A stretch of 64,000 nt of DNA, from the NCBI GenBank assembly GCA_036630325.1, contig CP142735.1, forward strand, positions 1 through 64,000, read 5' to 3'. The position numbers and the translations under genes were made by a program. How positions within the stretch are numbered: the first letter of the stretch is position 1; each line of letters begins with the position of its first letter. This DNA comes from Vairimorpha necatrix. Its lineage: Eukaryota. The notes below the pieces were generated by a model. The model saw nothing but the letters and a program-made list of their open reading frames with translations, was not told where the DNA came from and did not search any database. Of the stretch, positions 1-64,000 are shown in pieces.

Positions 1-3000
1 TAACCTACCTAACCTACCCTACCTAACCTACCTACCTACCTACCTACCTACCTACCTAACCTACCTAACCTACCTACCTAACCTACCTAACCTACCTAAC
101 CTACCTAACCTACCTACCTACCTAACCTACCTACCTACCTACCTAACCTACCTAACCTACCTAACCTACCTAACCTACCTACCTACCTACCTAACCTAAC
201 CTACCTACCTACCTAACCTACCTACCTAACCTAACCTACCTACCTAACCTAACCTACCTACCTAACCTACCTAACCTACCTAACCTACCTAACCTACCTA
301 ACCTACCTACCTAACCTACCTACCTACCTACCTAACCTACCTAACCTACCTAACCTACCTACCTACCTAACCTAACCTACCTACCTAACCTACCTAACCT
401 ACCTAACCTACCTACCTACCTAACCTACCTAACCTACCTACCTAACCTAACCTACCTAACCTACCTAACCTAACCTAACCTACCTACCTAACCTACCTAC
501 CTACCTACCTACCTACCTACCTACCTAACCTAACCTACCTACCTAACCTACCTAACCTACCTAACCTACCTACCTACCTAACCTACCTAACCTACCTACC
601 TAACCTAACCTACCTACCTACCTAACCTACCTAACCTACCTACCTACCTAACCTAACCTAACCTACCTACCTAACCTACCTACCTAACCTACCTACCTAA
701 CCTACCTACCTAACCTACCTACCTACCTACCTAACCTACCTAACCTAACCTACCTAACCTACCTAACCTACCTACCTACCTACCTAACCTACCTACCTAC
801 CTACCTACCTACCTACCTACCTAACCTACCTAACCTACCTAACCTACCTACCTACCTACCTAACCTACCTACCTACCTACCTAACCTACCTAACCTACCT
901 ACCTACCTAACCTACCTACCTAACCTACCTACCTACCTACCTACCTACCTAACCTACCTAACCTACCTAACCTACCTAACCTACCTACCTAACCTAACCT
1001 AACCTACCTACCTACCTAACCTACCTACCTAACCTACCTAACCTAACCTACCTAACCTACCTACCTACCTACCTACCTACCTACCTACCTAACCTAACCT
1101 ACCTAACCTACCTACCTACCTACCTACCTACCTACCTAACCTACCTAACCTACCTACCTAACCTACCTACCTACCTACCTAACCTACCTACCTACCTACC
1201 TAACCTAACCTACCTAACCTACCTAACCTACCTAACCTACCTAACCTACCTACCTACCTACCTAACCTACCTACCTACCTAACCTAACCTACCTAACCTA
1301 CCTAACCTACCTACCTAACCTACCTAACCTACCTACCTACCTACCTAACCTACCTACCTAACCTACCTACCTAACCTACCTACCTACCTAACCTACCTAA
1401 CCTACCTAACCTACCTAACCTACCTACCTACCTACCTACCTAACCTACCTACCTAACCTACCTAACCTACCTACCTAACCTACCTACCTAACCTAACCTA
1501 CCTACCTAACCTACCTACCTACCTAACCTACCTACCTAACCTACCTACCTAACCTACCTACACCTACCTAACCTACCTACCTACCTAACCTAACCTACCT
1601 AACCTAACCTACCTAACCTACCTACCTAACCTAACCTAACCTACCTACCTACCTAACCTACCTACCTAACCTACCTACCTACCTACCTAACCTACCTACC
1701 TACCTAACCTACCTAACCTAACCTAACCTACCTACCTAACCTACCTACCTAACCTACCTAACCTAACCTAACCTACCTACCTACCTAACCTACCTAACCT
1801 ACCTAACCTACCTACCTACCTAACCTACCTACCTAACCTACCTACCTACCTAACCTACCTACCTAACCTACCTAACCTACCTACCTACCTACCTAACCTA
1901 CCTACCTAACCTACCTAACCTACCTAACCTACCTAACCTACCTACCTACCTACCTAACCTACCTAACCTAACCTACCTACCTAACCTACCTACCTAACCT
2001 ACCTACCTAACCTAACCTACCTAACCTACCTACCTACCTACCTAACCTACCTACCTACCTAACCTACCTACCTACCTAACCTACCTACCTAACCTACCTA
2101 CCTACCTACCTAACCTACCTACCTACCTAACCTAACCTAACCTACCTACCTAACCTACCTACCTACCTAACCTACCTAACCTACCTAACCTACCTAACCT
2201 ACCTAACCTACCTAACCTAACCTACCTACCTACCTAACCTACCTACCTAACCTACCTAACCTACCTACCTAACCTACCTAACCTACCTACCTACCTACCT
2301 ACCTAACCTACCTAACCTACCTACCTAACCTACCTAACCTAACCTACCTACCTACCTAACCTACCTACCTAACCTACCTAACCTACCTACCTAACCTACC
2401 TACCTACCTACCTAACCTACCTACCTAACCTACCTACCTAACCTACCTAACCTACCTACCTACCTAACCTACCTAACCTACCTACCTACCTAACCTACCT
2501 AACCTACCTACCTACCTAACCTAACCTACCTACCTACCTACCTAACCTACCTACCTAACCTACCTACCTAACCTACCTACCTAACCTACCTACCTAACCT
2601 ACCTACCTAACCTACCTAACCTACCTAACCTACCTACCTACCTAACCTACCTAACCTACCTAACCTACCTAACCTACCTAACCTACCTAACCTACCTAAC
2701 CTACCTAACCTACCTAACCTACCTAACCTACCTAACCTAACCTAACCTACCTAACCTAACCTACCTAACCTACCTACCTACCTAACCTACCTACCTACCT
2801 ACCTACCTAACCTACCTAACCTACCTACCTAACCTACCTACCTACCTACCTAACCTACCTAACCTACCTAACCTACCTACCTACCTAACCTACCTACCTA
2901 CCTACCTAACCTACCTAACCTACCTAACCTACCTACCTACCTAACCTACCTACCTACCTAACCTACCTACCTAACCTACTACCTAACCTACCTACCTACC

Positions 3001-3663
3001 TAACCTACCTACCTAACCTACCTACCTACCTACCTACCTAACCTACCTACCTAACCTACCTACCTACCTACCTACCTAACCTACCTAACCTACCTACCTA
3101 CCTAACCTACCTACCTACCTAACCTACCTACCTACCCTAACCACCTACCTACCTAACCACCTAACCTACCTACCTACCTACCTACCTACCTACCTAACCT
3201 ACCTACCTACCTACCTACCCTACCTACTACCTACCTACCTAACCTACTAACCTACCTACCTACCTACCTACCTAACCTACCTACCTAACCTAACCTAACC
3301 TACCTACCTAACCTACTACCTAACCTAACCTACCTACCTACCTAACCTACCTAACTACCTACCTAACCTACCTAACCACCTACCTAACCACCTACCTAAC
3401 CTACCTACCTAACCTACCCTACCTAACCTACCTAACCTACCTAACCTACCTAACCTACCTAACCTACCTAACCTAACCTACCTACCTAACCTAACCTAAC
3501 CTAACCTAACCTAACCTAACCTACCTAACCTACCTAACCTACCTAACCTAACCTACCACCACCACCTACCTACCTACCTACCTACCTACCTAACCTACCT
3601 AACCTACCTAACCTAACTTACCTAACCTAACCTAACCTACCTAACCTACCCTACCTAACCTAC
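1..3663 (-). repeat. Telomeric array of interspersed TAGG and TTAGG units (CCTA/CCTAA on the + strand), degenerating in the proximal ~550 bp
   Basis: Continuous CCTA/CCTAA units from base 1. Variant units (ctactac, accacc, cccta) become frequent after ~3130. A C-rich + strand at the window start fits a left chromosome end. Confidence 0.97.
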
Positions 3664-3823
3664 ACGTAAGCTTTTAGCCCTCAAACCTGTCTGAATCTTT
3701 TGTTTAAAAAATTTATTAATTAACTCAATCTGAAACTAAAATAAATGAAAATCGAAAATTTGTTGATAAATTTTAACTAATTATCTCTCAATTCAATAAT
3801 TTTTTTTCTGATTAATGATTATA

Positions 3824-6800
3824 TGTTATACATTTATTTAAGAATAGTTCAACCCTAACATCCCCCTCCAAACAGGTAGTCCCACGTTACAAGCTTCTAA
3901 CTTTCCATTTTTAGAATCTTTTAGGTCTTAATATCGTTTTTAGTGTATCTTCCGCCATCAGTCCTTACAATATAAGAATCATTCTAACACTTTCCCATTA
4001 TTTTCAAACATTTGTAAATCTTCCTTTCATATTTTTCATCTATTTACCCAAATTTTCTCTTCTTGCGATTCTCACAGCCTGATCTACTTCAAATTTTTCT
4101 CTATGCCTTTGAATGAACCTACTTGCATACACACCCTTTTCATCGTTTTCAATAAAAAATAAATCTCATTGTTCTTTCCATGCTTCCATTGGTGTACATT
4201 TTATCGCTGTGTGTAGAGTATTATTATTGGTTCTTTCAGCTTGTTCTAGTTTTTCCTCTGGGTTTCCTTCATTTTCAATGATCATCGATTCCCTTATTGT
4301 TCAAATACATCGTTCTATTCTTCCATTACTCTCATGAGCTTCTAAACCGACTTTTTATTGCATAATTTCGTTTTCTTTACACCAAGTTACAAACCTCCAA
4401 CTGAAAAATTTCTTACCGTTATCCGTAATATATTCATCTAAGCATCTTTTTCTAAAATTTTCGTAATAACATCACTTCCCATATTTTCCATCTTTGCGCC
4501 CCATACTCTTCTCGTAAAGGAGTCAGTCCCTAATCACCGTCTCTTTCTTTTTCCCAAATATCCATTATGTCTAAAGCTTTTTCTAATTTCTTAATATTGT
4601 TACAAAAATGCAACCTTCGGTCGTTTTTCTGTTATTAATGCTACATACTTGACAATTTTTTAGCGTTGTGATTATCTTGTCCAATACCTGGCCAGTACAG
4701 TCTTTGTTTTTTCTTATAATAAGTTTTTTCACTCCTCGATGATTTAATTCCTCATGAACTCTACGAATTTCTGTCTCTCTTAGTTCTTTTTTAGCATTTC
4801 TTTGATTTCTCTTGTTAAGAAATCTAATAGTTTTTACCTTCTCTTTTAACCATGCGCTTTTTTCTTTTCCTTTCAATTGTTTTTGGGTCCGTTTCTCTCT
4901 TTCGCTGCTTTCTTTCACTTTGTTATTTTTAAATTGTCTACTAAGAGCATCCACATACGTCTCCCATTCGCCTTTTACATATTCAATAGTAAAACCATAT
5001 TCTTGTATATATTATATCTATCTATTTATTTTGTTATTATGAAAAAACGATTTGTTTTGAATCTCAGCCAGTCTTTTATGATTTGTCATTTAATATAATT
5101 TGCTTCCCTCAAATCGGATTCGAATTTCTTTATTCTAAATAACACTGCCAACGTCATTTTTTCATTAATCATATACCTTTTTTCTGTTGCTGTTAACATT
5201 TATAATGCTCATTGTATCGGAATCCACAACCCTTGTCTTCTTGCAATAGTATAGCTCAAATTTCCGTATCGCATGCATCCGTTCTTACTCTAAATATTTT
5301 TTAACTATCTTCTATTTTTAATTTTTTCACATTCTTTAAACCCTCTTTGATATCCATAAGAGCTCTTTCCATATCTTCGGACCATCCCCATTTAACATCT
5401 TTTTTAGTGCTTCTGTAAGACGTGCTGTCCGTTAAGCATATTGGGTAATAAAATCTCTAAACCAGCCTGCCCGTCCCTCAAATCTTCTAAGATCTTTTAT
5501 GTTGTTAGGCCCTCTGTATTCTAATCTCTTTTGCTTTTAATTTTGTTAGGTGTAATGTCTTCTCCGTTAATTGATACTTCAAGTAGTTTTACTTCTCCTT
5601 TATATTTTATTTTTTTTTTAGTTTCTTTTAATCCACATTCGTTAAGTTTTCGAATTACTTGTTTTAAAAAAATTTCGTGTAGATTTCTATCTCTTGCATA
5701 AATAATAATATTATCCATGTACACCTCAACGCTCTTGCCTCTAAACTTATCTAAAATTCCGTTAATCATATTTTTCATTATATGTGGATCATTTTAAATC
5801 CCATTACAATGCTATTCCATTTGTTAACTCGAACAATTATCTCAAAATCTTTCTTTTTTTATTTGAGCTTTCTCAATTTTATATGATAGAATTCTAACTT
5901 CAAGTCCAAAACCATAGATAATTTAGAACCTTCCGTTGCCCTAATAATGTCTCTAATCAATGGCAATTCATACGGATCTTTTTAAACCAGTTCGTTTGAA
6001 GCCATCAAATTACTTCTCAATTGTACTTCACTATTTGGTTTTTCTATTGGCTTAATTAGGCTTCTCCATTTGCTCTTTGTCCTTCTGATAATACCTCTAA
6101 TTTCTAATAAATTAATATACTTTTCTTAAAGATAATCAGAAATATTTTGTCTTTTTTTAATTACTTTCACTCCTTGTTTTGTTTTGATAGAACATTTTCC
6201 CCCTGTTTCGTATTTTATTTACTTCTTCTTTTCCTAATACCTCTGGAAATTTTCCTTCCAATTCTTCATGTTTATTAATATTTTTTCTTCTTTTATCTTG
6301 GTTTGTATTTTTTACATAAAAACTGTTTCTTGAGTTCTCTCTTTAAACCTCCACTGATAGTTTATATATAAAATCATTTCCTTTTAATATTTTCATTTTT
6401 CTATTTTCACGAATGCTAAAAAATTTAACACTTTTATTTTCATTGTTCTCTTCCTGTCTTCCTTTACGCTCAAAAAACCTCTAGCTATATGTATAATTCT
6501 TCTACATTTAAAACAATGTTTTTCTTCTCGTCTTTGATTTTATCAGTTTCTTCATAACACTGCTACAGTTCTAGTCAGTTATCCTTTAATCTTCTTTTTA
6601 ATTTTTCTTTCATAACCTCTACTATATCTTCTAGTTCTCTACTCCTTATTTTTTCCTTGTTCATGTTCTCTTCCTCTTCAACAACTAATTTATCAATTTC
6701 ATCAATAATATCATTCCAAAAAATCATATTGATTAAATTTTTATCAATAAAAAAAACCTGAAGTTCAGAACTTACTTGTTTTATCGACTGCTTCGTTGTC

Positions 6801-6958
6801 ACATCTTTTACATCTTTCTGCATTCTGATGATTGCTTCTACTCTCCGAGCTTCTTTTAGTAATTTTCTCTTCTCTTAAACACAGGTCTCACTTGGTACCC
6901 TTTCGTCTTTTGTGTTTGCCATGTTATACATTTATTAATAGGAGGTCCATCTTTAACA
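3824..6958 (-). mobile_element. Decayed Ty3/Gypsy-like LTR retrotransposon with 37-bp LTRs (3824-3860, 6922-6958) and 5-bp TSD TTATA
   Basis: TGTTA...TAACA direct repeats, TTATA at 3819-3823 and 6959-6963, PPT GGAGGGGGA at 3861-3869 and a TGG-starting PBS next to 6921. Fragmented RT (VYMDNIII), integrase HHCC (H..LNHRG...CQVC) and gag pieces in ORFs 4583-4954, 5521-5778 and 6575-6823. Confidence 0.88.
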
Positions 6959-9900
6959 TTATAATTAAAACACAAAGTATTTTTGGTATAATTCTGCTAA
7001 TAAATTTATGTAATATTATATTGTAAAAGTATGAAATATGTATTCGTTTTGTAATATATATTATTGTAAAAAAAGTCATTTTTGTGTTTTAACATATTTA
7101 TTACTCGAAATATTCGTATTATACTAAAAAAATAATATTTTAGGGATATTATAAGATAACTTAAATCTCGAATGCGGTACTAACGCATATATACAGACAC
7201 AGGAGCTTATACTTTTTAGGAAAGCTTATGAGAATCACTTTGAATAAAAAAATTGGATCTAAATTCCAAAAAAGTTTAAGGGCGTAATAATTTGGAAACA
7301 TTAAGGACTAGACTCCAAGGTTTATTTGAAAATACAATACGAATAACTTATTACATTTAAAAATTTAACCTTAGAATTATGTGAAATTAAAATAGATCAA
7401 TTAAAGTAATTAAGATTTATCTAAATTAATATGATTTAGTTTATTTTTATAAAATAAAAAATTTTAAAAAAAATTTGTTTTTTTATATTTTGTTATTGAA
7501 TATTAATATCTACTCGGATGCTGCATAGGGATGCGTCTTCTTCTAATGTACAATCTTATTTTTCTATGTATTTGCCCAACTGTTCAGGAAGTCTTTTATA
7601 ATTACAAATGTTATTGTGTCTATTTTTAATGTTCTCTTTGGGATTTAATTTTTTATGGTAGAAAATATAATATTTTAAAAATAAAAGCGTGTGAAAATAT
7701 TGGACAATTGAAAAATACTTCCTATATAAAATATATTTGATATGTGATCATAATGCCCTAGATATGTTTTTTTTATACTTATATATTTTCTTTTATAACC
7801 GTTAAATTTACTTCTTGATTGATCTTCATATAATTTCAATTATGAAGAGAATTAGTTTGATATGTTTGATAACCAGTTAATATTGATAAATTTTTGCGAT
7901 TTAGATATGTTGTATATTTGAAATTATTGCTTAAAAAATTGCGAGTAGTTTAAAAATAACCTATCTTTATCTCTGAAAATGTTTTACATAATGTGTTATG
8001 TTAAAATGTTATTTTTTACGATAAAACCAATTTATGGATTATTAAAAAATTTTAAGTTCTAATTAATCATTAGATTGATTTCATTCTGCGATAATCAAAA
8101 TGTTTATTCCAAAAAAATTCATAAAAATTTTTATATTAAATATTTAAAATTTAAATTATCAATTTATCTTTATATTTTTTTATCAATTAATATTTAAATT
8201 AAATATTATTTAATAATTTTTAGAAATCGTCAACCGCATCTATGTTTAATATGTAATTGTGTTTATGCATAAAAATATTTTCTGTCATTATTAAAGATAA
8301 GATTTGTTTTTTAATTTATATGCTCTTACATTATATTATCCTTAAATTTATATAAATATCTATTAATTAGTTGCATTGGGTTTTGTTTATACTTTTTATT
8401 AACCCTTCTTAGCTTTTATTGATTTATATTTTTTAATTCTTCGGTTAGTGTAAGATCTTTTTCATAAAAGTTACTAATTCTGTATTTATTTTGATTTTAT
8501 TTTTACTATAATTATAGTATTAATAATAAATACGTGGAATATATGATATTTACTATAAAAATTCAAATGAAGAAATACGAAATTCATTTCAAGCCTAGTT
8601 TTGTGTATAAATTTGCAATTAGTATATATATATATATGGATATATATTGATTATCTTATTATTTTAAATGTATTTAATATGTTTTCTGACCATTATTAGA
8701 TTTATTTTTTAGATATTTATCATTATTTTCATTGAAATAATTTTTTGTATTTTATTTTATAATATTTTACAGATTATAACCATTATTTTTTAAAATACTG
8801 TTGTAATAAAGGATAACAGAATGAAATGTTGTTCGTTATGTTCTTCTATAGATGTTTATATTTAATTTTCGTCGTATGTCTTTATGTTTCTTTGAGACTT
8901 TTATTTTTTCTTTATGAATTTTCTTGATATTATTTGGTTTATATATGCTACATTTTTATAATAATTTTAAAAACTTAAGTTAAGCATAAAAAATGAGTTT
9001 TTAGATATGAAGAACTTTCCAATGCTTCCTTGCGATAAATAGTATTGAATGTTTTTTTATAAGAATGATTTAAATCATTTATAAAACTTTTTGAAATATT
9101 GATTGTAATTTATAACTTTAATCTACAATTTTTAAAACCCTCCGTGATATGGTTTCTTTTGAAATTCAAACATATAAAAATTTTAAATAGATTATTATTA
9201 ATATTATATAAATTTTTAGTCATTGAATCATATGTTTTCGTGTAGGTTAAATATATTTAAAGTTTAATAATGTAGGTGTTATACATTGCATTGTTAATTT
9301 TCGATTGATATATTATTTTTAAAAATCATTAAGTCGTTATATTGTTTAAAACTTAATAGTTATTTTATTCAGTCGTATGTGTATTATTAAGAGCAACATT
9401 TGAAATATAAAATTCAATTTAATGATCAAAAAATATTATTTTCGTTTTAGTGGTTGTGACTTCTAGCTTAATTAGTCGTCTAAATTTAATTGTATGAAAT
9501 TTTCTTCTTTTTACTTATCTAAAATTATTTGAACGTTTAGTTTGAATGTTTTTATTAACTATTCTAAAAGAAAATATTTATTTTCAAAACAAGTTTTATT
9601 CCAATATGTTTTTTTGATAAAAAAAAGTTATCCTACTACTTTAAATATATTTTCTTTTAAATATTGTTTTTGTAATATCAACCTCAATTATCTTTATTAA
9701 AATTGCATTTCGAAATATATTAGTTTTTTCAAAGATTTTTTTTGGCATTATGTTTATCTTACTTGTAGATAAATCTTTGGGTATTATAAAATTTATATTG
9801 AAGTAAAAAATTTTCTTGACCTTTTCATACTTAGATTCAATCTAACGCATTTTGTTGAACTATAGACAATATATAATATCATAATTAAATTTCAATTTTA

Positions 9901-12900
9901 CTTTAAAAATATTGACTCTATCGGTTTTTATCGAGTTTTTGAATAAAAAATTATAAATATCTAATAATTATAAGACAAAGAACGAAATTTTTTATTTTAT
10001 AAAAGAAATTATTAAGTTTAGTCTTTTAACTAATAATATTTCATTTTTTTGCTAAATAATATAATTTTTTATTTTTTTTTTAATATGTGTAAATGAATTA
10101 TTATATATTCTAAAAATTTAATTTCTTAAGAATACTTTTAAATTTTTGAGACAAACGATATATAAATATTATTTAGATGTTTTTTCTAAGATTCTTATTT
10201 GTTTTGAAGTATTACCATAATGTTAATATTTAATATATGCAATTCTAACTTTTAGACTTTTCTTTTATTTTTTTGTAAATAATCTTGAAAACTTCCAGGT
10301 GAAATATTATATAGTATTATAATTGAGAAAAATTTATCTTGAATTGACATGTTTTTAGTGGATTTTTAATTTTATTAAGCTAGTGTTTATCATGTTTTTT
10401 TTATGTTATTACTCTTTATATTAATTAAAATTATTTTCTGCTAAGTAAATAAATTTTGAAATTTATATTCCGTCTGCGTGTAACTACGGTATATAAGCTT
10501 TTTTATAAATATAGCATTTCATGATAAATTCTTATTCGTTATTAAGTGTATTGGATTTATATGCATTTCTATCCCCCAATTTCTGGTTTTATTTTTTTGG
10601 AATATGCGACGTTTTTTTCAAAATCTCGAAAACGTTTTATATACAACAACTTTGTATTTGTTTGTATGTGCTATTGTATTTATGTAATTATTCATAATTA
10701 AAAATTTACTTATAATTTCTTACAATATTATAATATGGAAAATGTATTTAAGTAGGTTTCCCTAGGATTTTTTAAAATCAATAAAATGCATGTTGTTTCT
10801 AAGTAAAATTCTTTTTACCATTACTGAACGATTGTACAATGAATAGGTCTTATTTTATATTGTCAATTTAATATAATTTTCTTCAATACTTCTAATTATA
10901 CATTAAATAAATGATTTCCCATGAATATATAATTTTAGGATAATAGTTGATTAAATTTAGTTTTTTTTTATAATATTTCGATTTTCATACTTAAATTTTG
11001 ATCAAATTATCATAAAAAAATATTATACTTAACGGATTTAGAAAGTATTATATATAACAAAAGAGCGATTATCAAATATTTAACCGATAGATTTTTTTAT
11101 TGGTTTGTTCTTATTTATTCGAAATTAATAATAAAATAATATTTTTTTATAAGTATAAAAAGTATTGATGATTTTACTTTTTAGAATTTTTTTGGTCATA
11201 ATTTCTAATTTTGTGTGGTCAATATGATTGTAAACAACAAATTAATATTTGTGACAATTGTTTTTTACCAACTTCGATTTCAAAAGTCTACAATGTTTTA
11301 TAACTGAATCTTCTTTAGAATTCTATCAATCAAAAAAATGTAATATCCTAGGTTAATCGAAATTCGTTTAAAATTTTTATATAATATTTTTTTTCGTTTT
11401 TTAACCATTAGTAATTATTATACTTAATAATGTGTACATATTGGTCATATATAAATTTAATATAGTTGGTTTTTAAGTATACGTTTCATTTAGAAAATCG
11501 TCTGATATGTTCTAGATAATTAAAAAACTTCATTGATAGTTTTAATTGTACTTAAATTATACTATATGCAATATTGGGGTTTATTTTTGTATTCTTGGCG
11601 TAGATTTTAATCTAAAAGAAAATTGTATTTCATCTAATATCTTTTTTGTAAATCTTATTTTGAATTCTTATGTATTTATCTTGCAAAGCAATATGAATAA
11701 ATCATATGTATATCTTTTCTTTATAATCCCTTTACTATCTAGTTATAATAGATGAATATTATTTGTATCATTTCTAAAACAGTGCTATTTTTGATCGTAA
11801 AAATAATTCCATTTATTTTCTTTCGTACTTATACCAAATGAAAAAAGGAAAGATCAAATTTAAATTATCTTGTTATTACCTATAATTTAGTTAGATTGAG
11901 TGTAGAATTCGTTTTAAATTTTAAAAGATATTTTTTTCTTTCTACCAATATGCTCGTTCTTATTTTTTCTTTATTTATCTGTTCTCCATAGATAAAACTT
12001 TGCTACTTCTAAGTTATAAGGCTAAAAATGTTTTGCCATTAATAACTTTATGATTGTGTACTTGCTTCATAGATATTCCTTGCCCTTCATATGCAAACTT
12101 TTTTTTTAAATTTTATTTTTATTGTAATAATTTTTTAGCCACGTAAGTTAAAGGTTAATTATTTTGCATGGATAAACACATATTGTAAATTTTTCATTTT
12201 TTGTTGTATTATTGGTGTGTTGGAACGTTGTTGGTGAATATTTGACAATTAAACTTCGACAACTGTCCTTATGATGTAATCGTTAATACACGTTTCCAAA
12301 AAACCTTTGACTTTAGTTTATCAAGTTTTGGTTTTTTAACATTTATTTAAATACTTTAATGCATATACCTAAATTATTTTAGATAAATTTAGAATCTTAT
12401 TTCTTGTATATAATATATCCTAATTTATTCAACAAATATATTTTTATACTAAATTATATGTCTTAAATGATTAATATATAGTGTCAGACATTTCTTGTAA
12501 TTAAATCACTCAATGATTGTGTTTTCATTTCTTTTTGAAAGAATCTTATTTACCTGTTTTGAAAAATATGTTTTTACCTTGCAAAAAGAAATAAATATAT
12601 CGTTTAATTAACGTATTATGTCCAAAGCCGATTTAATATGATTAACTTTACTTCAATTTTTTATTTTTATGGCGATTCTGCACATAATGCGTTCATTATT
12701 TTTTTATGAACAGCAAATTATATACTTACGTACTCATACGAAAAGACAAATAAATCTAAATTTCTTAAAATATTAATTATACAGATACATACGTTGGCAA
12801 CCTCTAATAAAAAATGTACTAAATTGTGCAAAAGTTAATTTTCGAAATAACAATTATAATATTTATTCAGATGTATCAGGCTGCAGACCTGTACTGACGG

Positions 12901-12906
12901 TACGGC

Positions 12907-13110
12907 TTCCAATTAAACAATGATTATTGCGCTGTCAAACATCTCAGAGTATTGTAAATAAACATTAGACGTGTTTGACATTCACAAACTAAAAGTAAGA
13001 CAAGTGCACGTCACATGAAGTACTACTAATTCAGTAGAACATCGGTTTGATGTTTGTTTACATCTCAAAGAGTTTGACAGTTAATCTAATTAACTATTTA
13101 AACGGAATTT
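12907..13110. mobile_element. Degenerate inverted-repeat (MITE-like) element
   Basis: ctgtcaaacatctcagagtattgtaaataaacat near 12932 pairs imperfectly with atgtttgtttacatctcaaagagtttgacag near 13050-13080. Paralog at ~42600-42800. Confidence 0.5.
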
Positions 13111-13294
13111 ACCCCTGATTCACAATTTCGATGAGCAGAAAACAAGAAAATAATATAAATCAATATGTGAGTTTAGACTCACTCTCCTCTACTTCGGATC
13201 AGGCTACATTTTAGATCATAAGATGTGTATATACACCATAAAAAAAAAATTATTAATTTGTCATATATTTATTTCTTGTTTTTATTTTTAATTC

Positions 13295-15265
13295 TGAGGT
13301 ATTACCCGGGAGTTGGCCGTTCCTCAGATAGCATTCTATAATGCTTCTCCCGGGTATTAAAGTTTTATTATAATTAAAGTTGTATTATTAAATCTGCCTC
13401 CTTGGGCTTTATCTTACCTCTTCTGGGGATGCATTGATTGATACTGCTGATTTCTAGACTTCTCTGTTCTTCTTGACATATTTTGGTGGGGGTAAAAATA
13501 AAAAGAAAATATTTATAGAAAAATAAATTCTAGAAAATTCATTTGGAGGAAAATATAATAATGTGGTAAATAATACCACATACTACCTCCTCTAAAGGGC
13601 AGCGAATTAGAATACGGATTCCTCCGAAATCATCAAATAGTTCTTTTCGCCGTTTCCTAGTAATAGCTGGGTTGGATATTTTAAACCTCAAATCAAGGTA
13701 TGAGTTTAACTTATCATATTTGAGCTTCTCAGATTCACCGTTTAAATCATATCTACATATGCTAAATGGCATCTGCTGCATTTTATTTTTGAGGCAATGT
13801 TTTCTGAAAGTTCCATTATTTAATTTATTATTCTAATAACTATCATATTTAGATGTTGCCAAATCTTTTACCTGTTGATGGTTATCTTTAATTTTACAGG
13901 AGGCTTGCTTCTTTCTTTGTTATTTATTTTAATATTTCTTGAATATATATCATCTGATGGTATCGTATTCCCTGTCCTTTTCACAAAGTCAACTATATTA
14001 GTTAAGACTTTAGCTAATAGATTGTATATTTTTTATTCAAATTCCTTATAATACAATTATCTATATTATTTATTCTTTCATTTATACATTTCTGTTTATC
14101 GATGATTTTATTTTCTTTTTGTTTCTGAATTAATAGGCAGTCGGTTTTTTTATGTTTTTCATCCAATTCATAGTTAGGAATTTTTTTATCATTAACGATT
14201 TTCCTTCTTTTTTTATTTCTCTATCGTTTTCTTTTGGTTTTCGTAGACGACAATCTCGTGTATCATGAGATCTTGCTCGATGTATAGAGCACCACTTATC
14301 ACTTTTAAAGTATCTTCCTGTTTCTTCAGGTCTTTCATAATTCTCTTTCTTAGATATAAATTGAGATATTCGTGTCCCTTCCAGTTTCGCCTGTAACATA
14401 ATCATTTCTTCCAGATCTTGTGAATATTTTAATAGCTCGTCCATTCCCTTGTTTTTCATTCCTGATTTTAAAACTTCAATTAAATTTGATCTGCCTAATC
14501 CTCTATCAAAAATCTGTTTCAATCTAACATTAAATTCCTTTTTCGATAGGTTCAAAGATAGTCCGTATATTTCAATCATCGACTCTATTTTCTCATAGTA
14601 ATCTGCTATACTTCTATAATTTACCTGTTTAACAGTTTCCATCTCTGTTGATAATAAAGCTACATCATTTTTTGGATATCTAAATTCTAGTAGTTCTTTT
14701 TTTGTTTTTTGAAGCTTTTCTTATTTAGCTTATCTTTCACCTTTAAATCTAAAATCAAAGCATAGTAGATGAGTCCCATCTGCTCATCAGTCCATTTATT
14801 GGCCGTTCCTAGCTCTTCAAACAGCCTGAGATGCTTTATGGTGCAGTCTCGTTTTACATTTTTCAATTTTTTCTTTAACCAATATTGTAGTTCCTTCTAT
14901 GGTTTTATCAAATGTGATATATGCTTCATCAATATTTTGTTTCTCAGTATTATTACTTTTTTCTAATATTAATGAGCTCATTGAGGTATTACCCGGGAGT
15001 TGGCTGCTTCTCAGATAGCATTCTATAATGCTTCTCCCAGGTATTAAAGTTTTTTATAATTAAATTTGTATTATTAAATCTGCCTCAATGGGCTTTATCT
15101 TCCTCTTCTGGGGATGCAGTGATTGATACTGCTGATTTCTAGACTCCTCTGTTCTTCTTGACATATTTTGGTGGGGTAAAAATAAAAAGAAAATATTTAT
15201 AGAAAAATAAATTATAGAAAATTCATTTGGAGGGAAAATATAATAATGTGGTAAATAATACCACA
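13295..15265 (-). mobile_element. Non-autonomous LTR element (LTRs 13295-13580 and 14982-15265, TSD AATTC) with gag remnant
   Basis: ~285-bp TG...CA direct repeats with several mismatches, AATTC at 13290-13294 and 15266-15270, and PPT AGAGGAGGTAGTA at 13581-13593. Absent from copy 2 (empty site ~42984). Confidence 0.92.
14130..14642 (-). pseudogene. gag: Gag fragment with CxxHx4Hx4C zinc-knuckle variant
   Basis: Translation contains WCSIHRARSHDTRDC and lies inside the LTR element. Confidence 0.75.
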
Positions 15266-15447
15266 AATTCATATTCAATATGGAAAAATATAGTTTATTT
15301 CAGAAAATAACATAATTAATACTATTGTTATAATATATATAAACAATCTTTACTAATATATACAACATAATTACTATTATTTTTCTAATAAAAATGAATT
15401 ATAACGGGATATTCTAATGGTGTTTTACTTTCTAGTATATTCTGAAT

Positions 15448-15615
15448 AGGTTCCGCGTTAGCGTCTCCTGTTTGTGGGCAGCTTCTCGACTCTTAGTCCT
15501 TTTCAAAGCGGAACCCAAACATCTCTTCGGTAGTCTATTAGAAAACTTTAGTTTGTCTTCTGTTAATCATCTTGATGTACGCTTCTAATTCTTAGAGTAT
15601 TTGATAGTTTAACCT
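15448..15615 (-). mobile_element. 3' fragment of RLE-type non-LTR retrotransposon (family B)
   Basis: Shares ggttccgcgttagcgtctcctg and gatgtacgcttct (IEAYI coding) with 32100-32392. Confidence 0.7.
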
Positions 15616-18600
15616 ATTTTTTATTTTATATAACACAACAATATTAATATTATATTATATTTTAATTCAAATATATATGTATCTTCTTTATTATACTCTA
15701 ACAACTTTCTTATTTACTTTTTTATATATCATTTTTGTTTAATCATAATATATTTAAATTTTTTTCCTTAAATGAAGATAATTTCAGATCCAAAAATATA
15801 TTAATTAAATATTACAAAAAAAATAGTTTCATTAAATATAATTGACAAGATTAATATGAACCTAGCATCGATAAAAAAATATTAGAATTCTACAAGGCTT
15901 GATCTGATGATTTATTTTTCATTAGTATTTATTGTAACATAATCCGTTGTTTTAATTATCTTTATCATTAAAAAAAAACAAAATTCATTACCGACAATTA
16001 AATTACTACACACCTTCTTTTACAAGGCCAACATGTTTTTTCTAAATATATTTTTTTTTATACTAAACTCTAGATTTTTACATATATATATATATATATA
16101 TAGAAAATAATCATTCTTATTTATTTATAGAATTTTATATCAAATATACGTTTTTATGATATTTTTATTTATTAAACTCATTTAATCTTTTATTATTATA
16201 GAATGAAAGTCTTTAATATGGTTAATATAATGTTCTAATTATTTATAACTTTACATTTAAAATATTTTGTTCTACTGATTCATCTTAATTATAACTGTAA
16301 ACAGTTTATATGATAATACACTATCTATTTATTACTATTATATTATCTAAAGTTGAATGTTTACTAATAAAGACTTTTAAAGCTGATATTAAACTTTGTC
16401 TGAATCAGTGTCAATATATACTTTATATGACAGATATGAAATTGCAATCAATTACCGTATGCACAAACTTTCAAATTTTATTATATGCTAAATTTCTTAT
16501 CTAATAAATTCGCTTTTCGATTTTTATAAATTTTTCGTAAATGTTAATGATCCTTCATTAGATATTTTTCTAGACATTCTCTTCTTTTCTCATAATATTA
16601 CTCTCTTCTTGATTTTTATTTTTTTTCCATGCAAGATAAGAGAGAACCATTACATAGAATTTTGTTAGCAATGAATTTAACCTCATACGTTTAGTATAGG
16701 TAGTTTATTGATAAATACCGATTTGAATTCTCATACAAACTACAGAAAGTACATATTGTAAAAATTTTTCGTTTCAGAACATATGTTTTTATCTATCTTT
16801 ATATTACATCGTCAAGATTCACTGCTGATAAGAAACTAAGATTTAAATAAATTCTAAATTGCAAAATCATGTACATAATTTACTAACACAAATAACACTT
16901 ATCATTACACGAATCTTTTACGCGACTTCTAACATTACTTAATTCGATCCTGCTTTCTACGGACTTCTTTGACCATATGTAATTCGAATTCAAAAAAATG
17001 GGGATATAGAATCGTATAAAAGAACTGAAGATGCTCCTAGATAAATTCTTCTAGTCGTTAATTCACCATTAACAAATTTAATTAAACACCGCATCAGTAA
17101 TGTTTTTTAAAAAAACTGGCCTCTTTTTTAAAACACGGTCGATGTAAACATCAATTTTATTTCTAATTGTAAGTGAAGTTGTTCATTAATAGTAAAGTTC
17201 TATTTTTGTATTTTTCGAAGCTCATTGTAACATAAAATTTTTTAATGATTTCCAAAATAAACTTTGTCGTGCGGGGAACAATAAAGTTTTTTCAAAAGAA
17301 GTAAATCTTAAAAATCATTATGGTATAGGCTTGACTATGTTTTTTTTAGTGACATTAATCTTAATGGTAAAGGAGTGTACATGCAATTTATATCTCATAA
17401 ATATTTTCAAAATGTTCTACATATTTAATGTCTACTACAAAAAATATAATTTTAAAAAGGTTATAAAAAGCTACCATATACAATATATCTTATCATTTTT
17501 TATACAATATTCATTTTTAATTTATATATATATAGAACATTCGTTTTCAGTTTATTAATACTCTATATGTAAATTTTTCTTATATTACACTATTGATTAT
17601 AAAATTGTATAAAAAAACGGTTTGTTATTTTTTTTGAAACTTAAAATATTTTTATCCACTCTATATATATTGCTGATGCAAGTTTTATATTCAAATTTAT
17701 TAACTTAAAAATTTCTACATACATATTTTTATGTATAAAGTTCAAGTTATTTTTGATTTTTAAAGAGTGTGTTTGGTAAGCATTATTTTAATGCTTGTTT
17801 TTTATTAAATTTAAGATACGTTTCTTGTCATTTTCAAATAATAATTGAAAAATTTAAATACTTAAAATTATTATATTTTACATAATGTATTTTTTAACTA
17901 AGAATTTATCTTATTTTTGATTTTACACAGATACATTGAATCATGCGGTTTTACTTAATATTCTAAACTATTAACAAGTTGATTATAGTAATTCGACATG
18001 AATTTTACGTATTAAGCGTATTTCACCTAGGTTTTCTAAGGTAATTTTCATATTTATTTCTTGTCAAGATTTTATCTACAACTGATATTTATTTAAACAA
18101 TACATCTCTTTTAAATAAACAATACTAAATTACAATCTAAAAATTCATAAAGATTATCAAATGTGTAACCTTATGTTTTGTTATACGATAGAAGGTTAGG
18201 TTCAGATTTGCGGAACTAACAAATAACAATAACAGTAGTACTATTTTAATAATTATATAATTGTTCCTTGTCCTTTATACCAGGAATGTAAGCTACTAAT
18301 GCTCTAAAATAAATATTGAACTGTTTTTTAAAGAAATTGTTTGTTTAATTTTGTAAATATTAATTTCTCGCATATATATATTTTCGCCCTAAATATTATA
18401 AATGGCTTGAACATAACATCAAAATTGTTTTTGTAAGAAACGACATTTCGATAATCTTTCATCTAGGGAATTTGTTTTTCTGTTAAAAAAAATTGTGTAC
18501 GGAATTTGGTTTTAGAAATTAGAAATAAGACGAAAAGTGTTAATTTGTTTCCTGCATACTTTATTTTTTGTCAAAATATTTTTAAATAACTTATAATGTG

Positions 18601-19850
18601 AATATAATGTCTTTTTCTTTTTTTTTATATAACATATATAAAATATGTGCATTTTTTATAAAAAGATAATTTACAACCAAATCAATCCCAGGAATTATCA
18701 GTCAAAATTTATGTGTGCAATTATTAAATCCATGTATAATATGTAATGTAAACGAATAAATTCGATTTGGTGTACAGTTTAATAACTATTTTTGATCTGT
18801 AATCTTTTTATTTGTTTTCTTTTCTATTATATACAACGTCCTCTTATCTGTTTGAATTATGTATGATTTTGATGGTCTAATTATTTGCAAACAGAAAGTA
18901 TATCTATTAGGGGGTGTAATGCAAAAATATACCATTTAATTGTTTTTTAGATATGTTATATTTAAATGATCATTACCCCATCTTATGAAAAATATTTTCA
19001 TCTCAGGAATATCTAAAAAATATAGTATCCCAAAATGAATTTTTTTCATTGTTAAGATTATATAATTTTACAATAAAATGTTAACGTAATGAAATCTAAA
19101 CATATCAAATATTAAATTGCGGAATTATATTACTCTATTGTATATATGTTGTAAAAATGATTTTATTTATAATCAAAATCACAAATAATTATAATCTCGT
19201 GTTTCCCACTTTATATTTCCTTTATTTTTCAACTTTTGTTCATTTTACTATCTAAAAAAACTGATTATTTCTCTTCTATTTTTGGTTTTGTAAGTCAAAA
19301 TCTCTATAATGAGTCCTAAAGAATATTAATAATAGTACATTTACACTGACATTATATTTTTAGAGTATATAAGATACGTGAATTTTCTTTTTTAATTTGT
19401 CTTTTATTTTATTTTTAACTTTTTAGCACTCTGTCTTGACAAAAAGAACAATAGTTTGATTGTTTACAATACTTAATTTTCATCGATTGGGTTCTTTAAT
19501 ATAACTTGTTTATTCATTTACATATGAATTTTTTTTCTTTATTAATTAATCGATATTGTTCATAACTGAGAAACAAACATAATTTCTTATTATATATCAT
19601 TAAAAACGTTATTGTTAATATGTTGTCTGTACGAATAAAATATATGAAGTATTTGTTTCAGGGGTATTATATTCTTTTATACATAGATACATATGATTGT
19701 TGAAATAAATATGAACTTATTAATATGATTTTTATTTATTAGTATATTTATGTATATTTATATTAAGCACATGCCATGTTTATTATATCTACACATATCT
19801 TAGTAAAAATTTATAAATTTTGTTGGCATTTTGAATTTCTAGTATCATAT

Positions 19851-20112
19851 TGTCATAGCCTGATGCTATGTCAAGAATTTTTGATATTTAATTTTTATCA
19901 AAAATTTCATTAACCATTTTTTACAAAAAATATTTAAATAAAAATTTAAAAAGAAGGGTAAGACGAAATGAAAAGAAATGAAATTAATCAAGAGAGGCCT
20001 AGACCAGGACAAGGGTCAAGATATAATGAATTTAACAATTTAAAAAATAAAAGTATTTTAAGTATATTAGAGAACTATTTTAAAGACGGGTGTTATCCCC
20101 GTGGGCATGACA
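19851..20112. mobile_element. Solo LTR, 262 bp, TSD CATAT
   Basis: TGTCAT...ATGACA termini, CATAT at 19846-19850 and 20113-20117. Absent at the paralogous site ~53483. Confidence 0.85.
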
Positions 20113-20929
20113 CATATAATTTTTATTTTATTTTATATAGACTTCGAGGTTGATTTACGCCCTAAATAAGGAATATTGTTGTTTTCTTTAAATTTGTTCA
20201 TTTTTTCTGCGCTTTTCGATCCTTAATGTTTATCTTTCCTAATCTTTTCCTAAAAGTGTCTTGTTTAAGTAAAATGCTAATGACTAACTGGAGATATTCA
20301 AACACAAGAAACATTTGTTATATAAATCTTTATATGTCAACATTACAGATATATATCTGCTCATTTTGACATCTAAAGTCAATGATTTCTTCAGTTTATA
20401 TCTATGTTGCCATTCATTAATTGCTTTTTATTTAGGGCAGGGCACGTCTCAGTATGCAAATGACTCGTCACAAATAGTTTAACAATTCTGTAGTATTGAT
20501 GAAGAATCTGTTCGAAATAAAAAATATCTTAGAACATCATAGTCGATGATATAGATAAATATATCCAAAACAATGTATTTAACAGTGTTTGTTAATAAAC
20601 GATTAAACCAATTATTTTTATTTCTATATTATACATACTAACTTTACTTGTTTGCAAGCGTTAGATATAATTATAATTTTTCAATCGCAAAAAATATTAA
20701 ATCTACTTTTGAAGTTTGGTACTTACAATACTGTTTATTCTGAATTTTAATATCAGATTATTTTTGTCTTGTCAATATTATTATCTCTTCTTAAATATAT
20801 ATATACATATACAAATACATCTCTTCTTAATAATTAGTTAGTCGTTTAAAATATCATTAATAATTACTTTCAAGCCTTCATGATATAGCTAAATTCTTTT
20901 GTGATGAATTATTTTGGGGTAATTATTTT

Positions 20930-21370
20930 CCTCAGTTATTTATCATGATTTTCTTCTTCATCTTATTACATTTGTATATATATTGTCAAGTTTGGAAAAT
21001 CTAAAATTTAGATCTCTTAAATTCAAAATTATTGCATTTTAGACTAATTATTTTTTCATGATTTTCTTTTCAGCCTTATTGTATATATATATGTATATAG
21101 AATTTTCCTCATTTAAATATGAAAATTTCAAAACTCTAAAATTAGAAATTATGACATTTTAGACAAATATTTTTTCATGTTTTTTATCAGCTTCTTATTT
21201 TTTAAAAATGTGTATATATACTTGTCATCAATGAAAAAAGAAAATCAAAATTATGTCATTTTAGATAATTTATTTTTTCATGATTTTATTCTTATTCTTG
21301 ATGTTTGAATATATATACTTGTCATCCTTGGGATATTAAAAATTTGGAAGTTCAAAAAACAAAATTTTGA
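20930..21370. repeat. Degenerate tandem repeat, ~120-bp unit, about 4 copies
   Basis: Recurrent ttttcatgatttt...tatatat...aaaatt...gacattttagac motifs. Paralog at ~54300-54730. Confidence 0.55.
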
Positions 21371-22077
21371 CTTTTAGCCTATATTTACTTTAAAATTTCA
21401 TATTCTTGGCGAGTAGAAGGGAAGATGAAATATTATACATGAACTTAAAAAAAGAGAGTTAATTATCCAATTGATATAGGGCATTTCTAACTCTTAACTA
21501 TTACCGAATACTTGCGCTGCACTATCTCCGACGTAACCATTGGGATTTGATTTGGTAAGAATTTTTTTATATACAAGCCTCTAATCGCTCATTAAATCAA
21601 TAAATATATTAAAATGAAGATTTTAAAAACTCAGTGTAGATTTATCGTTTTAATCTAGTGTCGATATTATATAAATAAATCATCTAGATTTTAGATGTGT
21701 CTTTCTCTCACACAGAACACTAAAAGCAAACTTATTAAACTTCTTTGTCATTAATGAATAATTGAACAGATCTCCATCTAATACTATATCTTGTTTGTAT
21801 AAAAACAAACTTCATAAATTTCTACATCAAGAGTGCCATAATTGGCTTTTAGATCCCTATAATATATACAGCTATGGTATTTTGAAACACAGAAGAACAA
21901 ATTATACGTAATCAGAATTCGAATTGTGAATATATTTAAGAAATTAATGATCAATTCATTACAAGAGATACTTTTCATAATATTCGTTTAGTCTATAAAT
22001 TTTGAAATATTATATTTAGTGACGTCTGTATGCCCAACAGCATCTATTTCTACACAGCGAATATAAATTTTAATTTA

Positions 22078-22147
22078 ATTCCCACTGGGAATCAAACCTT
22101 TGACCTTCGATATCCCAAATCAAGGTGCACCCTTTTGCAAGCACACT
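22078..22147 (-). pseudogene. Decayed tRNA-like sequence (paralog of 55435-55505)
   Basis: Minus strand keeps gatttgggatatc and a mutated T-loop ggtttgattccc. Confidence 0.45.
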
Positions 22148-22886
22148 TATTTAAACTTTGTTATCCTTTATGAAAACCATTTATATTTTCAAATTCCTTT
22201 AATTTTTGTTTTCTTTCTATGCATAAAGAAACATTTCATATTAGTCAGAACGAAAGATCATTAAGCGATTTAACCAAATAATAGAATAATTTACAATATT
22301 GGTTTTATGCTTTCTTATATAAAATAAGATTATATAAGATTTTCTTCGATCCGAATATACATTTCTAATATATATACATGTTATACTAAAAAATAATATA
22401 CATTTTACACGGCAAAACGAGTATATATCCTATATTATATACAAAATACTTTCATATGTGATCGCAAATTTTATGATGTACTGGCATCTATTTCAATTTC
22501 TCTATAATATCTGGCAATTTTGTTATTCTTATTTTCCATACCCCTAAAGTAAATTTTTTTAAATAATTTTTTCAACAAAGTTAAAACTGTCATTTGTAAG
22601 AATATGATTAATATGTATTTGATCTGCTACAACTATATATGAACTACACCCTTTTAATAATTTCGACTACAAAATTATAAAAACATATTTATGTGAATTA
22701 ACTAATATTCTTTATTGAGATTTTGTTTTTCTTAAATACTGTGATGTACATTACTACAACACATGGACAGATGTCAAAATTATGTCAACCGTTTTGAAAG
22801 GCATGTCAAGTTGGGTCACACAATCAAACGAAAGTTGCATGGTCGTTACTACATTCAAGTACCTCAATGTTTGTATCATGTGTTGA

Positions 22887-23205
22887 CAACATATAAAAGG
22901 CTTATTGAGTTAATTTATCATGTAAGTTAGATAGCACAGTTTCCCTCGGTATCGCTCACTAGATTCAGCTCTTCATAGACATTGGTTTATGTGGAATTAT
23001 TTATGTTTTTCAACTCCAAATTTTTAGCTTCATTCTACTATACCGACATCGCTTGTTCAACAGCCGCCATATTCGCCAATGCGCTTAAAGCTCTAACCAC
23101 TTCTTCTTCTGCATAATCTTTATCGTATCTTGTTCGTCGTTCCAAAGAGATATACTCTGGAGTTTTCTTCATCACATGAGACGGAATGTATGCTTCCAGA
23201 AATGT
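22887..23205 (-). mobile_element. 3' fragment of RLE-type non-LTR retrotransposon (family A)
   Basis: Reverse complement aligns to 55860-56184 (EAYI...KKT...SLERR and the 3' UTR). Paralog at 56771-57095. Confidence 0.8.
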
Positions 23206-23789
23206 TTAGATTTCTGCAGAATGCAAATAAGATCTTAAAATATTAATATATATGTACACAATAATAATATAGTTTAGAAATAATGAATTCCTAAACTTTT
23301 AAAATTTTACAACTGTAACTATTATTTTGGAAAAAATATTTTATTTTGACATTACGATTGATTTTTAGTAAAAATTTAATTAAATTTTGAACTTCTTCAA
23401 ACAAGTCAAGAGAATTTAAAAAATTTAAAGGCCGTATTAAATTTCAAAAAATATTATCTGGTCATCTTTTTAATTGAGTTGTTACTCTGTAGACAAAGAA
23501 AAATTAGTAATAAATTTCAAATAAAGATCATTGAATAAAGAGTAATTAACATTTTTGTTTAGTTTTTGATTGTATATTTTTTAATTAATTTATAAAGTAA
23601 AATTTGTTTTATTTTTGCTATTAAATCCTTTAAATTCAAAATCTACGCTCTTTTCTATATTTTGTTTATTTTAAATTTCCCTCCTAAAATATTAAATAAA
23701 ATTTTTTTGTTTATGGGCAATGAGAAATCAAAGATTGGATTGGTGCAATAAAGAGATAAGACAAGTTTGGAATGACAATGAAGTTTTAA

Positions 23790-24185
23790 AAATATATAGT
23801 ATTATAAAAATAAGTATTATATAATTTATAATCCAGCCCAGTCAATTTTTTTTCTGCTAGTGTAATAAACTCGATATTTTATGTTTATATTCTTTTTTAT
23901 CAGCTGAAGATGATGATACGAATTATATACTTCAGAAATTTGAGTACCGTTAGTTATACCAACTTCAATGGACAAGACCTTATAGCGCTTGCGCATCCCA
24001 CGTGTCGCGAGAAGTTGAAAAGTTGGAATACAGATGTATACTCAAATTTCCGAAGTATTAAATTGTATAATAATCATTAGCTGATAAATAAGATCATGAG
24101 CATAAAATAAAAAAAAATTACATTAACAGTGAAAAAAACACGGGCTGCCTCAAGAATTGTAATTTTACTTTTTACTATAATTATA
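23790..24185. mobile_element. Palindromic (foldback/MITE-like) element with a GC-rich central loop
   Basis: Paired arms cagccc/gggctg, ttatcagct/agctgataa, cttcagaaatttgagta/tactcaaatttccgaag and ccaactt/aagttgg. Paralog at ~59760-60150. Confidence 0.65.
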
Positions 24186-24965
24186 ATAGAAGCTCTGCCG
24201 CTACATTAGCTTTACCCAAATTTAGCTATATATTCTATTGATTGATAAACATAAGGATCACCGGTCATATATTTCTAGTCCGTAGAAAATAATGATTTTA
24301 ATGATCGCATTTATACCTAATTATTGCCAATCAAACATAAGTATGATTATTACATAATCATTGAGAAGAATGTATGCGAAAACTTCTATAGATATAAGTT
24401 TACCATTATCTGAGCAAATGTATCAGGTATTAAAAGGGATATTAGAATTAAGATCAAAATTATGAATATTAGATTATTTGGAAACAGTTTTACGTAGAAT
24501 AAAGGTGCAATTTTAGACACTTCGAGTATTTAAATAAATTTACTTACTAATATTATTCATAGAACATCAGTCTGATGAATTGTGTGATATGTGTAAACAG
24601 GAGTATTCTGATGATTATTCTAGTTTGGTTTATTTATGATTATAAGAATTCAAATAGATGATTTATGAAAACTTTCAGAATGCTTATAATTTTTTGTGTC
24701 CCTTCCATATACTGATTTAAACAAATGTGAAAATTCAAAAAGATATCATATTAAGTGTTATAACACTATATGATAAACAATGAATATTTTTAATTAGAAA
24801 GTATTTATAAATATCCCCAATTCTCAATTTGCTTTTAATTTAAAATAGATGTATAAGGATAAAATTTTAGAAATATCGAAAACAAAATATTAGACAAAAA
24901 AGTATTTTATAAATATATATATATTTACTAGAAATTGTTATTAATGAGGTTTCTATATAAAAGAT

Positions 24966-25255
24966 TGTGATGACCTGATTAAAAACATTCTCATCACATT
25001 GTTTGTTTACTTCTCTTAACAAATACTTCATTTTAAGTAATAAGACGCTATACTCCGTTATAAGAATAATCTTTCTAAAACTTCTTGTTGTTTGTTTGTT
25101 TGTTTACAAACAAACATGTAAAACTATAAATAGCGGAAAAGCCCAAAAGGGCATGGTGAGCAAGAAGGATAAAGCAAACTCAATTAACAATAAATATAAT
25201 AGTTTTGAAAATGTCTTTTATCTCATCGAGACATATCTCCGCCTACGATATGTCA
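24966..25255. mobile_element. Solo LTR-like insertion, 290 bp, TSD AAGAT
   Basis: TG...CA ends, AAGAT at 24961-24965 and 25256-25260. Missing from copy 2 (~60915). Confidence 0.8.
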
Positions 25256-25651
25256 AAGATATACAAAAAATATCAGTTCGAAATGTTGAGTCCTTTTTAC
25301 TTTTTTTGATCTACAGCTGAATTAACGAGTAACATTATACGATCAGATATAAAATATTTTCTCTAATAGAAAGATACTAACATAACAATCAGATATATAT
25401 ATATATATATATATTTCGTTTTAATTGAAGGTGGTCTACTCATCTCCTGAACAGGTTTGTCAATATTATCATATATTGAAAGTAAGTTTTTCTAAAACTA
25501 TCCTTTATTAAAAGTAATTTTGATCTCGTAAAATCATGAGATATCTTAAGATCAAGATGTTGTAACTAATTTTATAATATCCTATATTGGGTCGCAAAAT
25601 TCTATGTTATACTACCATAAGATATCGTTGGAATATAGTTATATTTCGACA

Positions 25652-25840
25652 TAAAAATAAATGAATCTAATTAGGGTATGCTTATTGTAATTTATATTTA
25701 TAGTTTGACAAGGATAGGTTCCGCGTTAGCGCCTCCTGCTTGTAGGTTGCTTCTTATCTCCATAGTCCTTTCCACATCAGCTTCGTATTCTCTCCTTCAT
25801 TAGTCCAGAGAAATGGTTTGTAGCGTGATCATCTGGAAGA
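25652..25840 (-). mobile_element. 3' fragment of RLE-type non-LTR retrotransposon (family B)
   Basis: Aligns to 32100-32300, including the 3' end taaaataaatgaatYtaattagggtatgc. Confidence 0.75.
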
Positions 25841-27214
25841 TATTTAGACATAACATAATTTTTGTAAATATGACAATTCTTATTCAAGCTTATTTTTTTA
25901 GAAATTCTCATTAAATTATGCAAAAAATTATATATAATTATATAATATAAGTATCTTGATTTTGTAAGATGTTATTTATTTGAAATATGTCAATTTCTTT
26001 AATCTTATTTTCCATGCCCTCTCTTGGAAATTTTTTTTCTAAATACTTGTTGTAGCCAATTAAATCTGCCAATTTGTGAGAATATGATTGATCAGTATTT
26101 AATTAGCTACGATACTATCTACATTAAGTATGAAAATTATATTTTTTATAAAATTTCAATGTTAAATTCATATATACGTACTTATGATATTTTTCTATTA
26201 TTCTTAATAGAAATTGTGTTTATTTACGATACATTTATATAGTTCTCCCTCATATTAAATAAATAAAATATAAAATCTTCATGATATTTAAATTTCGTTT
26301 TATAAATATTAAAGTGTTGTATTTTTATACAGTATTGTTTTCCAATGGGGTATTGGTTGTTTTTTCTCAACAATTTTATTCTTTCTAATGTACCTCGATG
26401 TATTACAATAATAAGAATTCATCTTTAAATTCAAAAAATGTTTGTTACTGATTTATACACAAATTATATTCTGATTTGTTTAATTAAAAATCATTTTATT
26501 CTATGTGTTGATACCGGCAATAATTATGCAATTGAATGTTTTAATTACATAAAAATACTTATATATTATTTGTTATTTAGAAAGTTCTATTATTTAAATA
26601 CAATTATTTTTACTGCACTAATATTTATGTATATTTTTCTTGAATTTAAAGTTTTTATTTTGTACTTTTATATATATATATATGCAGATAGATACCCTTT
26701 AAAAAAAAAAATTAAATCATGTATGTAATAAAGGTTTTAATTAAAATGAAAAAACTTCACAATCTAGTTACATATACTACATAAGTTATTTTTACTAGTT
26801 TTTATGAGATGTCAATTTCTCCTTTTTTCGTGTTCATAATCTCTCTCATGTACAAATATACATCGATACTTTCCATTAGCCAAAAAAATTAGAAATATTG
26901 CTGATACTTAAAGACTTGTATATATATTTAGATGTAATTGTAATTAAAATATAGATTGTTTCTGGGAGTTTTTAAAATATTTAATCATTATAATAAAAAT
27001 TTTTACCAATTAGAATACATTTGTTAATTTTATTTTTATGTTAGAATGTTAAATCGTTAAAACGCCCACGGTTACACTAGAAACTTTTAGAATCATTCTG
27101 TTTTAAAATCTTCATAATAATAACATACTTTGATTTACTTAAGAAAAAATAAATCATATAAACTAATAAGTACGCATATATATACACACACATTCCTTGT
27201 TATCACATAAGACC

Positions 27215-28685
27215 GTACGATTATATGCATTTTCAGCTGTTCTTAATTTTTTCATATTTTGCAAGATTTGTCTTCTTATATATATACAAGAAGAAAATGA
27301 AAAAATAACAAATTCCATAAATGCTTTAAAAACAAAAAAAGATACACAAAAAGTACTTGTAAAACAATAATATGAATTTATATGTAGTCTTAGATGTTCT
27401 TAATTTTTTCATATTTTTCGAGATTTGTCTTCTTATATATATATATACAAGAAGGAGATGGAAAAATGCCAAATTTCATAAATGCTTTAAAAACAAAAAA
27501 AGATATTCAAAAAGTACTTGTATTACAATAATGTGTATTAATATGCATTTTCAGCTGTTCTTAATTTTTTCATATTTTGCAAGATTTGTCTTCTTATATA
27601 TATATATACAGGAAGGAGATGAAAAAATAACAAATCTTTTAAATCGCTCAAAAACAAATAAAGATACTCAAGTGTCACTTATATAACTATAATATGAATT
27701 TATAAGCATTTTCAGAAGTTCTAATTTTTGTATATTTTTCAAGATCTGTCGTCTTATATATATATATACAAGAAAGAGATGTAAAAATAACAAATTTCTT
27801 AAAAGCTTTAAAAACAAATAAAGAAACACAAAAAGTACCTGTATAACTATAATATGAATTTATAAGCATTTTCAGAAGTTCTTAATTTTTTCATATTTTT
27901 CAAGATTTGTCTTCTTATATATATATATACAAGAAAGAGATGTAAAAATAACAAATCTTTTAAATGCTTTAAAAACAAATAAAGAAACACAAAAAGTACC
28001 TGTATAACTATAATATGAATTTATATGTAGTCTGAGATGTACTTAATTTTTTTAATTTTTCAAGATCTGTCTTCTTATATATATATACAAGAAGGAGATG
28101 AAAAATGGCAAATTTCATAAATGCTTTAAAAACAATTAAAGTACCCAGGTGTCACTTATATAACAATAATATGAATTTATAAGCATTTTCAGAAGTTCTT
28201 AATTTTTTCATATTTTTCAAGATTTGTCTTCTTATATACATATATACAAGAAGGAGATGAAAAATGGCAAATTTCATAAATGCTTTAAAAACAATTAAAG
28301 TACCCAGGTGTCACTTATATAACAATAATATGAATTTATAAGCATTTTCAGAAGTTCTTAATTTTTTCATATTTTTCAAGATTTGTCTTCTTATATACAT
28401 ATATACAAGAAGGAGATGAAAAATGGCAAATTTCATAAATGCTTTAAAAACAATTAAAGTACCCAGGTGTCACTTATATAACAATAATATGAATTTATAA
28501 GCATTTTCAGAAGTTCTTAATTTTTTCATATTTTTCAAGATTTGTCTTCTTATATACATATATACAAGAAGGAGAAGAAAAAATAACAAATCTTTTAAAT
28601 GCTTTAAAATCAAATAAAGATACTCAAGTGTTGCTTATATAACAATAATATAGATTTATATGTAGTCTAAGATGTTCTAAATTTT
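27215..28685. repeat. Tandem satellite, ~159-bp unit, about 9 copies
   Basis: atgaattt starts near 27372, 27694, 27854, 28015, 28171, 28330 and 28489. Units starting at 28171, 28330 and 28489 are nearly identical. Confidence 0.95.
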
Positions 28686-29310
28686 ACTACATTGCTATTT
28701 CCTTCTTATATGTTTATAAAGTTATAGTGATTTATCTATAAAAATTATTTGAAATTATTTTTCTCTTAAAAATATCATCTAGAAAACCAATACTTCTTAA
28801 CTTTACATACATATACTATACATGTTAATTTTTTTTGTTTAGAAGTTTAAGTTAATTTTCTTCTTCTTTCAAGTTCATTATCCTTCTTATATATACATAT
28901 ATATATTTCAATTGATTTTTTAAAAAGAGTATAAGTTCTGTTTTTCTTAGTACCTCAATGATTTGAATATATTAACCAATATTTCGATACAGTATGTTCT
29001 CTTTGTTGTTAAAATACGTTATGTAAAAGCTTTTTTAATAATTTAGCTTCATAGTGTATATAGTATATTATTGTTTTATAATTACAATTCTAAAGGTTAA
29101 ATTCCTATATTTACACTATTAAAAATTATGGTTATTTTACACAACTTCTTCATACATCGTTCATTCAAAAACTTAAAGGGCTAACAAACCATAATTAATG
29201 ATCTAAATATACAAAAATATAAAAAATCGAAAATACTTTGTTTCCCTTTGTTTTGCGGACTTAAATTGTTTCTTAAGTTAAGAATTGGTCTTTTTCTAGA
29301 TAAAAAATAT

Positions 29311-29332
29311 CTAACATACCTACCTAACCTAC
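29311..29332 (-). repeat. Short interstitial telomere-like tract
   Basis: ctaacatacctacctaaccta, same orientation as the terminal array. Confidence 0.55.
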
Positions 29333-32099
29333 AAGAAAAACGATTCTCAATAAAGTTTTTTTTAGTTAACTCTAAAATTGACTTAATATACAATATTAAA
29401 TTCCATGCCTTTTGTTATTTATTATATTATCATATCACTTAGTTATAAAGTATACTCATAATTGTTTGCTAAGTTAAATTCTTGTTTCGATTAAACTAAT
29501 ATAAATATTATTCAAACATACGTTGTATTAAATTAATTATGATATTATGAAAACAATGCAATATAATCTATGATCAAAGGTTCTGTCGACTAGTTTACAA
29601 CTATTTATTTAGGAAACGTAATTTAAAATCTAAATAATGTAATATTTGAGAATATATGCAATAGACCCAAGCTAAATTTTAAACTGTGTCATCTATACAT
29701 ACCAGTGTTATACAAGAATTTTAAAATGTTCTACAATACTATCCTTCGATAATAAAACTTTTAAAAGAATTAGTTTGGTGTTCGATATGCAAAGAAATTA
29801 CTCTTTATGGGATAAATTTAAAAATTTGTTCAAACTCCCAGTAAACGATTGCAAAGACAAGCATATATAACATTTGTAAAGTATTTTATTATTAATATAT
29901 AAATATAAGCTATATCTGAATCAAAAAATTTTATTTTGTAATTTAGATTTATGAGAAGGATAATTTATTATTACATTTTTTATAAATTTATTGTTAATTA
30001 TTTCCTAGAACACATTGTTTTTTTAAATATATTTTTTTAATTCCCATAACTTGTATCTATATAGTTATTTGTCTTTTAAATGATTGCATTAGAAAACTTA
30101 AGGAAGTCTAATATAATAAAGTTAAATAATGAGATCTTCTACTTTTTGATTCTTTGTATATACACAGTAACATGAACTAGAAGGTAAGGTGTATTTAAAT
30201 TTATAGTTGTAGTACATCTTTTGCTATTAAAAATTTATATGGATAACAAAAATAAATTATAAAATGTAGCATATGATATTAATTTTGCTTTTTATTTTAA
30301 GTTTTGTTAATCTTATAAATTATTAAATAAGAATCTTAAATCTAAAATGTTTATCTATAGCAGTAATTTACCTATATCATCAAAAAACTAATTCTCCAAA
30401 TTCTAACTACGTAGGTATTTGTATTTGTTTTTAACTCATATTAATGAAAAAAAAATAAAATATCAATTGTATGCTTATCACATACTAAAGTTATATTTAA
30501 AGCACTACTTTGTGGTCTATATTATTCTATCAATACATGAGCATATTATATTTATCTATCCCTAATATATTTATTGAATTTATATTTCTTTATGTAAGGT
30601 TTATGTTCATTACACAATGTTCATTGATGATTTAATCCATTACACTATTTCGTTAAACAATTATATTCAAAAATCTTATGTCTTATTAAAGTATTAAAAC
30701 TTTTATTTTATAAATTTGAACTAATTCTTATTGTAAAAAAATCATAATAACAAGTTTTAGCAAACATTATTTAATTTAGTTTTTTATTATTAAGATGTAA
30801 TATTTTAGATATATCATTTTATGGACCTATATCTGAGAACCGTAAAGCCGTGAATACGTATCTATAATTGATAGGATTTTGGAAAGCCTGAGGTGTGTCA
30901 ATCATGATAGTACGTAAAAATGATTCGGTTTTATAAAAGGAATATAAATGTTGAATTTTGAATTTTTATATAACCGTAATAATAGTTTGTTGAATATGAA
31001 ATCATTAACCTATAAAATCAATATATACATATATCTAATAATACCTATTAAATCTTTTAGTTGACATTTCTAATATTTTTCGTGATAGCTTAAACAAATC
31101 AATAAATTTCTTTTTGTAAGTAACTAGTTTTTTTTTTGTTTTGTGTTGTAATAAAATTTTTGATAAAAGTTTTGTTTTTGAATATTATATATTCTTCAGC
31201 TTTATATATAATTTATACCATTATATTGAATTTTAAAAATTTTTCTATTTTGAATCAAATAAATTTAATAAATATAAATAAGATCTTTGTGATCATATTT
31301 TAGTAACGAATTCATTTTTTAAAAATATTAAATTCACAAACAAGGCGATAATTAATAGATACTTTGCTTCTAATTGCGAAATAGTTTAGTCTTAATGTGA
31401 TATTGATAAAATAATAGTAGAATCAAAAAATAACATAATTTAGGGCTTAAGATTTATATTTTTAGGATTCTATTTAATATTCACGTTTAATTTGATGATA
31501 AGATGGATTTAATGCAGATCTAAATATATTAATATTTGGGATTGTTATTTTAATACAAAAAATGTATTCTATCTAATTTATGTATAACCGAAATACTAAA
31601 TATATATAGACTTGTCAATAATATCAAAAGATTAATTGTGCTACTAGAATAAGTAATTTTGAATTTTATCGATTTCAGTTTGTATTATCATTATTGTATC
31701 TTGGTTGTTTATTTCTAATAAACTCTGAATTAATAAGATATTCTGTAAATTTTACATAAAAATATTATTTGGTTCAAAGAATTTATTTGATAGATGTGCT
31801 AGAACAGCTTTGTTTGTCAAATCGATTATAATTTTTTTGTAGATATAAAATATATCTTCATTATGAATTGTATTAATTTATAGTTTCAACGTTATATACA
31901 TAACAAAATCTGGAATTCTAAAATTCATCTTTATTAATAATACTTCATCATAAGTATAATTTTTTACGTTAATTAAATTTATTCCGTGTCTTGTTTTATA
32001 TATTTACCGTTTATTATAATATTAAATTATATTTAGTAATTCGTCTGATTCATAATTTCATTGAAATAATCTAATTATTTTGATAAATATTCATCATAT

Positions 32100-32392
32100 T
32101 TAAAATAAATGAATTTAATTAGGGTATGCTTAATGTAGTTTATATTTATAGTTTAACAGGGGTAGGTTCCGCGTTAGCGTCTCCTGTATAAAGGTAGCTT
32201 TGTGGATCCAAAGTCCTTTCCACAACGGCTTCGTCACCTCTCATTTGGTAGTCCAGAGAATGCTTTCTAGCGTCTTCTTTAGCGTTATCATCTGGATGTA
32301 CGCTTCTATCTTCTTAGGGATTCCAAGTCTTGTGGTATATGATTTGTGGAACTTAGTCCCGATACCGTCCCAAGTGATTAAGTAGGGAATTT
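32100..32392 (-). mobile_element. 3' fragment of RLE-type non-LTR retrotransposon (family B, longest copy)
   Basis: Minus strand translates PYLITWDGIGTKFHKSYTTRLGIPKKIEAYIQMITLKKTLESI, homologous to the 55798 ORF. Confidence 0.82.
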
Positions 32393-33511
32393 TCTGTTAT
32401 AAAACCATATAGTAAATCTTATTTTATATTTTTCATTTTAGTTTATTTATGATTATAAGCTTGATCATTTATAAAATATTGAATTGTGACTAATGATATT
32501 AAATTAAACATATTAGAAGGTTTTTTTTTGTTCTTAATGATTTAATTCTTTAGTATATTTATTGATATACTATTATTAAATTATTAAAATTTGTATATTC
32601 TACTATTTTCGTATGACTGAAATTTTTTAATAAAAAAATATTAATTTTTATATTTAAATAACTTTTAAATAAAAACTAAACAAATTTTCTAAGAAGAAAA
32701 CTTTAATCTAAAAAAATTGCTTTTAATTCTAGATAATTTTCTAATAATTATTAATTGTAAACATTTTGAAATAAACATCATTTTTTGACTTTGAGAAATT
32801 ATGCCTATATTATGAAGTTCTAAATGCTAAATTTGTAAACAATTTGCGATAAGTTTTTTTTAATATTTATTTTGATATATTACAGATTTTTTATAAAATT
32901 AAAAGATCTTTTAGATCAGTGAATATGACTCTATGGAACGAAAAACAAAACAAATATTGTTCTTGTCATGTATTGGATAAAAAATTACTAATTTATTTTT
33001 CTTTTTTAAATGTTTTCAAATAACATTTTATGTTCGAATAAAAGTGCGTAATTATAAAATTAAAAATTGATATGGCGAAAAACTTGTCATAGTATATTTT
33101 ACTGTATGATTTAACTTACTATTTGTTTTTTCTATTCTTTATTAGGCTTCTCTGGATAAATTTTTGATTAATGTTGAAGAGTCGATATATAGTCTATTTA
33201 TAGAATATAGAAATTGTATATAATGCTTTCGGTACAACATATTCTAATTTTGTGGCTAGAATTCAAAAATAAATTAGAGTTTAGTTTTTCTCTTCATCAA
33301 ACTTTACATTTTTTAATATAACAGATACTCCTACCTAACATACCTACATAACCCGTAAGCTTTTAGCCCTCAAAACTTCCTTAATCTTTTGTTTAAAAAA
33401 AATTCAATTTAATCAATATGTAACTAAACTTAATAAAAATTGATAATTTGTTGATAAATTTTAACTAAATATCTATTTATTCAAGTATTTTTTTTCAGAT
33501 TATTGATTATA

Positions 33512-36500
33512 TGTTATACATTTATTTAATAGGAAAGTTCAACCCTAACATCCCCCTCCAGGCGGGTAGTCTCACGTTACAAGCTTCTAATTTTCCGTTT
33601 TTATAATCTTTTAGGTCATAATGTCGTTTCTTAATGTATCTTCCGCTATCAGTCCTTACAATATAAGAATCATTCTCGCACTTTCCCAATATTTTACCAA
33701 CATTTGTAAATCTTCCTTTCATACTTTTCATCTATTTACCCAAGTTTTTTATCTTGCGATTCTCACAGCCTGATCTACTTTAAATTTTTCTCTATGCCTT
33801 TGTTTAAAATTTCTTGCATACACACCCTTTTTATCGTTTTCAGTAAAGACTTCTTTTCCTTGGTCCTTCCATGCTTCCATTTGTTTACATTTAATCGCTG
33901 TGTGTAGAGTGTTATTATAGGTTCTTACAGCTTGTTCTAGTTTTTCCTCTGGGTTTCCTTCTTTTTCTTTGATCATTGATTCCATTATTGTTCTAATACA
34001 TCGTTCTATTCTTCAATTAACCCTATGAGCTTCTAAACATACTTTCCATTGCATAATTCCGTATTCTTTACACCAAGTTACAAACCTCTCACTGACAAAT
34101 TCCTTACCGTTATCTGTAATATATTCATCTGGGCATCCATCTTCCTTTATCCATTTTTCTAAAATTTTCGTAATAACATCACTTCCCTTATTTTTTATCT
34201 TTGCGCCCCATACTCTTCTCGTAAAGGTTCAGTCCCTTATAGCACGTCTCTTTCTTTTTCCCCAATATCCATTACGTCTAAACTACTTTTTCTAATTTGT
34301 TAAATGTTGTTATAAAATTGCAACCATAGGTCGTGTTTCTGTTATTAATGCTACATACTTCACAATTTTTTAGGTTGTGGTTATCTGGTCCTTCATACCT
34401 ATCCAGTACCATCTTTGTTTAATCTTATAATGTGTTCCCTTAACTTCTCGATGATTTTATTCCTCATGAACTCTACGAATTTCTGTTCTCACTTATTTCT
34501 TTGTGTTGTATTTATTAATTTCTCCTGTTGAGAACTTCCAATAGTTTTTGCCTTCTCATTTAACCATCGCTTTTTTTCTTTCGCTTTCATCTGTTTTTGG
34601 GTCTGTTTCTCTCTTTCATCATTTCAATTACTTCGTTATTTTCAAATTGTCTACTAAGAGCATCCACATACGTCATCAATTCTTCTTTTACATATTCAAT
34701 AGGTAAATCGAACTCTTGTTCGTTTTTATCCATCTCTTAATTATGTAATTATTGAAAAACGGTTTGTTTCTAATCTCGGCCAGTCCTTTATGATTTGTCA
34801 TTTATTGAAATTTGCTTCCCCCAAATCTGACTCGAATTTCTTTTTTCTAAATAACGCTGCCAACATCTCTTTTTCACTGATCGTATACTTTTTATCTGTT
34901 GGTGTTATCATTTTTGATGCCTATTGTATCGGAATCCACCTATCTTCCTTGTCTTCTTGCAGAAGTATAGCTCCAATTTCCGTATCGCATGCATCCGTTC
35001 TTACTCTATACATTTTTTTACTATCTACTATTTTTAATATTTTTATAATCGTCAATCCATTTTGATATCCATAAAAGCTCTTACCATATCTTCGAATCAT
35101 TCCCAATTACTATCTTTTTTTAGTGCTTCTGTAAGACGTGCTGTCCGATAAGCATCTTTGGGAATAAAATCTCAAAACCAGCCTGCCACCCCAAAAATCT
35201 CTTAAGCTCTTTCATGTTGTTAGGCCTTCTGTATTCTAATGTCTCTTGCTTTTTAATTTCGTTTGGTGTAATGTCTCTTCCGTTAATTGTTACTTCAAGT
35301 AGTTATACTTCTTCTTTATATTGTATCTTTTTTAAGTTTCTTTTAATCCACATTCGTTAAATTTTCGAATTACTTGTTCTAATAAATTATCGTGTATATT
35401 ACTAAAACTTACATGAATGATAATATCATCCACGTATACCTCATAACTTATCTAAAACTCCAGCAACATTTTTTACATAATACAGGGAGATTTTTAAATC
35501 CCATTACCATGCTATTCCATTCGTAAACTCTAACATTTATTTCAAAAGCTGTCTTATGTTTTTGAGCTTTCTTAATTTCTATATGATAGAATCCTTTCTT
35601 TAGGTCTATAACCATAAATACTTTAGAACCTTCCGTTGCGTTAATAATGTTTCTAATTATGTCAATTCAAACAAATCTTTTTAAACCAGTTCGTTTAAAG
35701 CCATCAAATTGCTTCTCAATTGTACTTCACCATTTGGTTTTTCTATAGTCTTTATTGGGCTTCTCAATTCGCTCTTTGTCCTTCTGATAATACATATACT
35801 TTCTAATAAATTAATATACTTTTCTAACTTTTCTCGAATTATAAGAAATATTTTGTTCCTTTTTAACTACTTTCACTCCTTGTTTTGTTTTGATAGAACA
35901 TTTTCCTCCTGTTAAGTATTTTATTTTCTCTTCGTCTTTTCCTTATACCTAAAGAAATTTTCCTTCCAATTCTTCATATTTATTAATATTTTTTCTTCTT
36001 TTATCTTGGTTTGTATTTTTTACATAAAAACTGTTTCTGGAGTTCTCTCTTTCTACCTCCACTGGTAGTCTCAATTTAAAATCATTTCCTTTTAATATAT
36101 TCATTTTACTATTATCATGAAAGCCAAAATATTTACACTTTTATTTTCATTATTCTCTTCCTGTCTTCCTTTACGCTCCATACAACCTCTAGGTATATGT
36201 AAAATCCTTCCACATATTAAACAATGTTTTTCTTCTCGTCTTTGATATTGAAGGTTTTTTTCTGGCACTGCTACAGTCCTAGTCTGTTATCCTTTAATCT
36301 TCTTTTTAATTTTTCTTTCATAACCTCTACCATATCTTCTGGTTCTCTACTCCTTATTTTTTCATTGTTCTTATTCTCTTCCTCTTCAACAACTAATTTA
36401 TCAATTTCATCAATAATATCATTCCAATTAATCATACTAATTTAATTTTTATCAATAATAAAATCCTGAAGTTCAGAACTTACTTGTTTTATCGACTGCT

Positions 36501-36665
36501 TCGTTGTCAAATTTTTTACATCTTTCTGCATTCTGATGATTGCTTCTACTCTCTAGCTTCTTTTAGTAATTTTCTCTTCTCTTAAACACAGGTCTCACTT
36601 GTTACCCTTTCGTCTTTTGTGTTTGCCATGTTATACATTATTTAATAGGAGGTTCAACTTTAACA
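33512..36665 (-). mobile_element. Paralog of the short-LTR Ty3/Gypsy-like element (LTRs 33512-33550 and 36629-36665, TSD TTATA)
   Basis: Same LTR/PPT/PBS/TSD layout. RT YVDDII near 35430, RNase H TDACDTEIGAILLQ, integrase C-part AVRTYNNTLH, and zinc knuckle CLICGRILHIPRGC near 36190-36230. Confidence 0.88.
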
Positions 36666-39600
36666 TTATAATTAAAACTTAAAGTATTTTTGGTGTAATT
36701 CTGTCGTTAAATTTATGTAATAATATTTTGTAAAAGTATGAAATTACTTCTTTAATTTGTAATATATATTATTGTAAAAAAGGTCATTCTTGTGTTTTAA
36801 CATATTTTTTACTGGAAATATTCGCATTATACTAAAAAAAAAAATATTTTAGGGATATTATACAAATAAATTAAATCTCGAAAGCTGTACTAACGCTATA
36901 TACAGACACAGGAGCTTATACTCTTTATGAAAGCTCATGATAACCACTTTGAATGATAAAATTGCAATATTATTCAAAGAAAATACAGGTACGTAATTAT
37001 TTGAAAACAATAAGGACTAGATGCTAGTGTTTGTTTGTAAATACAATAGAAATAACTAATTACATTTGAATATCTCACTATAAAATTATGTGATATAATA
37101 TAGATCAATAAAAGTTATTAAGATTTATCTAAATTAATATGATTTAATTTATTTTTATTAAATAAAAAATTTTAGAAAAAAATTGTTTTTTAATTTTTTA
37201 TAAATATTTATATCTACTTGGCTGTTGCATAGAGATGCGGCTTCTTCTAATGTACAATTCTATTTATCTATGTATTTGCCCAACTGTTCAGGAAGTCTTT
37301 TATAATTACAAATGTTATTGTGTCTATTTTTTATGTTCTCTTTGAAATTTAATTTTCTATATGGAAAAATATAATATTTTAAAAATAAGAGGGTGTGAAA
37401 ATATTGGATAATTGAAAAATACTTCCTATATAAAATATATTTGATTATATGATCATAATACCATAGACATGTTTTTTATACTTTTATATTTTCTTTTATA
37501 ACCGTTAGATTTGCTTCTTGCTTGATCTTCATATAATTTCAATTATGAAACAACCAGTTCGATCTAAGTGATAACCAGTTAATATTGATAAAAATTGCGA
37601 TTCAGATATGTGGTATATTCAAAATTATTGCGTAAAAAATTTCGGATAGTTTTAAAGTAACCTATCATTCTCTATGAAAATGGTTTTCTTAATGTGTTAT
37701 GTTGAAATGTTATTTTTTATGATAACACCAATTTATGAATTACTAAAAAATTTTAATTTTCAATTAAATCATTAGATTGATTTCATTCTACGAAAATCAA
37801 AATGTTTATTCCAATTAAAATTTAATTTATCAATTTATTATTATATTTTTTTATCAATTAATATTTAAATAAAATATTATTTAATAATCTTTAGAAATCG
37901 TCAACAGCTTCTATGTTTAATATGTAATTGGGTTTATGGATAAAAATATTTTCTGTCTTTATTAAAGATAAGATTTGGTTTTTTAATTTATAAGCTCTTA
38001 CATTATATTATCCTTAAATTTATATAAATATCTATTAATTTTCTGCATTGGGTTTTGATTATACTTTTTATTAACAATTATTAGTTCTTATTGATTTATA
38101 TTTTAAATTCTTCAGTTAGTGAAATTTTTTTTCGAAAAAATTACTAATTCTGTATTTATTTTGATTTTATTTTTATCATAATTTTTGTATAAATAATAAA
38201 TACGTGGAATATATGATATTTACTAGAAAAATCCATAAGAATAAATACGAAATTCATTTCCAGCCTATTTTTGTGTATAAATTTACAATTTGTATGAATA
38301 TTGATTATCTTATCTTTTAATTTGTATTTAAAATGTTTTCTGACCATTATTATATGTATTCCAGAGATATTTATCATTATTTCCATTAAAATAATTTTTT
38401 GTATTTTATTTTATAATTTTTTTACCGATTATAACCAAAAATTTCAAAATACTGTTGTAATAAATGATAACAGAATGAAATGTCGTTCGTTGTGTTTCTC
38501 TATAGATGTTTATATCTTATTTTCGTAGTATGTCTTTATGTTTCCTGGAGACTTTAAATTTTTTTTTATGAATTTTCTTGATATTATTTGGTTTATATAT
38601 GCTACATTTTTATAATAATTTTAAAAACTTAAGTTAAGCATAAAAATGAGTTTTTAGATATGAAGAACTTTCCAATGCTTTCTTGCGATAAATAGTATTA
38701 AATGTTTTACTATAAGAATTATTTAAATCATTAATAAAACTTTTTGAAATATTTATTGTAATTTAAAAATTTTAAGTTTTAATTTTCTAAAACCCTCCGT
38801 GATATGGTTTCTTTTAAAATACAATTATATTAAAATTTTTAATTGATTATTTTTAATATTTTTATAAATTATTCGTAATTTAATCATATGTCTTCGTGTA
38901 GGTTGAATATATCATCATGTTTTATAATGTAGGTGTAATATATTGCATTTTAAATTTTCGATTGATATATTATTTTTAAAAAAAGATTAAGTCGTTATAT
39001 GTTCTAAAATATTTACTTATAGTAATCAGTCATATGTGTATTATTAAGAGCGAAATTTGAAAATATAAAATTCAATTTAATGAAGAAAAAATATTATTTT
39101 CGTTTTAGTGGTTGAGACTTCTAGATTAGGTAGTCGTGAAAATTTAATTGTATGAAAATTTCTTCTTTTTACTTATCTAAAATTATTTGAACGTTTAGTT
39201 TGAATGTTTTTATTAACTTTTTTAGATGAAAATATATATTTTCAAAACGAGTTTTAGTCGAATATGTTTTTTAAAAAAAAGTTATCCTACTACTTTAAAT
39301 ATATTTCCTTTTTAAAATTATTTTTGTTATATTAACCTCAATTATCTTAACTGAAATTGCATTTCGAAATATATTAGTTTTTTCAAAGATTTTTATTGGC
39401 ATTATTTTATTTTACTTGTATATAAATCTTTGTGTATTAAAAATTTATATTGAAGTATAACTTTTCTTGACCTTTTCATACTTAGAATTAATCTAACGCA
39501 TTTTATTGAATTATTGACAATATATAATATCAAAATTAAATTTTAATTTCTTTATGAAAATTCTGACTATAACGGTTATATTCAAATTTTTGATCTAAAA

Positions 39601-42600
39601 ATTTTAAATATCTGATAATTATAAGACAAAGAACGAAATTTTTTACTTTATAAGAGGAATTTTTAAGTTTAGTCTTTTAACAAAAAAATATTTCGTTTTT
39701 TTGCTAAATAATAAAAATTTTTATTTTTTTATTTAAATATGTGTAAATGAATTATTATATATTCTAAAAATTTAATTTCTTAAGAATACTTTTAAATTTT
39801 TGAGACTGACGATATATAAAAAAAATTAGGTGTTTTCGTTTCCAAGATTCTTATTTGTTTCGAAGTATTACCACATTGTTAATATTTAATATATCCAATT
39901 CTAACTTTTAGACTTTTCTTTTATTTTTTTGTAAATAATCTTGAAAACGTCCAGGTGAAATATTATATAGTATTATTATTGAAAAATATTTATCTTGTAT
40001 TAACATGTCATAAGTAAGTTTTTAAATTAAAATTAAGCTAGTGATAAACATGTTTATTTTATTTTATTACTCTTTATATTAATTAAAATTATTTTCTGCT
40101 TAAATATATTAATTTTGAAATATATATTCAGTTTGCGTGTAACTATGCTATACAAGATTTTTTAATAAATATAGCATTTCATAATATATAATTTTTGCAT
40201 TGTTATTAACTGTATTGGATTTATATGCATTTTTATCCCCCCCCATTTTTGGTTTTATTTTTTTGAGATATGCGACGCCTTTTTCAAAATCTCGAAAACG
40301 TTTTATTCAAAATAACCTTGTATTAAATTGTATGTGTTATTGTTTTTATTTAATTGTTCATAATTGAAAATTTACTTATTATTTCTTATTATATTATAAT
40401 ATGGAAAATATATTTAAGTAGGTTTTCCCTAGGATTTTTTAAAATCAATAACATAAATGTTGCTTCTTAGTTTATTCTTTTTGCCGTTACTGAACGATTT
40501 TACAATGAATATGTCTTATTTTATATTGTTAATTTAATATAATTTTTTTCAATTCTACTAATTATACATTAAATAAGAGATTTTCTTAATGAATATATAA
40601 TTTTACGATAATTTTTTATTAAATTTATTTTTTTTTCTTTCGTAAATGAACTCTTTTTATAATATTTCGATCTTCATGCTTAAATTTTGTTCTATTATTA
40701 TATATAAATATTATACTTAACGGATTTAGAAAGTATTATATATAACAAAAGAGCGATTATCAAATATTTAACCGAGAGATTTTTGAATTGATTTGTTCTT
40801 ATTTATTTGAAATTATTAATAAAATAATATATTTTTATAAATATGATAAAAGTATTGATGATTTTACTTTTTAGAATTTTTTGGTCATAATTTCAAATTT
40901 TGTGTGGTCAATATGATTGTAAACAACAAATTAATATTTGTGACAATTGTTTTTTACCAACTTCGATTTCAAAAGTCTACAATGTTTTATAATTGAAACT
41001 TCTTTAGAATTCTATAAACCAAAAAAATGTAATATACGAGGTCAATCTTAATTCGTTTAAAATTTTTATATAATATTTGTTTTCGTTTTTTTACCATTAG
41101 TAATTATTATACTTAATAACGTGTACATATTAGTCATATATAAATATAATATAGTTGATTTTTTAGTATAATTTTCCTTTACAAAATCGTCTTATATGTT
41201 CTAGATAATTAAAAAACTTCATTGCTTGTGTTAATTGTATTTAAATTATACTATATGCAATATTGGGATTTATTTTTGTTTATCTTGGCGTAGATTTTAA
41301 TATAAAAAAAATCGTATTTCATCTAATATCTTGATCGTATATCTTTATCTTGAATTCTTATGTATTTATCTTGCAAAGCAATATGTATAAATCATATGTA
41401 TATATTTTCTTTATAATCCCTTTACTATCTAGTTATAATAGTTGAATATTATTTTTAAAACTTCAAAAACAGTCATATTTTTGATCGTAAAATTAATGCC
41501 GTTTTTTTGCTTTCGTACTTTTCCCATTTAAAAAGGGAAAAATCAATTTAAATTATCTTGTTATTACCTACGTTGTAAATTTAGATAGATTGTAAAGTTC
41601 GTTTTAAATTTTGAAAGATATTTTTTCTTTCAGCCAATATGCTCGTTCTTATTTTTCCTTTTTTCTCTGTTCTTCATAGATAAAAACTTTGCTACTTTTA
41701 AGTTAAAAACCTAAAAATATTTTGCTATTAATAACTTTATGATTGTGTACTTGCTTCATAGTTATTCCGCCCTTCATATACAAAATTCTTTTTTAAATTT
41801 TTTCTTTTATTGTAATAATTTTTAGCCACGTAAGTTAAAGGTTAATTATTTTGCATGGATAATCATATTGTAAATTTTTTATTTTTTGTTGTATTATTGA
41901 TATGTTGGAACGTTGTTGGTGAATACTTGACAAAGTAAACTTCGACAACTGTCCTTAAGATGTAATCGTTACTACACACTTCCATGAAACCTTTGTATTT
42001 AGTTTATCAAGTTTTGGTTTTTTAACATTTATTTAAATACTTTAATGCATATACCTAAATTATTTTAGATAGATTTATAATCTTATTATTTGTATATAAA
42101 TATGTCCTAATTTATTGAACAAATATATTGTTATACTAAATTATATGTCTTAAATAGTTGATATATAGTATCAGACATTTCTTGTAATTAAATCACTCAA
42201 TGATGGTGTTTAAATTTGTTTTTGAAAGAATCCAATTTACTTGTTTGAAAAATATGTTTTTATCTTGAAAAAAGAAATAAATATATCGTTTAATTAACGT
42301 ATTTGTCCAAAGCCGAATTAATATGTTTAACTTTACTTCAATTTTTTATTTTTATGTCGATTCTGCACATAATGCGTTTCATAATTATTTTATATACAGC
42401 AAATTATATACTTACGTACTCATACGAAAAGACAAATAAATCTTAATTTCATAAAATATTAATTATACAGATACATACGTTGGCAACCTCTAAAAAAAAA
42501 TGTACTAAATTGTGCAAGAAATAATTTTCGAAATAACAATATTAATATTTATTCAGATGTGACAGGCAGCAGACCTGCACTGGCAATACTTGCTTATAAT

Positions 42601-43167
42601 CAAACAATGATTATTGGTACTGTCAAACATCACCAAGTATTGTAAACAAACTTTAGACATGTTTGACATTCACAAACTAGAAGTAAGAAAAGTGCATGTC
42701 ACATGAAGTACTACTAATTTAGTAGAACTTCGGTTTCTTGTTTGTTTGTTTACATCTCAAAGAGTTTGACAGTTAATCTAATTAACTATTTAAACGGAAT
42801 TAACCCCCGATTCACAATTCCGATGAGCAGAAAACAAGAAAATAATATAAATCAATATGTTAGTTTAGACTCACCACTTCAACTTCGGATCAGGATTCAT
42901 TCCAGATATAAGATGTGTAGATACTCCATAAAGAAAACAAAATTATTAATTTGTCATATATTTATTTCTTGTTTATTTGATTAAATTATATCTAAATATG
43001 AAAAATATAGTTTATTTCAAAAAATAACATAATAAATTCCATTGTTATAATATATTTAAACAATCTTTACAAATGAATACAACGTAATTACTATTATGTT
43101 TTCTATTATAAAAAATTACATATTTGCGAATATGCTAACGCAGTTTTATATTTCTAGTATATTCTGA

Positions 43168-43330
43168 ATAGGTTCCGCTTTAGCGTCTCCTATTTGTGGG
43201 CAGCTTCTCGGTTCTTAGTCCTTTTCAAATCGGAACCTTCACATCTCTTCGGTAGTCTATTGTTATGATTTCGTTTGTCTTCTCTGTTAATCATCTTGAT
43301 GTACGCTTCTACTTTCTTATTGTATTTGAT
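43168..43330 (-). mobile_element. 3' fragment of RLE-type non-LTR retrotransposon (family B), paralog of 15448-15615
   Basis: ggttccgctttagcgtctcc and gatgtacgcttct. Confidence 0.65.
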
Positions 43331-45549
43331 AGTTTAACCTATTTTTTATTTTATATAACACAAAAATATTAGTATTAATATTATATTATATTTAGATTCA
43401 AATGTATATATATATCTTCTTTATTATACTCTATAAACTATTTTATTTAAATTTTTAATATATCATTTTTGTTTAATCATAATATGTTTAAAATATTTTT
43501 TTAAAATGTTTTCCACAACTAAAGATAATTTCAGATCCCAAAATATATGATTTAAAATATTACAAAAAGATTGGTCTATTAAATATAATTGACTAGATTA
43601 ATATAAACCTAGCATCAATAATGGATATTAGAATTCTACAAGGCTTGATCTGATGATTAAATCCTTTATTATTATTTATTGTATTATAATCCTTTGTTTT
43701 AATAATCTTTATCTCTAAAAAAAGTAAAATTTATTACAAACAACCAAATTGCTACACACTTTTTTTACATGGCCAACATGTATTTTCTAATTATATTTTT
43801 ATTTATACTAAACTTTAGATTTTTACTGATATATATAAAATAAACATTCTTATTTATTTATAGAATTTTATATCGTATATACGTTTTTATGATATATTTT
43901 TTTATTAAACTCATTAAATTATTTATTATGATAGAATGACGTTCTTTAATTTGGTATTTATATAATGTTCTAATTATTTATAACTTTACATTTGAAATAT
44001 TTGTACTACTGATTCATCTTAATTAATAACATAAATAGTTTATATGATAATATAGTATCTATTTATTTCTAATATATTATCTAAACTTGAATGTTAACTA
44101 ATAAAGACTTTCAAAGCTGATATTAAACTTTGTCTGAATCAGTGTCAATATATACTTTATATGACAGATATGTAATTAAATCAATTACCGTATGCACAAA
44201 CTTTCAAATTTTATTATATGTTAAAATTCTTATCTAATAATTTCGCTTTCGATTGTATTGAATTTTTCGTAAAGATAATGATCCTTAATTAGATAATATT
44301 TCTAGACATTCTCTTCTTTTCTCATAATATTACTCTCTTCCTAATTTTTATTTTTTTCCATGTAAGAAAAGAGAGAACCATAACATAGAATTTTGTTAAC
44401 AATAAATTTAACCTCATACGTTTAGTGTAGTAGTTTATTAAAAAATACCAATTTGAATTCTTATACAAACTACAGAAAGTACATATTGTATAATTTTTTC
44501 GTTTCAGAACATATGTTTTTGTCTATCTTTATATTACATCGTCAAGATTCACTGCTAATGAGAAACTAAGCTTTAAATAAATTCTAAATTGCAAAATAAT
44601 GTACATAATTAATTTACACGAATGTCACTTATTATTACATGAATCTTTTACGCGACTTCTAACATTACTAAAATTCGATCCTGCTTTCTACGAACTTCTT
44701 TGACCACCAGTTATTCGAATTTTGTCAAATGAAGATATAGAATCGTATAAAAGAAAAGAAGATGCTCCTAGATAAATTCTTCTAGTCGTTAATTCACCAT
44801 TAACAAATTTCATTGAACACTGCATCAGTAATGTTTTTTTAAAAAAACTAGCCTCTTTTTGAAAACACGGTCGATGTAAACATCATTTGTATTTCTAGTT
44901 GTAAGTGAAGTTGTTCATTAATAGTAAAGTTCTATTTTTGTATTTTTTGAAGCTCATTAATAAATAAAATTTTTTAATGATTTCCAAAATAAACTTCGTC
45001 GTGCGGGGAACAAAAAGTTTTTTCAAAAAAAGTAAATTTTTATAGTCATTATCTAAAAAACTTTGTTACAATGTTTTTTTCTAGTGACTTTAATCTTAAA
45101 GAAAAAGTACTGGATATTCATTTTATATTTTATAAATATTTTCAAAATGTTCTACATATTCAGTGTCTACTACAAAAAATATAATTTTAAAATTTAATAT
45201 ATAAAGCTACTTTATACAAAATTACTTTTTATTTTTTATACAATAATCATCTCTAATTTATATAGAACATTCGTTTTCAGTTTATTAATACTCTATATGT
45301 AAATTTTTCTTATATTACACTCTTGATTATGTAATTGTATCGAAAAAGGGTTTGTTATTTCGTTTTTAACTAATATTTTTTAATTTAATCTAAATATATT
45401 GCTGATGCAAGTTTTCTATTCAAATTTATTAACTTAAAAATTTCTACATACATAGTTTTATGTCTAAAATACAAGTAGTTTTTGATTTTTAAAGAGTGTG
45501 TTAAATTTGCATCATTTTAATGCTTGTATTATATTTTTATTGTAGATAC

Positions 45550-48500
45550 TGTTGGGATAAAAACATGGGTTTATTTATTATAAAATATTTAAAGAAACAC
45601 GGTGTCAAATATATCAAAACCAGTACACTATATATTTGACACGTGTAGCACTTCCTACACTACCCCTCCTTTAAAAGTTTAACATGATTTCGACTCGCCG
45701 TAACTATTTTCCCACTGTCCAAGCAAACTTTAAATGAATGAAATTTTTGTTCTACAACTACTCCTTTTTCTTCCCATTTAGGTTCTAGTTTTCCTCTTAT
45801 AGGGAGAATTAAATAGTACCAGACTCTATCTCCTACCTTTATGGTGTCCTTATTATCAGCATTCTCTTTCCCACTCGTGTTATATTCACGTCTGTAGGCT
45901 TCTAAATTTTTAATGGCCTGTCTCTGATACTCTTCCTTTTCTTTTGAGGTCTTAATCCCTTCCTGAAGGTCCATATTATTAAGTGTCATTCCTGTGATAA
46001 GTTCTACTGGAGCGCAGCCTATAGCCCTATGGTAAGACTGCATATAGGCCTTGATCAACTTAGGAACGCATCTTGCCCAATCGAATTGCCCAAATTCCGT
46101 AATTTTCCTTAACTTAGAACCTATTGTTCTATTAAATCTCTCTACAAGCCCCGTGGTCGTAGGTTTATAGGGGGAACCATATTTCCAGATAAAGTTCTTT
46201 ACCTTTGCATATTCATCACAAATTTTATTTTTGAACTCTTTGCCATTATCAGTTAGAATGGCTTTCGGTACACCATATTTCCTGACTATATGTTTATCAA
46301 TCAAATGAACAACCGTATTCATATCCTTTGTATAAACCGGCACAACTTCTGCAATTTTTGAGAAATGGTCAATCATTGTCAATAAATACTTATATCCTTG
46401 CTCACTCTCCTTCAGAGGGCCTACCATGTCCAATTCCCAGATCTCTCCTAATTTATTAGCCACCACCGGTATAATATCCTTAAATTTTTTCTGTGGTTTT
46501 TCCTTTTGACAAACTTCACAATTTTCAATATAGTCTTCTATGTCTCTATTCATATGCTTCCATGAGTATTTTTGTCCAAGATTATACTTCATGTTCTGTT
46601 TTGATCCATGACCTAATAAATCATGATAAAACCTCATTAATGCCAATGTTCTCTCTTTTTTAATAATTTTCTTTTGTACTAAATTTATTTGATAAACCTT
46701 CTCTTCCTCCTTTTTAAATTCTCTGCTTAGGTGATCTGTATGATTCGATGGTCCTGTTATATACACAATATCAAAGTCATATTCTTGTAAAATCAACGAC
46801 CATCTAGCCAACCTGGCTTTAACATTTCTAGACTTGAACAGATATTTCAGAGCTTGATGATCAGTTTTTAATGTGAACTTGCCCAATAATAAATATTCTC
46901 TGAAGTGTTGGATGGATTTTATAACCGCCAATAGTTCTTGTTCCGTCGCGGAGTAATTCTTTTCTGTCTTCGAGTGTAAGGAGCTGTGATAAGAAACAAT
47001 CTTTTCTTCCCCTCCAATTATTTGTGCCAATGTAGCACCACATCCCTCGTTCGATGCATCTGTAGTCAAAATGAACTTATCCTTCAAATTTGGGATAGTC
47101 AACAAGGCCGTTCTCTTCATGGCCTGTTTTACCTCTTCAATATCCTTACGATATTTAGCATTTTGTTCCACATTTTTCCAAAAACAATCTGCTTCCTCAT
47201 CCTTGAGCCTGATTATGTCAAATAGTGGGCTAACCACCCTGTGACTGTTTTTTATGAATTTAGCACAATAATTATACAGTCCCAACAAAGATTGTAATTT
47301 CTTCTTACTTTTAGGAATGGGTAACTGTTGAATGCTCCTAACTCTTTCTTCGTCTACACCTATTCCCTCTTTTGATATTACATGACCTAAAATTTTTAAT
47401 TCAGTCTTTAAAAATTTGCATTTATCCTTATTAAGTTTAAGCCCTACCGACTTGAGCTTTTCTAATACCATTTGAACATCTCTCTTATGATCTTCTCTAG
47501 TTTTACTATATATGAGTATATCATCCATGTATACTACAACAAACTTAAATAAAAATTCCCTTAATATGTTATTCATCACCCGCTGAAATGTAGCTGGGCC
47601 ATTAACAAGTCCAAATGGCATTTTCATAAATTCAAATAAGCCTTCTCTACAGGCAAAAGCTGTCTTCTCAATATCACACGGCGCCATATCTATTTGGTGA
47701 TAGCCCGATTCAGCGTCTAATTTAGTAAAATACGTTGCGCCCTCTAAAGCATTGATAAACTCTTCTACGCGGGGCATTGGATAAGCGTCTCTGATGGTCG
47801 CATCATTTAATCTTCTATAATCCACGCATAACCTATGATCTCCATTCTTTTTTGGGACTATAATTATCGGACTTCGCCATGCGCTTACACTGGGTCTAAC
47901 TATTCCAAGTTTTAGATACTCTTTCACTATTTGGGATGCAATATTCTCTTTTGCTCCACCCAACTTGTATAACTGAGATAGTATCGGGTTATCATCCTTT
48001 GTAATAATTTTATGATACCCTATGGCTTTCCCCCTTGCCAAATATCCAGATTCGATTTCCATTTTGTTGTTTCCAAATTTTAAATTTATCTTATACTTAT
48101 CAAGTAACCCTTGTCCTATTATGCAGGGAATTGTGATATCCCTAGTAATAATGAATCTATCTTCAAAAATCATCCCTTCAATTTTAATATTGATTACTGT
48201 TTCCCCAATGATCTTTATTTTCGATCCATTGGCTGCCCTAAGCTGTTGTTTCGAACGATTAACAACGGTTTTCTTTGGCAAAAGCTCTGGCCTAATTAAA
48301 TTTATATCGGCTCCTGTATCGATGAGCACTTTAAAATTAACTTCTGAATCATTTAATGACGCTTTCTTTAGCGTAGTTCTATTATCCTTTAATTTGGTAA
48401 CGGAGTAATTGTAAATAAATTCCTTTGAATCTGTCTTCTTGGTTTCTCCTTCTTCTTTAACTTGACCTTTCTTAGCTTCTCTTTTATCTCTACGGAAGCT

Positions 48501-49253
48501 ATTGAATTTACACTTTGACACAATATGGCCTTTCTTTCCGCAAATAAAACAATTCATTTTAAAAGTCCTCTCGGGAGTCAAATTCTTTTTATCGTGATCC
48601 CTGAAGCTAGTCGCTTTGACATTCATATAACCTCCATGCAAAAATTCTGTATAACGTACCTCGTCCATTGCGGTAACATTCCTTAAGGCCTTATATATGC
48701 ACTCCCAAGATAATGAGTTCTTCTTGTTTATTAAAACCGCGTTTGCTAAATAATCTGGAATTCCTTTCAGTACAAAGGCAATCAATATGCCTTCTGGAAC
48801 ATTCCCTTTACGCGCCAATCCCGCCATCTTATCTAGATAGTTGGCGAGAGATCCACCATGATATTTAAGGACGGAAAGTTTATCTATACTCACTTTCATC
48901 GCCATGGGACCCACAAATCTTTCTTGGAACAAGGCTTTCAGTCTTTCAAGTGAAAGACCAATTGGCTGCGCTATTAGCCAATCCCTCGCCTCATCTTTTA
49001 ACGATATTCTGAAATGGAGTACAAGTTTACTCTCACTGTACTCCATCAGCCTCCCCACATCCTGCAAGTCCTCCAAGAACTGCTGTGGATCATCTTTCTC
49101 TTCATTTCTGAAAATGAGAAAGTTCCTGACGTTGTCGCCAAATTGTTGGGATAAAAACATGGGTTTATTTATTATAAAATATTTAAAGAAACACGGTGTC
49201 AAATATATCAAAACCAGTACACTATATATTTGACACGTGTAGCACTTCCTACA
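45550..49253 (-). mobile_element. Intact Ty3/Gypsy LTR retrotransposon, 3704 bp, identical 110-bp LTRs, TSD GATAC
   Basis: LTRs 45550-45659 and 49144-49253, GATAC at 45545-45549 and 49254-49258, PBS TGGCGACAACG ending at 49140, PPT AGGAGGGGTAG. Empty site with a single GATAC at 17815-17819. Confidence 0.98.
45660..49160 (-). CDS. gag-pol: Single-ORF Gag-Pol polyprotein (Gag, CCHC, PR, RT, RNase H, integrase)
   Basis: CFICGKKGHIVSKC, LIDTGA, YMDD, TDAS, H..LGH...CEVC, and D-D-E in WELD/LTDNG/VERFN. Start placed at the CCC-preceded ATG inside the 5' LTR (MFLSQQ). Confidence 0.95.
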   Translation of the reverse strand: MFLSQQFGDNVRNFLIFRNEEKDDPQQFLEDLQDVGRLMEYSESKLVLHFRISLKDEARDWLIAQPIGLSLERLKALFQERFVGPMAMKVSIDKLSVLKYHGGSLANYLDKMAGLARKGNVPEGILIAFVLKGIPDYLANAVLINKKNSLSWECIYKALRNVTAMDEVRYTEFLHGGYMNVKATSFRDHDKKNLTPERTFKMNCFICGKKGHIVSKCKFNSFRRDKREAKKGQVKEEGETKKTDSKEFIYNYSVTKLKDNRTTLKKASLNDSEVNFKVLIDTGADINLIRPELLPKKTVVNRSKQQLRAANGSKIKIIGETVINIKIEGMIFEDRFIITRDITIPCIIGQGLLDKYKINLKFGNNKMEIESGYLARGKAIGYHKIITKDDNPILSQLYKLGGAKENIASQIVKEYLKLGIVRPSVSAWRSPIIIVPKKNGDHRLCVDYRRLNDATIRDAYPMPRVEEFINALEGATYFTKLDAESGYHQIDMAPCDIEKTAFACREGLFEFMKMPFGLVNGPATFQRVMNNILREFLFKFVVVYMDDILIYSKTREDHKRDVQMVLEKLKSVGLKLNKDKCKFLKTELKILGHVISKEGIGVDEERVRSIQQLPIPKSKKKLQSLLGLYNYCAKFIKNSHRVVSPLFDIIRLKDEEADCFWKNVEQNAKYRKDIEEVKQAMKRTALLTIPNLKDKFILTTDASNEGCGATLAQIIGGEEKIVSYHSSLHSKTEKNYSATEQELLAVIKSIQHFREYLLLGKFTLKTDHQALKYLFKSRNVKARLARWSLILQEYDFDIVYITGPSNHTDHLSREFKKEEEKVYQINLVQKKIIKKERTLALMRFYHDLLGHGSKQNMKYNLGQKYSWKHMNRDIEDYIENCEVCQKEKPQKKFKDIIPVVANKLGEIWELDMVGPLKESEQGYKYLLTMIDHFSKIAEVVPVYTKDMNTVVHLIDKHIVRKYGVPKAILTDNGKEFKNKICDEYAKVKNFIWKYGSPYKPTTTGLVERFNRTIGSKLRKITEFGQFDWARCVPKLIKAYMQSYHRAIGCAPVELITGMTLNNMDLQEGIKTSKEKEEYQRQAIKNLEAYRREYNTSGKENADNKDTIKVGDRVWYYLILPIRGKLEPKWEEKGVVVEQKFHSFKVCLDSGKIVTASRNHVKLLKEG

Positions 49254-50351
49254 GATACTTTTTATCATTTTTAAATAAAAATTTAAAAAATAAATACTTA
49301 AAATTATTATATTTTAACATAATGTATTTTTTAACTAAGAATTTATCTTATTTTTGATTTTACACAGATACATTGAATCATGCGGCTTTACTTAATATTC
49401 CAAACTTATAACAAGTTGATTATATTAATCTGACATGAATTATACGTATTAAGCTTATTTAATAAGGTTTTCTAAGGTAATTTTCACATTTATTTCTTGT
49501 CAAGATTTTATCTACAACTGATATTTATTAAAAGATTACATCTCTATTTAAGAATCAGTAATACTTTAGCAACACGAAATTCATAAAGATTATCAAATGT
49601 GTAAACTTATGTTTTGTTATACGATAGAAGACTAGGTTAGGATTTACGGAACAAAAAAAAACAATAACAGTATTACTAATTTAGTAATGATATAATAGAA
49701 CTTTGTCCTCTACACGAGGAAATAAGCTATTGATTCATCTAAAATAAATATTGGACTGTTTCTTCAAAGAAATTTATTCTTTTATTTTGTAAATATTAAT
49801 TTCTCGCATATATATATTTTCGCCCTTAATATTATAAATGGCTTGAACATAACATCAAAATTGTTTTTGTAAGAAACGACATTTCGATAATCTTTCATCT
49901 AGGGATTTGTTTTTCTGCCAAATTAAAATTGTATACGAAATTTAGTTTTAGAAATTATAAAAAAGACGAAACGATTTAATTCGTTTCCTGCATACTTTAT
50001 ATTGTGTCAAAAATGCTATTAAAGTAAAATAATGTGTATATAAAGTCCTTTTCCTTTTTTATAGAACATAAATAAAATATGTGCATTTTTTATAAAAATT
50101 TAATTTATAACCAAATCAATCCCAGAAAGGTTCAGTTAAAATTTCGCTCTGCAATTATTAAATCCATGTATAATATCTATTGTAAACGAATAAATTTGAT
50201 TTAGTGTACAGTTTTATAACTATTTTTAGATCTGTAATCTTTTTATTTGTTTTCTTTTCTATTATATATATTGTCCTCTTCTCTATTTGAATTGTGTATG
50301 ATTTAGATAGTCTAATTATTTGCAAACAGAAAGTATATCTATCAGGGGTGT

Positions 50352-52544
50352 TGTTACCGGCTGTGTTGCACACACCAATAATCAGACTAAAACTGAAAGA
50401 TGAAACAGTTGATAATGATCTGAAACCATCTATGTTTCAGATCCGAAACTAAAACTATTTAAGAATCTTAAATAGACAAGATATGCCAAATAAATATAGT
50501 TCTTCTTCTAATAAAAAGCCTTCTTCAATAACCAGCTCTCCTTCTGGTAACACTGGCGACAACTATTCGAAATCCAACGAATTGGGCCACCTACTAGAAA
50601 AATTAGGGATATCTACTAACACAATGGTGAAATTCAACGGTACCCAAGGCGAGAATGCATGGGTCTGGATTAATCAATTTAAATACCTCGAGGGAGAATG
50701 GAATGATATAAAACTGCTCAACTACATTAAGAGATACTTAGGGGAATCAGCTCTCCTATGGTATGAGGCTGTAATTGAAGACGAGGTGGAAGGATATATG
50801 GAATTCAAACAGAAATTTCTAACAAAATATGGGAAAGAAGAATTCCGGGAGAATATTAATCCCATTAAAATGCTTTATAAGAGACTATACTCTGGACCTG
50901 TAAATATGAAAATTGAAAACTTTATATACGAACTAATGAAGCTTAACAAGAAAGCAGGAGTTAGCGTGTCTGAAATTACGGAGGAGTTGGCTAGATATTT
51001 CCCACCGTCACTTAAAGAAAAGGTGGAAGAGGCAACGTCATGGGACGTTGTACTAAAGATTTATGAGAGAAATCATAAATTTATTGAGAGTTCAAGGCAG
51101 AGACCTGAACAGAATAGGCCAAGGGAAGCAAGGACTTCAAGGCCATATACTACAAGGACAAGAGAGAGTCTAAGAAAGTTAGTATGTTATAAGTGTGGGG
51201 GCGAACACTTATTTAAAGACTGCGAGAAACACGAAGGGAAAAAGGTTTTTTTAATCGAGGCAGATCCAGTGTCAAAAGACACGAACGATACTACGATCTT
51301 AGGGTCCATCGACCGCGACGTAGTAAGAACGCGTTTGGACTCGGGGGAGTCCAACCCATTTATCGAAAGCAATTTTGTTGGCAGAAAGAAACTAAGAAAG
51401 GTAAAAGAAGTACATTTTAATCAAACTATTCCACAGAGTATAGATATAACAATGTCTATACAAGAAGATGGACGGATTAAAAAGTGGGCAAGTGCAGAAA
51501 CAGCTCAGACGTCACTTCTGTATGGAAGTTTGAGGTTTTCCGAGACGAGTACTTCGATTAACAAGCAATTCGATGGCCAGCAAAATAACTTTCTCGAGAA
51601 TGATAGAAAAAATCTAAACATTGAACGAGCAAATAAAAGCGTGGGGAGTGACGAATATACGAGCACCAAGGACGCACATAGTTCGATCGAAAAGGAAAGA
51701 GACGATGGTGTGCGCCTATACAATGAACTCACAAAAGTAATGGAAACACGGACTAAAGAAGTAGGTCAATCCCCCGTGATTAAAGAATGTTCTACATACT
51801 TAAGTGTAGCGGAATTGAACCACCAACTCGACCCGGGAAAACGATACTATCTAACTCTTCTGAGGAAAGAAATTTACGAGCACGAAGTGAAGAAACAAAC
51901 ATTTTTATGTGTGAATGAAAGCGTGGTGAGCGAGGAAGTGGCGATCGTGCAGATCGTGCTTATCGAAATAATATCTAAAATAGATGAAGGTATGAGACCA
52001 ATACTGACCTGGAAGTTACTATTTATGGTTCTGCACTGTGAGTTGAATAACATTATAATAAAACTTAAAAGAATAATATTTAATATCCTCAAGAAGCCAC
52101 GTAAAAAGTTCCTAATGTCTTACCATACATTATATAGAAATGAAAGATTGGATAAAATATATATAGGACCCTACATAGTCACGAAAAACAAACTAAAAGG
52201 AGCCTATGAAGTAAGGAGTCTTGAAGATGGAATAGAACACTCTATAAACCGAAACTATTTTGTAGTATATAATAAAGATGACGATATATTGGAGGATATA
52301 ACCTCTTCCCAGGAAGTGAAGCCTTGTTCTAAGGAGGGGAGAGTGTTACCGGCTGTGTTGCACACACCAATAATCAGACTAAAACTGAAAGATGAAACAG
52401 TTGATAATGATCTGAAACCATCTATGTTTCAGATCCGAAACTAAAACTATTTAAGAATCTTAAATAGACAAGATATGCCAAATAAATATAGTTCTTCTTC
52501 TAATAAAAAGCCTTCTTCAATAACCAGCTCTCCTTCTGGTAACA
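50352..52544 (+). mobile_element. Young non-autonomous Gag-bearing LTR element, identical 201-bp LTRs, TSD GGTGT
   Basis: LTRs 50352-50552 and 52344-52544 (TGTTACC...GGTAACA), PBS TGGCGACAAC at 50554, PPT AAGGAGGGGAGAG at 52331-52343. Empty site at 18913-18917. Confidence 0.96.
50483..52444 (+). CDS. gag: Gag-like protein with zinc knuckle, degenerate protease motif, unassigned middle region and integrase C-terminal GPY-like tail; no RT, RNase H or DDE core
   Basis: YLGESALLWY, CYKCGGEHLFKDC, RLDSGE and KIYIGPYIV...GAYEV in a 653-codon open frame. Confidence 0.8.
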   Translation: MPNKYSSSSNKKPSSITSSPSGNTGDNYSKSNELGHLLEKLGISTNTMVKFNGTQGENAWVWINQFKYLEGEWNDIKLLNYIKRYLGESALLWYEAVIEDEVEGYMEFKQKFLTKYGKEEFRENINPIKMLYKRLYSGPVNMKIENFIYELMKLNKKAGVSVSEITEELARYFPPSLKEKVEEATSWDVVLKIYERNHKFIESSRQRPEQNRPREARTSRPYTTRTRESLRKLVCYKCGGEHLFKDCEKHEGKKVFLIEADPVSKDTNDTTILGSIDRDVVRTRLDSGESNPFIESNFVGRKKLRKVKEVHFNQTIPQSIDITMSIQEDGRIKKWASAETAQTSLLYGSLRFSETSTSINKQFDGQQNNFLENDRKNLNIERANKSVGSDEYTSTKDAHSSIEKERDDGVRLYNELTKVMETRTKEVGQSPVIKECSTYLSVAELNHQLDPGKRYYLTLLRKEIYEHEVKKQTFLCVNESVVSEEVAIVQIVLIEIISKIDEGMRPILTWKLLFMVLHCELNNIIIKLKRIIFNILKKPRKKFLMSYHTLYRNERLDKIYIGPYIVTKNKLKGAYEVRSLEDGIEHSINRNYFVVYNKDDDILEDITSSQEVKPCSKEGRVLPAVLHTPIIRLKLKDETVDNDLKPSMFQIRN

Positions 52545-55434
52545 GGTGTAATTCAAAAATATACCAATTCAATTGTTTTTTAGATATGTTATATTTAAAT
52601 GATCATTCAGCCCATCTTATGAAAAATATTTTCATCTCTGGAATATTCAAAAAATATAGTATCCTAAAATGAAAATTTTTCATTGTTAAGATTATATAAT
52701 TTTAAAATAAAATGTTAACGTAATGAAATCTAAACATATCAAATATTAAATTGCGGAATTATATTACTCTATTGTATATATATCGTATAAATTATGATTT
52801 TATTTATAATCAAAATCACAAATAATTATAATCTCGTGTTTCTGACTTTATATTTCCTTTATTTTTTAACTTTTGTTCATTTTACTATCTTAAATAACTG
52901 ATTATTTGTCTTCTATTTTTGGTTTTGTAAGTCAAAATTACTATATCAGTCCTATAGAATATTAATAATAGTATATTCACACTGACTTTCTATTCTTAGA
53001 GGATAAATGAAACGTGAATTTTATTTTTTTATTTGTTGCTAATTTTGTTTTTAGGTTTTACTATTATGTTGCCAAAGAGAACAATGATTAGATTGTTTAC
53101 AATACTTAATTTTCATCGATTGGGTTTTTTAATATAAATTGTTTATTCTTTTTTTATATGAAATATTTTTTCTTTATTAATTAATCGAAATTATCATAAC
53201 TCAGAAACTTAAATTATCTTATGTTATATTATTAAAATACGTTTTTGTTCATTATGTTAAGTCTGTACGAATAAAATATATGATGTAATTGATTCTAGGT
53301 TATTTCATTCTTTTATACATAGATACATATGATTGTTGCAATAAATATGAACTTATCAATATGATTTTTATTTCTTAGTATATTTATGTATATTTATATT
53401 AAGCACTTGGCATCTTAATTATATCTACACATATCTTAGTAAAAGCTTATAAATTTTGTTGCCATTTTGAATTTCTAGTATCATATAATTTTTATTTTAT
53501 TTTATATATAGACTTCGAGGTTAATTTACGCCCTAAAAAGGGAATATTGTTGTTTTCTTTAATGTTTTCATTTTTTCTGTGCTTTTCGATCCTCAATGTT
53601 TAATCTTTCCTAGTCTTTCCTTAAAAGTGTCTTGTTTAAGTAAAATGCTAATGACAAATTGGAGATATTTAAAATACAAGAAACATTTGTTATATAAATC
53701 TTTATATGTCAACATTACAGATATATACCTGCTCATTTTGCCATCTAAAGTCAATGATTTATTCAGAATATCGATGTGCCAGTCAATAATGGCTAATACT
53801 TAGGACAGGGCACGTCTCAGTGTGCAAATGACTCGTCACACATAGATTATTCAATTTAGTAGTATTAATGGAAATCTGTTCAAAATACAAATTTCTTGGA
53901 TCGTCTAAGTTCGGTTATATAGATAAATATTTCCAAAACAATGTATTATAAAGTGTTTTTTGAATAAACGATTGAACCAATTTTTATTGTTTCTCTATAA
54001 TACATACTAACTTTACTTTGTTTGCAAGCGATAGATATAATTATAATTTCCCAATCGTAAAAAATATTAAGTCTACTTTTACAGTTTTGTAGTTACAATA
54101 CTGTTTATTCTGAATTTTATTGATGGACTATTTTCGTCTTGTCGATATTATTATCTCTTCTTAAATATATATACATATACAAATACATCTCTTCTTAAAA
54201 ATTAGTTGGTCGTTTAAAATGTCAAGAATAATTACTTTTAAGCCTTCATGATATAGCTAAGTTCTTTTGTAATGATCTATTTTGGGGTGATTAATTTCCT
54301 CAGTTACTTATCATGATTTTCTTCTCTTTCTTATTACATTGTATATTTACTTGTCATCTTTGAAAAATCTAAAATTTAAATCTCTAAAATTCAAAATTAT
54401 GACATTTTAGACCAATTATTTTTTCAAGATTTTCTTTCAGTCTTATGTATATATATATGTATATAGAAATTTCTTCATTATAAAATGAAAATTTGAAAAC
54501 TCATAAATTAGAAATTATTGCATTCACGACAAATATTTTTTCATGATTTTTATCAATTTCTTATTTTTTATAAATGTGTATATATTCTTTTCATCAATAA
54601 AAAAAGAAAATCAAAATTATGTCATTTAAGATAATTTATTTTTTCATATTTTATTCTTATTCTTGATGTTTGAATATATATACTTGTCATCCTTGGAATA
54701 TTAAAAATTTGGAAGTTCAAAAAACATAATTTTGATTTATAGCCTTTATTTAATTTAAAATTTCGTATTCTTGGCGAGTAGGAGAGAAGATGAAATCTTA
54801 TACATGAACTCAAAAGCAATTGAGTTAACAATCCAATTGATATAGGGTATTATTATTCACTTAACTTCTACCAAATACTTTCGCTGCACTATCTCCGATG
54901 TAACCATTTAGATTTGATGAGAATATTTTTATATACAAGCCTCTAATCGCATCATTAAATCAATAAATATATTAAAATGAAGATTTTAAAACCCCTGTAT
55001 AAATTTATCGTATTAATATAATGTCTATATAAAAATAAATCATCTAGATCCCAGATGGCTCTTCTCTTACACAGAACACTAAAAGCAAACTTATTAAACT
55101 TCTTTGTAAGCAATGAAATAATTGAACAGATCTCCATCTTATACTATATCTTGTTTTTATAAAAACAAACTTCATAAATTTCTACATCAAGAGTGCCATA
55201 ATCGGCTTTTAGGTCCCTATAGAATATACAGCTATGGTATTTTGAAACACAAAAGGACAAATTATATGTATTAAAATTTGAATTGTAAATATATTTCAGA
55301 AATTACTAATCAATTCATTTCAAGAATTACTTTCATATATTTGTTTAGTCTATCAATTTTGAAATATTATATTTAGTGACGTCTGTATGCCCAACAGCAT
55401 CTATTTCTACACAGCGAATATAAATTTTAATTTT

Positions 55435-55505
55435 ATTGCCACCGGGAATCGAACCTTGGACCTTCGATATCCCAAATCAAGGTGCAACAATTCTGCCAAG
55501 CACAC
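55435..55505 (-). pseudogene. tRNA-Pro(TGG)-like pseudogene or SINE head
   Basis: Minus strand reads gtgcttggcagaattgttgcaccttgatTTGGgatatcgaaggtccaaGGTTCGATTCCcggtggca: clear B box and anticodon-arm-like segment, but poor acceptor stem. Confidence 0.5.
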
Positions 55506-55674
55506 TTATTTAAAATTTTGTTATCCTTTAAGAAAACCAATTATATTTTTAACTTCCTTTAATTTTTTTCTTTCTATGCATAAAGAAAAATTTCAAATTA
55601 GTCAGATTGAAAGATTATTAAGCGATTTAACCAAATAATAGAATAATTTACAATATTAGTTTTATGTTTTCTTA

Positions 55675-56184
55675 GTTGGTATAACCAACCAGGATCGACT
55701 TACTATAGTTGAGAATGAAAAACTAAGAAAATATGACCTTCTTGCAAATGAACTGGGACTAATACATAAATCCCGGACAAGAATAGTTCCTTATGTAATG
55801 ACATGGGATGGAGTGGTGACCAAATATCACAGAAAGTACATCAAGGAGCTAGAAATCCAACCCTACCTGGAAGCATATATCCAGTCTATTGTGATGAAGA
55901 AGACTCTAGAGTCCATCTCTTTGGAACGACGACGAGGATACGATCAGGAGGATGCAGGAGAAGAAGAAGTGGCTAGAGCTGTAAGCGCACTAGCGAATAT
56001 GGCGACTGTTAAAGAAGTGGTGTCGGCAAAGGGGAATGAAGCTGCTAAAGTGAAGTTGGAAAACATTAATAATTCCACAGAAACCAAAGTCTGTGAAGAG
56101 CTGAATCCCATGAGCGATACCGGGGAAAGCTGTGCTATGAATATCTAAACATAATTGAAAATTAACTCAATAAATCTTTTATTG
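55675..56184 (+). mobile_element. 5'-truncated RLE-type non-LTR retrotransposon (family A) with 13-bp TSD TTATGTTTTCTTA
   Basis: Translates VGITNQDRLTIVENEKLRKYDLLANELG...PYVMTWDG (restriction-like endonuclease C-terminus). TSD at 55662-55674 and 56185-56197, empty site ~22305-22317. Confidence 0.9.
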
Positions 56185-56770
56185 TTATGTTTTCTTATAT
56201 AAAATAAAAATATATAAGATTTTCTTTGATCCGAATATACATTTCTAATATATATACATGTTATACTAAAAAATAATATACATTTTACACGGCAAAAACG
56301 AGTATATATCCTATTTTATATACAAAATACTTTCATATGTGATCGCAAATTTTAAGATTTACTGGCATCGTATTTCAATTTCTCTATTATATCTGGCAAT
56401 TTTGTTATTCTTATTTTCCATACCCTCTAAAGTAAATTTTTTTAAATAATTTTTTCAACAAGTTTAAACTTTCAATTGTAAGAATATGATTGGTAAGTAT
56501 TTGATCTGCTACAACTATATATGAACTACATTCTTTTAATAATTCAGACTACAAAATAATAAAAACATATTTATGTGATTTAACTAATATTCTTTATTGA
56601 GATTTTGTTTTTCTTAGATACTGTGATGTACATTACTACAACACATGGACAGATGTCAAAATTATGTCAACCGTTTCGGATGGCATGTCAAGTTGGGTCA
56701 CACAATCAAACGAAAGTTGCATGGTCGTTACTACATTCGTAAGTACGCCAATGTTTGTATCATGTGTTGA

Positions 56771-57095
56771 CAACATATAAAAGATTTATTAAGTTAATTT
56801 ATCATGTAAGTTAGATTAGCACAGTTTCCCTCGGTATCGCTCACTAGATTCGGCTCTTCATAGACTTTGGTTTATGTGGAATTATTTATGTTTTTCAACT
56901 CCAAATTTTTAGCTTCATTCTCCTATACTGACATCGCTTGTTCAACAGTCGCCATATTCGCTAGTGCGCTTAAAGCTCTAGTTACTTCCTCCTCTCCTGC
57001 ATAATCTTTATCGTATCTTGTTCGTCGTTCCAAAGAGATGGACTCTGAAGTTTTCTTCATCACATTAGACTGAATGTATGCTTCCAGAAATGTTT
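56771..57095 (-). mobile_element. 3' fragment of RLE non-LTR family A (paralog of 22887-23205)
   Basis: Inverted homolog of 55860-56184. Confidence 0.8.
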
Positions 57096-57472
57096 AGATT
57101 TCTGCAGAATGCAAATAAGATTTTAAAATATTAATATATATGTACACAATAATAATATAGTTTAGAACTAATGAATTCCTAAACTTTTTAAATTTTACAA
57201 CTGTAACTATTATTTTGGAAAAAATATTTTATTTTGACATTACGATTGATTTTTAGTAAAAATTTAATTAAATTTTGAATTTCTTCAAAAATGTCAAGAG
57301 AATTTAAAAAATTTAAAGGCCGTATTAAATTTCAAAAAATATTATCTGGTCATCTTTTTAATTGAGTTGTTACTCTGTAGACAAAGAAAAATTAATAATA
57401 AATTTCAAATAAAGATCATTGAACAAAGAGTAATTAACATTTTTGTTTAGTTTTTAATTGTATATTTTTTAA

Positions 57473-58429
57473 TTAATTGGCTAATGTCAGCTTTAACGGA
57501 AAAATTTCGATATAGGGTTTTTTTTGATTTTTTTGCCATTTTTTTAAAAAAATGGAGGAGAGAAAATGTTGAGGAAGAAACAAAAATAACAAATAAAATA
57601 AATAATTTAATAATGCGTGGAAAACCGGGGCAGAAGAGTTCCTTTGTAGCATATACCTGAATAAATAAAGTTTAGCACTACGAGCAGATCTGTTTCTATT
57701 TGGAATAGAATTTTTTAAAGAGCGCCAATTACCTTCTATGGTATTGGTATGAACTCCGGTTATTGGGTCTCTAAAGTTTAGAGAATGATTTACCATCAGA
57801 TGTTGGTTAAATATTAAGCCCAGATTACGGTAGGCTCTCCGCATATCGCTATAAATTGTACTATTTCTGTCTACATACTTTAACAAAAGATTAGTTAGCG
57901 TTATTTGGTCTCTTTTCTCAATATATATAAATATAATTCGGCGTTGTATGGTACGTTTGACCATACCAAAACACCAGAAACCTTTTACTGGTTGGCCTCT
58001 ATTATATTTATTTTTACCAATCTTAGATTCATCAATTTCTACAATAGTATTATTACCACCCATAATTCCGATACTGGCCAGATATGTCTCATAAATATTA
58101 ATTTCTTTTAACTTTTTTAGTATACTAGATATTGATTGCCGAGAACAACCTAGGATTTGACAGATAGACTTACGAGAATATCCTAGAATCCACATATTAA
58201 GTATCTGCAATACTGTAATATGGTCTAGTCTAGAATTCTGAAAGAAAGTATCTTTCCATACAGAAACATTAAATTTGCATTTAGTCCATTTACATCTCAG
58301 GATCATGCCTTTTTTGTCCTTTATTTTCATTTCTGACCCACAAGATTCACATTTGCGTTTCGCTTTTTCTATTTTCAATTCATAGTATATATTTTCAAGT
58401 TTTTCTCTTGTTTGAATTCTCTCCTCCAT
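57473..58429 (-). CDS. Merlin/ISXO2-like DDE transposase with N-terminal zinc ribbon
   Basis: CESC...CKWTKC, VEIDESKIG, IYSD, VNHS, HTNTIEGNW. Confidence 0.92.
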   Translation of the reverse strand: MEERIQTREKLENIYYELKIEKAKRKCESCGSEMKIKDKKGMILRCKWTKCKFNVSVWKDTFFQNSRLDHITVLQILNMWILGYSRKSICQILGCSRQSISSILKKLKEINIYETYLASIGIMGGNNTIVEIDESKIGKNKYNRGQPVKGFWCFGMVKRTIQRRIIFIYIEKRDQITLTNLLLKYVDRNSTIYSDMRRAYRNLGLIFNQHLMVNHSLNFRDPITGVHTNTIEGNWRSLKNSIPNRNRSARSAKLYLFRYMLQRNSSAPVFHALLNYLFYLLFLFLPQHFLSSIFLKKWQKNQKKPYIEIFPLKLTLAN

Positions 58430-58503
58430 TTTTTTAAAAAGGGGGCAAAAAAATCAAAAAAAAACCCTATATCGAAATTTTTCCGTTAAAGCGGACTTTA
58501 GCC
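57479..58503 (-). mobile_element. Merlin (IS1595/ISXO2-like) DNA transposon 1, ~86-bp TIRs, 8-bp TSD AATTAATT
   Basis: GGCTAA...TTAGCC termini, TIRs 57479-57564 and 58417-58503, TSD at 57471-57478 and 58504-58511. Empty site at 23583-23590. Confidence 0.95.
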
Positions 58504-58627
58504 AATTAATTTATGCTAAAAATTTGTTTTATTTTTGCTATTAAATCCTTTCAATTCAAAATCTACGCTCTTTTCTATATTTTGTTTATTTTAAATTTCC
58601 CTCTTAAAATATTAAATAAAATTTTTT

Positions 58628-59668
58628 GGTTGATCGGACCGAAATTCACCTTTTTTTGATGTCTTCAAATTTTCATTTTTTCACCCCAAAAAATGAAATT
58701 CCAAAAGTTGAGGAAAAGAGAGATTGAAGAGAAAATAATACAACAAATAAAATCTTTACAACTTAGCGGTTGTAAAAAATGCAACGAAGAGCTTACATCA
58801 TACACAAAAAATAAGTATGAATATATGAAATGTACAAATAAAATATGTCCACTATATAAAAAGCATATTAATGTTTGGAAAGGTACAATATTTAGTCATG
58901 TAAAAATTTCTAAAGTGAAATTTGTCGAGGTTATTGACCTCTGGTTATCAAAATGTAGTGTGGATACTATTTCATACGTAACCAGAATTGATAAAAAAGT
59001 TATATGGAGAATATTGAAAAAAACTAGTGAAGTACTAGTTAAAAAATTCTACCAAAACATTAAATATATTGGAAATCCTGGTGAAACAGTTGAAATGGAT
59101 GAGTCAAAGATTGGAAAGAATAAATATAATCGTGGACATCCAGTAGGAGGAGTTTGGCTCTTTGGAGTAGTTGAAAGAGATGGTAAAAAAAGAGTCATAT
59201 TATTTCAAGTTAGTGATCATACTAAAAGTACGTTAAAATTTCACATTAAAAATAGTGTAAAAGAAGGTAGCAAATTATATTCTGACTGTTGGAAGGGATA
59301 TACGGGCATTCAAAATGAAGGTTATAGTCACCACACTGTAAACCACTCTAAATATTTTTAAGATCCCGAGACAGGAATACATACTAATACTATCGAAGGA
59401 ACATGGTCTGGTTTAAAACAGCATATACCATACAGATGTAGAACAAGGAAATTAATTAATAGGTATTTAGTGAGGTACATGTTAATAAAAAACTATAATA
59501 CTCATCCAGTAATAAGTTGTTTTAACGTAATTTATGATGAAAAATTAAATATTTAAAGCTTTTATTCTTTTTTTGTTTTCTTCCTCAACTTTTGGAATTT
59601 CATTTTTTGGGGTGAAAAAATGAAAATTTGAAGACATCAAAAAAAGGTGAATTTCGGTCCGAAGGTCC
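58628..59668 (+). mobile_element. Merlin DNA transposon 2, 88-bp TIRs, 9-bp TSD AAATTTTTT
   Basis: TIRs 58628-58715 and 59581-59668 match apart from terminal positions 3-6. Empty site ~23699-23707. Confidence 0.94.
58693..59556 (+). pseudogene. Merlin transposase with one in-frame nonsense codon (TAA at 59359-59361) before the catalytic E
   Basis: VEMDESKIG, LYSDCWKGY, then VNHSKYF*DPETGIHTNTIEGTW in the same frame to TAA at 59554-59556. Confidence 0.92.
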
Positions 59669-61304
59669 AAATTTTTTTGTTTATGGGCAATGATAAATCA
59701 AAGATTGGATTGGTGCAATAAAGAGATAAGTTAAGTTGGAATGACAATGAAAATTTGCGGAATATATAGTATTTTTAAAAATAGAGTATTATAAAATATC
59801 TAATCCAAAGCAGTCAATTTTTTTCTGCTAGTGTAATAATCTTTATATTTTATGCTCATGATCTTTTTTATCAGCAAATGATTATTATACGCATTATATA
59901 CTTCAGAAATTTGAGTACCGTTAGTTATACCAACTTCAATGGACAAGACCTTATAGCGCTTGCGCATCCCACGTGTCGCGAGAAGTTGAAAAGTTGGAAT
60001 ACAGATGAATACTCAAATTTCCGAAGTATTAAATTGTATAATAATCATTACTGATAAATAAGATCATGAGCATAACATAAAAAAATTACATTAACAGTGA
60101 AAAAACACGGGCCGTCACAAGAATTGTAATGCAGCTTTTTTCTATAATTATAATAGAAGCACTTCCGCTACATGTCCTTTACCCAAAATTAGTCATATAA
60201 TCTATTGATTGATAAACATAAGGTTTCTCCGGTCATATATTTCTAGTCCTTAGAAAATAATGATTTTAATGATCGCATTTATACCTAATTATTGCCAATC
60301 AAACATAAGTATGATTATTACATAATCATTATGATGAATGTATGCGAAAACTTCTATAGATATAAGTATACCATTATCTGAATAAATGTATCAATTATCA
60401 AAGGGGATATTAGAATTAAGATTAAACATAAGAATATTAGATTATTTGGAAACAGTTTTACTTAGAATAAAGGTGTAATTTTAGACATTTCGAGTATTTA
60501 AATAATCCTACTTACTAATATTATTCATAGAGCATCAGTCTGATGAATTGTGTAATATGTGTAAACAAGAATATTTTGATGATTATTCTAGTTTTTTTTT
60601 TATGATTATGAGAATTTAAATAGATAATTTATTAAAACTTTTAGAATGTTTAAGATTTTATATGTCCCTTCTATATACTGATATAAAAAATGTGAAAATT
60701 AAAAACGTTATCATATTTAATGTTATAACACTATACGATTAACAATGAATATTTTTAATTAAGAAGTATTTATAAATATTCCTAATTCTCAATTTGCTTT
60801 TAATTTAAAACAGATGTATAAGGATAAATTCTAGAAATATCGAAAACAAAATATTAAACAAAAAAGTATTTTTTATATATATTAGAAATTGTTATTAATG
60901 AGGTTTCTATATAAAAAAATACAAGAAATATTAGTTCAAAATGTTGAGTCCTTTTTACTTTTTTTGATCTACTACTGATTTAACGAGTATATATTATACG
61001 ATCAGATATAAAATATTTTCTCTAATAGAAAGATACTAACATAACAATCAGATATATATATATATATATATATATATATTTCGTTTTAATTGAAGGTGGT
61101 CTAATCATCTCCTGAACAGGTTTGCCAATATTATCATATATTAAATGTAAGCTTTTCTAAAACTATCCTTTATTAAAATTAATTTTATCTCGTAAAATCA
61201 TGAGATATCTTAAGATCAAGATGTTATAACTAATTTTATAATATCCTATATTGGGTCGCAAAATTCTATGTTATACTACCATAAGATATCGTTGGAATAT
61301 AAAT

Positions 61305-61525
61305 ATATAATTTATTTGGGTATAATATTGGCTTATTAATTATTTTTTACAAGATACGCTTACAGTCTCATCTGACAGTTCCAGGACTTCCTTCTGAGAT
61401 TCACTCATTGGGCTCTCAAAACCCCCTTCCTGATCTGTATCAAGCCCATGTCTGGCTGACATAGTTAGGCTTTCTAAAGTCATTTTAAAGACTCTTGACT
61501 GTATATATGCTTCCGTGTTTATATA
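61305..61525 (-). mobile_element. 3' fragment of RLE-type non-LTR retrotransposon (family C)
   Basis: EAYIQSRVFKMTLESL is homologous to EAYIQSIVMKKTLESI of family A. Confidence 0.7.
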
Positions 61526-61854
61526 CATACTGTTAATTTTTAGATGATTATTTTAATCAGTTAAAAAAATTATTAAAAAACATCTTCTTTTTTTCAAAAA
61601 TAAAACAATTCAATTTAGTTATAAGAAAACAAGAGAGCATGAGTTAAAGAACAAAAATATGCTATAAAAAAGAACTAATATTTTTTATATAAATTTTTGT
61701 ACACTAAACTTTCATTATTAGTTTTTTTATCACAATGTTTAATGAAAGTTTTTTTCACATGTAACTCCTCCCATCTATGCTGTGTTATATCTTCCAGGCG
61801 CTTTTGATTTGAAGTTTTGTTTTGGATATCACGTGTTTAATTAAATCAATATTC

Positions 61855-62690
61855 GGAGGTGGGGTACTTTAGACCCCCCCTTTGAAGCGCTTCAATTTTT
61901 TTTTCGAACCCCAAAATTGAAGTGCAAAAAAAAAGAGGAGCACGAAGGGGACAAAAATTACTAAGCACTTATGACATTAAAAACAATAAATAAATATATA
62001 TTTATGTACACAATTATATTTTAATACAAGTTTTTACAATAATATAAACCAATAAGCTAATTTTGCCCTTCTGATTTTTTAGAATTGGGGACAAAAACGC
62101 TCCCCTCTGAGAGTGTTCACTTTATAATTTTGAACCCCAAAAACGAAGTGCAAAATAAAGGAGAAGCAATCATTAGTACTCAAATTACTTGCATCTTCAA
62201 ACAGTAAAAATACCAAATAAATATATATTTGTATACGAAATTTAATTTAAAAAAAGCTTATAACCATAAAACTATATAATTCTTTATAACTTAACATATT
62301 TAAATTAAATTTTTTGATTTAACAATATGTGTAGATCGTTGAACATTTATTTAAATTTTCTTTTATAAATAATATTTATAATTTCAATTGTTGGTTTATT
62401 ATTAAAGTAGATTTTCTTCAAAAATCTACTTTCATAATAAACCAACAATTAAAAAAAATTTGACAAAATAAGAAGGGTGAAAAAAGACACAATACTTCAA
62501 ATGATTATTATAACTAAATCTAAAATTAATTTTTGTATAAAAGCATATATTTATTTGTTATTTTTAATGTTTAAAGTGATAAGAAATTTTTGTCCCTTTC
62601 TTGCTCCTCTTTTTTTTTGCACTTCAATTTTGGGGTTCGAAAAATAAATTGAAGCGCTTCAAAGGGGGGGGTCTAAAGTATCCTTCACCC
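61855..62690. mobile_element. Non-autonomous DNA transposon (MITE/foldback) with long TIRs and 9-bp TSD TCAATATTC
   Basis: tactttagaccccccctttgaagcgcttcaattt... mirrored at 62585-62680. TCAATATTC at 61846-61854 and 62691-62699. Confidence 0.88.
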
Positions 62691-63038
62691 TCAATATTCA
62701 TTTCAGATTAAAAATCTGATGTCCACAAAGTTCAAAAATAGAACTTGTACTGGGTAATAAGAGTCAAAATAAGATATTGTGACATTGATATTGCTAATTT
62801 CGTTACTTTTTATTGGTTTTCTAAATTTTCAAAACATTAATTAAAATTTTAATTTTTCTTTTTTTTTCAAAAAAATAAATAAAAAATTCAAAATCAAAAA
62901 TGGTAAATTAAAAAAATAAAAAATGTATTAAAAGCTTATACATAAATCATAAACAACTTTTAGTTTTTTTGTAGAAGTTTTATAAAATATCGAAGATTTT
63001 TAATTTATTTTTTTGTATATAAATAAATTTTTTCTTTA

Positions 63039-63047
63039 CCCCACATT
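63039..63047 (+). promoter_or_regulatory. CCC-type motif just upstream of the ATG, after an AT-rich tract (microsporidian-style core promoter)
   Basis: tatataaataaattttttctttaCCCCacattATG. Confidence 0.55.
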
Positions 63048-64000
63048 ATGTTCATCTTACATGTCTTCTATATGTTTGTTTCTATACAAGCAATTTATAG
63101 ACCTCTATGTAATAAAACCACGAAAGGGGTCAATCAAAAAATCGAAGGAGGAGATTATCGAATGGTAGATACTACTAAAAATTATGGTTATGCAGACTTA
63201 AGGCATTTTGAAAATAAGATATTAAGTTTTTCTTTTAAAATATTAGACTTTGAGAAGAATAAAAATTCAGAAATACCAGAATCATTAAATATTAATTGTG
63301 AGGGAAAATCTTTAGATATTATTCTTAATGAATATGAAAGAAAATTGATAGAAATTATGAACAAATATAATTTATATAAGGTCTTTTTAGTATATAGGGA
63401 TGCTGTTACAGACGAATGCATAAATTATAATGAAAATATCATTATTAAGGACATTATAGAAGGAATCAGAAAAATAAATGATGACCGAAATAATACAAAT
63501 AACGAAAACAAATTTTTGCATCAAAAAACTATTCAAGCTTATATTAATGAGGAAAAATCTATGATTCATATGATCGAAGTAGCTCCCTTAAAAACAGAAT
63601 ACTACAGATGTAGAGCTAATTCATATGTTGAATATAAAAAGGAATTGAGTGGGGATATATGTATCAGTGTTTTAGTTTATATAGAAAAGGCTTACTTTTA
63701 CTTCGAATTTTCCAAAGTCGAAATGCTGGACATAGTAAAACAATGTCTAAAAGAAAAGAACAAAATTTCTCCTAAGTGTTTCGATTTATACGAAGATGTT
63801 TTTTTTTCTTCATCTTATTCTAATAAAAGTGTGAGATTTTTCACAGAAAGAAGTCTGAAAATTCCGAATACTACACGTCAGAATGAAAATTGCAAAATAA
63901 TAAAATTATTAAGAGATGAGCTAGGTTTATTGAAGTGTCCTCAAAATAATAACACTACAATTAATCCAGTGCAAGAAAATAATTTGGAAGGCAGGAAATA
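63048..64000 (+). CDS. Putative secreted host protein of unknown family, partial (no stop within the window)
   Basis: Manual translation is open for 317 codons to the window end (MFILHVFYMFVSIQAIYRPLCNK...). Hydrophobic N-terminus ending IQA resembles a signal peptide. Missing from the ORF track because it has no stop. Confidence 0.8.
   Translation, partial: MFILHVFYMFVSIQAIYRPLCNKTTKGVNQKIEGGDYRMVDTTKNYGYADLRHFENKILSFSFKILDFEKNKNSEIPESLNINCEGKSLDIILNEYERKLIEIMNKYNLYKVFLVYRDAVTDECINYNENIIIKDIIEGIRKINDDRNNTNNENKFLHQKTIQAYINEEKSMIHMIEVAPLKTEYYRCRANSYVEYKKELSGDICISVLVYIEKAYFYFEFSKVEMLDIVKQCLKEKNKISPKCFDLYEDVFFSSSYSNKSVRFFTERSLKIPNTTRQNENCKIIKLLRDELGLLKCPQNNNTTINPVQENNLEGRK

Follow-up and report, generated by a model that had tools for sequence, protein, structure and literature searches.

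The window, the whole 64,000-nucleotide stretch of DNA analysed here, is the left end of contig C10 in a 15.0-Mb genome of 12 contigs. Positions 1-3662 are a telomere that mixes two units, CCTA (524) and CCTAA (298), in irregular order (TAGG and TTAGG on the other strand). Close to this array lies the remnant of an LTR retrotransposon whose terminal repeats measure only 37 bp, and a second copy follows further inward (Table 1). The initial annotation placed the first copy at 3824-6958, with a TTATA target-site duplication (TSD), LTRs of 37/37 bp and TGTTA/TAACA ends, and we located all of these; the copy lies on the minus strand. The inner borders it gave are equally real: the polypurine tract (PPT) adjoins 3860, and a TGG-type primer-binding site (PBS) adjoins 6922 with a spacer of 0. 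Its LTR lengths for copy 2, 39 bp (33512-33550) and 37 bp (36629-36665), were also accurate, and its AATAAA in each LTR stands except in the 5' LTR of copy 2, which has ATTAAA and no AATAAA.

Table 1. Features of the short-LTR element, in positions of the window. Domain borders marked as mapped were transferred from an intact sister copy.
Feature	Position	Strand	Remark
Target-site duplication, left (TTATA)	3819..3823	.	same word on both sides in 21/27 subtelomeric copies
3' LTR, 37 bp	3824..3860	-	161 bp from telomeric array
Polypurine tract	3861..3869	-	adjoins 3' LTR
Integrase relic, broken	3999..4780	-	HHCC 4628-4780, core 4310-4571, GPY/F-like 3999-4045; mapped
RNase H relic, broken	4997..5303	-	mapped
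Reverse transcriptase relic, broken	5406..6270	-	YxDD position 5710-5721; mapped
Short linker at the expected protease place	6271..6473	-
Single CCHC zinc-knuckle relic	6474..6515	-
Mini-Gag helical domain relic	6657..6901	-
PBS for tRNA-Arg	6909..6921	-	12/13 match; also encodes first Gag residues
5' LTR, 37 bp	6922..6958	-	AATAAA present; in-frame ATG 6931-6929
Target-site duplication, right (TTATA)	6959..6963	.
Copy 2, same insertion in duplicated subtelomeric block	33512..36665	-	LTRs 33512-33550 and 36629-36665

Both copies in the window are dead. Their longest open frames are 142 aa and 87 aa, and comparison with an intact sister copy reveals 33-34 frame-breaking indel runs in each (33 in copy 1). 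The LTR pairs are eroded as well, with identical columns at 29/38 in copy 1 and 34/39 in copy 2, and the PBS of both copies carries one mismatch to tRNA-Arg(ACG). The repeat nevertheless exceeds chance: 5,000 random 37-mers from the window reach a score of 33 at most, and the LTR pair of copy 1 reaches 45. An Integrase_H2C2 match can still be found within 4583-5011. The initial annotation overlooked the dead state of the copies, an ORF start inside the LTR and a missing protease.

Nor are the two copies, the evidence of the initial annotation, independent, and copy 2 does not count as a second observation. Copy 2 lies in a 9.7-kb duplicated block (3636-13281 versus 33330-42974, 87%, continuing in pieces) and is therefore the same insertion as copy 1. 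The subtelomeric block as a whole occurs twice in the window, about 29.7 kb apart (3636-25644 versus 33330-61308, 87-95% in pieces), and its inner occurrence begins at a short telomere-like remnant near 33329-33350.

A genome search with the element, hereafter family A, returned at least 44 matches (best 40 of 123 candidates scored). Among the matches listed, 28 copies are full length, and 27 of these have common flanks and a mean identity of 88%. They span 23 of the 24 contig arms; 26 of the 27 sit 159-229 bp from telomeric repeats and are oriented toward them, and all 27 are broken, with longest frames of 65-188 aa. Telomeric repeats also lie about 160 bp away from inner copies of the element on C3, C4, C7 and C8. 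The shared flanks show that a single ancestral insertion, about 160 bp from a telomere, was carried passively to nearly all chromosome ends with its subtelomeric block, presumably by ectopic exchange. The locus is thus a fossil, usable as a marker of exchange between chromosome ends. The 28th copy (L011) sits in the interior of C9 between unrelated flanks, with a TSD of its own, LTRs of 38 bp and a PBS matching at 13/13 positions. It too is broken, and no intact family-A copy is present among the 28 full-length matches listed. Because this insertion is independent and has 38-bp LTRs, family A had LTRs of 38 bp while it was mobile.

The window's two copies, being one eroded insertion with an all-AT TSD, could by themselves be read as the stump of a longer LTR in a single aberrant insertion, or as a chance match in AT-rich DNA. 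Independent insertions leave such readings virtually untenable. A PBS+LTR junction motif matched 73 places in the genome versus 2 for a reversed control. The 45 of these 73 loci outside the shared subtelomeric insertion comprise 36 full copies of a sister family (family B), two B copies that are interrupted, and seven old relatives that have diverged, among which one could be parsed with ends of 37/36 bp. Family B shares about 75% local DNA identity with family A (65% over a global alignment). Its full copies are 3060-3076 bp long and 99.5% identical on average, with no flank similarity between copies. Their LTRs are 38 bp, identical within the pair in 28/36 copies and differing between the two LTRs in the other 8; the 5-bp TSD is perfect in 31/36 and comprises 22 different words. 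Two copies (L063, L067) each carry a private LTR variant in both of their LTRs, as predicted by reverse transcription, in which both LTRs derive from one template. An unbiased alignment of the 400 nt upstream of the PBS detected no longer repeat ending there. There are thus dozens of young insertions with perfect TSDs and identical 38-bp pairs. Family members with normal long LTRs, which would speak for an aberrant copy, were sought and did not appear: both L011 and family B keep 38-bp LTRs. Open frames of at least 1000 aa persist in 15/36 family-B copies.

Short LTRs extend beyond these two families. A search with a related protein located at least 51 further places (51 of 1608 candidates scored), and 18 of the 20 loci examined among them have short terminal repeats. 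Five related families (C-G) have LTRs of 48-49 bp and a tRNA-Pro PBS, with 105 junctions of this type genome-wide and 0 for the control. The minimal-LTR lineage proposed in the initial annotation is thereby borne out by separate insertions with other flanks and TSDs.

Several observations add detail to these families. In family D (L124, L126, L136) the LTR ends in TA rather than CA, and the terminal A that forms an ATG with the PBS is kept. One locus (L200, G000:C2:1173600-1180800) is a family-D copy nested inside a family-B copy in opposite orientation. The site just after a CCC motif in the LTR segregates within families (L061, L063, L077; L123, L124, L136), and some copies carry different states of it in their own two LTRs, reflecting two-template events or recurrent mutation. 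Descent of L063 from L061, which would have placed the U3 boundary, found no support, as L063 is no closer to L061 than to two other copies. In one sequencing run, which may be the assembly's own source, contigs at two young copies (L169) collapsed and ended inside the LTRs, and no empty-site joint was recovered. A scan of JGI metagenomes gave 30 loci, three of them close to the clade and none with both ends, hence no LTR length for another organism. We also rejected public 3.0-3.3 kb contigs with whole homologous ORFs as evidence of short LTRs, because such contigs break at repeats of any length; they show a coding-only interior only.

The window contains longer-LTR elements for comparison. 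At 45550-49253, on the minus strand, lies an intact gypsy element that does bear a protease; it has a frame of 1217 aa, its 110-bp LTRs are identical, and 3 nt separate LTR and PBS. Solo LTRs occur in its family. At 50352-52544, on the plus strand, identical 201-bp LTRs enclose a frame of 663 aa in which a CCHC knuckle and a DSG motif can be recognized; this frame contains no reverse transcriptase (RT) and has no Pfam match. Most paired relatives of this element among the matches listed are 2.0-2.3 kb long and two are 3.6-3.8 kb. It may be a mobile derivative with Gag and protease only, a mirror image of the protease-less family described here. Other repeats in the window are two Merlin/ISXO2-type transposase frames with interleaved inverted repeats (57473-59361), a tandem array repeating about every 160 bp (27221-28718), and a MITE-like inverted pair of about 335 bp, 82% alike (55851-56186 and 56772-57103), with a third copy at 22888-23215.

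Solo LTRs distinguish the short-LTR family from its neighbors. The family-B LTR has 83 matches, which resolve into 39 pairs and 5 unpaired LTRs, and none of the 5 is a TSD-flanked solo. Perfect TSDs mark as solos 7 of the 16 unpaired 201-bp LTRs checked (of 19; best 40 of 69 candidates) and 7 of the 12 unpaired 110-bp LTRs, the latter at 5 independent sites (best 40 of 99 candidates). The absence of family-B solos fits an escape of short LTRs from LTR-LTR recombination; family B is also younger.

A single ORF fills the whole interior of family B, PBS included. The first letter of its ATG is the A that closes the 5' LTR, and the PBS supplies the TG; another ATG in the same frame sits inside the LTR, 9 nt further upstream. 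The stop codon reaches 12 nt into the 3' LTR (in families C-G it lies 15-26 nt before that LTR). The protein begins with a helical domain of about 80 aa and a long helix, which lead to a single CCHC knuckle; 36 residues separate this knuckle from a helix ahead of RT, and RNase H and integrase come after. Pfam recovers RVT_1, RT_RNaseH, Integrase_H2C2 and rve in that order from the intact sister copy. YxDD, RNase H and DDE residues are invariant in 31 rows, and the best solved relative in the PDB is Ty3 Gag-Pol (E 1.6e-50).

What the protein lacks is an aspartic protease. The intact sister protein has no Pfam protease match at E up to 1, and a D[ST]G motif is absent from every frame of the knuckle-to-RT stretch in the 28 family-A copies, where this stretch is about 30 codons longer. 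The knuckle-to-RT distance is 107 aa, versus 210 aa in the protease-bearing element of the window. With no aspartic protease between Gag and RT, the element is a Ty3/gypsy derivative rather than a canonical member. Taking lineage and anatomy jointly, we are nearly certain that the window holds a decayed family-A copy of a microsporidian Ty3/gypsy-derived lineage of elements about 3.1 kb long with LTRs of 38-49 bp.

The absence of a protease is a property of a clade. Among 7,999 candidates scored, 44 homologues are set apart by a drop in score from 423 to 311 bits, the named close ones being from Nosema granulosis and Enteropsectra breve; three named entries (P0027, P0036, P0040) and P0013 match this genome or a very similar one and are not independent. 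The named close homologues, the Merlin-type transposases and the CCC-type gene starts together point to a microsporidian host. The protease motif is absent in 43/44, of which set 8/44 are partial or have no knuckle that we could find. We built a quick RT-RNase H tree of 87 rows, without bootstrap or labelled reference clades, keeping every second outgroup and leaving out P0015, P0026 and the broken window copies. In it, 46 rows form one clade (SH-aLRT 99), and P0041, just outside, has weak Gag and protease matches. A clade with a protease-keeping sister points to a single loss. The start junction has also left a trace across the clade: among the 30 homologues with a second Met close to the N-terminus, 27 have H, Y, D or N before it, against a background of 15.5%, as expected of an LTR ending xAC-A/TG. 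LTR length outside this genome can be seen directly in one published consensus only, Anncaliia algerae 'retro L'.

Selection has preserved the enzymes. Across families, RT, RNase H and integrase have pN of 0.15-0.34 versus a saturated pS of 0.73-0.97; we report raw pN and pS instead of dN/dS on account of this saturation at silent sites. Constraint is weaker in Gag than in Pol (pN 0.28-0.48 for Gag), and the linker, the would-be cut-site region, is the least conserved part (pN 0.48-0.60). Within family B, variants shared between copies are silent in 9/15 cases versus 59/200 for private variants (p = 0.02), and Gag gives no signal of selection among its 2 shared variants, both non-silent. Purifying selection on Pol indicates that the elements use their own enzymes.

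How could 38 bp serve as a complete LTR? Host genes offer a precedent. In this genome, CCC occurs within 15 nt of the first ATG in 24/52 host ORFs versus 2/52 in each of three control windows, at a CCC-to-ATG distance of 0-12 nt. In the microsporidian E. cuniculi, 5'UTRs are shorter than 7 nt with CCC just upstream, and read-through transcription is common (PMC2803860). Intact LTRs of all seven families (one copy per family) carry CCC 2-11 nt before an in-frame ATG; the CCC of family-A copy L011 is eroded in the 5' LTRs of the window copies. That host promoters consist of a CCC a few bases from the ATG suggests why such short LTRs arose here. In families A and B (L070, L011), the LTR can also form a short GGGTT/AACCC hairpin of -4 to -6 kcal/mol within its 5' half, which is absent in C-G.

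Priming follows a conventional route. The PBS matches tRNA genes of this genome at 13/13 positions, tRNA-Arg in families A and B and tRNA-Pro in C-G, which rules out that the "PBS" is mere start-codon context. A complement of the PBS, as Tf1-type self-priming would entail, was not seen in the LTR by inspection.

Combining these observations, we propose a five-step working model of the living relatives, which we regard as moderately likely on the evidence of sequence. The LTR would act as a host-type CCC micro-promoter, with RNA starting about 11-21 nt before the LTR end. The transcript's single ORF, running through the PBS, encodes mini-Gag, nucleocapsid, RT, RNase H and integrase with neither protease nor frameshift. 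A host tRNA, for which the PBS is present, would prime a very short minus strong-stop DNA, which may then transfer to the matching 11-21 nt of the 3' LTR. Such a repeat is comparable with retroviral R, which can be 16 nt, in MMTV (PMC6088434). R would thus be present, with hardly a separate U5: AATAAA lies close to the LTR end, so that cleavage about 20 nt later would put the RNA 3' end at or past the LTR end and make a separate U5 unneeded. In family D, however, no such signal lies close to the end of the LTR. The PPT would prime the plus strand, and both LTRs would be rebuilt from one template, a product seen in the paired variants; the element's own integrase would then insert it, leaving the observed 5-bp TSD. 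A micro-promoter with a short R is, on these motifs, probable. The initial annotation's view that promoter and strand-transfer homology are extremely compressed accordingly finds its match in sequence motifs, while the RNA ends are our inference.

The LTR might instead not be a promoter at all. Host read-through transcripts would then carry the element, leaving the LTR to keep integrase ends, start codon and transfer homology, and a host protease may trim the protein. The frequency of read-through transcription in E. cuniculi (PMC2803860) would suit such a scheme, as would the little room that 38 bp leave upstream of CCC. It sits poorly, however, with the intact copies of 7/7 families, in which CCC precedes an in-frame ATG at a distance like that in host genes. 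Any long host leader, moreover, would end up in strong-stop DNA and prevent the LTR from being regenerated cleanly, whereas 28/36 pairs are identical. We therefore consider read-through improbable and retain the micro-promoter.

The weakest step of the working model concerns the protein. The polyprotein would most likely stay uncut and act within a small particle of RNA and protein, not a full capsid. Two mini-Gag models (pLDDT 85.6 and 80.7) retrieved nothing above background in structure searches, with best Z of 6.3 and 6.7 and no Foldseek match at E <=0.001. The Arc C-lobe ranks only 14 (Z 5.3, rmsd 3.1, 63 aligned), and a domain of about 80 aa is, by length, too short for two lobes. A feature comparison places mini-Gag near Retrotrans_gag/Ty3_capsid clusters of 246-414 aa (score 0.88-0.90), which we treat as a lead only. 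Zinc-knuckle repeats dominated what the Gag profile retrieved, and a match to HIV CA-CTD-NC constructs was set aside as mostly knuckle.

These data leave three fates for the polyprotein, one of which is that a host enzyme may cut it. That it stays uncut in cis is, judging from the sequence, an evenly balanced proposition; cleavage by the protease of a co-resident element, which the protease-bearing elements in the same genome (45550-49253) would permit, is possible but on the unlikely side. Cleavage in trans belongs to a broader scheme in which the element is a semi-autonomous parasite: it would bring its own RT and integrase, share the packaging of co-resident elements, whose Gag and protease would enclose and cut it, and use mini-Gag as a docking module. 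Both a protease-bearing element, intact and with identical 110-bp LTRs, and a Gag-only-like element present in many copies do lie in the window; mini-Gag, about one lobe's worth, resembles Gag by features (again a lead only); and a 1:1 Gag:Pol ratio could hardly fill a shell of its own. Set against borrowing are the old single loss of the protease across the 46-row clade, the abundance of the elements and the linker, the would-be cut-site region, being the least conserved part, though cut sites often are poorly conserved. We judge such parasitism rather unlikely. A self-sufficient lineage without protease or closed capsid is a reading we entertain tentatively. In such a lineage, an uncut chain would work in an RNP, and a 38-bp repeat would serve at once as promoter, start codon, poly(A) signal, transfer homology and integrase end.

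If the shell-free, uncut reading is true, an LTR retroelement replicates here without protease or closed capsid. The family shows how little such an element may need for copying itself, and the lineage opens two questions: what the minimal U3/R/U5 of an LTR is, and whether polyprotein cleavage and a capsid are needed. Its footprint is considerable. About 180 PBS junctions (73 + 105) in a 15-Mb genome would amount to about 3-4% of the genome if most belong to full-length elements. The initial annotation anticipated that pipelines would miss the lineage, and the default minimum LTR of LTRharvest, 100 bp in Table 1 of its description (PMC2253517), indeed exceeds the 38-49 bp found here. Structure-based annotation of microsporidia may therefore undercount such elements. 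By term counts, LTR, gypsy and protease are all absent from the main text of PMC7313128. Our literature search, with the original descriptions of Nbr and Mag, Repbase and bioRxiv supplements outside its scope, returned no description of ultra-short-LTR or protease-less microsporidian elements.

Among known systems, the Ty3/gypsy (Metaviridae-type) elements, such as Ty3 or the 110-bp-LTR element at 45550-49253, share TG...CA LTRs, a 5-bp TSD, a tRNA PBS, a PPT, the RT-RNase H-integrase order and an RVT_1-type RT. Unlike them, the elements here have no aspartic protease, a Gag of only about 140 aa, and a frameshift-less ORF running from the LTR through the PBS, all within 3.07-3.2 kb. Tf1-type self-priming elements are not matched, as the PBS here is complementary to host tRNAs. 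SMART elements are non-coding, and TRIM and LARD elements are reduced, non-autonomous LTR elements that may borrow proteins in trans; Mag has a protease. In contrast to TRIM, SMART and LARD, the present lineage keeps an RT-RNase H-integrase frame under purifying selection, whole in 15/36 sister copies. Mag of Bombyx mori and grass SMART likewise have short LTRs and are cited as the smallest in the published size range, at roughly 80 bp (PMC3485330), whereas recently mobile elements here, at 38 bp, have half that.

A close known relative by anatomy is retro L of A. algerae, whose consensus in the supplement of Parisot et al. (2014; PMC4202319) is listed with an LTR of 50 bp, an ORF at 32-3049 and a total of 3127 bp. 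By eye and unaligned, its first 600 letters display TG...ACA, CCC just before an in-frame ATG, a spacerless TGG-PBS, a short Gag and one knuckle. A protein with the same N-terminus as retro L (P0225) matches the mini-Gag profile at E 1.3e-10. The same table gives 45 bp for retro S, a doubtful figure because its printed start looks longer. The words "protease" and "retro L" are absent from the main text of that paper, and its accessible passages do not remark on LTR length. As far as those passages go, a member of the lineage already stood, unremarked, in a 2014 supplement; families A and B differ from it in their LTRs of 38-39 bp and their tRNA-Arg primer.

Follow-up and report, generated by a model that had tools for sequence, protein, structure and literature searches.

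As reported, the RLG_Quinta elements of wheat and oat carry one non-autonomous ORF, in which a GAG is joined to a domain of unknown function, and they share LTR ends, PBS and polypurine tract (PPT) with the single-ORF autonomous RLG_Cereba, with which they recombine by template switching (PMC11302176). The TR-GAG elements of plants are shorter than 4 kb, have LTRs, a PBS, a PPT and a 5-bp TSD, occur in several copies, and encode one ORF with Gag and a zinc knuckle while apparently being active (PMC4350172). Similarly, RLG_Sabrina_SA, RLG_WHAM and the non-autonomous RLC_Angela of wheat are described as having co-evolved for a long time with an autonomous partner and as retaining Gag without RT or integrase (IN), and the coding sequence of the Angela derivatives is degenerate (PMC9744471). 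Among the non-autonomous elements of plants, modular recombination is reported to be frequent (bioRxiv 10.64898/2026.03.01.708851). For microsporidia, Ty3/gypsy elements with one polyprotein in the order PR-RT-RH-IN have been reported, and the main text of that report does not contain the words 'nonautonomous' or 'non-autonomous' (PMC4202319). A literature search of titles and abstracts, with subscription journals and supplements largely outside its scope, returned no microsporidian non-autonomous Gag element and no in-frame fusion of Gag to degenerate pol.

In this study, we analyzed a 64-kb window (the whole stretch of DNA examined) of Vairimorpha necatrix, which contains a 2193-bp element at 50352-52544 on the plus strand. 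Similar to Quinta, this element has a single non-autonomous ORF in which Gag is followed by an additional domain, its partner encodes all enzymes in a single ORF and shares its PBS, PPT and LTR termini, and the two lineages would recombine by template switching. In contrast, the Quinta GAG is a diverged, lineage-specific variant and the Quinta DUF1 is described as having no known origin, whereas the Gag here is near-identical to that of the helper, is swapped with it and groups with full-length copies, and its additional domain can be traced back to rearranged pol; moreover, a microsporidian takes the place of wheat or oat as host (PMC11302176). Similar to TR-GAG, the element is below 4 kb, has LTRs, a PBS, a PPT and a 5-bp TSD, exists in more than one copy (eight young ones), encodes a single Gag-like ORF with a knuckle, and is apparently active. 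However, a lack of similarity to PR, RT, RNase H and IN was a selection criterion for TR-GAGs, whereas pol relics are detectable here by blastp against the partner (E 1e-12 and 8e-48), and the TR-GAG1 account gives no partner, whereas here one is present in the same genome (PMC4350172). As in the wheat elements, Gag is retained without RT or IN, the remaining coding sequence is degenerate, and co-evolution with the partner appears long. Sabrina_SA and WHAM keep an intact GAG-protease ORF, whereas the protease here is halved; the whole coding sequence of Angela is degenerate, whereas here degenerate pol stays in frame with Gag (PMC9744471).

The element shows the features of a Ty3/gypsy LTR retrotransposon, namely LTRs with TG...CA ends, a PBS, a PPT and a short TSD. 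Its 5′ LTR (50352-50552) and 3′ LTR (52344-52544) are 201 nt long and 100% identical, and they are flanked by a perfect 5-bp TSD, GGTGT (50347-50351 and 52545-52549). The PBS (50554-50563) matches the 3′ end of host tRNA-Ser, CCA included, over 10 nt; two tRNA-Ser genes of the host fit this 10-mer, and a reversed control pattern gave 0 matches. The PPT (52331-52343) is the same in the full-length copy L031. Within this frame, a single ORF of 653 aa (50483-52444, plus strand) joins Gag in frame with a rearranged pol relic: its ATG at 50483 lies inside the 5′ LTR at LTR position 132, with AATAAA hexamers at LTR positions 138 and 159, it continues across the PBS and PPT, and its stop (52442-52444) lies inside the 3′ LTR, 58 nt upstream of the AATAAA. 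The empty site is spanned by joined contigs in three of the four public runs examined (X1, X2 and X3, of which X1 may be the source sample). Moreover, contigs of these three runs also cover portions of the element middle, so the insertion is not an assembly artefact; it is real, polymorphic and not fixed. Collectively, the identical LTRs, the clean TSD, the uninterrupted LTR-to-LTR frame and the recent mobility that a sequence-only reading had described are all borne out.

The genome, 15 Mb in 12 contigs, encodes polar tube protein 2, which identifies it as microsporidian. A distance of about 50 kb separates the element from a telomere-like array (1-3663), in which TAACC units are mixed with TACC units (TTAGG and TAGG when read on the opposite strand). 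At 45550-49253 on the minus strand, 1.1 kb upstream of the short element, there is another Ty3/gypsy element, unrelated and intact, whose two 110-bp LTRs are identical and whose 1217-codon frame encodes Gag, PR, RT, RH and IN; its PBS starts with the same tRNA-Ser-type 10-mer; it was ruled out as the helper because its LTR is different. The window also contains two adjoining Merlin/IS1595-type transposase elements (57471-58511 and 58613-59683), whose terminal inverted repeats measure 82 and 103 nt, and a 287-nt inverted repeat (55851-56137 and 56817-57103, 83%) around 679 nt that overlaps a 162-codon ORF without a Pfam family. About nine tandem copies of a 161-bp unit occupy 27221-28685, and a 119-bp unit recurs at 21003-21245, with a similar one near 54340-54735. 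A 196-codon frame at 14130-14720 on the minus strand, which has a CX2HX4HX4C knuckle and no Pfam family, is probably a gag fragment.

To find further copies and a partner with the same LTR, as the sequence-only reading had proposed, the host's own genome was searched at the DNA level, and at least 53 matches were obtained (40 of 70 candidates scored). The element is not a single copy: eight young short copies of 2193-2460 bp were found, and in seven of them the two LTRs are identical and the 5-bp TSD is perfect. Five of the eight have an uninterrupted LTR-to-LTR ORF (653, 687, 745, 714 and 714 aa), while the ORF is broken in L002, L003 and L010. In L002 and L003, the same one-base gap, near codon 460, leaves a first ORF of 468 aa and a predicted 3′ UTR of 705 nt; since these two copies lie at different loci, each with an identical LTR pair, this broken version has apparently transposed at least once. 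We considered a programmed frameshift at the gap and rejected it, as no slippery heptamer is visible there. The frame of L010 is broken by a one-base gap at codon ~224-232, and its LTRs are 99% identical. L006 and L008 have a one-base change in the PBS, yet their LTRs are identical and their TSDs perfect.

One intact full-length copy was found, L031, a 4026-bp element with a 1267-aa Gag-PR-RT-RH-IN ORF, in which Pfam places PR at 272-376, RT at 481-640, RH at 704-827 and IN at 863-1041, in agreement with the domain order of microsporidian elements (PMC4202319). The window copy is 94% identical to L031 in the LTR, 92% over nt 1-1060 and 94% over nt 1800-2193. L031 is thus likely the helper of the short copies, judging from the sequence comparison, and the dependence on an autonomous element that had been predicted now has a candidate partner. 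The ORF of L031 also begins and ends within its LTRs; the LTR-to-LTR frame is inherited from the helper and is not peculiar to the short element. The family is small, with about 15 internal copies found in the 15-Mb genome. Among the full-length copies, L033 and L034 are broken. L032 and L040 are recombinants between short and full-length elements, and the short-type middle is also carried by L012, L049 and L036, which are old and decayed. Of 15 additional LTR loci that were inspected, seven consist of a solo LTR flanked by a perfect 5-bp TSD. The old short copy in L012 (504-2642) has a third middle haplotype, ~71% identical to the others, and the first 140 bases of its LTR resemble the sister family (82% over the LTR), which suggests a past switch of helper. 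In L063 (574-3096), a related family is represented by a 2.5-kb element that contains Gag, PR, an RT N-terminus and an integrase tail. Its RT breaks off at nearly the same position (approximately helper aa 535-556), and it is possibly an independent short derivative.

Pfam assigned no family to the 653-aa protein at E values up to 1, and a word-index search of 5.8 billion proteins of 359-1143 aa gave no match. Structure prediction was informative for the Gag portion. An AlphaFold2 model of aa 40-252 built from 33 sequences has a mean pLDDT of 87.3 and shows a two-lobed helical capsid domain at about aa 40-205 (50600-51097). Foldseek ranked the PNMA2 and Arc capsids highest for this model, at probabilities of 0.97-1.0 and E values from 2e-3 to 2e-2, with no match at E 1e-3 or better, and relatives carry Retrotrans_gag. 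Based on the model, the capsid fold is predicted to be of the Ty3/gypsy type and intact. The Gag-CCHC reading holds for the presence of a zinc knuckle (aa 235-247, 51185-51223), and the spacing, read from the sequence and identical in L031, is corrected to CX2CX3HX4C. The region around it with the conserved Gag/PR junction (aa 232-270) has a dN/dS of 0.22 (p 0.004). For the whole protein, a model from five sequences only has a mean pLDDT of 31.8, with values below 50 across all of aa 199-653.

The middle of the ORF can be read piecewise against the helper. The N-terminal half of an aspartic protease (aa 261-309, 51263-51409) corresponds to helper aa 261-309; the DSG motif, previously noted as weak, is a real relic of the protease active site whose C-terminal half is missing, and the catalytic Asp is changed to Gly in four of the five open-frame copies (all but the window copy). 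It is followed by a segment from upstream of the RT (aa 312-330, 51416-51472; helper aa 439-457; z 7.8 in haplotype B, 7.2 jointly) and by 58 family-specific codons (aa 331-388, 51473-51646), for which the best helper diagonal reaches a z of 3.7 only, the search of the host's genome gave no match beyond the element family, and dN/dS is 0.76, not different from 1. A relic of the RT N-terminus (aa 389-463, 51647-51871) corresponds to helper aa 466-540 (blastp E 1e-12; 43% aa and 59% nt identity). The next two assignments are weak, with z values of 4.0-4.9: 20 codons (aa 464-483, 51872-51931) match at best RNase H aa 746-765 (joint z 4.0, second best 3.4), and aa 484-507 (51932-52003), an early portion of the 'hydrophobic stretch', probably repeat RT aa 467-490 once more (joint z 4.9, against 4.1 for the second best). 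A further RT piece (aa 508-538, 52004-52090) corresponds to helper RT aa 550-580 (z 6.0 in L007, 5.5 jointly). Next to it, the basic island KKPRKKF (aa 537-545, 52091-52117; integrase aa 916-924) is identical to L031 at 25 of 28 nt and is kept with synonymous changes in haplotypes A, B and C and in the sister family; its basic pattern suggests a possible role in nuclear localisation. A central polypurine tract as the reason for this island was rejected, since the island is not purine-only and its third positions vary. Finally, the integrase C-terminal tail (aa 555 onward, 52145-52343; helper aa 1166 onward) is near-identical to the helper (87.5% aa over 96 aa; 94% nt). The earlier suggestion of an integrase GPY-like tail agrees with this assignment; its IGPY is presumably the motif labelled GPY/F. 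A diverged tail type is present in four other copies, in which the GPY motif is lost and dN/dS is 1.68, not significant; the codon fit of this type against the helper was saturated and was discarded.

The main middle pieces lie on in-frame diagonals to L031 (z 5.5-11.6), and 60-nt windows matching L031 at 33 or more of 60 positions are in the coding frame in 8 of 8 cases in L001 and 11 of 12 in L007. The longer copies L006-L008 and L010 have a further 58-codon unit with a second RT copy, and the RT N-terminus is represented up to three times in the middle. Alignment to L031 shows no RT catalytic motif, RNase H or integrase core in the window copy, in agreement with Pfam and with the sequence-only reading, so that the intact PR, RT, RNase H and integrase core of an autonomous LTR retrotransposon are lacking. 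The middle matches only family copies and other RTs in the host's own genome, and no host gene. In 1.84 billion proteins, none of 42 matches had its best stretch in aa 335-525, the best stretches being Gag-PR or the tail, and the best ESM Atlas score for aa 310-560 was 0.79, from integrase-labelled clusters and at chance level. The hydrophobic stretch is real in the window copy and belongs to one haplotype only: the Kyte-Doolittle 19-residue maximum is 1.72 in the window haplotype versus 0.90 in L007 and L008, and T at second codon positions of aa 455-548 amounts to 0.45 versus 0.28 in haplotype B. Collectively, the alignments indicate that the middle is mostly an in-frame patchwork of the helper's own pol, and mostly not cargo. 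Most of the ~250 aa formerly left without assignment can now be attributed to it, and ~85 residues (331-388, 464-483 and 546-554) have no firm helper match. The element is therefore not Gag-only, since pol relics are present, and this pol debris, which out of frame would have spoken against a maintained ORF, lies in the coding frame.

To reveal the history of these parts, trees of gag and of the RT relic were compared. The middle haplotypes are 20-45% apart and form a block-wise mosaic among copies with almost identical gag. In the gag tree (16 rows), short copies join full-length ones three times: L001-type copies group with L031 (100/100), L012 groups with L034 (100/99), and L010 lies beside L033 in a group without resolution. 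In the RT-relic tree (15 rows; 160 columns, midpoint-rooted, with L012 left out because the segment is missing), all 10 rows from short and recombinant copies fall into a single clade (100/100), separate from the five full-length ones. The RT relic is 59-62% identical to L031 at the nucleotide level versus 52-54% to the sister family. These comparisons indicate that the middle has a single origin and that gag, LTR and tail segments have been swapped with full-length copies. What persists in this lineage is thus the scrambled middle, whereas helpers provide fresh versions of gag, LTR and tail, and the tail of the window copy, being near-identical to the helper, has been exchanged recently. Because gag is exchanged with full-length copies, its conservation cannot be credited to the short element alone; of the claim that the element supplies its own capsid, the intact capsid stands, while selection on the short element need not follow.

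Between the middles of L001 and L007, 215 differences over 239 codons are accompanied by 0 stops and 0 frameshifting gaps, whereas at least 10.9 stops are expected from their substitution pattern (P ~2e-5). The broken full-length copies have 6, 6 and 13 breaks per 195, 124 and 205 differences. Five longer gaps occur among the short copies, one of 174 nt and four summing to 93 nt. These results indicate, at the level of sequence, that the open frame is under selection, as had been suspected from its length. At the protein level, dN/dS was obtained by maximum likelihood from pairwise fits of two haplotypes over several segments, in which patchy exchange with the helper RT could lower the values. 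It is 0.69-0.86 in the first half (aa 310-442), not different from 1, and 1.22 in the first RT relic; in contrast, it is 0.35-0.42 for aa 455-548 (p 0.0006-0.01) and 0.38-0.40 for the core 464-533 (p ~0.01). For comparison, dN/dS is 0.27 between gag types and 0.05 between the pol of the helper and that of the sister family. The signal sought over the whole middle is thus confined to its second half, where the values of about 0.4 point to moderate amino-acid constraint and to some protein-level effect.

Based on these observations, we consider it probable that the element is a satellite, one member of a non-autonomous subfamily within a microsporidian family of single-ORF Ty3/gypsy elements, and that its frame is kept open mainly in cis. 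The short element retains the LTRs, the tRNA-Ser PBS, the PPT and the intact Gag of an L031-type partner, and the alignments indicate that its ORF otherwise consists of an in-frame pol patchwork, old and rearranged, in which no catalytic core survives. The satellite RNA would be packaged together with helper RNA and be copied and integrated in trans by the helper's RT and integrase, template switching would recombine satellite and helper, and the conserved Gag/PR junction could be the site where the helper's protease releases Gag. The frame would be kept open mainly by a filter that acts on the RNA in cis, and the middle would then be mostly an in-frame spacer. AATAAA lies 49-58 nt behind the stop in open copies, and the predicted 3′ UTR of broken copies is 705-1495 nt; an early stop would therefore create a 3′ UTR of 0.7-1.5 kb, likely a target of UPF1-type decay. 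Such a filter acts in cis and needs no protein cis-preference, which makes it easier to select than a shared protein; Ty1 proteins are reported to show no cis-preference (PMC3945221). A UPF1 gene with helicase motifs is present in the genome, a search of the genome for Upf2 gave no match, as did its controls, and NMD would have to operate in this host. However, SMG1C is reported as lost in Microsporidia (PMC5709506), the broken version of L002 and L003 has apparently moved, and L010 is broken with 99% identical LTRs. Moreover, avoidance of stops alone does not explain a dN/dS of about 0.4 in aa 455-548. Given the satellite reading, RNA surveillance is by a little the probable cause of the open frame, a needed function of the tail is possible but doubtful, and other causes are unlikely. 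Escape from RNAi through the divergent middle, considered in view of a Piwi-domain gene in the genome, was set aside, since the gag and LTR sequences have remained near-identical to those of the helper.

The constraint on the second half is also what a functional tail would predict, in which the frame keeps Gag joined to the KKPRKK island, the helical second half and the integrase tail and helps satellite particles reach the nucleus, a membrane or the helper's integrase. The core dN/dS in aa 464-533 agrees with this, and the island is the best-conserved part over three haplotypes (26 of 30 columns in a 30-nt window holding the island end), varies synonymously and is changed in the frameshifted L002. 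In addition, second codon positions of haplotype A show 21 changes to T and 5 from T, versus 11 and 11 at third positions (Fisher p 0.034, post hoc, with the direction inferred from the helper). However, the haplotypes differ by 30-45% here and do not have hydrophobicity in common, pLDDT is below 50 over aa 199-653 (with only five sequences), the ESM Atlas score is at chance level, and the diverged tail type, without a GPY motif, has the non-significant dN/dS of 1.68; we regard this explanation as somewhat unlikely. A bolder reading, which we consider unlikely, is the birth of a new domain from scrambled pol debris, in which the repeated RT fragments and the integrase island would form a selected extension of Gag, hydrophobic in one haplotype, that favors satellite RNA over the helper while gag and LTRs are renewed from the active helper. 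The intact capsid fold, the LTR and PBS shared with the helper, and the eight young short copies against one intact full-length copy found could reflect a mutualistic Gag donor of the RLG_Quinta style, where Gag and Pol come from the helper at a ratio of 1:1 and additional capsid protein comes from the short elements, a model stated in PMC11302176 and PMC9744471. We hold it as a tentative possibility: gag groups with full-length copies, the dN/dS of 0.27 between gag types may have accrued in helpers, and the model gives no account of 400 codons staying open behind Gag. A role as Gag donor can nevertheless hold together with the satellite reading.

In contrast, the remaining explanations agree poorly with the data. 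Both ends of the element are 92-94% identical to L031, and short derivatives made by internal deletion exist in the genome, L063 resembling one in a related family, which would be expected if the element were an ordinary recent deletion of a full-length copy that is open by chance. However, its middle is rearranged, is only ~59-62% identical to the helper and is common to the old decayed copies L012, L049 and L036; with 0 stops against at least 10.9 expected, the frame test and the trees refute this origin, and we give it almost no credence. Captured foreign cargo, either a host gene or an envelope-like protein, would account for the lack of a Pfam family, the 58 codons without a helper assignment and the one hydrophobic window, and novel cargo had been proposed from the sequence. 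This proposal is not upheld, since most of the middle maps in frame to the protease, RT and integrase of the partner, its genome matches are family copies and other RTs only, and none of the 42 protein matches has its best stretch there; foreign cargo is thus highly improbable.

LTR elements that keep Gag and depend on a helper have been described in plants, and for the additional domain that follows their Gag no source is known. In the present element, the source can be read: it is the helper's pol, shuffled and kept in frame through up to 45% divergence. A long open transposon frame without a Pfam match therefore need not be cargo. If the new-domain route were true, it could explain the unexplained domains behind Gag in other non-autonomous elements. 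Furthermore, open and broken young copies occur side by side, which raises the question of whether translation-coupled RNA surveillance shapes microsporidian retroelements, and the same set of copies also makes it testable whether the short element is a parasite or a Gag donor.
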